Shown: positions 1-64,000 of the stretch, piece by piece
Layout: every line of letters starts with the position of its first letter
Numbering within the stretch: position 1 is the stretch's first letter
From: Selaginella moellendorffii
Lineage: Eukaryota > Plantae > Lycopodiophyta
Length of the DNA stretch: 64,000 nt
Direction: 5' to 3'
Assembly (NCBI RefSeq): GCF_000143415.4
Contig: NW_003314299.1
Location: 352,314-416,313, forward strand
Notes under the pieces: generated by a model
Told to the model about the DNA's origin: nothing
Databases searched by the model: none
What the model saw: only the letters and a program-made list of their open reading frames with translations
Position numbers and translations under genes: made by a program

Positions 1-390
1 TGGACCCGAGATGGACCCAAGATGGAGTCCGAGATGGAGTCCGAGATGGAGTCCGAGATGGAGTCCGAGATGGAGTCCGAGGTGGACCCGAGATGGACCC
101 AAAATGGAGTCCGAGATGGAGTCCGAGATGGACCCGAGATGGACCCGAGATGGAGTCCGAGATGGAGTCCGAGATGGACCCGAGATGGAGTCCAAGATGG
201 AGTCCGAAATGGAGTCTGAGATGGAGTCCGAGATGGACCTGAGATGGAGTCCGAAGTCGAGACCGAGACCGGGACCGAGACCGAGACCGAGACCGAGATG
301 AAGATCGGGACCGAGACCGAGACTGAGGCCGAGCCCGAGTCCGAGTCCGAGTCCGAGTCCGAGTCCGAGTCCGAGTCCGAGTTCGAGTCT
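1..390 (+). repeat. LTR-internal tandem array of GAGATGGAGTCC (12-mer) and GAGATGGACCC (11-mer), grading into GAGACC/GAGTCC hexamers
   Basis: Read directly; the same array recurs at ~1570-1980, ~57650-57830 and ~63880-64000. Confidence 0.95.
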
Positions 391-1386
391 GAGAGGGTGA
401 AAGCCCAAAGCGTTCGTCTCCCAGACCCTAGGGGGTTTGGTGAGCTCCAAAAGTATAGTAGGGGGAGGACTGCAGTGGAGCCAGTTTGGCCAGGAAAGGC
501 CAGTTTGGCCAGGAAGGCCGGACCCAGTGTTGGGTGATGAGCTGCCCACTGGGAAGTCCAAGACTAGGGTGAACACAGACCGACAAGTGGGGCAGCTTGG
601 TGAAGTGTTCAAGAGCCGGCTCTAGTTCCCCCGGGAGATCGACTGGCCGATGCTCCCAGTCCAAGTGTGGGTGGCACTACCTACTTGGATACCTGTCGTG
701 GCTCAACGGAACCTCGCTCTAAGCCCATGGCTAGAGCACCTAAAGGCGGAAGGCGGGGAGAGTACCCATGAGGCCCGCGTAGGGCCACGGTGTTCCGAAA
801 TGGTGTCCCAAAGTCCCAGACTGTGGAAAGGAAGAGGGGTAGCCCTCTGGTGGGGTGACCAAGGACACAGTCACACAGTGAGGAAGTCCTAGAGGATAGT
901 GGGACTTAGTGGTCGGGCCGGTGGGCCTTGATCCAGTGGCAGTGTTGGCGAACACAGCCAAGGACAAAAAGGGACTTGGTGGGGACCGGAACAAAGATAT
1001 TGGGGAAGGCTATTCCCCATGTCTGTAGGCATCCTAAGGATGTTAAGGAGTGGATCTAGGATGATCCCTCATGGACGGATGACCTAGTCTGTGAGAGACG
1101 GGATGGGAATGCAAGTGGCGTTGGACCCCCAGTGTGACCAAGGTAATTGGGCATGGCCTTAGCGTAACGGGCCGATATGTCGGTGATACCTTGGGGTGTC
1201 GATCATGGGATCAGACACGTGGAGCACTTGGACCAAGTGCTAAGGTTGAGTGGCATGGATGCCATTCTCGGGGCTAGCAAGCCCCAAGTCCTGAGTTGGA
1301 CTTATGGAGGTTGTGAATGAGACTCCTCCAAGTGGTTGGAGGTGTGGTTAAGTGACTAAAGTAAAATGGAAAATTTAGTTGCTTAC
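1..1386 (+). mobile_element. Ty3/gypsy family-A long LTR (5' part lies outside the window), young copy
   Basis: Tandem array followed by ~1 kb shared with 1984-2978 and 57850-58650. Ends ...GGAAAATTTAGTTGCTTACA, the same end as the copy ending at 2978. Homologous copies begin TGT (57421 right after a PPT, and 63664). Confidence 0.75.
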
Positions 1387-2978
1387 AGTCTAACAAACGT
1401 AACTTGTTTGAACCAAAGGCTCTGACTTGGAAAGTCGAGAGTGGGAGTGGAACTCTGAATAAAATGCTTGAGGAATGAGCATGAAACAATCGGTAAATAA
1501 GTCTCTAAAAAGGGACACAAGGAGGATTGACACATAGCAAGTGTCATGATACATAGAAGTCTCAAGAATGAGTCCAAGAAGGAGTCCAAGATGGAGTTCA
1601 AGAAGGACTTTGAGATGGAGTCTGAAATAGAGTCCAATATGGACCCGAGATGGATTCTGAGATGGAGTTCAATATGGACCCAAGATGGACCCAATATGGA
1701 CCCGAAATGGAGTCTGAAATGGAGTCTAAGATGGACCTAAAATGGAATCTGAGATAGACCTGAGATGGAGTCTAAGATGGATCTGAGATAGAGTTCGAGA
1801 TGGCCCTGAGATGGAGTTTGAGATGGAGTCTGAGATGGTGTCTGAGGTCAAGTCCTAGATGGACCTGAGATAGAGTCCAAGGTCGAGGCTGAGAAAGAGA
1901 CCGAGACTAAGACCAAATTTAAGACCAAGTCTGAAACCAAGTTCGAGATGGAGTCTAAGTCTAAGTCTGAGTTCAAATCTAAGGGTGAAAGCCCAAAGCA
2001 ATCATCTCTTAAACCCTGGGGGGTTTGGTAAACTCCAAACTTATAGTAGAGGGAGGACTCTAGTGGAGTTAGTTTGGCCAGAAAAGGCTAGTGTGACCAA
2101 GGAAGGTTATACTTACAAATTGTGTGATATTATAACCATTGAGGAGTTTAAGGCTAGAGTGAACACAAATAGACAAGTGGGGTAACTTTATGAAGTGTTC
2201 AAGAGTCAACTCTAGCTCCCTCAGGAGATCAAATGATTGATATTCCTAATCTAAGTGTGGATGGCACTACCTACTTGGATACTTGGTATGGCTCATTGGA
2301 ACCTCACTCTAGCCACATGACTAGGGCACCCAAAGACAAAAGATAGGGAGAGTACCCACAAATCTTACATAGGGCCATGGTGTTTCGAAATATTGTTCTA
2401 AAGTCCCAGACTATAGAAAGGAAGAAGAATAATCCTTTAATGTAGTGGCTAAAGATGCAGTCATGTAGCAAGGAAGTCCTAGAAGTCAATAGGACATAGT
2501 GGTTGGGCCTTTGGGCCTTGACCCAGTGGCAGTGTTGATGAACACAACTTGGGATAAACAAAGACTTAGTGGAGACCGAAAAAAGGATGTTAGGGAAGGT
2601 TGTTCTTTATATCTTTAAGTATCCTAAAGATGATAAAGAGTGGTTCTGGGATTACCACTCATGATGGATGGCTTAGTCTTTGAGAGATGGAACTATGGCA
2701 TGGGTGGTCTAGGATTACCAATGAAACAAAAGTAAATAAATATAGTTTTAGTGTAATAGGTTGATATATCGATAATACCTTTGGGGTGTCAATCATAAAA
2801 TCAGATACATGGAGCACTTGAACTAAGTGCAAAGGTTGAGTAGCATAAATGCCATTTACAGGGTTAGTAAATTCCCAAGTTTGGAATAAAACTTATGGAG
2901 TTTGTGAGTGAAACTCCTCTAAGTGGTTGGAGATGTGGTTAAGTGACTAAAGTAGAATGGAAAATTTAGTTGCTTACA
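1387..2978 (+). mobile_element. Older, decayed family-A LTR lacking its first ~70 bp
   Basis: Colinear with 63735 onward and with 397-1386, with many C>T/G>A changes; ends GCTTACA. Confidence 0.75.
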
Positions 2979-2984
2979 AAATAT

Positions 2985-3615
2985 TTTACTATTTCTCAAG
3001 TCCAGAAGCATTAAGTATTCCAAGACTCTTAACCAATTGGAAAAAAATGGTAAACTTTTATTCATGGGCTTTTTCCATCTATATTTAAATGTCTCTCAAA
3101 TAGCTCTTCATGACTCTTTTGAGAGCCTTACTCTCTTGCTAGGTGTTAATTAAACATATGGTATGATTCTCTTATCTAACTAATAGAGTTTAGATTTCTT
3201 AAAAGGTCACTATTTAAACCCAAATATATTTAACCCCAAATATCCCAAGACTTTTAACTAATTAAAAAATGAGATGTAATAAATTCTTTCTTTTTATATT
3301 TGAACCCATATACAAATTATTCTCTTTAGTTGCTTACAATCTACAAATAAATTAAAAATTTTATGCAATTAGTGTGGTTAGATTGTTCTAGGAACTTTAG
3401 CCCTAGCCTTGTTTGAACACAATATTTTTTTGGATTACTTCCAATAGCTTTTGTAACTTGGTGGAAAGAAAATGAAAATCCAAAAATTTATAACTCAAGA
3501 ATCAAAAGAACCCAAAAACTTCTTTAAGTGATGATAATCTATCTCTATGACTATATTAAATATTAATAACCTCTAAGTGGCAGCTCAAACAAATATAATT
3601 ATATCATGGTTTTAT
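2985..3615. repeat. AT-rich dispersed repeat (~630 bp), also at ~8740-9250 (inverted), ~26715-27330 and ~38305-38920
   Basis: Shared blocks such as AAGTATTCCAAGA, AATTATTCTCTTTAGTTG, TGGTTAGATTGTTCTA, CAAGAATCAAAAGAACCCAAAA. Confidence 0.75.
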
Positions 3616-3649
3616 TATTTTATAATGCATAAAAAACAAGTGGGAACAA

Positions 3650-6007
3650 GGACTCGGTGTCTTGGTTCTTTGTATGCACAAAATGGTCATATGGAAGAGG
3701 CCAAGCTGATGTTTTCCCAAATGCCAGAGAGGAGTTTGATTTCTTTCAACATGATGTTATCTTCATTTGGTCGGTGTGGATGTGTACAAAAAGCTTACAG
3801 AATCTTTAACAACATGCCTGTTGAGAGTAGATGCTCAGGTAGATGCTTAGCTAGGCAGTTAGGATGATGTTGCATTAGGCAGTTGCCACAGCCCATGTAT
3901 ATATAGCTTCATATATACAATATGAGCAGTCGTTACCAGCAGTCGCTGCCTTTTTTATCATGGTATCAGAGCACAGATCTTGAGGACCTGTGAAGGATGA
4001 AGAAGAAGAAGAAGCTTCCAGATGCCAATGGCAGAAGCAGAGTAGCCTAGAGTGCAGCAACAAAGCAATGGCAGAGCCATACCAGCAGTGAGGAGCGGCA
4101 GATAGTAGCGACTCAGAAGCCCTGGAGCGGCAGAAGATGCTGATATGCTCCAAGAGAGGAGCAGCAGAGCAGCCAAGAAGCCCAGGAGCAGCAGAGCAGT
4201 GACTCAGCAGGCCAAGAAGCAGAACGGCGGCAGGAGTGGCCAAGATGCTCCAAGAGAGGAGCAGCAGCAGCCAAGTGAGCGGCGGCAGATAGCAGTGGCA
4301 GAGTTGGCTGAGAAGCCCAGCAGTGGCAAAAGAGCTCCAAGAGAGGAGCAGCAACAGCCAAAGGAGCGTGGCAAAGCAGCCAAGAGTGGCAGAGGCAGCA
4401 AGCCCTAGAGCAACAAGATGTTGTCAGTTGTATGCATGCTGAGCATCTTATGTTCAGGCTTTGTCTTAGTTTGTAGACACGCCTGAGTGGGAGTGTTGAG
4501 AGTAGATGCTCAGGTAGATGCTTAGTTAGGCAGTTAGGATGATGTGGCATTAGGCAGTTGCCACAGCCCATGTATATATAGCTTCATATATACAATATGA
4601 GCAGTCGTTACCAGCAGTCGCTGCCTTTTTTATCAATGCCTCACAGGGATTTAGTGTCTTGGAACACCATGATCTCTGCATATGCCTACAATGGGTATAT
4701 CAACGAGATGGTTCAGGTGTTTGATGCCATGCCCAAGAGAGATATGATCTCTTGGACGGTGGTTTTAACGTTGCATGCGAATAATAGAAATTTTGACATC
4801 TTTGAGAAAATGCCAGAAAGAGATCTAGCTGCTTGGAACTGTATCCTGAATTCATATTCCCAAAGTGGGTATCCCGCAGGAGGCAAGGCGTGTGTTTTAT
4901 TCTATGCCTCAGAGAAGTCTCCTTTCCTGGACTGTGATGTTAATCTGCTGCAAATTCTAGTTTACAGGAAACAAAGAATATATTCGAAGCCATTCCAGAA
5001 ATTAATCTAGTTTCGTGTACGTCAATGATTTCTGCATATGCCCAATCAGGGTATCTTTTGGAAGCTAAATCACTATTTGATAGAGTGCCATGCTGAAACA
5101 TGGTAACATGGACCGCGATGCTGGCAGCATGTGTGCACGCTGGCAGCATCTTCATGCCCGAGGACATCTTTCAAAAAATGCCATTCAAGAATCCAGTCGC
5201 ATGCAACACCACGCATGCAACACCATGCTAGATATGCCCACGCTGGCAAAGTTGAGCAGGCAAAGTGTATATTTGACAAAAATGCCATGTTGGAGTTTAG
5301 TATCGCGGAGTTCACTGCTGTATGGGATCAAGAGATATGGACTTGACACGACGATTTTTGGAAAAAATGCCATACTAGCAGCTAGTTTCTTGGAACACCA
5401 TGCTTGATGCTTATGCCCAAAACGGGTATATGGCAGAAGCAAGGTCATGTTTAATGCAATGGTGGAGAAGGACGTAATTTCTTGGACTATAATGCTTGCT
5501 GGCTATGGCCTTAGTGGCCAGAGTTTATTTGCAAGAAAAACTTTTGCCCAGATGCCAGGGAAGAATGAAGTTTCTTGGGATGCAATGCTCAGTGCATGTA
5601 CCCAAGCAGGGGATTCGGTTTCTATGTTTGAGTTGTTTCACACTATGCAGATGGCCGGCATTTACAACCAAGTTGGATTTGCCTCCGCTCTCAATGCTCA
5701 CGGCCAAGTTGGCAGTGTTAAATGTGCTAGAAGTTGTTTTGGTTCAATGGCTTTTGATTGTGGCATTCAGCCATGTCACCAGCATTACTCCTGCATAATC
5801 GATGGCTTAGCAAGAGCTGGTTACATTGACAATGCAAGAGAACTCATCGAAAACATGCCATTTGTTCCCACTTCTTTGGATTGGCTGTGCCTTTTAGCTG
5901 CATGTCGGAGCCTCAAGTGTGGAACCTGTGTATCAAAATGGGTGTCTGGAATTGCGAGCAGCAGAGCTATGTATCCTCTCCTGGCAAATGTATGGGCTTG
6001 GCATTGA
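3650..6007 (+). pseudogene. PLS/E-class PPR gene (PPR-A), split by a TRIM and frameshifted
   Basis: PPR motifs in ORFs 3577-3867, 4597-5010, 5131-5346 and 5447-6007 (MPERSLISFN, MPHRDLVSWN, QHYSCIIDGLARAG..MPFVP..W..LLAAC..YPLLANVW); several frame changes. Confidence 0.85.
3819..4635 (+). mobile_element. TRIM (non-autonomous miniature LTR retrotransposon), 817 bp
   Basis: 142-bp LTRs 3819-3960 and 4494-4635 (TG..CA, 2 mismatches seen), tRNA-iMet PBS TGGTATCAGAGC 3961-3972, PPT GAGTGGGAG 4485-4493, TSD ATGCC 3814-3818/4636-4640. Confidence 0.97.
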
Positions 6008-6590
6008 TAGAATCTAAGGAAAAAATAACTGCTGCCTGGATTATGTTGTCAAATTGCTCGAGAATTAAGACTAGAAGGACCAATTGCGTTTCATGCTTGA
6101 TAAATTCAAATATTGACAAAATATTTGTCTATATAACACCCAACATTCCCAGGATCTGAGCGTGGACCTCCTGGACCAAATCACCAGAGGCTCTGAGAGA
6201 TCGCGAGCAACTTCAATCAGACAGATACCTTGCAATACCTAGTGATTGAGGTGTGTGGAAAGTGCAGCAGGCGAATGATGATCCGCCTGAGGGAATGTGT
6301 TTGATTCTATGCGAATGTTCTCAAAACTTTTCATGGAAAACTAGAAAACGATCAATGTTTGATGCCTGACGACGATACTTGCTGCCATGATAGGTACTAA
6401 CAGAGCAAATATTCCTTTGCGCCACGATGCTCACACGAAGCTCTTCCTAGCGGTGGAGATGGAACGCGATGCCCTCGTCAAGGCAACGTGGGGCTGCCTT
6501 CTTTGCAATCGACACTCCAGCCGACTCGATCCAACGCCTTGGACTCCTCCAAATCGTGCGGTGCTTCGGTATCCGGCCTAGTCTCGCTGC

Positions 6591-6690
6591 NNNNNNNNNN
6601 NNNNNNNNNNNNNNNNNNNNNNNNNNNNNNNNNNNNNNNNNNNNNNNNNNNNNNNNNNNNNNNNNNNNNNNNNNNNNNNNNNNNNNNNNN
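6591..6690. other. Assembly gap (100 N)
   Basis: N run. Confidence 1.
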
Positions 6691-6704
6691 GCTTCACAGG
6701 AATC

Positions 6705-8446
6705 TTAGACAAGCACGCTTGATTCCTCTGGCAACAGCACGCAACGTAGCTCCGACCTCTCAAACTCCTTGAAGGATCGGTCACCAGTGATGTAGAACAC
6801 AAAGGCGGGAGGGGACTTGTCAAGGATGTATGTCACTGCTCCAAGAGGGAGGCAGAGCATGGAGACGTGTACCGCAGCGAGTGCTGCCACTAGCCAAGCG
6901 AAAAGAAAGCCGTAGCTTGGGTAAAGCGTCCAGGCCTTCCCGAGTACTGGGAGTGCCATGGCGAAGACCGAGTCGGAGATACCTTCCCTGCCAAAGAAAC
7001 AGAAGAATATTAGAGAGCTTTGATTGATCAAAACTGTCACACCTGTAATCGAATGTCTGGAGATATGGATCTACAACCGCTGAAATGCCTCCCGTGGAGC
7101 ATCGAAACCAACTGAAGCCATTCTCCACAACACAGAAAGCATCGGCCTCTTTCGCCCGGGGACCGCTTGCTCCCCAAGTCGCGGCTGGTTGGAGCATGAT
7201 ATCAATCCTAGCACATTCACCAGAAACTTAGAGAACACCGTCATAACTTCGCTCTACCTCTTTTTCCCGGCCTGCCGCATCAGGTCTGGAAACTCGAAAT
7301 CGTAACAAATAGCTCCTCCAATCCGCCCGAGCTCGGTCTTGATGGCAGGAAGAATGGGAACCCCTGGAGTTCCATACCACTCCATGAATGGAACCAAGTG
7401 GGATTTCCTGTAGCTAAATCCAATGGAGCCATCGGGAAGAACGAGGTCGAAATAGTTCCCGACGCTCGCGTCCTTGTACTCGTAAGTGATGCCAACGTAG
7501 GCACCGTGCTGGGAAGCGATCTGTCCGGCTTTGAATTGGAGAGAATCCCTCTCCTGTTTGAGGTCGAGTTTCACCGCAGCCTCGGACCAGAGCACCAGTC
7601 GATCGCCGGCTCGGAGGCGCCGGCTCGTCCTGTTGAGCATCAAATCCATGTCCTCGTAGAAGAGGACCTTGCCCAGGACGCAAGAGACCGGCACTGTTTT
7701 CTTCATCGTGAGGGCGATGTCCTTCTGGAAGAAATCCCCCGAGAAAATGGAGACCCTGGCGCTGCCGTAGAACAAGATCGAGAGAGCAATGGCTCCAAAC
7801 GCCAGGGAGTGGCCGCGATGCATCTGCGTAGCACGCTTCTTGTCGGATTTTTCCATCTTGGAAAGATTCTCGTTGAGAACGGCCCTGTCGTGGAGAATCG
7901 CCGAGAACCACGCCATGAGGAATGCGATCCCATCGATCCCCCACATGCCGGCGCTCATCACCAACGGCAAGATTGTAACCTGGGAAACGGCGGGATGGAG
8001 GAAGGAGCCGACGCCGCCGAATCGATTCCACAACAACCATGCCGTGGTCCAGATCGACGAGAATACCAGCGGCTGGACGTTCTTGCTCGGTCAAAACGCT
8101 TCCTGTAGCCGATGCTTGCAAGAAATGGGAGGAGAAGAAACCACAGCGCCAGTGCCCAGATTATTCCCACAATTGGCACACTGCTGGCCGTGGAGTTGTC
8201 CGGGCTCACCTTTCCCGGGAAGAATGCCAAGAATGCCAGGCTCGCGGCAGTGGTGTGGAGGATGAGCGTCAGGAGAATTGTGAGCTCCGCAGAGCTCCAT
8301 GAGCAAGAATTGTGCTAAATCCCTGATTTGTGGAAGAAATGCAGGAGGAAAAATGGTTGGAGCCAAGAACAAATTGCAACAGATTGGAAACCAAAGAAGA
8401 AAGTGCACGCCACCGAGAAAATGGCCAACAGTGCCACCTTCTTCAT
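6705..8446 (-). pseudogene. Apolipoprotein N-acyltransferase (Lnt)-like membrane CN-hydrolase, copy 1; 3 exons; premature stop and frameshift
   Basis: ATG 8446 MKKVALL..; hydrophobic N-terminal half; nitrilase triad motifs VLWSEAA, YRKSHLVPFME, AICYDFEFPD. After introns 7208-7257 and 6988-7042 come VVENG..RCSTGGISAVVDP and TLYPSYG + TM helix. TAG at 8315-8317 and a 1-bp deletion near 8075 relative to copies 2 and 3. Confidence 0.85.
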
Positions 8447-9899
8447 ATCTTGTGGTAATTTATATTCTTATTATTATAAGGTGAAAGGAAAATACTATAA
8501 ATATTTAGGGAATATACCTTAATCTAGCCGTTTTAATTTTTTCACTCATAAAATTCGTTTGTAATCAGTGTTTAATACTATATCTTAAATATAGACCAAA
8601 CGTCTAAAGTTAACTGAAATCTTTGGGAGGAAAAAAATGTACTATTTGACTTTCTTATAATACAAGACTCCTATCCCCTTGCCCATATTTACATCTTCTT
8701 TCCCACTTGTATTTTTTGGATTATAAAATATAAAATAATTATATTTGTTTAAGCTGTCACTTAGAAGTCATTAATGTTTTGATATGGATATAAGATAACT
8801 CACCATCATTTAAAGAATTCTTTTGATTCTTGGATTGTAAATTTTTGAATTTTCACTTTGTTCCCACAAAGTTGCAAAAGCTATTGGAAGCAATCCAAAA
8901 AATATTACGTTCAAACAAAGCTATTGTTCTTAGAACAATCTAACCACACTAGTTGCATAAATTTTTTAACTTATTTGTAAATTATGAGTAATCAAAGAGA
9001 ATGACTTGCATAAAAGTTCAAATATAAAGGGAAAGAACCATTTTTCAATTAGTTAAGAATTTTAAGATATTTAGGGTTAAGTGACTTCCCGGAAATCTAA
9101 ACTCTATTGATTAACTAAAGGAACTATACTATATATTTGATTAATATTTAGCAAAAGAATCAGGCTCTCAGAAGAATGTTACTTAAGAGATGATCAAATA
9201 TAGAGGGAAAGGGCCCATGAATAAAAATGTATATTTTTTTCCAATTGGTTAAAGATGAAATATAGAAAGAAAGAGTATATGAATAAAATATTATATTCCA
9301 ATAATTAAGGGTATTGGGATATTGGGTCTTGGGATAACCACCTTTACCACTAACTTTGATATTTTAAGATATTCTACCATTTAATAATTAGATTAGTTTT
9401 GTATTTAAACACTTTTTTAGTATATTCTAGTTTATTCTACTTTTAAGTTGGGTTGATCAATTAGGTTAAAAAATAATACTAAACATAAGTATATGGTTAT
9501 AATGCCTTATACTAATATTAGTATAGTGAGATTTTAGTAGTTGTTAGATTGGTTTCAATTCAAACCACTCACTTTTGTATATCAATTAGGATTTTTGGGC
9601 TAATTGATATGCACATTTTTTGTATTCCCTTTCCATATTCCATGCACTTGCATTGCACTCACATTAGTGGAAATGAGGGGCATCTTTGATTGTCTTTGAA
9701 GAGTGTTTGGATTTGGGATTTTGGTTTAAATTTAACTTTTGCATCATTTAGATCTAGCTTTTCTGTTTTCTTTCTTTTATTCTTTCCTTTTGTTTAGATT
9801 TAACTTTTGCATTGTCTAAATCTCCCTTTCCTTCTTTTCATTTCTTTGCTTTTACTTTTTCTCCTTTTCATTCATCTTCATGGTAGAGTAGCAATCTCC

Positions 9900-11881
9900 T
9901 CCTCTTTTAACTTTGGAGTAGCACTTGGTGCAATTGTTTGATGCTATGCAATTGTAGTTGAATAACCAATTGATGGCATTCATAGCATGTGGTATAACTC
10001 TTTCTACTCTTAGTGCTAATCCTCGCATTTGGCTGAATTTCTTTCGTAGGAATCCTAAGGATGATGTGTATTATTGGTTCGATTATTTCCACATATCATT
10101 TTTAGGATGATGTTTAATGTTTATGTGAATTTTGCATATGTCTCCAAAGGATGGCACTATAGTGGTACAATGGTTTAGGCACAACTACTCATGGGGATTG
10201 GAGTATTCTCTCAGATGTCTTCAAATGCACATTCGGACATGCCAACAATTGTGATGACACCTTCTAACAATTGTATCATCTTCGTCAAGGGCTATCTGAG
10301 TTGGTGATGCAACTTGGCGTTTGTTTCCAAAGCTTCTTGCTTCGTGCAGAGCCAAATATGTCAGAGCAGATCAAACTAGGAATGTTGTGGCTAGCACTTC
10401 GTTAAGATCTTGTAAGACTTGTGCATGCACTTGATTTAGCCACCCTTGACGATGCCCTTCACTTGGTACAACGTTATGAGATGTTGCTTCTTCCATTTCT
10501 CATTACACGTCCTTTAGCTCTACTTCTTGTGGGAGCTAGTCCTATTCTAATAGAAGTTGATGGTGTTGCTACTTGAGTTTAAGGACAAGAGTGAGGATGT
10601 AGTTGTGGCCGTGATGTTCATTATTGGGCATGTGATGACATTAATCACACTTATCGGCATTGTTGGCGTTTTTCAGATTGGTGACTTCCATTTTCTAGGT
10701 GGAGACCTTGGCATCAACAACGTCTTATTGGTGCTATTGCAGTGAAAGGTCTAAACACCGAGATGCATCTGGGAAATAAAGAGTCACACGAGTAATGGAG
10801 GGACTTTGCATGAATAAGTTGGTGACCCTTCCATTTTTCTTTCAAGAGTATTATTAAGGGGTTCACTTGGCACTAATTCATCGAGTGTTTACTTTCCAAG
10901 TTTGTAATTATAACAAAAGGGTTTTCTATTATTCTCTCCGTATTGGTTGATACAAAATTCAAGTTTATCTTCTATTGCTCAACTTGTTGCCACACATTGC
11001 CCTCTACATTTACATCGTGTGGCAGAGCCAATTTTCATTCTTTATAGCAACGGTTGTACGCATGCATGTGCATGGGATGAGGCAGACCTAATTGTGCTTA
11101 TAAGTGATCTTGAGCTTGGGTTGCAGGCATTGTGGGTGGTGCCAAGTTAAGCTTTTGACGTTATCCTTAGTATAGATTGGTTGTAGTGCAATCATGCCAA
11201 GTGTGACTTTGAGGCTTCTCTCCCTTCTTTTATACTTCTTTATATTTCATTTATTCCTCTCACTTCTGTACCTCTTTGTCCCTTTGCTTCCATTACTTTT
11301 GTCTCACCATTACTTCCTTCTTTGTTTCTATCTTATTCTACTCTTCCTTTTTTGGATTCCTTTGACGGTCTTTGTATTGTAGCAGTTGACCAGTTAATGA
11401 AGGAGCATGTTAATCTCTTTGAATTTAACCTATCATCTAGGGCCAAAATTACCACACATCATTTGATTCCAATTGGGGATGCTTGTCTAATCAAGGTTTA
11501 TGTTCATCGTTAGTCACCCAAAGAGATCAAGATTTTATGTGCAAACTTCAAGGAGATGTTAGAAAAAGGTGTTATTCAAAAGTTGTGGAGTCTTTGGGCA
11601 TGTGAACCTCATATTGTGATGAAGCATAATAAGAGTATTCATTTCTGCATCAATTATTATCCATTAAACAAGATGATGATCTTGGATGTGTACCTTTTTC
11701 CTCACACTACTGATCTCTTAGATCACTTGGGGATAAGTCGTTGGTTCACTAAGTTAGATTTTTCTTCTGGGTACTAGCAAGTATCGATAGTTGAAAACAA
11801 TATTCTTAAGACTGCTTCTCATACACCATTTAGTTTATATGAGTTCTTGGTGATGCCATTTGGTTTGAACAATTCTCTAAT
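9900..11881 (+). mobile_element. Heavily decayed Ty3/gypsy gag-protease-RT remnant, cut by a younger element at 11882
   Basis: LYHLRQG gag-like stretch, VLVDT protease site (~10940), RT motifs [29 protein letters not shown]; left boundary approximate. Confidence 0.75.
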
Positions 11882-12387
11882 TGTAAGGAACCAACTCCCC
11901 GAGGTGTCGAAGGCTAAAGGATCCCCAAAGCATGACCAAAATGACAAAGAGTTCATTGGATAGGACCGAGTTTGAGATCGAGTCCAAGACCGACTCTGAG
12001 ACCGAGTTCGAGATGGAGTCTGGGATCGAGTCCGAGGTTGACTCGGAGACCGAGTTTGAGACCGAGTTCAAGACAGAGTCCGAGATCCGAAATTGAGTCT
12101 GAAGTCGAGTCCGAGATCAGGTCCGAGATCGAGTCCGAGATTGAGTCTGAAGTTGGGTTCGAGATCGAGTCCGAGATCGAGTCCGAAGTCGGGTCCGAGA
12201 TCGAGTTCAAGATCGAGTCCGAGACCGAGTCCGAGTACTAATACAGGTCAAGGGGTGAAAGCCCAAAGCGTGCGTCTCCTGGGGGGGAGAGGGGGCTATA
12301 GGGGGTTCCAAAAGTATAGTAGGGATAGTGAGGTCCAAAAACCAGTCTTGAAAGTATAAACCAAAGCCCCCACTGGTATTCAAAGGA

Positions 12388-15300
12388 GTGAATGACTATA
12401 AGGTGGTGGAGGATTGGTTTTATAATATGGAGAACTATTTCCGAGTGTTGTGGTTACCAAGCTCAGAGAAGGTCCCATGTGCAAAACCATACTTGGCAGA
12501 AAACACTAAGTTTTGGTGGAGAATGATAGAGGCCAACGAAGGACTAATGGCCATTTGGGAAATGATGAAGGCGAGGATCCGTGTGACTTATATTCCCCCG
12601 AATGCTACTCTGCACCTAAGGGATGAGTTGAGTAGGCTGAAGCAAACCAGAACTATTCAAGAGTATATAAATGGGTTTATGGCAAAGAGGATACTAGTCA
12701 CAGATATGGGTGATATGGATGCGTTCCATGCCTTCATATCAGGCTTGCAAACCTGGGCTCGCGGTGAGGTGATGTGTTGGAACCCAACCAACTACAAGCT
12801 ATAGCTACAGCTACCAACTACAGCTATTAAGGTGCATTTCCATGATAACCTGCGAAAGGGGAACACAACGGGGTCGAAGTCCACGTTTAGCAAAAGGGCC
12901 AAACCAAGGGGAACATATAGCAAAAGGAAATTCAAGAAGAGTTTCTCTAAGAATGAGTCAGGATTCCGGAGAGGCAAATTCAATAGCTAGCGAGTGAGTA
13001 TATGTAGGAGTCAAGTAAAAAGAGACAAACCTACAGATAAGAAGGGCAAGTCAGCTAGTAGCGTGGGAAACAACATATGCTACAACTGTGGTGAAATGGG
13101 ACACTTTTCAAAGGAATATCCCTACCCAAAAAAGGCCAGAGCCAATATGGCCATTAAGTCGGGTAAAATCCAAATTGATGTACGTGTTCCAGTCCCTAAC
13201 TCAAAGTTACTCATTACACAAGCAACTTTGGTAGACAGTCGTTCATGACATCTACTAACCCTCTAAGGGAAGCTTGGAGGTAGCTTTGTTAAGATCCTTA
13301 TTGACACAGGTGCTTCGGATAATTTTGTGGTTGTAGACATAGTTCGGCAAGCCAGACTAACGGTGTAGCGACTGGGTGAACTAAGGATTATAGAGTTTGT
13401 TCAAGGTAGCCAAAGCACCGATGAGGTACTTCGACAAGCGAGAGTTAAAGTGGGGACATGGAAAGTAGACATGGATTTCACCGTGTTGGACATGGCAGGA
13501 TTTGATGTAATCTTCAGCATGGATTGGTTCAATTGGTTCGTGGTAGCCCTGCATGGACAAAGTAGGAACTTTATGGTACTAGCAAATGCCAAGGAGAAAG
13601 ATCCAGGGTGGAGGCCCAGGATCTAAAGGTAGGGCAATGCAAGGCCAAAGATTCCTACCTAAACTTGGTGTCCACAAGAGGACAACTCATTAAAGGAACT
13701 AAAACAGCATTTTTGTGCTTACCCTCAGTGAGGAGTGACAAAAGATCGGGAACAAAAGAAGTACCTTTAGTGATCCAGCGAGTGTTGGACCAATTCCAGG
13801 ATATCATGTCGGAGGAGCTACCAGCGGGGTTGCCCCCTACACGACCGATAGAACACAAGATTGAGCTGGTCGAGGGTGCTAAGGCTGTGGTTCGTCCCCC
13901 CTATCATTTAAACGAAAAGGAACTCGAGGAGCTCAAGCACCAACTAGAGGAGTTGGTGGACAAAGGGTATGTTAGGTTAAGCAAGTCGCCGTATGGGGCG
14001 TCGGTGTTATTTGTGGAAAAGAAAGATGGATCTATGCGCATGTGCATAGACTACCGGTTGCTCAACAAGTATACAAAGAAGAACAAGTACCCTTTGCCAA
14101 GGATTAAGGACCTGTTCGATAAGTTGGGAAAGGCAAAATACTTCTTGAAGATCGACCTAAGGTCAGGATACTACCAGATTAGGGTAGTAGAGGAAGATGT
14201 CGAGAAGACAATCTGTCGAACAAGGTATGGAAACTTCGAGTTTCTAGTGATGCCCTTCGGGCTATGTAGTGCACCGGCAACATTTTCAGCGTTGATAAAC
14301 CATATCTTTGTATCCTATATGGATCATTTCGTGGTTGTCTATATTGACGACATTTTGATCTATAGCAAGACACTAGAAAAGCATGCCAAACACTTGACGA
14401 AGGTGTTTGAGAAGTTAAGGGAACACTAGCTGTATGCTAAAGAGAGCAAATGTAACTTGATATTACCAAATTTTGGTAAGGACTTTGAGGTAGAAACGGA
14501 TGCTTCGGACTTTGTGTTGGGCACAATGTTGAAGCAGGACAACCATCCAGTAGCGTTCTTCTTGAAAAAGTTGGATAAAGCTCAGCGAAAGTGGCCTACC
14601 CATGAGAAGGAATTGTTTGCGGTGGTCAATGCGCTCAGTGGAGACACTACCATGGGAGACACTTCAAGGTTTATATGGATGGCAATGAAACACTTCTTAT
14701 CACAACCCGACCTGAGGGGGAAACAGAGTCGGTGGGCCAATGCTTTGGTCGAGTTTGATTGCAAGATTCTGTACAAGCCTGGGAAGAGCAACATCGTGGC
14801 AGATGTTCTAAGTCGAAAAGTGAGCTTGAAGTTGGCGATATCCAGCACAATGACAACCTTTTGGGATGATGTACGGACAGCATATGAGAACGATGGTCTA
14901 GCACAAGAAGTGTTGCTAAGGAATCTAGAGGCGCAAGAAGCTCACCAGAGAGGTGAGCTGCCAATGGAAGAGAAAACGGGTTATGTGGTATGCAATGGAC
15001 TCATCTATTACAAACAAACAAAGGTGTATATTCCAGAAGGGGAACTAAGGAAAGTAGCTTTAAAAGAGTGTCATAATGAACCTCTTGCGGGACACGGCAG
15101 AGTGCCCAAAATGATGGGCTTACTCAAGAGGAAGTATCACTAGCCAGATATGGCTAAAAACATCCAAGACTATGTAAAGACATGTCCAATATGTCAGCAG
15201 GTCAAAGCCGTGATTAAGGTTAGTGGGCACTTGTTACAAAGCATCCCAATTCCAGATTGTCCATAGGAATGTTTTATGATGGACTTCATCACGGGACTCC

Positions 15301-16430
15301 CCCTAAGTGGGGTTTGATGCGATATTCGTGGTGGTGGACTGATTTTTGAAGATGGTACATTTCATACCCACCATAATGGAAGTGGATGCAGAAGGTGTGG
15401 CGAAGCTGTCCTTCGAACAAGTGGTTCAAGTGTAAGAAAGGCTGGAAGAGATCATCTTAGATTGAGATAAGATCTTCACTAGTAGGTTCTGGACAACTCT
15501 CCTGGAACAATATCGCACCAAGTTGAAATTTAGCACAGCCTATCACCCACAGACAGATATGGGGTATTAAGTCAAGTTTGATGGCACTAACACTTCTTGA
15601 CTGACAGACAAACGGAAAGGGTGAATAGGCAGCTGAAGGATTATTTGCGATGCTATATCTCGGGAGACCAGGCCAATTGGGTAAGTCATTTGGGACTTGC
15701 AGAAATGTGTTACAACAACTCACCACATTCTAGTATCGGGGTGAGTCCATGGGAAGTTATCAATAGGCGAGCTATTGAAGGTCCTGTGGAACTTGGCGTG
15801 GCCGAGTACCATGGAGAGTTACCCGCAATGGAGGCATTCACGGCGGAAAGACTCAACATTTGGAATCTAGTAGGGGATTCCTTGGAACAGGCTCAACAAA
15901 GGCAGACCAAGTACGTGAACCAGAAGCGCTGGGATGTAGAATTCCAAGTTAGGGAGAAGGTGTGGCTGAACACCAAGAACCTTAGGCTACCAAGTGGGAT
16001 CAGCCGAAAGTTGACCCAAAAGTAAAAATGCATGTATTCCTGGAAATGAATTGATCTTGAGTTCCTTAAGCAGGTTCACGGGGCCTTACAAGATTAAGGC
16101 ACAAATCAGTAAAGTGGCTTACCGTTTCCGACTTCCTCAAGAGATGGGGAAAATGCACCCAGTGTTCCATGTGAACCTACTCAAACCGTGCTTTGAGGAT
16201 CCGCTTCACAAGAACCAAATGAGACCTTTACTTGAGGTTATCCAAGGGGAAGAGGAATACGAAGTGAAGGTCATCCTCAATGCGTGCAAGAGCAAGTGAT
16301 AAGGACACAAGGTGAGAAAGTTCTATGTGAAGTGGAAAGGATTTCCACACTGCGAAGTAATATGGGAACCGGAGCAGAACTTAGCAAACGCGCGAGATCT
16401 AGTGGAGGAATTTTTGCAAGGCAGAACTCT
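12388..16430 (+). pseudogene. gypsy gag-pol (gag, PR, RT, RH, INT, chromodomain) with stops, frameshifts and an RT/RH deletion near 14455
   Basis: ORF fragments 12388-12804, 12994-13248, 13608-14429, 14457-15143, 15597-16025, 16051-16299. Confidence 0.9.
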
Positions 16431-17267
16431 ATGTACTTATGCAAAGTTCAATTAAAAGCATCCATTTGTGGAGTTGAGCAATGGCATATGTTAGGACCCG
16501 AAGGTAAGCTAATTAGCATGGGTTAACTAGGTCGACCAGGCGTAAAGAACTACGCCTGACTCCCCACAAAGATGTCAAATCCATAGACGTATTTTACAGA
16601 GGTTGGGTTCGAGTCCCAACCCCCTAGTAAAGCAAGGTTGGGTTCAAGTCCCAACCCCATACTAGGGCATGGTGGGGTGAGGAGTATAGGGACACCTATA
16701 TTCTATTGTCATGGGCTTTTGGCCAGGGAGGCTAACTTAGGCACACCACTAAGTGAGGGGATGCCCCCAGAGACGTAGTCAACAAGTCGTAGGATTAAAA
16801 AGAAAGACATTCGATATGGGCATCGAACTTCTTTTATGGGTGGTGGAGTTGTAAGGAACCAACTCCCCGAGGTGTCAAAGGCTAAAAGATCCCCAAAATC
16901 ATGACCGAAATGATAAAGAGTTCATCGGATGGGACCGAGTCTAAGATCGAGTCCAAAACCAACTCTGAGAATGAGTTCGAGATGGAGTCCGGGATCGAGT
17001 CCGAGGCCGACTCAGAGACCAAGTTTGAGACCAAGTTCAAGACAGAGTCCAAGATCTAAAATCGGGTCCAAGACCGAGTCCGAAATTGAGTCCGAAGTCG
17101 AGTCCGAGATCGGGTCCGAGATCAAATCCGAGATCGAGTCCGAGACCAAGTCCAAAGTTGGGTCTGAGATCGAGTCCGAGACCAAGTCTAAGTACTAATA
17201 TAGGTCAAGGGGTGAAAGCCCAAAGCGTGCGTCTCCCAGGGAGGGAGGGGGGGGGGGGGGGGGGGGG

Positions 17268-17367
17268 NNNNNNNNNNNNNNNNNNNNNNNNNNNNNNNNN
17301 NNNNNNNNNNNNNNNNNNNNNNNNNNNNNNNNNNNNNNNNNNNNNNNNNNNNNNNNNNNNNNNNNNN
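17268..17367. other. Assembly gap (100 N) after a poly-G run
   Basis: N run. Confidence 1.
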
Positions 17368-17526
17368 CTGCTTCATGGGCGTATGAATTGACGGGTCTAA
17401 CGTATATCGGAGCAAAGGCTTGCAGTATCGCATGGGGCCCCATGCCATCCCAGTGAATATGTTGGCCGTTAGATTGTAAGGTTATCACGTGAGGCCTCAT
17501 GCCATTCCGACGAGGCTGGTCGCCCG

Positions 17527-18826
17527 GTGAATGCACAGCCTCATCCAAACGAAGCAGAATCTCAAGGAAGTTCTTGCGGCCGATGTGGCCTTCCACCCCA
17601 TCTTCTGCTCCAAACAGACAATGCTGGCAGTGAGAACAAAAACATGTACGTCTTCGCGTACTTGGCGATGCTTGTTGCCAAAGGCATATTTGAAACGGTT
17701 ACACTTGGCTTTCTCATGGTTGGGCACACTCATGAAGACGTCGATGCCATGTTCAGTCACCTGGCAGAGTTCCTCCGGCGATCTAATGTCCTCACCCTCC
17801 CACAACTCTACGATGAATTCCAAAATTGCATCAAAGGCACTGTTGAAGCTGCACTTCTGACAGAGGTTCCAGACTTTAAGGGGTTTGTAAGAGGCTACAT
17901 CAGGGACATATCCGAAACGCTGATTGGCCACTCCAAGCCTCTTCAGTTTCATTTCAGCATGTGTGACGGTGCTCTAGTGATGAGATACAAGATGAGAGAA
18001 TGGGACACAGTGTGGCTGCCAGTGGACAGCATTGAACTCTTCAAGAGAGATCCCATAACTGGGGAACCTATGATTCCTCAGGGTTCCCCACGGCCGATGC
18101 ACCCGGATGGACTCAAAGACCAGGAAAGTATAATGGCCGGGATTAGACAGCATATTGCCTTCTGGAAGAGGGGGTTGGTGTTTGGTGGAGAATCTTATTT
18201 TCAGAGGTGCAAGCCTTTGCTCGAATACTGGGAGAAGATTATATCTGCTATCCAAAATGGGCCGGTTGTATATGAAGAATTGGAAGAGTCCTTTTGGCCA
18301 GAACCCAGAGCACCAGATAGTAGCGGAACAATGTCCTCTGGAAATGCAATGACAGATAACGATGTTGAGGATCACTATTGTGGGCCGAGGAACAAGAAGC
18401 CGGATTCAGCATTCAATCCAGTACAGGTTTGCAAAGGAATGGTCGTGCTTGTCAGACCCAGTAATAAAAAACAAATGATATGGGTGGGGCGCTGCATCAC
18501 TGATGCAGAGGAGGACGCGGAAACTAACTCCTTCAATGTAACTGTGGAGTGGTTCAAGCCAAGTTCCGGATATACGAAGGATTGCCTAGAAAAGAGATGG
18601 GTGCTGAATCCAAGGGATCCCAGCATGAGCATATCGGTGGATAATGTTGTGCATGGTTGGATGCGGAAGCAGAGTGCCACCATCACCTTGCCAGACCATG
18701 CAAGAGATGCAGCAAGAGCATTCATAACCCGGGTTCAAGGTGAGATTCATTAATATTCCTTTACTAAGTTTCTAATGTATTTTATTTCAAGGTGAACAAT
18801 CCGAATCTGAATCAGAGGAGGCGTGA
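17527..18826 (+). CDS. C-terminal part of a Sola/DUF7869-type DDE transposase with a beta-rich (BAH/Tudor-like) C-terminal domain
   Basis: 408-aa open frame with LLQTDNAGSENKN..FLMVGHTHEDVDAMFS. Probable 52-bp intron 18740-18791 gives a last exon GEQSESESEEA*. The 5' part is missing in or near the gap. Confidence 0.75.
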
Positions 18827-19299
18827 TGGCATGTGGCCTTACGCCATTCCTAGGTGAGATGATACAAATAACAAGTATAAATTCTTAGTTGTTCTAGCAA
18901 ATCTTACTTAAAAGTTCAAGGTGAACAAGCCGAATATGAATTCATCGGATTGTTATAACAAATTGCGAGGTGATGGCATGAGGCGATACGCCATTTGAGA
19001 GTGGTAGCCATTCCTATATGAGGTGAGTGAAATATTTATTAGAAATACCTCATTCAATTGTGCACTTCTAAGTCTTGGTCCACTCAATACTGTTTGCATG
19101 TTTCTATTTTGATGTGACATATGCATTTACCAATCACACGTGCATAATTCTAATAATATGGCGTGTGGCCCATATTAATGGCACATAAACCCATATTGTG
19201 GGCTTACGTGCTTTATGTACCATCATTCCCTTGCAGCGTATGTGTTGGTTTCCTTTTATAACACAACGAACTCCATATTTTAGGGTGAAGAGCGTTCTC

Positions 19300-19557
19300 A
19301 TGGCAAGCACAAAATCTGTAAGTGAGGCAGAAAAGGAGACGGAGAAGGAGATAGGTGAAGATGTAGAATATATAAGTCTTCCAAACTCCCCGTACTATAC
19401 TCCAGGTGATCATTTTTCTGAATAAACGGCAACATTAACAACTATCGAGAACACCCCAGTAACGTCAGAGACAACAATCCAAAGCAAAACAACTGACCTG
19501 GAGAAGGATGATAGTACCGCTGAGAGTACCAAAAAGGAGGTGTCCACTAGCGCTTAG
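19300..19557 (+). pseudogene. Small acidic/Thr-rich ORF remnant with one internal stop; homologous to 50363-50608
   Basis: EDVEYISLPNSPYYTP..TPVTSETTIQSK..ESTKK aligns by eye with ENINYISLLQSLYYTL..APITYEITVHSK..KSTKK. Confidence 0.5.
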
Positions 19558-20769
19558 GCTTATAATGGCGTGTGCCCTCATGCCATTTACTTGATCACCA
19601 AATACCTTTTTCCCTTTGCACTAGTATATCTTAATACCGGTCTGAGAAATAGAATGGCATGTGCCCTCAGGCCTTTTACTAAATCACCTTTGAAAGAAAT
19701 GCAAGCCTCTATGTCGTAAAAAAAAGGTACTAGAGAAATTCCTTAATAATATGAATGTTATTTAGTTTCATGAAAATACACTAAGGGTCAAATGAGTTAA
19801 ATGACTTCTCTAGACTAGCAATGCCTCTTGCTACACCTTCACAATTAGATTCGTTAGAAAAAGATAACATTGAATAATATCTAAATGTTCTCACCATTAA
19901 GTTATATGTCTGGCTAATAGGAATGACGTTCATCTTGGAAAGCTCACCACACGCTCAATGAACAAACAAATAGTGTGTGCGCGCATGCCATCGCTCTTCT
20001 TTAGCTTCAGATTCGGCTTGTTCACCTTGACAATGAGATTTATTATACAACCAGATGGACACAGTCTGGACATAAAGTCACCGCGCTAGTCACCATGCCC
20101 CAGATATGTCTAGCCCCTGGACAAAAAACATATAATTTCACGTCATTTTCAAATACTTGAAAATTTGTACCTAGTCCCATTTTACTGAATAAATCCCACT
20201 TTAACGAAATAGAGCTTAATTGACTATGGTGCTCCCGGCTCATGTAAAGTGGTACCCCACTTGAGTACCTTGCGGCTCATTGATCCTTGCCCTTCTTAGG
20301 GGCTTGGACCTTCCCTTCGGGATGGAAGGGGGGGGGGGGTGTGGTAGAGGTACCCATACCAAGCTGTTAGACTATGGTGTTTCGCTCTGGCATCCCGAAG
20401 CATGTGTTGCACCCAAGACTTGGGATTTAGAGGGTCCCATGATCAAGTGGTACCAAGGGATGTTAGGAACTTGGAGGCTTGGTGTGTTTGGCTGCTTGTG
20501 CCTGCGGGGAGTGTAATTGAACCTTAAGTCCAGTCCAATTTAACCCAGGGAGGGGGATTGGGAGAGATTTGGGAATCCATGGATGGATGGCTAACGCTCC
20601 GTTGCTCGTGCAGTGAGTAGCTGAAATTAAGTAGGACTAAGTAGGAGCTGGTACCATAGGCGGGAACCTTGGCGAGAGAACTTAGCTAAAGCTAAGGCAG
20701 TGTTGGTTAGATAAACGAAGTAAGCTGGCAAATTGGAAAGGAAAAATTTGTGGTTTATTGTAGTGCACA

Positions 20770-23700
20770 TAAATTTGGAGCCGAACTCCAAGCCCGTTGC
20801 GCTACGAAACGAGGGTCTAGTACATTCCCATAAGCACCAGCTCCCTATATCCAACACCTGCATGCAAAATGGTGTCAAACAGAGTCTGGCACAGTTTTGG
20901 CATACAAGTGGCTGGAGGGTACCCCACTAAGTATAGCACTGTGGAGCTTGGGCTTAGAACCAAGCCAGATGCAGAACAAGGAGCGACATAGCCCAACAGG
21001 AGCCAAACTAATGTCTCAGGTGGTCGAACATGCATTCCAACTACTATCCCTACTATACATTTGAAAAACACATAGGGTTCCTACCTTATATTATCCGATT
21101 TAAGTACACGGTCATTGACCAGCTTCTCAACTAGCTCAAGTGGGAACAATAAAGGGAATCAATTGTACCGACCTTCTGCCATCATGGCAGTAAAGAAAGA
21201 GTGTCCGTAAGGACTGGCTGACAAGTATCTTTCGATACCTGAAGTCACATTCGCGACACTCTCTCCCCCTTGGGGAAGATCGACATCCTCGTCAATGCAT
21301 ACCCGAGTCTAGCAAACCGTCAAGGAAACAACTCCGAAAGTTAATGAAAAGCACACTATGTGGGAAATGCACTGACTTAAATGAGTTATGGAACGACCTC
21401 TCCTCTACGTCCAAAGACATTAGGACTCAAACACCCTCCAGCCATCACTGACAAGGAAATGACCAATAGAGTTTGCCACCCTTGCTGCTCCGAGTACCAC
21501 TCGGCTTACAAAGGAATGATACATCCCTGCCCGCAGGGACATAGGGAGAAGGCCAGAGGCCCAACTTCCCCTGAGCAAGAAATCAACCCCATCGGGAAGA
21601 TTTAGACAACTATTATAAATTGGCAGATTAAGTTGTTTACACAACCACGCCTCTTTGCGAAAAAATGAGTCATCGAGAGAACTTGTGATTAGTCTATAAT
21701 AGTTATCCCCATGGTTATGGATTGAACTCATGCATGGAAGTGTTGAAGTCAACTTGCCAATACTGACCCAAGTACTAATGAACGAAAGGAACGATACTTT
21801 GATTTATAGAAATATATTACTTTATTAATTTGCAAAATTTATTACAAAGTTTACAAAAGCTAGTCTTTATTACTATTCTCATACTCCATGACAAGCTCAC
21901 GAACATGTTTAAGATTCTTAAAAGGTTCCCAAGTTTATTCACAAGTTATGTAACCTTTCCACTTAACTAGATATTCCTTGGAATGACCACCACGAGCTTT
22001 GCGAGACAAGAGAATTGTCTCGACCTCATACTCCATGTCACCATTGACAACTTCCGGAAGGGGACAAATGTCCACAGAGCAATCCTCATCAACACGATAT
22101 GGTGCCAGTAAACTGACATAAAACACATCATGGACATGGGACAACTCATCTGGAAGATCCAACTTATAAGATACATCACCAATTCGCTTCACCACCCGAA
22201 AGGGTCCAACATATCTCGGCAACAGCTTCCGAGATAACCATCCCTTAATGTTCAAGTTCCGGGAAAATAGCTATACCTAATTCCCACTTGATAGAATACA
22301 TCCCGATGATGCTAATCCTTATCATGTCAATACCTATCCTAAGCTTTGCCCATCGCCTCAATAGCCCTAGACCAACCTTGGCGTAGCTGCTCTGCATAAG
22401 TCTCAACAACTAGGACCAACACTTTGGACATTGGTTTCGGTACAATAATCTGTTGAGGAACCCCATGAGCATTCCCTTGCAGCATCTTCTATGGAGAACA
22501 GCCTATAGCAATGTGAAATGTGTTGTTATAACAAATTTTTGCTGTGTCTAAATGCTCAACCCAATCACGTTGGACTGCCGCGACATAATACCACAGATAA
22601 TCCTCAACTTGAGCATTCATGCATTTGATCTGCCCATCAGTTTGAGGATGATAAGCCGTACTAAACTTCAACTTGGTACCAAACAATTGGAACAATGTGC
22701 CCCAAAACGTCCCCGTAAACCTCGAATCTCTATCCGAGATCATCTCTTCAGAAAGACCACAAACCCGCACTACTTCATGGAAAAAGAGCTTTGCTGCTTG
22801 TTTTGCATTTACTGTTCCCACAGTTGGAATGAAGTGTGCAATCTTTGATAACTGATCCACAACCACCATCAAAGTATCATAACCCTTAGACTTCGGCAAG
22901 CAAGTGACAAAATCAAGTGTCACATTCTGAAATGGCTATGTCGGTGCTGGAATCCACTGCAACTTCCTAGCCTGCTTCTCAGTTCTATGCTTACATTGCT
23001 GGCATATAAGGCATGAACGGACATAGTCTGCTACATCACCTTCCATACCAAACCAGAAAAATCCCTTTTTCAACGAAGCTAGAGTCTTTCGTTGTTCACC
23101 ATGTCCCGCTACTGGAACATCTTGATATTCCCTCAAAAATAACTGTTGCAAATCCTTAGAGGGAAGATACAATCTTTCTTGCTTATAGAATATAAGCCCA
23201 TCCTAAATTGAGAAGTGAAGCTTTGCATTGGTGCGGTTAGCAACTTTCACTGCTTCGCTACCAGGGTTCTGTTTCAACAACCCTGCACGGCATAAGATTG
23301 CCTTCGCCAATGGATCACTTCCATACGAAGCCCTAACATCCTCCAACCAGTCCGAACTGATTGCCAATATTGCCCGGAACTGAGTTTGACGACTCAATGC
23401 ATCTAGGACAATATTGTCTTTACTAGGTCTATATATGATTTCAATATCATATCTAGCAAGCTTCTCTTACCAACAAGCCTGCTTCGGCGTAAGCTTAGGC
23501 TGCGTAGCAAAGTAGCTTAGTGTGTTATTATCTATATAAACTTTGGTGTGTCCACCCAAGTAGTATCTCCAGTGTTCTAAGGCCAACACTATAGCAAACA
23601 TCTCTTTCTCATGCATTGGCCATCTTCGTTGAGTTTCATCCAATTTCTTGGAATAAAATACAACAGGATAACCATGTCGCCTTAGCGTAACACCAACCGC

Positions 23701-24515
23701 TTTGTCACAATCTTGCTGCAATATAGCACCAATAGCATAGCCAGATGCATCACAATACACTTCAAAGGGTTTATCAAAATCTAGGATCCTAAGAACAAGA
23801 ACCGAAGTCAAGATCTCCTTCAACCGTACAAAAGCACATTGGCAAGCTAGTGTCCAATGAAATGGTATATTACTCTTTATCAACTCAGTCAACAGAAGAG
23901 CAATTTTTGCAAAATTCCGGACAAACTTGCGATAGTATCCCACCAAACCGAGAAAGAAATGAATATTTGATACAGTGGTCGGAACTTCCCAGGATTTCAC
24001 TACTTCCACCTTCTTTGGATCAACCTCAATTACGCCACCACCAACTATATGTCCGAGAAAGTTTACACGCAATTGTCCAAAAGCACATTTACTTTGCTTA
24101 GCATATAATTTGTGTTTGCACAATTTCTGAAACACCAGCTCCAAGTGTTTCAAATGATCTTCCAATGTTTCACTGAAGATTAGAACATCGTTGATGTATA
24201 GGACAACAAATATGTCCAAATAATCTCCAAATATTTTATCCATCATAGTGCTGAACATTGCCAGAGCATTGCATAACCCGAATGGCATGACAAGGAACTC
24301 ATAAAATCCATACCAAGTTTTAAAGGCTGTTTTCTCCACGTCCTGATCCGCCACCCATATTTGATGATACCCAGACTGCAAATCAAGTTGCGTAAAATAC
24401 TTAGCCTTTAAGAGTTGGTCAAACAAGTCATCAATGCGAGGCAAAGGATAACTAGTCTTGACCGTGATCTTGTTGAGTGCCCAATAGTTGATACACATCC
24501 TCATGGTTCCATCCT
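20770..24515 (-). mobile_element. 5'-truncated Ty3/gypsy chromovirus (RT-RH-INT-chromodomain, 3' UTR, PPT, 3' LTR)
   Basis: ORFs 23467-24504 (RT/RH), 22936-23172, 22489-22923 (integrase), 21935-22255 (YVGPF, EYEVE..EYLVKWKGY); PPT at 21259-21270; LTR starts TGT at 21258 running leftward, left end approximate. Confidence 0.88.
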
Positions 24516-24519
24516 TATT

Positions 24520-26247
24520 TCACATATAGTGGGGATTTTTTGTTTGGGAGCTTGTGTAGACATTTGCTAGTAAAGCATAGGGTGTCTTGGGGGTTGCGTT
24601 GGTTACGTCCATTACAGATCTCACTACATCGTCTCCCAGTCTAAGATTGTTATAATCCTCGTGGCTCTTGCATGCTCCGAGAAGGCACGTCCACTCGAGA
24701 GCACTGGGAACGAACGGCATGCTTAAGATTAGATCTTTGGCATCGTGAAGGTGGCTGGCTCGGCTCAAGAGATCTACCATGCAACTGTAGTGCTGCCTTG
24801 TGGGCTCAATGGCGTGATCCACAACCATGGAAGCGAAGAAGCTCTTTCCCGCTTGAAAGCTGTGATGTGTTTGGGGAATCGACGGCCTGCATTTCGTTGA
24901 AGAGATGAAAGGCCTTGCTGGCAGTGGTGCTTACTCGTGCATATGAAGCTATCATGGAGCTCCACAAGATTTGGTCTCTGTCAGGGGATGTATCAAAAAG
25001 TTTCCTTGCATATACAATATGGCCTTCTTGGAAAAATGCAGATGTCAAGGTCACAACGTTGCGTTCTAGCATGCTATGAAAGAGTAAAGCAGCTTCACGT
25101 AGTTTGCTAGTTAGAACAAACGCATTTAACATTGTGTTCCACGAAACCATATCCATTTCGGGCATCTTGTTAAAGAGTCTTAAACCAAAGTCACAATGCC
25201 CTCATTGGGCATACGCCGAAAGAACAGAGTTCCAAGAGCACAGATCCCGCTGCGGAATTTGATCAAAGGTGGCCTTCACAAGCTCCAAGTCTGAGGGTTG
25301 TGAGAGAAACATTATCATACAGGAAGTAAGATCAAGCTCCAGCATTTGATAGAAAAAGCTCTTGGTTTCCTCCCCGGGGCTGTTCTTGGCAAGAACAGCG
25401 AGCATTGTTGTCCACGACGAGAGAGCTCTCTGCGGCATGGAGTCAAATATAAGCTTTGATTGTCTAGCATCACGGCAGCATCGCATCACGGTGTTGCACG
25501 AAACGAGATCTATCTCAGGCATCTCGCGGAAAATCCTCTGTGCCGAATCGACATCCTCGTTCAGTGCGTATGCGCCGAGCATCGCGGTCCAGGCAACGAG
25601 ATCGTGCTGCGGCATTGCATCAAACAAAAGCTTTGCTCCGTGCAAATCTCCGCCCTGCGACAAGGCAACCAAGATTGTCGTCCATGACACAAGGTCACGA
25701 GCCTCCATAGAATCAAAAACACGTTCGACTCCCTCTACATGCCCGTTCCGGGCATATGCCGCAAGAATGGAATTCCACGACACGAGATCATACTCGGGCA
25801 TCCCAGAGATAGTCCTCTCGGCACTTTGTAGATCCCAGCTTGTGTGTGGACTGACAAGATTGCATTCCATGAGAGAAGGCTGTGTTGCGGCATCTCATCA
25901 AATGTTTTAGAATATGCCCACTCCGGGCATATGCCAAGAGCATGGATGTCCATGCAAGGACATCTTTTTGCGGTATTTTTTCGAAGATCTCTTTTGCATG
26001 TTTAAGATGGGAGTTCTGGGTGTAAGCTCGAAACATGAAAGCCCACGAAAAGGAGTCTTTGTGTTTGATGTTGTATCAAAGATTTGGCGTGCCTCTTGTG
26101 GGCTTCCATAAACATCTCAATGAGTTTGTTGCTGAGGAAGGAATCATCAGCAAGTGGATGATTCCTTTTAAGATTCAAGTAAATCTCACTTGCTTCATAA
26201 AGGCTTTTGCAGGATTGAATGAAATGAATGTTACACTTTCTGTTCAT
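24520..26247 (-). pseudogene. PLS/E-class PPR gene (PPR-B), copy 1
   Basis: ORFs 26002-26259, 25788-26036, 25202-25870, 24806-25165 and 24520-24828 with repeated MP..DLVSW motifs and HYSCMVDLL..MPFVP..W..LLGAC..YALLANVY; stops and frameshifts. Confidence 0.9.
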
Positions 26248-27942
26248 AGTCCAACCCAAAACATTGTTGTGATTAAATAATATTTAATGATAATATTAAA
26301 AACTCATTATGAGAAGAATAAGTTTTTTGTAACAATGTGTAGTTTGTTAATAATGGTATTATTTCTATTTAGTATTTTTTATTAACCTAATTGATTAATC
26401 CGAATTAAAAGTAGAATAATCTAGAATATACTAAAAAGTGTTTAAATACAAACTTAATCTAATTGCTAGATGGTAGAATATCTTAAAATATCAAAGTTAC
26501 ATTATACCATTAACACAACTAGGTCATGGGATATATTGAAATGGGGTACAAAGCAACTAGAGGTAGAGGGTGATGTGTCTCTTACTCCAACACCCTCTTT
26601 ATTGTAATTGGCTTGTTTCCCTCATTCTTGGAGATCTTGGTAATCAATTCTTTCTAAAATTAAATACAATCCCAAAACCTTTAACCATTTTTAACTTATT
26701 AAACAATGGTATACTTTACCATTTCTCAACCTTAGAGGCACCAAGTATTCCAAGATTTTTAATAAACTGGAAAAAGGTGGTGCACTTTTATTCATAAACA
26801 TTTTCCCTTTATATTTAATTGTTTCTCAAGTAACTTTTCAAGATTCTTTTGAGAGGCCCATTCTCTTTCTAGATGTTAATCAAATATATAGTATGATTCC
26901 TTTATCTAGTTTAGAGTTCTTAAAAGTTCATTTAACCCACTACTATTCAAACCCAAGGATATTTAACTTTAAATATCTCTCTTAACTAATTGAAAAATGA
27001 GGTGTAATAAATTCTTTCCTTTTATATTTAAACCCTTATACAAATTATTCTCTTTAGTTGTTTACAATCTACAAATAAGTTAAAAAATTTATGCAACTAA
27101 CATGGTTAGATTGTTCTAAGAATTATAAACTTGTTTGAACATAATATTTTTTTGGATTAGTTTCAATAGCTTTTGTAATTTGGTGGAAACAAAGTGAAAA
27201 TCCAAAAATTTATAGTACAAGAATCAAAAGAACCCAAAAACTTCTTTAAGTGATGGTAAGTTATCTCTATAGCCATATTAAACACTAATAACCCCTAAGT
27301 GGCAGCTTAAACAAATATAATTATATCATGGTGGGAAAAGAAGATGTAGATATAGACAAGAGGATAGAAGTTTTGTATTACATCAAGTAGTATATTTTTA
27401 ATTTTTTTTCTCTACATTTCAGTTAACTTTAGAGGTTTTGTCTATGTTTAAGATATAGTATTAAATACTGATTACAAACGAATTTTATGAGGGAAATTAA
27501 GGTAGATTCTAAAATATACCTGAATATTTATAATATATTCCTTTCACCTTAATAAAAATATAAATTACCACCTACATTCAAACAAGCACCAAGAGACATG
27601 ACGAAGGTGGCACTGTTGGCCATTCTCTCGGTGGTGTGCACTTTCTTCTCTGGTTTCCAATCCGTTGCAATTTGTTCTTGGCTTCAACCATTTTTCCTCC
27701 TGCATTTCTTCCACAAATCAGGGATTTCGCGCAATCCTTGCTCATGGCGCTCACAATTCTCCTGGCGCTCATCCTCCACACCACCGCCGCGAGCCTGGTG
27801 TTCCTGGCATTCTTCCTGGGAAAGGTGAGCTCGGACAACTCCACCGCCAGCAGCGTGCCAATTGTGGGAATAATCTGGGCACTGGTGCTGTGGATGTTTC
27901 TTCTCCCGTTTCTTGCAAGCATCGGCTACAGGAAGCGTTTTG

Positions 27943-30900
27943 TGTTAGAGCCACGTGGCGTACAGCCACCTGGCTTGAGTCGCATTTCTTCAGTTTAGGG
28001 CTTTCTTAGTTTTCTTTCCCATCCTGTGTGAGATCCATCCCAGGGGATTGTTCTGGGAGTGTTCTCATTCTCTATAGAGTGCTAGGCCGTGAGGCCTGGC
28101 TTCTCTCATCATGGTATCAGAGCAATAGGTTAGATTTTTTTGGCACGAGCAGTGCCATAGATGCTAGGACAGGATGGCGTCGTCTTCTTCCTCCAGAGAC
28201 ATGGAGCAGTTTGATGGGACGAATTTCCTTGCCTGGAAAGAACATGCTCAGTTCTGGTTCATGAGGTGGGGATTGTGGCCTGTAGTATCTGGATCAAGAA
28301 AATGTCTGTCCAAGGACGATGATGATACAGATCCATACAATGAGTGGAAAGATCTGGATGCTAGGGCAAATGGAGCATTAGGAGGTGGACTTGGCCCTCT
28401 CTACAGTGTCCACGTGAATGTGGAGAAGAGTTCTGCTGAGAATTGGAAGTCAATTTGTGAAATTATGGGAGTGGACCTGCAAGAAGACGTGGACGTGATT
28501 CTTCATCGCAGTGAGTTATACAGCCTGGAGCAGCAACCACACGAGCGCGTGCAAGACTACATCACAAGACTTCAGCGCAAAGTGGTGGAGATTCGATTGC
28601 TGGACCCAGAAGCTACTGTGACAGATCAAGAGTTTAATGCAGTTCTGTTCAAGGGGCTTACAACTCGTGCTATGAAGTCTTATCTTCGTTATATCAAGAA
28701 GATTCCCGACATTACACAGCGGCAGATTTTTGCTGAGCTTGTTCAGCACGAGAAAACCGTTATAGGTGAAGGCAATGCTGCTGAGCAGGACGGGATTGCC
28801 ATGGTGACTCGTGGTAATCAGCACGGACAAGCAGGGCGCTCCTCTATCTTTAATCGACTTGGAAATAAGCGCTCCAACAGCACCGAGGAAAAGCCAGCCA
28901 CCAAGCAAGAATTCAATTTGAAGTGTGGGACGTGTTCAAAGCGTGGGCACCTGAGCAGGGATTGTCCAGTGAAGAAGCAACGTCGTGAGACAAAATTGAA
29001 AGCTGAGCGTGGATCTTCCTCTAGTGCGGCACCACGTTTTAAAAGTCGACGCCGAGATGAAGGTGATGATGAAGACTCTTCCGCTGCAGCCAATGGCTTG
29101 TCATGGATGACTCGAGGAGTAGAGGTGGATACCACAAGCCGTGTTCTTTGGCTGGATTCGGCAGCAACGAATCACTCAACTTTTGACCGTGAGCTATTTT
29201 TGGAGATGAGGAAATGCACTGGCCAAGTGCGACTCACAGATAACAGCTTGTTAGCGGTTGAAGGTGTGGGCACGATTGAAGTGCGTCTACCGACAGGCTT
29301 GGTGGTTCCAGTCAAGCATGTGTGGTACATCCCCAAGGCTCAACATTCCTTGGTGTCCCTTGGACAAATGATGGAGCAAGGATTCAACTTGGAGTTTTGT
29401 GGTGATCGTGTTAAGATCACACATCCAGAGGTTGGACATGTGGCTTCAGCAAGCAAGATAGGACGACTGTTCCGGATGGATTGCGAGGTTTGTGTTCCAG
29501 GGAAGCTGCTAGCTACGATGACAGTGGCTACTGCGAGTTCATCTTCAGGGGGAGCTGCAGATATCCAAACTTGGCATCGTCGACTTGGCCACGTGAATCA
29601 CAAGACGATCCAGCAGTTGCAGCGAGACCACGTGGTTGATGGCTTGGCCATCACGTCTTTTTCAATGCCATTATGTGAGCCATGCATCATGGGAAAGCAG
29701 CATCGTCGGGCGTTCAACTCTGGCGGGAGTGTTCGGGCGACAAGTCCTCTTCAGCTGGTTCACTCAGACTTATGTGGCCCTTTTCAAGTGATGACACAGC
29801 GTAAGAAGAGGTACTTTATTTCGTTTATTGATGATGCTACGAGGTATGTGGCTGTTAAGTTCTTAGCTACTAAGGACGAAGCTTTGCTAGCATTTAAGGC
29901 TTATAAGCATGAAGTGGAGAACCAGCTCGATTTACGCATCAAAGTGCTCCGCTCTGATGGAGGAGGTGAGTACGTGTCCGTCAATTTTTCTGATTACTGC
30001 GAGAAAGCAGGAATTCAGCGGCAATTCACAGTTCCATACACTCCTGAGCTTAACGGGGTAGCTGAGCGGTTTAACAGGACAGTGGTGGAGCTGGCTAGGA
30101 CGATGATTGCCGATGCTGGTCTTCCGCCTAGGTTTTGGGATCATGCTATAGCCACAGCTGTCTTCGTGCGTAATAGGGTGTTGACCACCGCTGTTAAATC
30201 CAAGAAGTGTATATTTCTGGGCTATAGTGATGAGCAGCGAGGATATCGACTCCTTCATCTAGACTCGGGAAAAGAGTTTGTGAGTCGAGATGTCATCTTT
30301 GATGAATCTCGTGTGTATTTTCAACGTCACAAGGATCCAGGAGTTCCTTCTACAGGTTTTCTTAGTGGAGACAGTAGGGCGAGCTCACAGCCTGTTTTCT
30401 TTCATCCATGGGAAGATGAGGAGGATAATCCTCTACCTCGACTTGGCTGTGCTTATGCTCCAGCTGCAGGGGGAGCTTCAACCTCTGCTGTGACACGAGC
30501 TCCAGAGCCTGATCACGTTCCTGAGGTGGTTCCTGATCCTGAGCCCGAGCACAATATTCCTGAACCTGAGGATATGGTTCCTGAACCTGTGCGTCACCGA
30601 GATCCTGATGTTATCCAGGTTTTGAGCCGCTCTGGTCGCCCTTTAACCTATACAGCGAAGGGTGAAGCTTATCAGCGAGAGCAAGCTGAGAAGCGAGCAC
30701 GAGTAGCCGTTAGAGCTTCTTATCATCAGAGTCGAACGGCTATGTTCACAGCAGCAGAGGTGAAGATTCCTGTTACGCTTGCACAAGCTAAGAAATCTCC
30801 TTATGCTGCTGCGTGGGGTGAAGCTATTGATGCTGAGATGCGAGCTCATGCAAAGAATGAAACCTGGTATCTTCCTGATGAAGTTCCTCACAATGCTAAT

Positions 30901-32567
30901 GTAGTTTCGACAAAGCTACTTTTCTGCGTGAAAGCTGGACCTTCAGGAGAAGTGCAGCGCTTTAAAGCTAGGCTTGTGGCACGAGGCTTTACTCAGATCG
31001 AAGGCATAGACTTTACAGAAACTTTCAGCCCGGTCGTGAAGATGGCTTCTATCAGGCTGTTACTTGCTTTAGCAGCACAGCATGATCTTTATGTGGAGCA
31101 AGTGGATGTGAAGACCGCATTTTTACATGGAGAAATTCCTGAGGAGGTTTACATCCAGCTCCCGACAGGCCTCGATCCGAGCCAAAGGATTTATCGGCTG
31201 AAGAAGGCTTTATATGGCCTGAAACAAAGTCCACGTATCTGGTATAAGAAAATCGATTCTTTTCTGATTTCTCTTGGATTCCAGAAAAACCATGCCGACT
31301 CAAACGTTTATATGAAGATTGAGGATGGTGCCTTGGTCATTTTGGCCTTGTATGTGGACGATGGTATCTTTGTTTCCAACAACAGAGATCTTCTTGCTGA
31401 AATCAAGAGAAAGCTAGGAGCCCAGTTTGAGATGCAAGATCTTGGCCCCGTGCACACTTTCCTTGGGATTCAAGTTCAGCGACCACGGCCAGGAGTTGTG
31501 ACACTCTCACAACGAGCTTATGTGGAGGACGTATTGCGCAGGTTTGGGCTCGAGAACCTCAACCCTTCCGTTACTCCAATGCAAGCGAGTACTCATTTGT
31601 CTGCTGAGATGTCTCCTAGTGAGGCTGAGAAGCAACAGATGGAGCTTGTGCCATATCGCCAGGTCGTTGGATGCTTAATCTACTTGGCTGTTTGTACCCG
31701 CCCAGACATTGCTTATTCTGTGGGAGAGGTGGCTAAGTATATGGCGAATCCAGGCTGGCAACATTGGCAAGCTGTGAAGCGCATCTTGCGCTATCTCAGA
31801 GGCACTGCTAATTTTGGCCTGAGCTATCAACGGCAGGTTTCTGGTCACGCATTTATTTTGCGAGGCTATGCCGATGCAAATTATGCAGGGGATTTAGACG
31901 ACAGGAAGTCTACATCCGGCTATTGCTTTTTCCTTGGTGATGGAGTGGTAACTTGGAGCAGCAAGCGGCAAGCTGTGACAGCCTTGTCGACAACTGAAGC
32001 GGAGTATCTAGCTTTGACAGGGGCAGCACAAGAGGCGAGCTGGCTTCGTGAGCTTGTAGCGAGTATGCAGCTACGGCAACAAGGACCCACGGTCATTCTC
32101 TCGGATAATCAATTGGCGATTGCTCTTTCAGAGAATCCGAGATATCACGCCAGGACGAAGCATATACAAATAAAATACCACTACATCAGAGAACAAGTGA
32201 TGGGAGGAGAGCTGATACTTAAGTACGTGGCAACTGAGGACCAGGTTGCTGATATATTCACTAAGGCTCTTCCACCTATTGTTTTCTGCAAACATCGAGA
32301 AGTGCTTGGAGTATGCGACCTGTCCTCGCAGGGCTCCGGCTAGGTGGGCGGCAATGGTCACGCTGGTGATAAAGATCCAGGTGTCCATTGAGGGGGAGTG
32401 TTAGAGCCACGTGGCGTACAGCCACCTGGCTTGAGTCGCATTCCTTCAGTTTAGGGCTTTCTTAGTTTTCTTTCCCATCCTGTGTGAGATCCATCCCAGG
32501 GGATTGTTCTGGGAGTGTTCTCATTCTCTATAGAGTGCTAGGCCATGAGGCCTGGCTTCTCTCATCA
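27943..32567 (+). mobile_element. Ty1/copia LTR retrotransposon, both LTRs present, young
   Basis: 169-bp LTRs 27943-28111 and 32399-32567 (2 mismatches seen), PBS TGGTATCAGAGC 28112-28123, PPT GAGGGGGAG 32390-32398, TSD TTTTG 27938-27942/32568-32572. Confidence 0.98.
28174..32343 (+). CDS. Copia gag-pol polyprotein (gag, CCHC, PR, INT, RT, RH), 1389 aa
   Basis: CGTCSKRGHLSRDC, WLDSAA, WHRRLGH..CEPC, VHSDL..RSDGGGEY..NGVAER, KARLVARG, LYVDD, YADAN, ADIFTK; copia domain order. Confidence 0.96.
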   Translation: MASSSSSRDMEQFDGTNFLAWKEHAQFWFMRWGLWPVVSGSRKCLSKDDDDTDPYNEWKDLDARANGALGGGLGPLYSVHVNVEKSSAENWKSICEIMGVDLQEDVDVILHRSELYSLEQQPHERVQDYITRLQRKVVEIRLLDPEATVTDQEFNAVLFKGLTTRAMKSYLRYIKKIPDITQRQIFAELVQHEKTVIGEGNAAEQDGIAMVTRGNQHGQAGRSSIFNRLGNKRSNSTEEKPATKQEFNLKCGTCSKRGHLSRDCPVKKQRRETKLKAERGSSSSAAPRFKSRRRDEGDDEDSSAAANGLSWMTRGVEVDTTSRVLWLDSAATNHSTFDRELFLEMRKCTGQVRLTDNSLLAVEGVGTIEVRLPTGLVVPVKHVWYIPKAQHSLVSLGQMMEQGFNLEFCGDRVKITHPEVGHVASASKIGRLFRMDCEVCVPGKLLATMTVATASSSSGGAADIQTWHRRLGHVNHKTIQQLQRDHVVDGLAITSFSMPLCEPCIMGKQHRRAFNSGGSVRATSPLQLVHSDLCGPFQVMTQRKKRYFISFIDDATRYVAVKFLATKDEALLAFKAYKHEVENQLDLRIKVLRSDGGGEYVSVNFSDYCEKAGIQRQFTVPYTPELNGVAERFNRTVVELARTMIADAGLPPRFWDHAIATAVFVRNRVLTTAVKSKKCIFLGYSDEQRGYRLLHLDSGKEFVSRDVIFDESRVYFQRHKDPGVPSTGFLSGDSRASSQPVFFHPWEDEEDNPLPRLGCAYAPAAGGASTSAVTRAPEPDHVPEVVPDPEPEHNIPEPEDMVPEPVRHRDPDVIQVLSRSGRPLTYTAKGEAYQREQAEKRARVAVRASYHQSRTAMFTAAEVKIPVTLAQAKKSPYAAAWGEAIDAEMRAHAKNETWYLPDEVPHNANVVSTKLLFCVKAGPSGEVQRFKARLVARGFTQIEGIDFTETFSPVVKMASIRLLLALAAQHDLYVEQVDVKTAFLHGEIPEEVYIQLPTGLDPSQRIYRLKKALYGLKQSPRIWYKKIDSFLISLGFQKNHADSNVYMKIEDGALVILALYVDDGIFVSNNRDLLAEIKRKLGAQFEMQDLGPVHTFLGIQVQRPRPGVVTLSQRAYVEDVLRRFGLENLNPSVTPMQASTHLSAEMSPSEAEKQQMELVPYRQVVGCLIYLAVCTRPDIAYSVGEVAKYMANPGWQHWQAVKRILRYLRGTANFGLSYQRQVSGHAFILRGYADANYAGDLDDRKSTSGYCFFLGDGVVTWSSKRQAVTALSTTEAEYLALTGAAQEASWLRELVASMQLRQQGPTVILSDNQLAIALSENPRYHARTKHIQIKYHYIREQVMGGELILKYVATEDQVADIFTKALPPIVFCKHREVLGVCDLSSQGSG

Positions 32568-35298
32568 TTTTGATCGAGCAAGAACGTCCCAGCCGCTGGT
32601 ATTCGCGTCGGTCTGGACCACGGCGTGGTTGTTGTGGAATCGATTCGGTGGTGTCGGCTCCTTCCTCCATCCTGCCGTTTCCCAGGTTACAATCTTGCCG
32701 CTGGTGATGAGCGCCGGCGTGTGGGGGATCGATGGGATCGCATTCCTCATGGCGTGGTTCTCGGCAATTCTCCATGACAGGACCGTTCTCGACGAGAATC
32801 TTTCCAAGATGGAAAAATCCGACAAGAAGCGTTCTATGCTGCAGCGTTTGGGGCCATTGCTCTCTCAATCTTGTTCTACGGAAGCGCCAGGGTCTCGATC
32901 TTCTCGGGCGATTTCTTCCAGAAGGACATCGCCCTCACGATGAAGAAAACAGTGCCGGTCTCTTGCGTCCTGGGCAAGCTCCTCTTCTACGAGGACATGG
33001 ATGTGATGCTCAACAAGACGAACCAGCGCCTCCGAGCCGGCGATCGATTGGTCCTCTGGTCCGAGGCTGCGGTGAAACTCGACCTCAAACAGGAGAGGGA
33101 TTCTCTCCAACTCAAAGCCGGACAGATCGCTTCCCAGCACGGCGGCTACGTTGGCATCACTTACGAGTACAAGGACGCGAGTACTGGAAGAGTCGGGAAC
33201 TATTTCGACCTCGTTCTTCCCGATGGCTCCATTGGATTTACCTACAGGAAATCCCACTTGGTTCCATTCGTGGAGTGGTATGGAACTCCAGGGGATCCCA
33301 TTCTTCCTATCATCAAGACCGAGCTCGGCCGGATTGGAGGAGCTATTTGTTACAATTTCGAGTTCCCAGACCTGATGCACCAGGCCGGGAAAAAGAGGTA
33401 GAGCGCAGTTATGATGGTGTTCTCTAAGTTTCTGGTGAATGTTTTTAGGATTGATATCATGCTCCAGCCAGCCGCGACTTGGGGACCAACTGGTCCCCAG
33501 GTGAAAGAGGCCGATGCTTTTCGTGTTGTGGAGAATGGCTTTAGTTGATTTCGATGCTCCACGGGAGGTGTTTCAGCGGTTGTAGATCCATATCTCCAGA
33601 CATTCGATTACAGGTGTGACAGTTTTGATCAATCAAAGCTCTCTAATATTCTTCTGTTTCTTTGGCAGGGAAGGTATCTCCGACTCAGTCTTCGCCATGG
33701 GACTCCCAGTACTCGGGAAGGCCTGGACGCTTTACCCAAGCTACGGCTTTCTTTTCGCTTGGCTAGTGGCAGCACTCGCTGCAGTACACGTCTCCATGCT
33801 CTGCCTCCCTTGTCAGCTGCTCAAGGGAGAACATCCATATCCTGTCCTCCGCTGTATATGATTTTTACATCCAACTGGAAGAAACAAAAAAGAAAAAGGA
33901 TTAGATCACAAAAGCTTCGAACGATCCTCTAAAAACTTGCCTCACACTCGATCAATCTCTTCAACAGTGTCTCCACAACCTGAGGAGCCTCCGCTCTGCA
34001 GTGACATACATCCTTGACAAGTCCCCTCCTGCCTTTGTGTTCTACATCACTGGTGACCGATCCTTCAAGGAGTTTGAGAGGTCGGAGCTACATTGCGTGC
34101 TGTTGTCAGAGGAATCAAATGCGCTTGTCTAAGATTCCTGTGAAGCCCAATCTGTAAGGAAGTGTGTACAAATCATGGGTGATATGGACGTAGCACTTGC
34201 ATTGACTTAATTGTCGTTTGGTGCAACGATTTGGAGGAGTTCCAAGGCGTTGGATTGAGTCGGCTGGAGTGTCGATTGCAAAGAAGGCAGCCCCACGCTG
34301 CCATGACGAGGGCATCGCGTTCCATCTCCATCGCTCCGGCGTGTGAGCATCGTGGGGCAAAGGAATATTTGCTTTGTTAGTACCTATCATCTTATTAAAC
34401 AAACATTGATCGTTTTCTAGTTTTCCATGAAGAATTTTGAGAACATTCGCATAGAATCAAACACATTCCCTCAGGCAGATCATCAAACACAATTTTCGCC
34501 TGCTGCACTTTCCACACACCTCAATCGCTAGGTATTGCAAGGTATCTGTCTGATTGAAGTTGCTTGCGATCTCTCAGAGCCTCTGGTGATTTCGTCCAGG
34601 AGGTCCACGCTCAGATCCTGGGAATGTTGGGTGTTATATAGACAAATGATTTGTTTTTTTCCCAATACGACAGATTGCTAGGGACAAGAAAGTGAGGTAT
34701 GATCAATGATAAACAAAGGCTAGAGGGTCAGAAACTCTATTTAGCATCCCAATGCTAAGACCAACACACAAAATAGAGCTAAATGGAGTTTGGTGCTATG
34801 AAGTATTAATGCTTCATGGGAACATCAAGAATCCAGTCGCATGAAATGTAATTGGTACTTCTAGTCTTAAATTCTCGAGCAATTTGACAACATAATCCAG
34901 GCAGCAGGCGAGGGCGCCCGCCAAAGGAGAACCCGACGCGAATCATAAGAAAACAGGAGGCAAGAGAGAGCTAGAAGAATCAAAGCTTTTACTCGAGAGA
35001 AGACAAGAGAAGAGCGCTCAAAACGTTGTATTGTAAGTGGATGTTTCCCTTTTTTTGGATTTTACTTGAATCACTATAATACCTGAAGTACATAGAATTG
35101 CTGAATAGATTCTACGAGATTCTACTTACTAGTTCCAAAACAGTGCTAAGATCGTGGCCAGCTCAATCCTTGGCTGTAAAAAAACAAACAAGTTCAATAC
35201 AAACAAATTGTACGTATTATTTGCGGAAGTTATGGAAAACCCAGGAATATGTGTATTTACAAACATTCATATGCATGGCTATTTCTCATAGAGAGTAT

Positions 35299-35487
35299 TT
35301 AGCAGCCTCCACCGCCGCCACCTCCTCCGCAGCCACCACCACCACCGCCGCCGCCACCGCCACCACAGCCTCCGCCGCCAGTGCCAGCACCACTGCCGGC
35401 ATCCCCAATGAAGGCGCCCGTTGCTGCAGACGGGCGCCTTCGCCTCTGCTTTCACCTGTTAGAGGATTGAGGGAAACCGAAACACAT
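35299..35487 (-). pseudogene. Small Gly/Cys-rich peptide gene with an in-frame TGA at codon 12
   Basis: MCFGFPQSSNR*KQRRRRPSAATGAFIGDAGSGAGTGGGGCGGGGGGGGGGCGGGGGGGGC*; paralogous to 35857-36057. Confidence 0.7.
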
Positions 35488-35856
35488 CTTGGATTGCGCA
35501 AGATAAAGGTATGATCGATGCGAGGAGGCTTGTGCTTATACACTAGGCAGGAGAACATCTGATTGGCCACAAGGTCTGACCATATGGAGCAACTTCCTTC
35601 ACGCACAATTTGACGAGATTTTATGCACGTATTCCTCAAAGATTGGATAGACAACTGCAACTTTGTAGTGTTACGTCTTGCGTTTCTTGAACACTCTGAT
35701 GAAGTGTCACGACGTGGCACTGATTACATAAACTTCTCCAGGTCCACGCGCTATCATTGCTTTCTTCGTGGCTTCCTCTGAGTCAAAGTCTCAAATTGCC
35801 TTCTAGCCTTGTATACAAGCAGAAGATTATGCCCCCTTGCAAGCAATCAATCCAAA

Positions 35857-36057
35857 ATGTGTTTCAGTTTCGTTGCATCTCCAAAAAGGCGAAAGCCAAG
35901 AAGGCGCTCCGATTTCGTGGGAGCAATGTTTAGCGGTGGCCACCATGGTGGAGGCCACAGTGGAGGCTCTGGGGGTGACCACGGTGGAGGCCACGGTGGA
36001 GGAGGCTGTGGTGGTGGCGGAGGCTGTGGCGGTGGGGGCTGTGGCGGAGGTGATTAA
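35857..36057 (+). CDS. Small basic Gly/His/Cys-rich peptide, 66 aa
   Basis: MCFSFVASPKRRKPRRRSDFVGAMFSGGHHGGGH...GGGGCGGGGGCGGGGCGGGD*; start context AATCCAARATGTGTTTCRGTTTC shared with the divergent paralog. Confidence 0.7.
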   Translation: MCFSFVASPKRRKPRRRSDFVGAMFSGGHHGGGHSGGSGGDHGGGHGGGGCGGGGGCGGGGCGGGD

Positions 36058-36097
36058 AATGACTTCATGTGTACAGGAGAGAGTAAGTCCTTAGATT

Positions 36098-37848
36098 TCA
36101 CATATAGCGTGGATTTTTTGTTTGGGAGCTTGTGTAGACGTTTGCTAGTAAAGCATAGGGTGTCTTGGGGGTTGCGTCAGTTACGCCCATTACAGATCTC
36201 ACTACATGGTTTCCCAGTCTAAGATTGTTATAATCCTCGTGGCTCTTGCATGCTCCGAGAAGGCACGTCCACTCGAGAGCACTGGGAACGAACGGCATGC
36301 TTAAGATTAGATCTTTGGCGTCGTGAAGGTGGCCGGCTCGGCTCAAGAGATCTACCATGCAACTGTAGTGCTGCCTTGTGGGCTCAATGGCGTGATCCAC
36401 AACCATGGAAGCGAAGAAGCTCTTTCCCGCTTGAAAGCTGCCTTTGTGGCTGTTTGCGGCCAGGATGGATGCGAAGCACGATGTGTTTGGGGAATCGACG
36501 GCCTGCATTTCGTTGAAGAGATGAAAGGCCTTGCTGGCAGTGGTGCTTACTTGTGCATATGAAGCTATCATGGAGCTCCACAAGATTTGGTCTCTGTCAG
36601 GGGCTGTATCAAAAAGTTTCCTTGCGTATACAATATGGCCTTCTCGGGAAAATGCAGATATCAAAGCATCCCAGCTCACAACGTTGCGTTCTAGCATGCT
36701 ATGAAAGAGTAAAGCCGCTTCACGTAGTTTGCTAGTTAGAACAAACGCATTTAACATTGTGTTCCACGAAACCTAAAGAGTCTTAAAGCAAAGTCACAAT
36801 GCCCTCATTGGGCATACGCCGAAAGAACAGAGTTCCAAGAGCACAGGTCTCGCTGCGGCATTTGATCAAAGGTGGCCTTCACAAGATCGAAGTCTGAGGG
36901 TTGTGAGAGCAGCATTATCGTACAGGAAGTAAGATCAAGCTCCGGCATTTGATAGAAAAAGCTCTTGGTTTCCTCCCCGGGGCTGTTCTTGGCAAGAACA
37001 GCGAGCATTGTTGTCCACGACAAGAGAGCTCTCTGCGGCATGGAGTCAAATATAAGCTTTGATTGTCTAGCATCACGGCAGCATCGCATCACGGTGTTGC
37101 ACGAAACGAGATCTATCTCAGGCATCTCGCGGAAAATCCTCTGTGCCGAATCGACATCCTCGTTCAGTGTGTACGCGCCAAGCATCGTGGTCCAGGCGAC
37201 GAGATCGTGCTGCGGCATTGCATCAAAAAAAAGCTTTGCTCCGTGCAAATCTCCGCCCTGCGACAAGGCAACCAAGATTGTCGTCCATGACACAAGGTCA
37301 CGAGCCTCCATAGAATCGAAAACACGTTTCGCTCCTCTACATGCCCGTTCCGGGCATATGCTGCAAGAATGGAATTCCACGACACGAGATCATACTCGGG
37401 CATCCCAGAGATAGTCCTCTCGGCAGTTTTTAGATCCCAGCTGTGTGCGTGGACTGACAAGATTGCATTCCATGAGAGAAGGCTGTGTTGCGGCATCTCA
37501 TCAAATGTTTTAGAATATGCCCACTCCGGGCATATGCCAAGAGCATGGATGTCCATGCAAGGACATCCTTTTGCGGCATTTTGTCGAAGATCTCTTTTGC
37601 ATGTTTAAGATGGGAGTTTTGGGCGTAAGCTCGAAACATGAAAGCCCACGAAAACGAATCTTTGTGATTGATGGTATCAAAGATTTGGCGTGCCTCTTGT
37701 GGGCTTCCATAAACATCTCGATGAGTTTGTTGCTGAGGAAGGAATCATTAGCAAGTGGATGATTCCTTTTAAGATTCAAGTAAACTTCACTTGCTTCATA
37801 AAGGCTTTTGCAGGATTGAATAAAATGAATGTTACACTTTCTGTTCAT
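36098..37848 (-). pseudogene. PLS/E-class PPR gene (PPR-B), copy 2
   Basis: Near-identical to 24520-26247; ORFs 37510-37848, 37164-37556, 36805-37380, 36098-36757. Confidence 0.9.
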
Positions 37849-38976
37849 AGTCCAACCCAGATTAAATAATATTTAATGATAATATTAAAAACTCATTATG
37901 AGAAGAACAAATAATGGTTTTATTTCTGTTTAGTATTATTTATTAACCTAACTGATTAATCCGAATTAAAAGTAGAATAATCTAGAATATACTAAAAGGT
38001 GTTTAAATACAAAATTAATCTAATCGCTAGATGGTAAAATATCTTAAAATATCAAAGTTACCTTAAACCATTAACACAACTAAGTCATGGGATATATTGA
38101 AATGGGGTACAAAGCAACTAGAGGTAGAGGGTGATGTGTCTCTTACTCCAACACCCTCTTTATTGTAATTGGCTTGTTTCCCTCATTCTTGGAGATTTTG
38201 GTGATCAATTCTTTCTAAAATTAAATACAATCCCAAAACCTTTAACCAATTTTAACTGATTAAACAATGGGTGTTTTATTCATGGCCTGTTCCCCACATA
38301 CTTTATCATTTCTCAACCTTAGAGGCACCAAGTATTCCAAGATTTTTAATAAACTGGAAAAAGGTGGTGCACTTTTATTCATAAACATTTTCCCTTTATA
38401 TTTAATTGTTTCTCAAGTAACTTTTCAAGATTCTTTTGAGAGGCCCATTCTCTTTCTAGATGTTAATCAAATATATAGTATGATTCCTTTATCTAGTTTA
38501 GAGTTCTTAAAAGTTCATTTAACCCACTACTATTCAAACCCAAGGATATTTAACTTTAAATATCTCTCTTAACTAATTGAAAAATGAGGTGTAATAAATT
38601 CTTTCCTTTTATATTTAAACCCTTATACAAATTATTCTCTTTAGTTGTTTACAATCTACAAATAAGTTAAAAAATTTATGCAACTAACATGGTTAGATTG
38701 TTCTAAGAATTATAAACTTGTTTGAACATAATATTTTTTTGGATTAGTTTCAATAGCTTTTGTAATTTGGTCGAAACAAAGTGAAAATCCAAAAATTTAT
38801 AGTCCAAGAATCAAAAGAACCCAAAAGCTTTTCTAAGTGATGGTAAGTTATCTCTATAGCCATATTAAACACTAATAACCTCTAAATGGCAGTTTAAACA
38901 AATATAATTATATCATGGTGGGAAAAGAAGATGTAAATATAGACAAAAGGATAGGAGTTTTGTATTACATCAAGTA

Positions 38977-38977
<1 letters not shown>

Positions 38978-39046
<69 letters not shown>
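38978..39046. repeat. (TA)n microsatellite
   Basis: Perfect TA run of about 34 units. Confidence 0.97.
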
Positions 39047-39048
<2 letters not shown>

Positions 39049-39222
39049 AGATTTCAGTTAACTTTGTCTATGTTTAAGATATAGTATTAAACACTGACTA
39101 CAGAGGGAAAAAATTAAAACTGCTAGATTAAGGTAGATTCTAAAATATACCTGAATATTTATAATACATTCTTTTCACCTTATTAAAAATATAAATTACC
39201 ACCTACATTCAAACAAGGACCA

Positions 39223-40849
39223 AACGAAGGTGGCACTGTCGGTGGCGTGCACTTTCTTCTCTGGTTTCCAATCCGTTGAAATTTGTTTTTGGCTTCAACC
39301 ATTTTTCCTCTTGCATTTCTTCCACAAATCGGGGATTTTGCGCAATTCTTCTTCATGGCGCTCCCTAGCGCTCACAATTCTCCTGGCGCTGCGTGCCAAT
39401 TGTGGGAATAATCTGGGCACTGGTGCTGTGGATGTTTCTTCTTCTCCCGTTTCTTGCAAGCATCGGCTACAGGAAGCGTTTTGATCGAGCAAGAACGTCC
39501 CAGCCGCTGGTATTCGCGTCGGTCTGGACCACGGCGTGGTTGTTGTGGAATCGATTCGGTGGTGTCGGCTCCTTCCTCCATCCCGCCGTTTCCCAGGTTA
39601 CAATCTTGCCGCTGGTGATGAGCGCCGGCGTGTGGGGGATCGATGGGATCGCATTCCTCATGGCGTGGTTCTCGGCAATTCTCCATGACAGGGCCGTTCT
39701 CGACGAGAATCTTTCTAAGATGAAAAAATCCGGCTACGCAGCTCGGCCACTCCCTGGCGTTTGGGGCCTCTCGATCTTGTTCTACGGAAGCGCCATGGTC
39801 TCGATCTTCTCGGGCGATTTCTTCCAGAAGGACATCGCCCTCACGATGAAGAAAACAGTGCCAGTCTCTTGCGTCCTGGGCAAGTTCCCCTTCTACGAGG
39901 ACATGGATGTGATGCTCAACAAGACAAACCAGCGCCTCCGAGCCGGCAATGGTCCTCTGGTCCGAGGCTACGGTGAAACTCGACCTCAAACAGGAGAGGG
40001 ATTCTCTCCAACTCAAAGCCGGACAGGTCGCTTCCCAGCACGGTGCCTACGTTGGCATCACTTACGAGTACAAGGACGCGAGTACTGGAAGAGTCGGGAA
40101 CTATTTCGACCTCGTTCTTCCCGATGGCTCCATTGGATTTAGCTACAGGAAAGCCCACTTGGTTCCATTCGTGGAGTGGTATGGAACTCCAGGGGATCCC
40201 ATTCTTCCTGTCATCAAGACCGAGCTCGGCCATATTGGAGGAGCTATTTGTTACGATTTCGAGTTCCCAGACCTGATGCACCAGGCCGGGAAAAAGAGGT
40301 AGAGCGCAGTTATGATGGTGTTCTCTAAGTTTCTGGTGAATGTTTTTAGGATTGATATCATGCTCCAGCCAGCCGCGACTTGGGGACCAACTGGTCCCCG
40401 GGTGAAAGAGGCCGATGCTTTCCATGTCGTGGAGAATGGCTTTAGTTGGTTTCGATGCTCCACGGGAGGTGTTTCAGCGGTTGTAGATCCATATCTCCAG
40501 ACATTCGATTACAGATGTGACAGTTTTGATCAATCAAAGCTCTTTAATATTCTTTTGTTTCTTTGGCAGGGAAGGTATCTCCGACTCGGTCTGCCATGGT
40601 GCTCCCAGTACTCGGGAAGGCCTGGACGCTTTACCAAGCTACGGCTTTCTTTTCGCTTGGCTAGTGGCAGCACTCGCTGCAGTACACGTCTCCATGCTCT
40701 GCCTCCCTCTTGGAGCAGTGACATACATCCTTGACAAGTCCCCTCCCACCTTTGTGTGCTACATCACTGGTGACCGATCCTTCAAGGAGTTTGAGAGGTC
40801 GGAGCTACATTGCATGCTGTTGTCAGAGGAATCAAACGCGCTTGTCTAA
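39223..40849 (+). pseudogene. Lnt-like CN-hydrolase, copy 3; start codon lost, with deletions and frameshifts
   Basis: ORFs 39230-39484, 39393-40142, 39949-40302 (VLWSEAT, YRKAHLVPF, AICYDFEFP), 40312- and 40517-40849; same introns. Confidence 0.88.
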
Positions 40850-41504
40850 GATTCCTGTGAAGCCCAATCTGTAAGGAAGTGTATACAAAACATGGGTGAT
40901 ATGGACGTAGCACTTGTATTGACATAATCGTCGTTTGGTGCAACGATTTGGAGGAGTTCCAAGGCGTTGGATTGAGTCGGCTGGAGTGTTGATTGCAAAG
41001 AAGGCAGCCCCACGCTGCCATGACGAGGGCATTGCGTTCCATCTCCATCACTCCGGCTTGTGAGCATCGTGGGGCAAAGGAATATTTGCTTTGTTAGTAC
41101 CTATCATCTTATTAAACAAACATTGATCGTTTTCTAGTTTTCCATGAAGAATTTTGAAAACATTCGCATAGAATCAAACACATTCCCTCAGGTGGATCAT
41201 CAAACACAATTTTCGCCTGTTGCACTTTCCACACACCTCAATCGCTAGGTATTGCAAGGTATCTGTCTGATTGAAGTTGCTCGCAATCTCTCAAAGCCTC
41301 TGGTGATTTGGTCCAGGTGGTCCACACTCAGATCCTGGGAATGTTGGGTGTTATATAGACAAATGATTTGTTTTTTTCCCATGAAGCATCGATGCTTCAT
41401 GGGAACATCAAGAATCCAGTCGCATGAAATGCAATTGGTACTTCTAGTCTTAAATTCTCGAGCAATTTGACAACATAATCCAGGCAGCAGTTTTTTTTTC
41501 CTAG

Positions 41505-41586
41505 ATTCTATCAATGCCAAGCCCATACATTTGCCAGAAGAGGATACATAGCTTTGCTGCTCACAATTCCAGACACCCATTTTGAT
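41505..41586 (-). pseudogene. 3'-terminal remnant of PPR-A
   Basis: Reverse complement of ~5930-6015 (SKWVSGI..YPLLANVWAWH*). Confidence 0.75.
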
Positions 41587-41589
41587 AGA

Positions 41590-44500
41590 GGCTTTTGAAG
41601 TATGCCTTTGCCAATGTTCAGAGCTTGGCAAACCATCACATGCAACATATTATGCCTCACATTCATTCAAGGAGACTGAGAAGAAGTACATGGATGCAGA
41701 AAAAGAAGTAATGGCTGTTATTTACACTTTAGAATGATTTTGTCACTTTCTCATTGGAGCATATATCCATTTCCATGCTTGTTTTAATGTGTTAACCTTT
41801 CTTTTACAACAACCAATTTAGAGTCCTCATACTTTATTTTAGATTGTGACTATCCAAGATTTCCAACCCACTTTTCACATGCGGCAGAAGCGTGTGATGG
41901 ATCTGAGTGAGTTCTTGGTTGCTGAGGCTACCTCCTTTGTGGTCCCAATAGCCTTACGGGACATTGTAATGTACCTAAATTTAGGCATGTTCCTAGCAGA
42001 TTCCTCACTAGCACAACGAGCATGAGGATTTTGCATTTTCAATAGACATCTTTATAATAGGACTTCACATGATGTTTTTTTGTGGTGTGTGGGTGAACAC
42101 AAGATTTTTGAGCTATTTCGTGCTTTCCACTCTTGTATAGGGCATTTCTCAAGACGAGTCACAACACAACTCCTTTTATGCCATGGCTACTTTTAGCCTT
42201 GGATTCACTATAACAACTTGGACTATGTAAAGGCATGTGAGCAGTGCTAGCAATTAAACCCCTAGAGCCATGTTCTATGCTTTTCTTTCCAGCTTGTCAC
42301 TTTTCTAGGTCTCTTTTTCCAATGGGGACTTGACTTTGTTGGCTTGATCAACCCACCAAGCTTAAAAGAATAGTAATATATCATCATGGCAACAAATTAC
42401 TTCACAAAATGGGTTGAAACCATCCCTCCCCAACAAATAGATCAACAGTTTACAGCATAGTTTGTCTACGAGTACATCATTTGCCGATTTAGAGTTCCTA
42501 TAGTTTTGATTTCTGATTATGGTAGTGGCTTCCTTGGATAGGTGATGCAACATCTTCTGCAGCAGCTGCAAGTCAAGCACTTGAAAAGCAGCAACTACTA
42601 TCTTGAGTGCAATGGCCAAATAGAGTTTAGCAACAAGATCTTGAAGACCATTATCTCAAAGCTTGTGGAGAATCATTTGAGGCATTGGCACAAGCACTTG
42701 GTTATAGCATTATAGGCCTTTCAAACGTCTTTCAAGACATCCATCTCTACAACTCTATTCTTTCTCATTGATGGGATAGAGGCCATGCTTCTAGTGGAGA
42801 TTCAGGTGCCATCACTTTCACTTTCGCTTTGATATGCAATAGAGATGCAGCTTAACAATGAAGACAAGTTTTATGTATGTGACTTGGAGGTTTTTGCCTT
42901 GGAAGAACAATGAAGAGCCACAATTAAACATCTCCTTTGAGGCAAGTAGAAAATCAAGTCAGTAATTGATCACTAGCAGTCAGTTGAACCATTCAAGGAT
43001 AGCAATAATATTTTACTCAAGGAGTTCATGCCACCTTCAAAGTTCTCTTCTCACTAAATTGGCCTTTACTTTGTTCAACAACACATTGGAGGTGGAGTAT
43101 ATATGCTAGTTGATGTTGATGGATGTGAGCTCCCACACACTCACAACCACTCTCACCTTAAATATTTCATCTAGTGAGGTGTTCCTCTTCTCTCCTTTTT
43201 CATTTGCTTTCTTTCTTTCACTTTACTTTTATAGTTTCTTTTCTTATTTGCAAAGGGTGTTTTTCCACTAGACTATGGCTCTTGCTTTGGATTTCATGCT
43301 TAGGTTGCATTGGCATTTGTATGGGAGTTCCTCATTGGGTTCAGACTATGTTTTAGGTTTTTTGGCTAGTCCCTTACCATTACTTTACCCCACATATTCC
43401 ATATCATTTACACTTATAGATCCATCACCAATCATTCTTAGTAGTGTTGCCCACACTTCTAAATGCCCATTTTACATATTTCATTCTTTCACCATCATTC
43501 ATATTTCTGTTTGAGGTTATATTTACATCATACCACAAATACACATACATGCACCAGTAACAAAAGACATCACCTCATTTGGATGTGCTATTTTTGAGAT
43601 ATTATTGTGACCATTTGCTAACGATGTGCTAGCTTTTTTGGAGTGATGTTTTTCCAACTAGGTGAACCTATTCACTCAAGGCACCTAAGTGGATCCTTAG
43701 GCAGGGCCATAGAAGCTGAAGCCACTTTCTTATACTCTAGCACTCAGTGGACACATGCCACTTCTCTTTATCAATAATCCAACAACTATGTTGTCTTTTT
43801 CAACTATGATTTTCTTTAATTTGACACCTTAAACCATAGGCCTGACGCTTTTAAAGATGGCCACCTTCTTAGAGTGTTGCCACCATCTTGACACTCCACC
43901 ATAATACTCCATCTTTCATCATTTCTATATTTACCACCCTTGGCAAATGCATTCCCTTTTCTACCTCTCTTTCTTTTGTGATTTTTGGCTAATCCTTAGA
44001 GTATACTTAAAGTCATCATGAGGTTGCAATTGTATATTACACTTTCCTGAGCCAAAATCCAGGTACAGGTTAAGTGCTTTGGGTACTTAGTTTTTTTTCT
44101 TCTACTTTTCTTCTCGTTTCACACTTTTTTTCACTATTTCTTTTACATTAGGGCCTGGTTTGAATATAGGGTTTCCCACAAGATTTTCCTCCCTATCTTT
44201 AAACTTCACATCTACCTTTTTTCTTTCTTTTTCCACTTTATTTTCCAAAGTTTCTACTAGTTCACGTAGTTACTAGCATTTGGCATCAGTAATAGAGGTA
44301 CACTCTACACTCTTCGAAGGGTTCTCACACGTCTGGGTCAGTGTGATCCATTGTGGTCACATATTAGGGCATGGCCATTTAGAAACTGTAAGAGTGAGAG
44401 AGAGAATATTTTGATTCCTAAAATATTTTTTTATCTTAGGAGTATTTATGAAGAGCATTGGAACATTTTTTGTGTTTAAGTGAGCGTTTGAGGAGTGCAT

Positions 44501-44800
44501 CTTATCTCCTCAATAGTGGTGATAGTTTGAAATATGAGGATATTCATTTTTTAGTGGTCATGGACTCTCAATAAGGAGACTAACTTAAGCACATTGCTAA
44601 ATAAGGGATGCCTCGATGTCATGATACACGGTTAATATGTTTAATATGAGAGTTTAGCACACTTAACTTGAACACTCTAGTGCAAGTGACACTGAGGATA
44701 TGATGAATGAAATAGAAACACCCAATACAGACCCTTGGCTAAAAAGGCTATATTGGGCACACTATAAAGTGTGGGGGATGCTTCTTAGGTTGTGGTCAAC
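41590..44800 (+). mobile_element. Decayed non-chromovirus gypsy (Athila/Tat-like) RNaseH-integrase and long 3' region
   Basis: YYASHSF..EKKY..AEKEVMAVIY, QWGLDFVG..NYFTKWVE, NGQIE..NK motifs; AAGTGTGGGGG PPT-like at ~44767; right boundary uncertain. Confidence 0.65.
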
Positions 44801-44879
44801 ATCTTAAAGGTCAAATAGATTTAGTACTTATTGGTAAACTCGTTGAGAAGTTTATATGGGATCACTAATTGATTTTATA

Positions 44880-47800
44880 TTTAAACAAGAATAAGCTCTT
44901 TGTTGGGCTTTCAGTTTGGATCATTTTCTTCGGGCATTCACCAATACTATCAAATTCTTATGTTGTCTATGCAAGGATGGCACAAATAGATTAGACAAAT
45001 CCATCCCGAAGATCACATTAAATTTTGCTATATCCAAAATAGTAAAATCTCTATCCACTTTCCACATCCCTATTTTGACTTTTGCTTGTCAAAATACCTT
45101 ATTAGTGCTTTGGCTTCCTTGAACAAACTTTATAATCCTTAGTTTTCCTAACTACTATCCAGTTTCACGAACTTTATTTGCAACCATAAAATTGTTTGAA
45201 ACACTAACAAAGTTACTTCCAAGCTTTTTATGAAGGGCTAGTAGCAACTCTCTACTAAAGCTATTTGTGTTATGAGTACTTTTGAGCTAAAGACTAGATC
45301 ACAAACTTTAGTTTAAACTTCACTCAACTTATGTTGATTTTAGCCTTTTTTTGGTAAAGACATTCTCTTAAGAAGTGTTTAGCCTCACCAAATTTGAAAC
45401 ATATATTGTTCCCCACACTATTAATGGACTTAATCTTTTTATTAATGGGTTTGTCCTTTTTGGCTTAACTCCCTCACGTGCTTGCTTTTTAGCAATTGCA
45501 TTTGCTTTTCCAAAACTTTAAGAATTCATTTTTAGAGAAACTCTTTTTAAATTTCCCTTTTCCATATGTCCCTCTTGATTTAAATCCTTTGCTAAATGTA
45601 GATTTAGTTGTGTTCACTTTTCCTAAGTTGTCATTGAAATACACCTTGATAATTGCATTTGATGCTTTTTTTTAGCTGGTTGGGTTCCAATGTATCACCT
45701 TTCCCCAAGCCCAAGTCTGCAATTATAAAATAAAGGTGTGAAATGCATCTATATCTCCTATATTTGTGATAAGGATCCTTTTAGCTATGAACACATTTAT
45801 ATATTCTTAAATGGTTCCCATCTACTTTAACATACTTAACTCATCTTTTAGATGTACAATCGCATTTGGGGGTACATAGGTTGTTTTAATCTTTGCCTTC
45901 ATCACTTCCCAAGTAACCACTAAACCTTTGTTAGCCTCTATTTTTCTCTACTAAAGCTTAGCATTAGTAGAGTTTAGTAATTGCAATGCTCAGAAATAAT
46001 CCTCTATATCATAAAATTAATCTTCCATTACTTTATAATTATTCACTTCTTTGAAGACTACTTGAGGCTTTATTTTATACTTGAGAATTGTTTATGAGAT
46101 AAACTCAAAGTGTGGGTGACACTACTTACTTAGATACCTTGCATGGCTCATCGAAAACTCACTATAATTATATGGTTGAGGCACCTTTGTGGTAGAAGGT
46201 GGGGGGAGTATTTACAAGACTTATGTTGAGTTGCCATGTTTCGAAATATCATCATAAAATTCTAAATTGTAAAGGAAAGAAAAGGGTCTTTTTGAAGGGC
46301 TATGGTTACATGATAAGGAAGTCTCAAAGGTTAATGGGACTTAGTGGATAGGCTTTCGAGCCCTAGACTAATAATAGGATTGGCAAGCACTATTATGAAT
46401 GAAGAGGACTTAATGGGGATTGAACAAGTGATATTGGGGACTAAAGGTGTGGTTATGAAATGCCACTTTTAAATAGATGGCTTAGTTTTGGAGAGAGAGA
46501 ATTGTGGTGTGGGTGGTCTTGGACTATCAATGAGACAAAGATGGAGGGATATAGCTTTAGTGTAACAAACTAAAATGTTAGTGATACCTTTGGGTGTTTC
46601 TAATGGGTTTGGGCATATAAAGCACTTGTACTAAGTGTAAAGATATGATGACTTTAAGACTACCTCTAAAAGTTAGCAAATTCCCCAAGTTGGGATGAGG
46701 ACCTAAAGAGGTTGTGAATAAGATTCCTCTAAATGGTCAAAGGCATGGCTAAGTGATTAAAGTAAAATTAGTAGAAATGTAGAGATTCTTCATCCACTAA
46801 TTTTTGTTCGATTAGAGGTTCCATCTCCATAAGGAGTCTTTGTTCGTTTACCCCCTACCTTTGCCATCTCTTAGTGATTTACCTCTATCCTTGGTTAGAA
46901 CTGAGAAAAAGACTTCGATACTAAATTGTAAATTGCAAATTTTTTCTTCTCCAACTTGCTAGTTTACTTTATCTATCCAACTTTTTTTGCATTGGTTTTA
47001 GTTAAGTTCTTTTACCTAGGTTCATGCCTATTGTACCTACTTTTGTTTTGTTCTACTTAAGTTCAACTATTTATTGCATGACGGGGTGTTAGTTAATTTG
47101 TTATAGATTCTCCAAAGTTTCTCCCAATCCCCCTCCCTAGGTTAAACTAAACTTAAAGTTTTGTTACACTCTCTATAAGCACAACCAACAAGCATATCAA
47201 GCCTCCAAATTCTTATCATTCCATGGTATAATAAACTTCTTCATAGGACCTTTTAAATCCTAAGTCTTAAATACATCTTTTAATTCAGGACACTAAGGGG
47301 AAACACCATAGCTTAATGGCTTGGTATGAGTACTTAAATTCCCCACCTTTATCCTAAAGAGAAGGCCCAAACCCTTAGGAAGGGGTAAAGATTAATGAAC
47401 CTTATGATACTCAAATAGAGCATCACTCCACTTGAGCAAGGAGCACCATAATTAATTTTTTTTTGGGAGTGGGAGTTGCTCTTAAGCACCTTTTGGAGGA
47501 GCTTTTTTGGCACTCCTCAAGTCTATACTCATTCCCATATCCAAAGCTACTAACCCCTAATCCAAATTTTAATTTGGTTTAGAAGCACCACTAGAGAGTT
47601 CCTTTAAGATTGAGTGTTTAACCTCACTACCCCTATCTCTAGTATACTTTTGGAAACTCACACCCCTTCCCCCTCTGACCATGATAACCATCACTTATAT
47701 TAGTATTCGGACTTAGTTTCAAACTCAATCTTGGATTCAATCTTAGACTTGATTTTGGATTGAATTTTAAACTTTGTCTCAGACTCAATTTCAGACTTGA

Positions 47801-47898
47801 TCTCGAACTCGGTCTTATCCAATGAACTCTTTATCGATCTAATTGTGATTTCAGAAAATCCTTTAGCTTATAACACTTTAGTGAATTGATTCCTTACA
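44880..47898 (-). mobile_element. Decayed family-B gypsy 5' half: ~970-bp LTR (46927-47898), degenerate PBS, gag-protease
   Basis: Reverse complement starts TGTAAGGAATCAATTC and ends ..AATTTACA followed by TTTAGTATCGAAG; 44900-46100 is colinear with 12330-13600. Confidence 0.8.
46320..46770 (+). mobile_element. Family-A LTR 3' fragment nested in the opposite orientation inside the family-B gag region
   Basis: Similar to 900-1370 (GGGACTTAGTGG..GATATTGGGGAA..AAGTGATTAAAGTAAAAT). Confidence 0.65.
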
Positions 47899-47899
47899 A

Positions 47900-48950
47900 C
47901 AAGTGGTGAGTTGTGGGATGGATAACAATGAAGAGATAAATCATTTTGTCTAGGCTTGCTATTGGAAGCTTTGGGTTACAATACTTAATTCTTTTTCAAA
48001 AAATCTTATTATTACTCCTTAAGTATTAATTATGAGTTTGATTAGAAAGAGAGTGGTATTAGCTTGTTTATATTGTGAACAAAATTGGTGGTATTGAGTG
48101 TCATAAATCTCTATCAATGTGGTATAGCATTTATATTATATTTTATTGAATAGAGTTGGCATTTGATATTTAAGTAAACTTTTGAGATAATAATGTAGGT
48201 GTGCTCATGGTGTTACTTGATTAATGATTAAGTCATTGTGAATTTTATATCATATTCATATGATTTTGAGCAATGTATTTACAAAATTGCTTGATCAAAT
48301 AATGATCAACCCTAAAGTGGTTGATAGTGATGTTAATCTATTTGCAAGTAGTAGCATTGAAGTAAGTTTAACTTAGTTCTTGATAATAATTTATTATATA
48401 TTAAGCTAGTGTCGGTACATTAGTTCTTTAAGGGGTTTACTAGTATTTATTTGCTATAACATGTTGGTTTACCTATTAGTAATTGGAGTAAGTTGTTAGA
48501 TAGAAAAGATGTGTAGTTGAGGCTTTGATATTGCTAACACTTGTATTAGTGGAAATGATATTAATACGTTATGTGATGAAGATTTTTCCTTAGAATTTGA
48601 TATTTCATGTTATTTTTCTTGTTAGTATTTTGGCTTCATATTTGAATTTGAAAGTGATTAAAAAATAGTGTTAGTACAATATAGATATCCAAAGATATGG
48701 TATTTGTGATTAAATCTTAGGTGTTAATTTATATTTTGCATATGTCAAAGTTGGATAGTACAATGTTCAATGCTTAAGCATACTATCAGGTTATGAAAAT
48801 TTGTGTTGAGATAAACCTATATGAAATTGTAGGTAAGAGAAAGTTGGTTAAGTTTTGAGAATTTATGTTCCTAAAAGAGAGTCATTTTTTTTCTAGAATT
48901 TAAAAATTTTCCATATATTTTCTTAGGCTTTTTAAATGACAGATTTATTG
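47900..48950. repeat. AT-rich dispersed repeat, inverted relative to ~61700-62850
   Basis: For example ATGATCAACCCTAAAGTGGTTGATAGTGA (~48300) versus TCACTATCAACCACTTTGGGGTTGATCAT (~62440); several colinear blocks. Confidence 0.7.
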
Positions 48951-48958
48951 ATCATTTT

Positions 48959-49629
48959 TATAGCATACCTTATCTCTCTCCCCTTAAGCCAACTAGAAAA
49001 GGGGCAATTGCTTGATGAAAGAGCCCTTAGTGGTTATTTTATCCCCATTTATCCCCGAAGGTTCCAAGGATCTACGGTGACAGTATATCTAAATCTAATC
49101 CCATGATCACATGCGCTACACTCACCCCCCCTTGAGAGATATCAATGTCCTCATTGACTATTGACTAACAACCCCTACTGAGCCAAAGGGAACTAGCACC
49201 TTCATTTTCGCACTCAATCTATCAATCTTTCCATTGTGTAGACCGACTATTCTATGTGATGCAACTAGTCATCCACCCGTATCACAGTCCCACGGTGGAT
49301 ACCTTCGTCTGGGATGCTCCACAAGAGGAAGGACGTACGTATGGATGTCTAATACGTACGATTTTCAAATTTAGGGGTAGGAATATATCTTGCTCAAGGG
49401 TATATTATATTTTAGGTAGCCATTAATCAATGGGAATCAAACCCATACCATTTGCTCTGATACCAACTGTAGTGCACTTTATCTCTCTCCCCTTAAGCCA
49501 ATTGGAAAAGGGGCAATTGCTTGATGAAAGAGCCTTTAGTGGCTATTTTATCCTCATTTATCCCCCAAGGTTTCAAGGATCCACGGTGACAATATATCCA
49601 AATCTCATCCCATGATCACATGCGCTACA
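48959..49629 (-). mobile_element. TRIM family C, copy 1
   Basis: 162-bp LTRs 48959-49120 and 49468-49629, PBS reverse complement GCTCTGATACCA 49454-49465, PPT reverse complement CTCACCCCCCC 49121-, TSD ATTTT. Confidence 0.93.
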
Positions 49630-50362
49630 ATTTTTCTTGAGAACTATTCCATTTACGTAAACTATTACAAATTAATGAAGGCTTTAGAGTTGATTTTGGT
49701 TAGATTGGACCTTAGTAAGTAGATTATATAGGGATGGTCCAAAGTTGAGTTGAGCTCAATTCAACATAAGTCAACTCAAGTCAACACAATCAACTAAAAA
49801 TCTTACAAAGGAAATCTAAATTGAACAAATGAAGGTTTTAACAAACTTTAGATATTTAAATATGTAAATATCTGAGTTAAAAGTTTCTATAAAATTGAAT
49901 TGTTTAAAAAAGACAAAGTTCACAAGAACCTACATAAGAGTTTCTAGAATTCTAGATTATCATGTATACACATGCTCTATCATTATGATGAAATCCTACT
50001 TTGCTACACATATATTCTTTTCTACACATACTAAATGTCTAGGGAAATAGACTACAAGGAAATATATATCACATTATAGTGGTAGAGCACGTTAGCATGC
50101 TGCCATTCTTTCGTATAGGATTGTTTTTTAGTCTTGGAAATGTAGATAAAGTTGATTCTTTGATGTGATATTACTTTTGAGTCTTTCAAAAGATTTTAAT
50201 TTCTTTTATTATTATTCACAAAAAACTCCTGAAAACTTTTAATGAGGATTCACTACAAAAATATACCTTGGTCTTATCATATGAGAGGATTGCAATATAG
50301 ACAGGCAACAAATTTTTTTGTATGAATTAATATATAAATTACAAATGTTATGAAAAATTTTA

Positions 50363-50608
50363 TTAAATAGATTTCTTGGTGCTTTTTGTTGTGTTGTTCA
50401 TTTCTTCATTTCTTTTGCTATGGACTGTTATTTCATAAGTAATAGGAGCATTTTTATCAATTGTGATAGTGGTCTTCACATTCCCAGATGGGTAATAAAG
50501 ATCAAGAGTGTAATATAGAGATTGTAGTAGTGAAATATAATTAATATTTTCATATTCCTTTGCACTACAGCTTTTATTCATAGATCTTATATTTTCTTTG
50601 TTTCCCAT
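50363..50608 (-). other. Small ORF homologous to 19300-19557, function unknown
   Basis: By-eye alignment of YISL.S.YYT..P.T.E.T..SK..STKK. Confidence 0.45.
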
Positions 50609-50851
50609 CTTCTCAAGAACTCTAAAAAATCTTTTGAATGAAGGAATAGTATCTACAGCTGTAAAAGTATTAAAAAATATTAAGTAGTCAAATCAAAATA
50701 TGACAGTTGTAACAATAGTCATAGTAAAATAATATAGCTTTTTACAAACAAATTATGATTATAAAGCCCTATTTCCAAGATTGACATTTAAAAAATCTTA
50801 GTATTATCAATGTCATAATAAATAAACTTCATTCTTAAGACTAAAACTTAG

Positions 50852-51526
50852 TGTAGCACACCTTATTTCTCTCTCCTTAAGCCAACTGGAAAAAAGGGCA
50901 ATTGCTTGATAAGAGAGCCTTTAATGGCTATTTTATCCCCATTTATCCCCCAAGGTTCCAAAAATCCACGGTGACAGTATATCTAAATCTCATCTCATAA
51001 TCACATGCACTACATTCACCCCCTTTTCAGAGATGTCAATGTCTTCATTGACTATTAACTAACAACCCCTATTGAGCCAAGGGGAACCAACACCTCCATT
51101 TCCGCACTAAATCTATTAATCTTTCCATAGTGTAGATTAGTTATTCCATGTGAGGCAATTAATCATCCACCCGTACCGCAGTCTTACGGTGGATACCTTC
51201 GTCCATGGATATTCCACACAAGAGGAAGGACATACGCATGGATGCCCAATATATACAATTTTAAATTTAAGGGTAGGAATATACCTTGCTCAAGGGTATA
51301 TTATATTTTTAAGTAGCCACTAATCAATGGGAATTGAACCTATGCCATTTATTCTGATACCACATATAATGCACTTTATCTCTCTCCCCTAAAGCCAACT
51401 GGAAAAGGGGCAATTGCTTGATAAAAGAGCCGTTAGTGATTATTTTATCCTCATTTATCCCCCAAAGTTCCAAGGATCCATGGTGACAGTATATCCAAAT
51501 CTCATCCCATGATTACATGTGCTACA
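50852..51526 (-). mobile_element. TRIM family C, copy 2
   Basis: LTRs 50852-51014 and 51365-51526, PBS reverse complement TCTGATACCA, TSD CTTAG 50847-50851/51527-51531. Confidence 0.93.
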
Positions 51527-52632
51527 CTTAGTATATAAACTATCTAAAAAAGTTATAATCATCGTAATTTTTTTATTCTCTTTGAGCTCCTTAAAAGTTT
51601 GTATTGAAATGGCTCGAAGGAAAGTCATTGCTACTCATACTTAGCCCCCAGCATTTCATATCAATCTCTATCTCCATCCCTAAGCTCTATTATCATTTCA
51701 CCTTCATATCCACATAATAATTTTTTTTTTGTTGAGGGCTCTAGTGAAGCTGAACTAGAGTTCCCTATATATGAAATTCTGGATCTTGCCACTAAAGAGG
51801 GATTGTCTTCAACACTTCAAAAGAAATGCCACATATTTTTGCAAGATCTTGCTCTTGATATGGCAAGACTATTTGAAAGCACAGAATGCAATTACATTCA
51901 GTGTCCAATATGCTACTTTTTCTTGGACAAGACAAATGGCTCTATAGGTTATAAACTTGTTTTGAGCACTGTAGCAATTGCCTAATGGTGGGTTTGGAAA
52001 ACGTGCATATATAGATGTATAAGAGATTCAAGAATGAGTTACAAACATATACCCATTATTGTTTTAAGGTGAGAAACAACATTCCCTTGGGAAACATTAC
52101 ATCGGCTAGTGCAGAATATAGGGTTTTTAGGCTGCCCTATAGTGGAATATAAGATCAAGAATTACTTTACTATACTATAGTATTGTCACTTTTAAAAGAA
52201 AAAATATATTAAAATTATATTAGTTGTAAGTAACATACTTTGTTCTAGAAGGTACTATCATATCATATACAATTTTTTACAAGATGTTAAAAGAGGAGAT
52301 GGCAAAACACAAGTGCTACAAAATGGTGGTGACAAATGAGAATAATAATTTGCAATTATGATATCTAACACTTTCACTAATATCTGACATATAATAAGGT
52401 TTTCATTTTATATAAGGATGCAATTAACTTTCTTCTACATCACCATCAACATATTGATTTTTTTTATGCTTCATCCTATATTGGTATTGTGGGGAAGATT
52501 TAGCCTACATATGTTGAGCCATGGATTCTGCATAGTCGGGGAGACTTCTAAAGCCTCCAATTCTAGAAACTTTAGATGACTATGATCTATAAAACAAAAC
52601 TAAACATATATTGAAATTTTAATAAATATAAT

Positions 52633-53430
52633 TTACTTCCTTGAGGTTGGAGGCAACTCACAAAATCTTCTGAGCCGGCGCTTGAAGAAATGATGTTCTT
52701 CAAAAGCAAACACCAACCTATTAGAGTCACATACTGCCTCCATCATAGAACCGGCTATGCAATCAATCATAACACCATTTGGCAGGCAATAGAGCTCAAG
52801 CAAAACTTGCATCACTAATGGAGTTTGAAATCAGTACCTTGGAAATGTGTTGCAGATTTGCTCACCCACAAGGTTAGGTATGATATTAGTGGAACTATTG
52901 TACCCAGGCAAAACACGTGTTGCATGTTCGCTATCACAAAACCCATCATATATGTTTCTGTAGAAGGCATGATAGGTCCACATCATAACCTGGAAAATAA
53001 ATAAGTTTAGAAATTAGATAAAAATATAAAATACATACTTACCTTTTCAAGCTTCCCTTGAACGCCCTTTGTATCGACACCAATAGGATCCATGATGCAC
53101 CCAAAAGAGAATGACTTGAAATGAACTTCTACTACACATGTTATAAGTTCATACATCCAATTGAGGTCATTCAGTAGGATGAAGATGATATGGCCAACTT
53201 CGAGCATAAGTGCTTTTGACAAGAGGAATGCATGACACATGTGGTCAAGTGTGAAAAAGTTCTAATCCTTAACTTTTCCATTGATATTTGAAAAACCATC
53301 TGGAAATTCAAAAAGAATGAAGTCTGCAACTGAGGGCAAGGGCTTTTGTATCTTTCGGCACCAACAGTTGAATTGGCACTATATATCTATATTGATGTTG
53401 TCTTCTGTGAAAGATGTCAACAATATACTG
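52633..53430 (-). pseudogene. Beta-class amino (N6A/N4C) DNA-methyltransferase-like domain, spliced and decayed
   Basis: Manual splice (intron 52990-53042) gives VADFILFEFPDG..KD*N..AFLLSKALMLEVGHIIFI...QVLLELYCLPNGVMIDCIAGSMMEAVCDSNRLVFAFEE. A motif IV-like strand precedes the motif X/I/II-like block. In-frame stops at 53262 and 52831. Confidence 0.5.
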
Positions 53431-53879
53431 TAGAAGCCGATGAAGACACCTACAATACCTTATTGTGTTATTGGGGAAATAGGACGGACCTATAGAAGAG
53501 CTAAGTGAATGAAAAAAGAAATGAATAATATACTACTGTCATATGGTATGTTGTTGATAAGAGTTCCTCCAATTCCTCTTTACAAGCATCTTGTCGAGTT
53601 GGAATGAAATTACTACCAATAGTCATTGCTGCAAAAAAATATGTATTACCATCTTTAGTTTATAAAATTCACTTTTACTTACCTCGGGGATGATATGATA
53701 TTCTATAAACCACTTGATCATCATTATTTATTGGTGGAACTTGATCCGAATCTTGGTTGTTTGATGATTAAATTGGAGCCTGATCTTAGTTGTTTGGTGG
53801 TGGAATGCGAACTTGATCTAAAGTTTCCTTATTCTCATTTCCATTGTCACTTATATTACCATCGTTGCCAACATTGATA

Positions 53880-55420
53880 ACTTCCTCTTGGTCTAGTGTA
53901 GAGGTTTCCTTCCTTCGGAGCTTCAACTCTTAAGGGCATTCTATCTTCCGTGCCTTTGGAACTCTCGCAAACATTGTTGGGTATATTTTTCCATCCTTTA
54001 CACCCTTTGCAACAAGTCAAGTGCAAACTGGTGCCTTAAATGGAATGCTTCTATATTGAAGATACTTGTAAATAATATATATTTAAAAAAAGTCTTAGAA
54101 ATTATATTATACTTGTAAGCTACACATCGCATGAAATAAAGCTAACCATGTTGACAATCATAAGTTGTTGTGCTTGTAGACTTCTCTAGCAGCCACCCCT
54201 CTTCAATCCTTTCTAATGATGTGTTGATGTAAGTGTCGAAAGACATGAATGTGCCATTTGGATCATCACCAATGTGTAGTGTTAAGAACTTCTCATCTTT
54301 ATTTATAGTTTGCGTGATGTAGATAACCCTTCTCATCATGTTCTCAAATAGTTTTAGTAGTCCTTTCTCTCTATTTATCAAGCAGACATTGAGGAACTCC
54401 AAAGTCTTTATCTATTGCTTATATGGAAGCTTCAATTATGCAATATTGTAAATCATATTATCTGGAGCTTTGTTCATTGCAAAAGTAACATATGCATAAT
54501 TGAGAAAAATGAAGTGTGATAAGAAACTTCTATTCATAAAAATAAATTTCAGCTATAGTCTTTAGCCACTCCTTCGGCCTACTATTGTCTACAATGCATA
54601 CTAGTTTCTTCAATTTTGAAGACTTTGCATGCTGAATTTTGTGCTTAATTTGTATGAACTTAGCCAATAGCTCTTCCCGACTCTTTTCCGAATATGCAAG
54701 TTCATAAGCATCTTGCATGACTTTCATCAAAGGTTAAAAACCAAAACAATAAAAAGAAACCCTTATAAAGTGAAAGGGAAAGATATACCTTGCACCACAT
54801 AGCAAGCATAAAATTATTTAGGTTGTTAAACCAAGTTGTACTGTCATTTCGAGTGTGTGAGTGCCGAACAAGTATTGCGAGATCATCACTATAATGTTGG
54901 CAGATGTCACCTTCACTCAAGTTTACCAAAAATCAAAATTGCTTAATGTCATGGACAAGGCTTTGCTTTTGAACAACAAATTGCCCAAGCCTCTTCCAGC
55001 CATTCCATCCTGTGAAAGAAAGTAGTACATCTTGGCTTCGCAGATAACATGATATAGAGGAGTGTTTTTGTAGAATTGACACTTGAATCCAACAGCAATG
55101 GTATCACAGGCTGAAGGATTGATTACAAACCCTTCGAAAAATATAGAATTTCTATAGCAGTTTTGATTACATGCTTCATTTATGCAATTTAAATGCCCAC
55201 CATAATGAACTATAGACATTGAGCCTTCAAAATATTGGAAGTATGTAGTCTTGATCTTGCACCAATTATGGACATCTTGCTTGGTTTCCATCCTCTTCCA
55301 TTTGAAATCTATGCTACTAACAAAAGGTGGTAGCTTGAAGAAAATGTTACCATTGTAGGAGGATGGAAACTTGCTCACAAGCCTATACAAAAACAAGTGC
55401 TCATCGATTGAGAGGCACAA
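53880..55420 (-). pseudogene. Multi-exon decayed gene with an N-terminal Cys/His-rich (GCM-like) domain; probably continuous with the MTase-like exons
   Basis: ORF 54923-55420 FFKLPP..MET KQDVHNWCK..GHLNCINEAC..CQF..C.AKMYY; further same-strand ORFs 54702-54929, 54530-54730 and 54142-54402 separated by short AT-rich intron-like gaps. Confidence 0.45.
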
Positions 55421-57420
55421 AAATTGAAAAACATTACTAATGGCTTTAAATATTATTTGAAGTTAGAGTTGATGAATTCAGTGTTGCCACTAGCATGACT
55501 TCTCCACTTGAATTAAAAGAGATTAAGAGGATAACAACTGACTCTTGCTTCACCTTCACTTTGGCTGGAGTGCATCTTGGCACTTTGACTAGAGATCCAA
55601 AAACTCGAATCTCCTTCCACTTGGAATTCTGTAAATTTCATTATTGTCCACCTTCGCCCACACCAGAAAAAGAAACTCCAAGCATACAACTATACTGGTG
55701 TCGTTGTGAATCACAACCTCTAAAAAAATAGAGCCAAGATGAAGATCAAAACGCCAACATAAAAAACTTTTAGAAACAATACTCTAAAAGAATGAAAGAG
55801 GTGTGTAATATCGAAAATGAAGAAGAAACCTCTCCATCCTTCTCAATAGGTTTTGGAGTTCTCTCTTTTTATGCTACTTGTAAAAATCCATGGTGAAACA
55901 TAATTGAAATTTAAATAGAACAATAAGAAGAATGTCAAGAATGTACAAAATGAATTTATAGCAAATTTAACATATGCAAGTATGACAGAATTAATATTAC
56001 TATCATCTATTATAATGTATAATGCATGTATATATATAGTTCCAAGGAAGGTTTTTCAGAAGTTTGATAGTCAATAATGATATCAATAATGACATTCTAC
56101 TATAGCATGTCAATCCATCTAACTGTCAGCACGTATAATGTGTCAAGTTGTCAAATCTTAAGTGGTAAATAATAATAAATTTTGTCAAATCTTATTCTTC
56201 AATGACAAATTTGATTCATAGTACAACTCAAGTTTTATCCATAATTGTGAACATTGCTCAATGACATTTAAAGCACGTGCCTATTGTTTAGGATTTAATT
56301 CAACACAAAATAAATTTCTAGATGAGGATTCATCCATTCATAGATGGATATAGTACAATATATTTTAACGTGCCTTATTTATACTCTTTAAAGTTCTTGT
56401 AACGATTCCAAAATATGTACAAAATATCGATGAGAATGCATCCTTTCTAGATAATTTGTAAAAACTAATATCATATCTCTAATAATAGAAACATTGATAG
56501 GTGCTATTTATATCATCATTAAAATATACAAAATAAAGAACCATAATTCACATATAATAATAATGATAATAAAATAAGATTGAAGATATTGTGATGGTTG
56601 AGATTTAGGTTATTCAGAAGAGAGATTGGTTAGAGTTAGGGCAGCTATTAGGATTAGGGTTAGGGTAGCTGCCAAGATTAGGTTACTATTTGCACTGTGA
56701 GTGGATAGTGGCCAAGTTTGGGCCATGGGATTTATTGGAAGGAATCCAAATGGCAAAGTTAGCCGAAGAACATTAATGTGTTGGATATTAATTGATTGTG
56801 GGAAAGGAAATGTATTTCCAAGGAAGGATTCCTAAGTGTTCCAATTTAGCAAAGATGAAAGCTTCAAGGGAGGGAGTGGCAAGGTAGTCAAATGATAAAG
56901 CTATGGACAACCCTAGCACAAATTATGTAAGAATGGAACTTAGTGCCTAGAGTGGCATGAAATAGAAGAGAGGATGATAGTGCCCTCAAATAAAGAATTT
57001 CCTAAGATAGGGAAGTGAAATTTACACAACACATGCAAAATAAGGTGTCAGAGACACCTAAAAAGTTAACTTTGAGAAATCAAAATCAAAATTTCCAAAG
57101 TGTAATGGTTATGCTAGTAGAAGTTGAGGCTGCTCCTGAATGAGTAGTCCAATTGAAATAGAGAAAGTGTCTCTAGTGAGTTTAGCATGAACTAAACTAG
57201 CAAAAGAGGAAGGACCACTATAAGCGATCTAATGAGTCACTAAGTTGGAGAGACTATGCTCCTTAAAGGATAGACAAGGCATGGTGAACTTTCGTTGTCA
57301 AACCATTAACGAATATTAGCTAGGTGCCAAGGATAGAAAGGGTAATATATGCTAATGTTACTCTATAAAATAGTTTATTGTTTGATAAGGACATTGAATT
57401 TTATCTATGGATGGTGGAGT

Positions 57421-58655
57421 TGTGAGACATAAAATCCTTAGGCCCCAAAGAGGAGCCAAAAGGGTGCCACGTGGTAGTGGTTGAGGTGGAAGTCAAATGA
57501 GTGTAACATATATGAACTAAAAGCTTTAACTCAAAAAGTCGAGAGTGGGAGTGGAACTCCTAATAAAGTGCTCGAGGAATGAGCATGAAGCAAGCAATAA
57601 GTGAGTTTCCAAAAAAGGGACATAAAACGATCAACATATGACATGAAATGGAGTCCGAGATGGACCCGAGTGGAGTACAAAATGGAGTTTGAGATGGACC
57701 CGAGATGGAGTCCGAGATGGAGTTCAAGATGGACCTGAGATGGAGTCTAAGATGGAACCGAGACTGAGATCGAGGCTGAGTCCAAGTCCAAAACTGAGAC
57801 CAAGACTGAGTTCAAGTCTGAGTTTGAATACTAATACAGGTTGTTGGGTGAAAGCCCAAAGCGATCATCCCCGGGGGGGGGGTCTGCAAGGGGTTCCAAA
57901 AGTATAGTAGGGAGAGTGTGGGAATTAGACCCCAGTGGAGCTAGTTTGGCCTAAAAAAGCTATACCTAGGTGTTAGATGATGAGATAACCATTAGGAAGT
58001 CCAATGCTAGAGTGAATACAGATTGATAAATGGGGTAGCTTGGTGAAGTATTCAAGAGCTAACTCTAGTTCCCCCGGGAGATCAAATGGTCGATGCTCCC
58101 AATCCAAACATGGGTGGCACTACCTACTTGGATACCTGGTGTGGCTCAATGGAACTTTGCTCTAAGCCCATGGCTAGAGCACCCAAAGGTGGAAGGTGGG
58201 GAGAGTACCCATAAGGCTCGCATAAGGCCACGGTGTTCCAAAATGTTGTCCCAAAGTCCCAGACTGTGGAAAGGAAGAGGAGTAATTATCTGGTATGGCA
58301 ACCAAGGACACAGTCATGTGATGAGGAAGTCCTAGAGGACAGTGGGACTTACTAGTTGGGCCTATGGGCCTTGTCCCAATGGCAGTGTTGGCGAATGCAG
58401 TCACGGACAAAAAAGGGACTTGGTGGGGATTGTAAAAGAGATATTGGGGAAGGCATTCCTCATATTTGTAGGCATCCTAAGGATGCTAAAGAGTGGATCT
58501 AAGATGATCACTCAAGGATGGATGGCCTAGTCTTTAAGAGATAGGACTATGATATAGGTGGTGTTGAACCACTAGTGTGACCAAGGTAAATGAGCATAGC
58601 CTTAGCGTAACAGGCTGATATATCGGCTTTGGGGTGTCGGTCATAGGATTGGACA
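57421..58655 (+). mobile_element. Family-A LTR (3'-truncated), preceded by a PPT and a decayed internal 3' region (~56700-57420)
   Basis: ATGGATGGTGGAGT|TGTGAGACATAAAATCC; colinear with 63664- and 397-1215. Confidence 0.85.
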
Positions 58656-58659
58656 TGAG

Positions 58660-59209
58660 ATGGTGTTAGCTGTATTGTTGTAACACCGACACCAACTATA
58701 GAAAGTGGCTTGAAGACACTATAATGACTAAATCTGATGTAGTACCTAAAGAATGGCTACTTGGTAATAGGGTCACGCTCACCTTAGATGAGATTGAAAA
58801 TCTTGAGAAATCTAGTTTCAATCTTGAGAGGAAAGTTAGAGACATAAGTGATAGAACCAACAAGAGGCCAACAAAAAAAGGTAAGGCAGTTAAATTTATT
58901 GGTACCGTCTCCAAGCAGAAACAAGGTAAAATAAACTTGGCTCAAACACTTGAGTGTGAGATTCTCTCCACAAAGTAATCACTGCACTTGTAAAAGAGTA
59001 CATAGTCAAAACCAAAAAGTGGAAAGTACACAATTCCCTTTCAAGACTTTCCTTCTTACAAATGTCTAGACTTTATGAAGCGTGAGGAACATGGGAAGGC
59101 ATATACTCCTTGCAAGCATATGTACTACATCTTTATTAACATCTTGCACCAGGATCCTAAAGTAGACATTCATATACACCAAACAAGCTTTACTATTACT
59201 GAGTTGTAG
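58660..59209 (+). pseudogene. SWIM zinc-finger-containing remnant, probably a MULE-like transposase C-terminus
   Basis: KYTIPFQDFPS(Y)KCLDF..GKAYTPCKHMYYIF..IHQ..TEL fits CxC..CxH with the first Cys mutated; upstream VPKEW..LTLDEIENLE..F.L. Confidence 0.6.
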
Positions 59210-59323
59210 AAAACTTTTGGAGCTAACTAGATTCTCCAACACTATTAATGTTTATTCTCTATCAATAATATAAACTTATTCTACTTTATATAATTAATAA
59301 AAAATGTTTTTTCATTTCACTTT

Positions 59324-59773
59324 TTATTTTATATACTTGCAAGTGTTCTTTTTGCAATACTGTCCATAGTACTTATATGTCTCTATTTTTGTCTTTACTA
59401 TCTTAAAAAATATTTCATGGTAGTCTTTCAGATGCATGATGTTGTAGTGTGTTGCAAGAGCATATATACCATCATATTGATCATCGCCATTGTTTCCACC
59501 AAATGCTAGAAAACATATAGAGCATTTCTTGAAAGTCACAAAATTATAGTTTTTTAAAACAAGAAGGCATTCTTTTTCACCAAATTTATTGTGCCCTTTA
59601 TTATTGCATTTATCGATCATTATCCTTACTATCCTCTCTTTCATTTTCTTTTGTGGTTCAATTATGTTGTGTAATGGGATAGTTATTGCATTTCCTAGCC
59701 CTTGAACCTTGGGAAGAAAGATTATGAGAGTTAAAATTACCAACACTAGAACCCATAGATATTTGGTGTACAT
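59324..59773 (-). CDS. Hypothetical secreted Cys-containing protein, 149 aa
   Basis: Uninterrupted ATG ORF in very AT-rich DNA; N-terminal K + hydrophobic stretch + VQG cleavage-like site; 6 Cys. Confidence 0.5.
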   Translation of the reverse strand: MYTKYLWVLVLVILTLIIFLPKVQGLGNAITIPLHNIIEPQKKMKERIVRIMIDKCNNKGHNKFGEKECLLVLKNYNFVTFKKCSICFLAFGGNNGDDQYDGIYALATHYNIMHLKDYHEIFFKIVKTKIETYKYYGQYCKKNTCKYIK

Positions 59774-62162
59774 TTCTCTCTCTTTGAATGAGAGTGTGAA
59801 TAAAAATCCATAAATTCTAGATAATATACTATGATAAACCCCTTAAGAATATATTCTAGAAAAGAACCAAGTCTTTTTTTTATATGCAATAAACTTACAT
59901 CAACGGTTATTTTTTTTCCTTTCAAATGGTTATATGGCTTTACATAGAATCTTATTTCAAATTTAATAATTTTTTAATTCTGACAAACCTGACATTTACT
60001 AGCCAGAAAGCACAAAGTACAACTTTAAAGAAGTGACAAGAATACTTTTTCTATAAATATTTTATTTTATGTTCTAACAAATATCCCTATTATAGCATAT
60101 AGTAAATATTTAAATTTTTAGAACAAGAAGTGTCCTTTAGAACATTTTTATCTATATAATATGCAATTATTAAGTTTGCCATAACGTTAATGTTTTAAAG
60201 TTTTTAATGTTTGTATTAAACTACAATTGAAACTTGAGATCAACTCTTCAACTCATGAGCTTAAGTATGGTCCACGCTCAGTTATATGATATAGCTCGAA
60301 AGAAATGTTAACTTTTGAAGGTAAGGCAATTGAGTTGGATAGAATATCTAGTTGGGATAGAAAAGTGGTCATTACGCTTTTCTAAAAAGATGATAATTAT
60401 GTCTTTCTTCTATAACATTATGCTTGGTGATAAGTTGCATATTACATTTCATTATACTCTATAAAAATAATGACCTATCACTAATCTTGACTTAGTCTTA
60501 GTAGCCCTATGCTTTAACTAAGGATAGTGATATTCAACTTAGTTGTTTAAAGTTGAGGTGTTAATACTTGTATTATAGTCTTGTCTATTAAGAGGTTACG
60601 TATATAAGTTTATTTCATGGTTTTCACTTTAGTTTCAATTTAGAGTTATTGACTATATATGTTACTAAGTTTATTGCTGTTTGATTGGATTTGAATAACC
60701 ATTCCATTTTCATAAATATTATACCTAGAATGTTACTTTTTAGTTAGACAAATATATAACATAATGATGTGAATTTGGTGTTTAAGTTTTATGAAAGCAA
60801 GTTAAAAAATGATTGTTAGTTGCTTTGTGACTATTTGTAAACTTCATTGAGGACTGCTGATATTTTTTTCACTCAATGATAATTTAGTAGTTTACCAAAT
60901 GATATTATGGAAGATCATATCATTGGCCTTGAATAATTCCTCTATGTTAACATTGAGATTCCATCTCTATCAATATTATTTAGTTGTGTTTAGTCTATGG
61001 TATTGGATTGTATTGAGTCTTGAATGTGGTAATTCACTCTTTGATCAAGTCAGACACAAAGCAAGAATAGACACACAAGTGGGAGCTAGACTATGCGTCA
61101 AGACATAATATATGGACAAACATAGATTAAATGACCACTCAAATCCAACTCAACCGCAATAAATTCACTAATACATTTAGCCAACAACTCTAAACATGCC
61201 TTGAAGAGGCTAGCTTTATATGATCAATATTAATTGAAACTAAAGTGAGGACCATGAAATGGACTCATATTGGTACACAACCACTTCATAGATGAATTTA
61301 TAGTATAGGTAAAAATCTCAACCTCAAACAATTAAGTTAGACAACACCATCCTCAGCCAAGGTGCAAGGCTACCAAAATTAAGTCAAGATCAATGAGAGT
61401 TCACTACTCTTATAAAGTCTAACGAAATGCAAGGTACAACCTACCACCAAACACAACGCTACAAAAGAAAGGCACAAGGGTCATTTTTTTAGAAAAGCGC
61501 AATAGCTACTTTTCTATACTAACTCCAAACTCTATCCAACTTAATTGTCTTAGCCCTAAAAGTCAGCATCTTTTTCGGGCCGCATTATATAAACTATTTA
61601 CTAAGGTATAAGCCAACTGAAGTCAACTCCAACCCTTTCATTAGTTTGTACTGGATTACAGGAAAAGAATGGTTTTCGGATAAAGTGATCAACAGATTAA
61701 CCATTGAAAAAGTCTAAGAAAATTTGTGCAAATTTTCCATTCTAGAGAAAGAACAACTCTAAGTATAGGAATACAAATTTTCAAAACTCAACCAACTTCC
61801 TCCTACTAACAATTGCACATAAGTTCACTTCAACATAAATTCTCATGACCCATAGTATGTTTAAGCCTCGAACATCATACTTATATTTCTGACATCCAAC
61901 ACCGATATCCGCAAAAATGCAAAATGAACATCCAAAGCTTGATCATGAAGACCATATTTTCAGATATCCCCATTGCACTAACACTTTTTTTCAATCACCT
62001 TTAAGATCCACTGTGAAGCTAAAACACTAACAAGAAAAATGACATGAAAAATCAATATCTAAGGAAAATTTCTTATCACTCAAAATAATAATGTTACTTC
62101 CACTAACACCAAGTGCTAGCAATGTCAATGCCTCAACTACACACCTTCTCCATCTAGATAAA

Positions 62163-62393
62163 CCAACAAGCTATAGCAAATGAATGTTATAAACCTTTCC
62201 AACACCTTAATGAGTAAACCTTCAAGGAAACAAAGTATTAACTTGAGTTTATTATATCATAGATCATTATTAAGAACCCAACAAGCTATAGCAAATGAAT
62301 GTTATAACCCTTTCCAACACATTAATGGGTAAACCTTCAAGGAAACAAGGTATTAACTTAAATTTAGTATATCATAGATCATTATTGAGAACC
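62163..62393. repeat. Tandem duplication of ~115 bp
   Basis: CCAACAAGCTATAGCAAATGAATGTTATAA...AGATCATTATTRAGAAC occurs twice. Confidence 0.9.
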
Positions 62394-62849
62394 CAGTCAA
62401 AGCTACTATAATGCTATTATGTGTAAGTAGACTAGCTTCACTATCAACCACTTTGGGGTTGATCATCATTTAACTAAACAACTTCGTAAACATATTGCTC
62501 ATTATCATATAAATATGATATAAAATCATAATAACTTGATCATCAATTGAGCAACACTATGAGCAATGTCCATGTCACTACTTCAAAGGTTTATGTGAAT
62601 ATCAAGTGCCAACTCAATTCAATAGATTTATAACACCTAACACCACTAGGTTTTGTTCACAACACAAATAAGCTCATAATACTCTCTTTCAGACCAAACT
62701 CAAAATTAATTTAACACCAAGCTACTCAAGGAGCAATAGCAAGGTTCCCTGGAAAAGAATTAAACATTATAACCTAAGTCTTTAATAACAAGTTTAGATA
62801 AAATGGTTTAGCACTTCACTACTATCCATCTTATAACTCACTATTTGTA

Positions 62850-63660
62850 AGATTATCATTTTCAACATGCATCAACATAAAGACTCTTGATTGTATGATG
62901 TGAACACGAGTAATGAGTTACACTTCGTTGCAAACCATCTCTCCAAGAAGAGAAAATGATTTACGTGTTTGATCCTTTGTCCCTAAAGACTCTCTTTTTA
63001 GTCTCATCTTTCACCAAACCTCAAACTTGCTTTCACACTGCTTTTAGTTTAATCCAAGAAAAGTTTATGAGAGAGCATAACAATGATTACTTGAACCAAT
63101 AGACTAACCCTTACAATCTTGATTGATCCACTTATAATCATGCTTAGGAAGGATCCACTAGTGCCATGCTATTTGCCACTTGTAGCAAACCTAGAGAGGT
63201 TTACTTTTACCCATGGTACATGGAATAATTCATGGAACCACCAATAGGCTAACATTAATCCTGCCAACTCAAAGTGTAATCTTAAGTTGCTAATGCGCCT
63301 CACTCATGAGCCCAAGCACAAACTTGTGCAAACGAAACAACTCAATCCTTCTTATGAGCTTAAGAGCGAGCTCATATAATACAATATAAAAAAGTAACCA
63401 AAATCCATACCTAAGGAATGAATGCAAAGCTTTTGCACCCAAATATGTACCCACTTAGATCATTGTTTTCATCTCTGCATATACAACAAGACTAATTGCC
63501 CAATCTCATTGGATAGTACTTGTTGAGATGTAGCCTCTAATACCAAATGTAACGTATGTGGTTTTTAACCTTTATCTTATGGTGATTTACCATAAGATAA
63601 CACGAAATAGAACCTAAACCCTCCATGTGCCACATGTCACATGCCATATGCCACATGCCA
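62850..63660 (-). mobile_element. Very decayed LTR element 5' end (LTR edge ~63548, PBS-like site, gag-like remnant)
   Basis: GCCTCTAATACCA-AA-TGTAAC resembles a reverse-complement tRNA-Met PBS next to an LTR end; KFVLGL gag-like stretch. Confidence 0.4.
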
Positions 63661-63663
63661 TGT

Positions 63664-64000
63664 TGTCAGACACAAAATCCCTAGGCCCCAAAGTGGAGCC
63701 GAAAGGGTGCCACGTGGTAGTGGCCGAAGCAAAAGCCAAACGAGAGTAACACGTTTGGACAAAAAGCTTTGACTTGAAAAGGTCGAGAGTGGGAGTGGAA
63801 CTCCCAACGAAGGGCTCGAGGAACAAGCATGAAGCGAGCAATGAGTGAGTCTCTAGAAAATGGACACAAGAGGACCTGAGATGGAGTCTGAGATGGATCC
63901 GAGATGGAGTCCAAGATGGACCCGAGGTGGAGTTCGAGATGGACCCGAGGTGGAGTCCGAGATGGAGTCCGAAATGGACCCGAGATGGACCTAAGATGGA
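63664..64000 (+). mobile_element. Family-A LTR 5' part, runs off the window
   Basis: TGTCAGACACAAAATCCCTAGGCCCCAAAG matches 57421; the array starts ~63880. Confidence 0.85.

Follow-up and report, generated by a model that had tools for sequence, protein, structure and literature searches.

The window analysed here, a stretch of 64,000 nucleotides from Selaginella moellendorffii, contains three copies of an Lnt-like gene, all of them pseudogenes from which no full-length protein can be made. They are probably three decaying paralogues of a gene inherited vertically through the green plants, whose product belongs to an Lnt-like family of membrane enzymes. Lnt is treated as an envelope enzyme restricted to bacteria and as an antibiotic target. 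The Lnt-like gene family is real and uncharacterised, and a literature search turned up no publication on Lnt-like proteins of eukaryotes.

The homologous copies lie at positions 8446-6705 (minus strand, copy 1), 27598-34132 (plus strand, copy 2) and 39223-40849 (plus strand, copy 3), where an earlier note on this DNA had placed them. In pairwise comparisons they share 92-95% identity in long blocks, and they are 95-96% identical at the DNA level to S. moellendorffii loci elsewhere. The motifs LWSE, YRK.HLVPF.E, AICYD, VENGFSWFRCSTGG.SAVVDP and TLYPSYG as well as two short GT-AG introns are present as the note described. The first intron is 50 nt long in copy 1 and 51 nt in the other two copies, and the second is 55 nt long in every copy; intron 2 of copy 3 starts with AT instead of GT. 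The triad codons for Glu, Lys and Cys are intact in all three copies. Disabling lesions are likewise found in three of three, and none is intact, a fact that the word "consensus" in the note had left implicit.

Intact paralogues of 543-549 amino acids, for which the note had suggested a search, were found elsewhere in the genome with ordinary plant neighbours (p450, Med26, calreticulin). Intact loci lie at GL377603.1 153879-175638 and GL377628.1 416988-438743, and the introns predicted there are 60/62 nt long. With at least four intact genes and additional fragments elsewhere, besides the three dead copies, the family is intron-bearing and amplified as claimed. Between subfamilies of the intact paralogues dN/dS was 0.21-0.37; a near-identical tandem pair gave 0.55. 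Contamination was rejected both for the intact genes, which reside on plant scaffolds of 1.1-1.75 Mb amid plant genes, and for the window copies, which are set among PPR and plant retroelement sequences.

Descent of the family

Homologue searches with the paralogue P0001, a 16-sequence alignment and P0003 as queries returned at least 3-6 matches each and yielded P0153, P0154 and P0180, the latter from the liverwort Calypogeia. Orthologues are present in Sphagnum, Calypogeia, Closterium and chlorophytes. Together with Selaginella they form a green clade (SH-aLRT 95) in which chlorophytes and streptophytes are sisters and the branching order follows the species tree; P0011 and P0077 fall in the streptophyte clade. 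An AU test rejected a clade of Selaginella and fungi (p = 0.0028, delta lnL 65). Both Selaginella intron sites are common to Sphagnum, in the same phase and with an identical 165-nt exon between them. The first site is also shared in phase with Closterium, and a liverwort-like contig carries GT at this position. The introns of the fungal gene are located at other sites, and no intron sites are common among the chlorophyte, the fungus and the streptophytes. The bryophyte and algal sequences are unlikely to be contaminants, as their contigs are of chromosome scale (18-34 Mb). The family is vertically inherited through green plants, with no recent acquisition from bacteria or fungi.

The eukaryotic members as a whole form a clade separate from their nearest bacterial relatives (SH-aLRT 99), the internal order of which the tree does not settle. 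The closest bacterial relatives found were Lnt-like proteins of Actinomycetota (Nocardiopsis, Nonomuraea, Streptomyces, Amycolatopsis), Ktedonobacteria, other Chloroflexota and some Alphaproteobacteria. These Lnt-like paralogues resemble the eukaryotic proteins in the short arm 3, the motif C-[YF]-D-x-D-F-P, length and topology, and with 99-121 bits they also stay below the Lnt cut-off. With the plant proteins they share about 30-45% identity, in the catalytic half only.

One or a few ancient transfers of such a non-canonical bacterial Lnt-like gene, or transfers between eukaryotes, may lie below the eukaryotic or the green clade and would explain the patchy spread over green plants, early fungi, Paratrimastix, Paulinella and marine protists. 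We consider this origin plausible, with the balance tilted somewhat against it. The patchy distribution among supergroups, the intron sites not shared between chlorophyte, fungus and streptophytes, and the short arm 3 and C-[YF]-D..FP motif of the nearest bacterial kin, which are soil Actinomycetota, Ktedonobacteria and other Chloroflexota and a few Alphaproteobacteria, all point towards it. However, a single eukaryotic clade without a settled internal order is explained equally well by presence in early eukaryotes and many losses, and among the 150 best representatives no bacterial sequence fell inside this clade. Ancient transfer is compatible with vertical descent for everything within green plants. 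A plastid, and hence cyanobacterial, origin was rejected, since the gene occurs in non-photosynthetic eukaryotes and no cyanobacterium is among the best 80 bacterial loci.

The earlier note had proposed horizontal acquisition from bacteria or fungi, and its phylogenetic check returned the very pattern it had set against that proposal, green-plant orthologues with a vertical tree. A recent transfer into the Selaginella or land-plant lineage, followed by intron gain and amplification, could draw on a fold otherwise known from bacteria, on the absence of seed-plant members among the labelled matches (an organism name could be assigned to only about 40 of the 150 homologues in the list) and on early-diverging fungi (Dichotomocladium, Basidiobolus, Mortierella and Paraglomus, 32-36% identity) as next labelled relatives beyond the green lineage, but the species-tree order of the orthologues, the AU test, the separation of eukaryotes from the nearest bacteria and the shared intron sites make it highly improbable. 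The orthologues, the AU test and the shared intron sites rule out a transfer into a land plant. The family offers a clean case of a bacterial-looking plant gene that proves to be vertically inherited, and which its apparent loss from seed plants makes look foreign.

Architecture and active site compared with Lnt

Lnt of Proteobacteria served as reference system (E. coli Lnt; PDB 5N6H, 5XHQ, 5VRG and 6NWR; TIGR00546; branch 9 of the nitrilase superfamily). An AlphaFold2 model of P0001 (pLDDT 86, pTM 0.87) contains eight helices (3-20, 24-40, 50-75, 86-118, 126-144, 167-198, 201-236 and 478-501) which enclose a beta-sandwich at 243-470. In a Foldseek search of the PDB with this model, the top 24 matches were all Lnt, over about 550 columns and with TM-scores of 0.65/0.72, whereas with soluble nitrilases the match was limited to about 250 residues out of 545. 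Fold and topology correspond to Lnt along the full length, including an eight-TM domain with the nitrilase domain between TM7 and TM8. The structure prediction suggested in the earlier note thereby bore out its reading of a nitrilase domain set between a multi-pass membrane region and a last TM helix. As modelled, members of the family consist of seven N-terminal and one C-terminal TM helices which hold a nitrilase-fold domain, and the Glu-Lys-Cys triad is predicted to lie just above the non-cytoplasmic membrane face, the sidedness being part of the prediction. A hydropathy scan detected about six hydrophobic segments, fewer than the modelled helices, and so supports only a multi-pass membrane protein.

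At the level of sequence the kinship with Lnt is distant, with 16-17% identity. The best NCBIfam match of every family member tested was TIGR00546, but no plant or algal member tested reached the curated cut-off of 132.9 bits. Their scores ranged from 54 to 99 bits (P0001 68, P0153 80, the Sphagnum-cluster protein P0154 63, Calypogeia 55, Chromochloris 99) compared to 411 bits for E. coli Lnt as positive control. The CN_hydrolase profile PF00795 (gathering threshold 23.2) was matched by P0001 and P0153 with 45.2 and 52.6 bits. A search with PF20154 LNT_N gave no match in the Selaginella proteins; against its threshold of 27.1 bits P0154 scored 18.1, Basidiobolus 25.2 and Mortierella, above the threshold, 28.1. 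The fold-level match of the P0001 model to Lnt covers the LNT_N region. A single-sequence phmmer search of the PDB did not retrieve Lnt, and in a profile search soluble Nit proteins came out on top; the full-length match was visible by fold search only. Of the profile matches the note had suggested looking for, the one to CN_hydrolase was thus obtained, and the one to Lnt was the best available but below the cut-off. Its label "bacterial-type" goes too far, since the plant sequences belong to a separate eukaryotic clade and miss the TIGR00546 cut-off.

Residues E290, K352 and C385 of P0001 align with E267, K335 and C387 of E. coli Lnt, and the Glu-Lys-Cys triad is invariant in 18 of 18 eukaryotic members. 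The nucleophile elbow is retained as well. Equivalents of Pro129 and Gly447 of E. coli Lnt are kept, together with an L1 loop and H6 region of similar motif. A counterpart of Glu343 was read by eye from the motif HLVPFGE or HLVPFAE (H-L/P-V-P-F-x-E in the family), where MAFFT had put a gap and set the E. coli Glu343 within the arm-3 insertion. In contrast to Lnt, the position of Glu389 is occupied by Asp in all 18 eukaryotic members and that of Tyr388 by Phe in 15, in agreement with the earlier observation of ICYD in place of ICYE next to an intact triad (C-Y/F-D compared to C-Y-E in E. coli). Trp237 and the arm-3 insertion (Pro353, Phe358, Met362) have no aligned counterpart in the family; along with Tyr388 and Glu389, these residues are listed as essential for E. 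coli Lnt (PMC5500888). Because arm 3 and Trp237 are missing and Glu389 is replaced by Asp, the acceptor site is unlike that of Lnt. The hosts also differ from those of Lnt, being eukaryotes, and the plant genes contain spliceosomal introns. With soluble Nit1, Nit2/omega-amidase and N-carbamoylputrescine amidase the family shares the alpha-beta-beta-alpha domain, the triad and the C-Y-D..FP motif, at E-values like those obtained with Lnt; the soluble nitrilase amidases of plants and fungi are without the membrane domain.

Possible chemistry

The substrate of Lnt is the diacylglyceryl-Cys apolipoprotein provided by Lgt and LspA of the same organism. Lnt uses a lipid acyl donor and a Cys acyl-thioester mechanism (PMC5500888). 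Eukaryotes are not known to have the Lgt/Lsp lipoprotein pathway, and bacterial lipoproteins have no known equivalent in higher eukaryotes (PMC8689077). In hosts without this pathway, the acceptor of the family would have to differ from that of Lnt. From the published Lnt mechanism (PMC5500888) we infer acyl-transfer chemistry and a lipid donor. By analogy, a membrane glycerophospholipid would donate an acyl chain, which the catalytic Cys would bind as thioester and then hand on to an amine of a membrane-associated acceptor, presumably other than a bacterial lipoprotein. An enzyme that is Lnt-shaped, conserved, under selection and intron-bearing, in hosts not known to make bacterial lipoproteins, implies such another acceptor, and possibly a new step of lipid or protein N-acylation in eukaryotic membranes.

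In its specific form, the proposal is that of an ancient eukaryotic Lnt-like enzyme which may N-acylate a eukaryotic acceptor at the luminal or outer membrane face by the ping-pong chemistry of Lnt. We put it forward tentatively, as a possibility that is on the unlikely side. Phospholipids, acylated at the head-group amine, or secreted or membrane proteins, acylated at the N-terminus, would be candidate acceptors. If true, N-acylation by this family would constitute a pathway of lipid modification not described so far, which seed plants, animals and Dikarya have apparently lost. The hosts concerned are green plants up to lycophytes, early-diverging fungi, Paratrimastix, Paulinella and marine protists.

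The second half-reaction could alternatively be a hydrolysis, amidase or lipase-like, which would make the family a membrane-tethered amidase or lipid/protein deacylase and no acyltransferase. The nitrilase domain scores against soluble Nit/omega-amidase as well as against Lnt, contains the C-Y/F-D..FP motif of soluble Nit proteins and is missing the acceptor-side arms of Lnt. On the other hand, the whole Lnt membrane scaffold is kept, including the L1 lid region and the Pro kink, by which the active site is positioned at the lipid portal; in Lnt, this arrangement is the hallmark of a lipid acyl donor (PMC5500888). The first half-reaction would be the same for transfer and for hydrolysis. Overall, a hydrolase appears rather unlikely.

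Decay of the window copies

The window's own contribution consists of three dead copies, the least damaged of which is copy 1. Its exons (8446-7258, 7207-7043 and 6987-6705, minus strand) end with the stop codon TAA at 6707-6705 and are separated by GT-AG introns at 7257-7208 and 7042-6988. At the DNA level copy 1 is 95.6-95.9% identical to the intact S. moellendorffii genes at loci L008 and L009, and in the tree, where it was represented with X at its two breaks and without repair of the sequence (as in all readings of this copy), it is sister to P0153 (SH-aLRT 97). The first break is an in-frame TAG at codon 44 (8315-8317), where copies 2 and 3 read TCG and TTG. The second is a 1-nt deletion at 8076/8077, with CGTCCAGCC in place of CGTCCCAGCC in copies 2 and 3 and the intact paralogues, which shifts the frame at codon 125. 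The catalytic codons (7299-7583) are all intact, with Glu GAG at 7583-7581, Lys AAA at 7406-7404 and Cys TGT at 7307-7305, followed by Tyr (7304-7302) and Asp (7301-7299); E267, K335, C387, Y388 and E389 of E. coli Lnt were mapped onto these codons. The largest ORF of copy 1 (7254-8036, minus strand) matched Pfam CN_hydrolase (E = 1.4e-7, 31.6 bits) and, as best NCBIfam hit, TIGR00546 lnt (E = 2.5e-11, 43 bits), in an alignment which spans the membrane and nitrilase parts.

As the deletion affects a run of C, it may be an assembly error. That copy 1 is a live gene and both lesions are errors of the draft assembly is nevertheless improbable. There are only two disabling changes, one of them a missing C in a CCC run, a gap of 100 N lies 15 bp past the stop codon, the catalytic codons are undamaged, as are the splice sites of the two introns, and dN/dS against the intact gene at L008 is 0.33. 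Yet a base substitution, and no homopolymer-length error, accounts for the TAG at codon 44, and the neighbouring copies 2 and 3 are unambiguously dead. Copy 1 could be a very recent pseudogene or in part an assembly error.

Exon 1 of copy 2 is interrupted by a copia-type LTR retrotransposon (27943-32567, plus strand) with LTRs of 169 bp that differ by 2 mismatches, the target site duplication TTTTG at 27938-27942 and 32568-32572, and an intact gag-pol ORF of 1389 amino acids (28174-32343). Aligned with this element removed, copy 2 (introns at 33398-33448 and 33614-33668) showed deletions of 10 nt at 27745/27746 and 19 nt at 32842/32843, an Asp-to-Asn change after the catalytic Cys-Tyr (TGT TAC AAT, 33348-33356), an in-frame TGA at 33546-33548 and a foreign insert of about 187 bp in the last exon (about 33811-33997). 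Copy 3 (introns at 40299-40349 and 40515-40569) has lost its start codon and carries deletions of 83 nt at 39390/39391, of 11, 6 and 7 nt at 39732-39768, of 5 nt at 39949/39950, of 2 nt at 40592/40593 and of 1 nt at 40633/40634, in addition to the changed intron 2 donor (GT to AT, 40515). Between copies 2 and 3 dN/dS was 0.69.

PPR fragments and copia and gypsy elements flank the copies. The upstream part of a duplicated unit that includes copy 2 (24864-27395, plus strand) matches 36480-38982, which lies upstream of copy 3, with 93% identity, and both upstream regions contain PPR gene fragments on the minus strand (25202-25870 and 36098-37380). Segmental duplication has probably spread the three decaying paralogues along with PPR fragments. 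With this duplication and the young copia insertion, the window illustrates the growth and decay of the family in Selaginella. At locus L009, PPR fragments are likewise paired with Lnt-like copies.

Lnt-like copies in the window and their intact paralogues

Three copies of a single gene resembling the bacterial apolipoprotein N-acyltransferase (Lnt) lie in the window: copy 1 (8446-6705, minus strand), copy 2 (27598-34132, plus strand) and copy 3 (39223-40849, plus strand). Their pairwise identity in long blocks was 92-95%. The longest ORF (7254-8036, minus strand, 260 aa) matched Pfam CN_hydrolase above the gathering score (E = 1.4e-7), and its top NCBIfam match was the Lnt model TIGR00546 (E = 2.5e-11), with an alignment spanning the membrane part through to the nitrilase part. 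The motifs that the earlier note had read from the sequence were recovered in the copies (LWSE, YRK.HLVPF.E, AICYD, VENGFSWFRCSTGG.SAVVDP and TLYPSYG), as were its two GT-AG introns; the first is 50 nt long in copy 1 and 51 nt in the other two copies, and the second is 55 nt in all three.

None of the three copies is intact. Copy 1 (exons 8446-7258, 7207-7043 and 6987-6705, minus strand) reads through except at two places: codon 44 (8317-8315) is a TAG, and a deletion leaves the C-run at 8077/8076 short by 1 nt. Its catalytic codons (7583-7581, 7406-7404 and 7307-7305, minus strand) are intact. Copy 1 also lacks its 3' flank, because the first of the two 100-N assembly gaps in the window (6591-6690 and 17268-17367) starts 15 bp past its stop codon. 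Copy 2 is interrupted by a copia element of 4625 bp (27943-32567) and has deletions of 10 nt and 19 nt. The Asp adjoining its catalytic Cys-Tyr is replaced by Asn, there is a TGA at 33546-33548, and its last exon contains ~187 bp of foreign sequence. Copy 3 has lost its ATG as well as 83 nt in one deletion, several other deletions shift its frame, and the donor of its intron 2 is AT instead of GT. As the window's own content, the three pseudogenes are ordinary.

The 260-aa ORF was the query for an exhaustive HMMER search that returned 985 matches, with XP_024539505 (P0001), a 545-aa paralogue from S. moellendorffii, at the top (91% identity). The intact paralogues for which the earlier note had proposed to search the genome were found on GL377603.1 and GL377628.1. 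The former holds a tandem pair of 545 and 543 aa, flanked by p450, hydrolase and Med26 genes, and a further intact gene of 549 aa adjoining the fragment P0002, PPR fragments and calreticulin; the latter holds the 549-aa paralogue P0153. Since identity between the window and these loci does not exceed ~96%, and no annotated paralogue protein is encoded exactly in the window, the window represents a further, unannotated cluster of the family. Judged by substitution patterns, the Lnt-like family is under selection and the window copies are drifting: dN/dS was 0.21-0.37 among intact paralogue subfamilies, 0.55 for the near-identical tandem pair, 0.33-0.51 for copy 1 against its nearest intact relatives and 0.69 for copy 2 against copy 3.

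Lnt architecture and possible activity

An AlphaFold2 model of P0001, built from an alignment of 16 sequences (pLDDT 86, pTM 0.87), has seven helices at the N-terminus, then a beta-sandwich (243-470) and one more TM helix (478-501). In a Foldseek search of the PDB, the 24 best matches were all Lnt entries, from E. coli and P. aeruginosa; the alignments span ~550 columns, and the TM-score was 0.65 for the query and 0.72 for the target. Soluble nitrilase-family enzymes ranked below Lnt and covered only ~250 residues. The family has the architecture of Lnt. In an alignment with E. coli Lnt (from NC_000913.3), the catalytic E267, K335 and C387 correspond to E290, K352 and C385 of P0001 and do not vary within the family. 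The equivalents of Pro129 and Gly447 are kept, and a similar motif lies in the L1-loop region; the Glu in HLVPF.E is the counterpart of Glu343 by motif alone, because the MAFFT alignment has a gap at that place. In contrast to E. coli Lnt, all family members have Asp for Glu389 and most have Phe for Tyr388; they lack a counterpart of Trp237 and of the arm-3 insertion. On TIGR00546 they scored 54-99 bits (cut-off 132.9; E. coli Lnt 411), with no or only marginal matches to Pfam LNT_N; judged by curated profiles, they are not Lnt.

The nitrilase triad is intact and sits on a conserved Lnt membrane scaffold; the gene encodes neither a toxin nor an effector. By analogy with Lnt (PMC5500888), the Cys would take an acyl group from a membrane phospholipid and might then pass it to an amine. 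A bacterial lipoprotein cannot be the acceptor (PMC8689077), and the acceptor-side arms of the family are unlike those of Lnt; hydrolysis as the second step is a live alternative to acyl transfer. A full-text literature search found no paper on eukaryotic Lnt-like proteins, and public databases label the family members 'uncharacterized' or 'CN hydrolase domain-containing'.

Descent of the family

The best 150 of the 985 representatives were examined, ~40 of which had organism labels. Relatives were located on chromosomes of 18-23 Mb in Sphagnum species and on a 34 Mb contig of the liverwort Calypogeia fissa. Labelled relatives also came from the zygnematophyte Closterium, from chlorophytes (Chromochloris, Pleodorina and a pedinophyte), from early-diverging fungi (Dichotomocladium, Mortierella, Basidiobolus and Paraglomus) and from Paratrimastix, Paulinella and MMETSP marine protists. 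The absence of a family member from seed plants is suggested.

Trees computed with FastTree (122 rows) and IQ-TREE (LG+C20 PMSF, 86 rows) agreed on the branching given here, with support as SH-aLRT from a quick search. All eukaryotic rows formed a single clade separate from the nearest bacteria (99). This clade contained a green clade (95) of chlorophytes (99) and streptophytes (92); among the latter, Closterium fell outside a group that joined Selaginella to a liverwort-Sphagnum pair. Copy 1, with X at its two breaks, was sister to P0153 (97). An AU test rejected the best tree joining Selaginella to fungal clades (delta lnL 65, p = 0.0028).

The gene structures provide evidence on descent that is independent of the tree. 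Both Selaginella introns are in phase 2, following QAGEK and FDH, and introns 3 and 4 of Sphagnum equal them in site and phase, with an exon of 165 nt between them in both lineages. Intron 4 of Closterium occupies the first Selaginella site, and a liverwort-like contig (L004) diverges from the homologues at a GT there; the introns of Pleodorina and Dichotomocladium lie at other sites. The earlier note had proposed horizontal acquisition of a bacterial or fungal gene that then gained introns and was amplified, and had stated that broad green-plant orthologues with a vertical tree would refute it. Such orthologues were found and, together with the tree, the AU test and the shared intron sites, they refute that proposal.

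Some gene models of the relatives require caution. P0003, a predicted protein of 482 aa from the liverwort-like contig (Logan SRR33208280, ~position 1440), is 64% identical to P0180 of Calypogeia fissa; it enters an unspliced intron at the phase-2 site of Selaginella intron 1, and its C-terminal 27 residues are thus not real protein. In Closterium, the C-termini of P0084, P0157 and P0122 are divergent or truncated beyond the catalytic Cys region, and the gene models look partly mispredicted.

The closest bacterial relatives, mainly Actinomycetota, Ktedonobacteria and other Chloroflexota with a few Alphaproteobacteria (loci L011-L090), are an Lnt-like paralogue family. They share a short arm 3 and a C-[YF]-D..FP motif with the eukaryotic proteins, carry C-[YF]-D where canonical Lnt has C-Y-E, and scored 99-121 bits on TIGR00546, below the Lnt cut-off. 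The eukaryotic clade may stem either from an early presence followed by many losses or from old transfers. In both cases a plastid origin is unlikely, since some carriers are non-photosynthetic and no cyanobacterium was among the 80 best bacterial loci.

The duplicated unit and other repeats

Besides the Lnt-like copies, the duplicated unit holds PPR gene fragments, which lie beside each copy in the window (5447-6007, plus strand; 25202-25870 and 36098-37380, minus strand) and also beside the Lnt-like copies of the S. moellendorffii locus L009 (7814-8273 and 18921-19536). Both appear to have been co-amplified as a single segmental-duplication unit. The copia LTR retrotransposon within copy 2 is young and apparently complete, with 169-bp LTRs (two mismatches), a TTTTG target-site duplication, a primer-binding site of the tRNA-Met type (TGGTATCAGAGC) and an uninterrupted gag-pol ORF of 1389 aa. 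Fragments of Gypsy-type reverse transcriptase, RNase H and integrase and a 408-aa DUF7869 ORF were located at 13608-15143 (plus strand), 23467-24504 (minus strand) and 17527-18753 (plus strand). Six tandem arrays of a 12-nt repeat (CCGAGATGGAGT and variants; 1-390, 1577-1846, 11967-12235, 16940-17155, 57648-57756 and 63872-64000) probably belong to a dispersed repeat, and a strong positive GC skew coincides with them.
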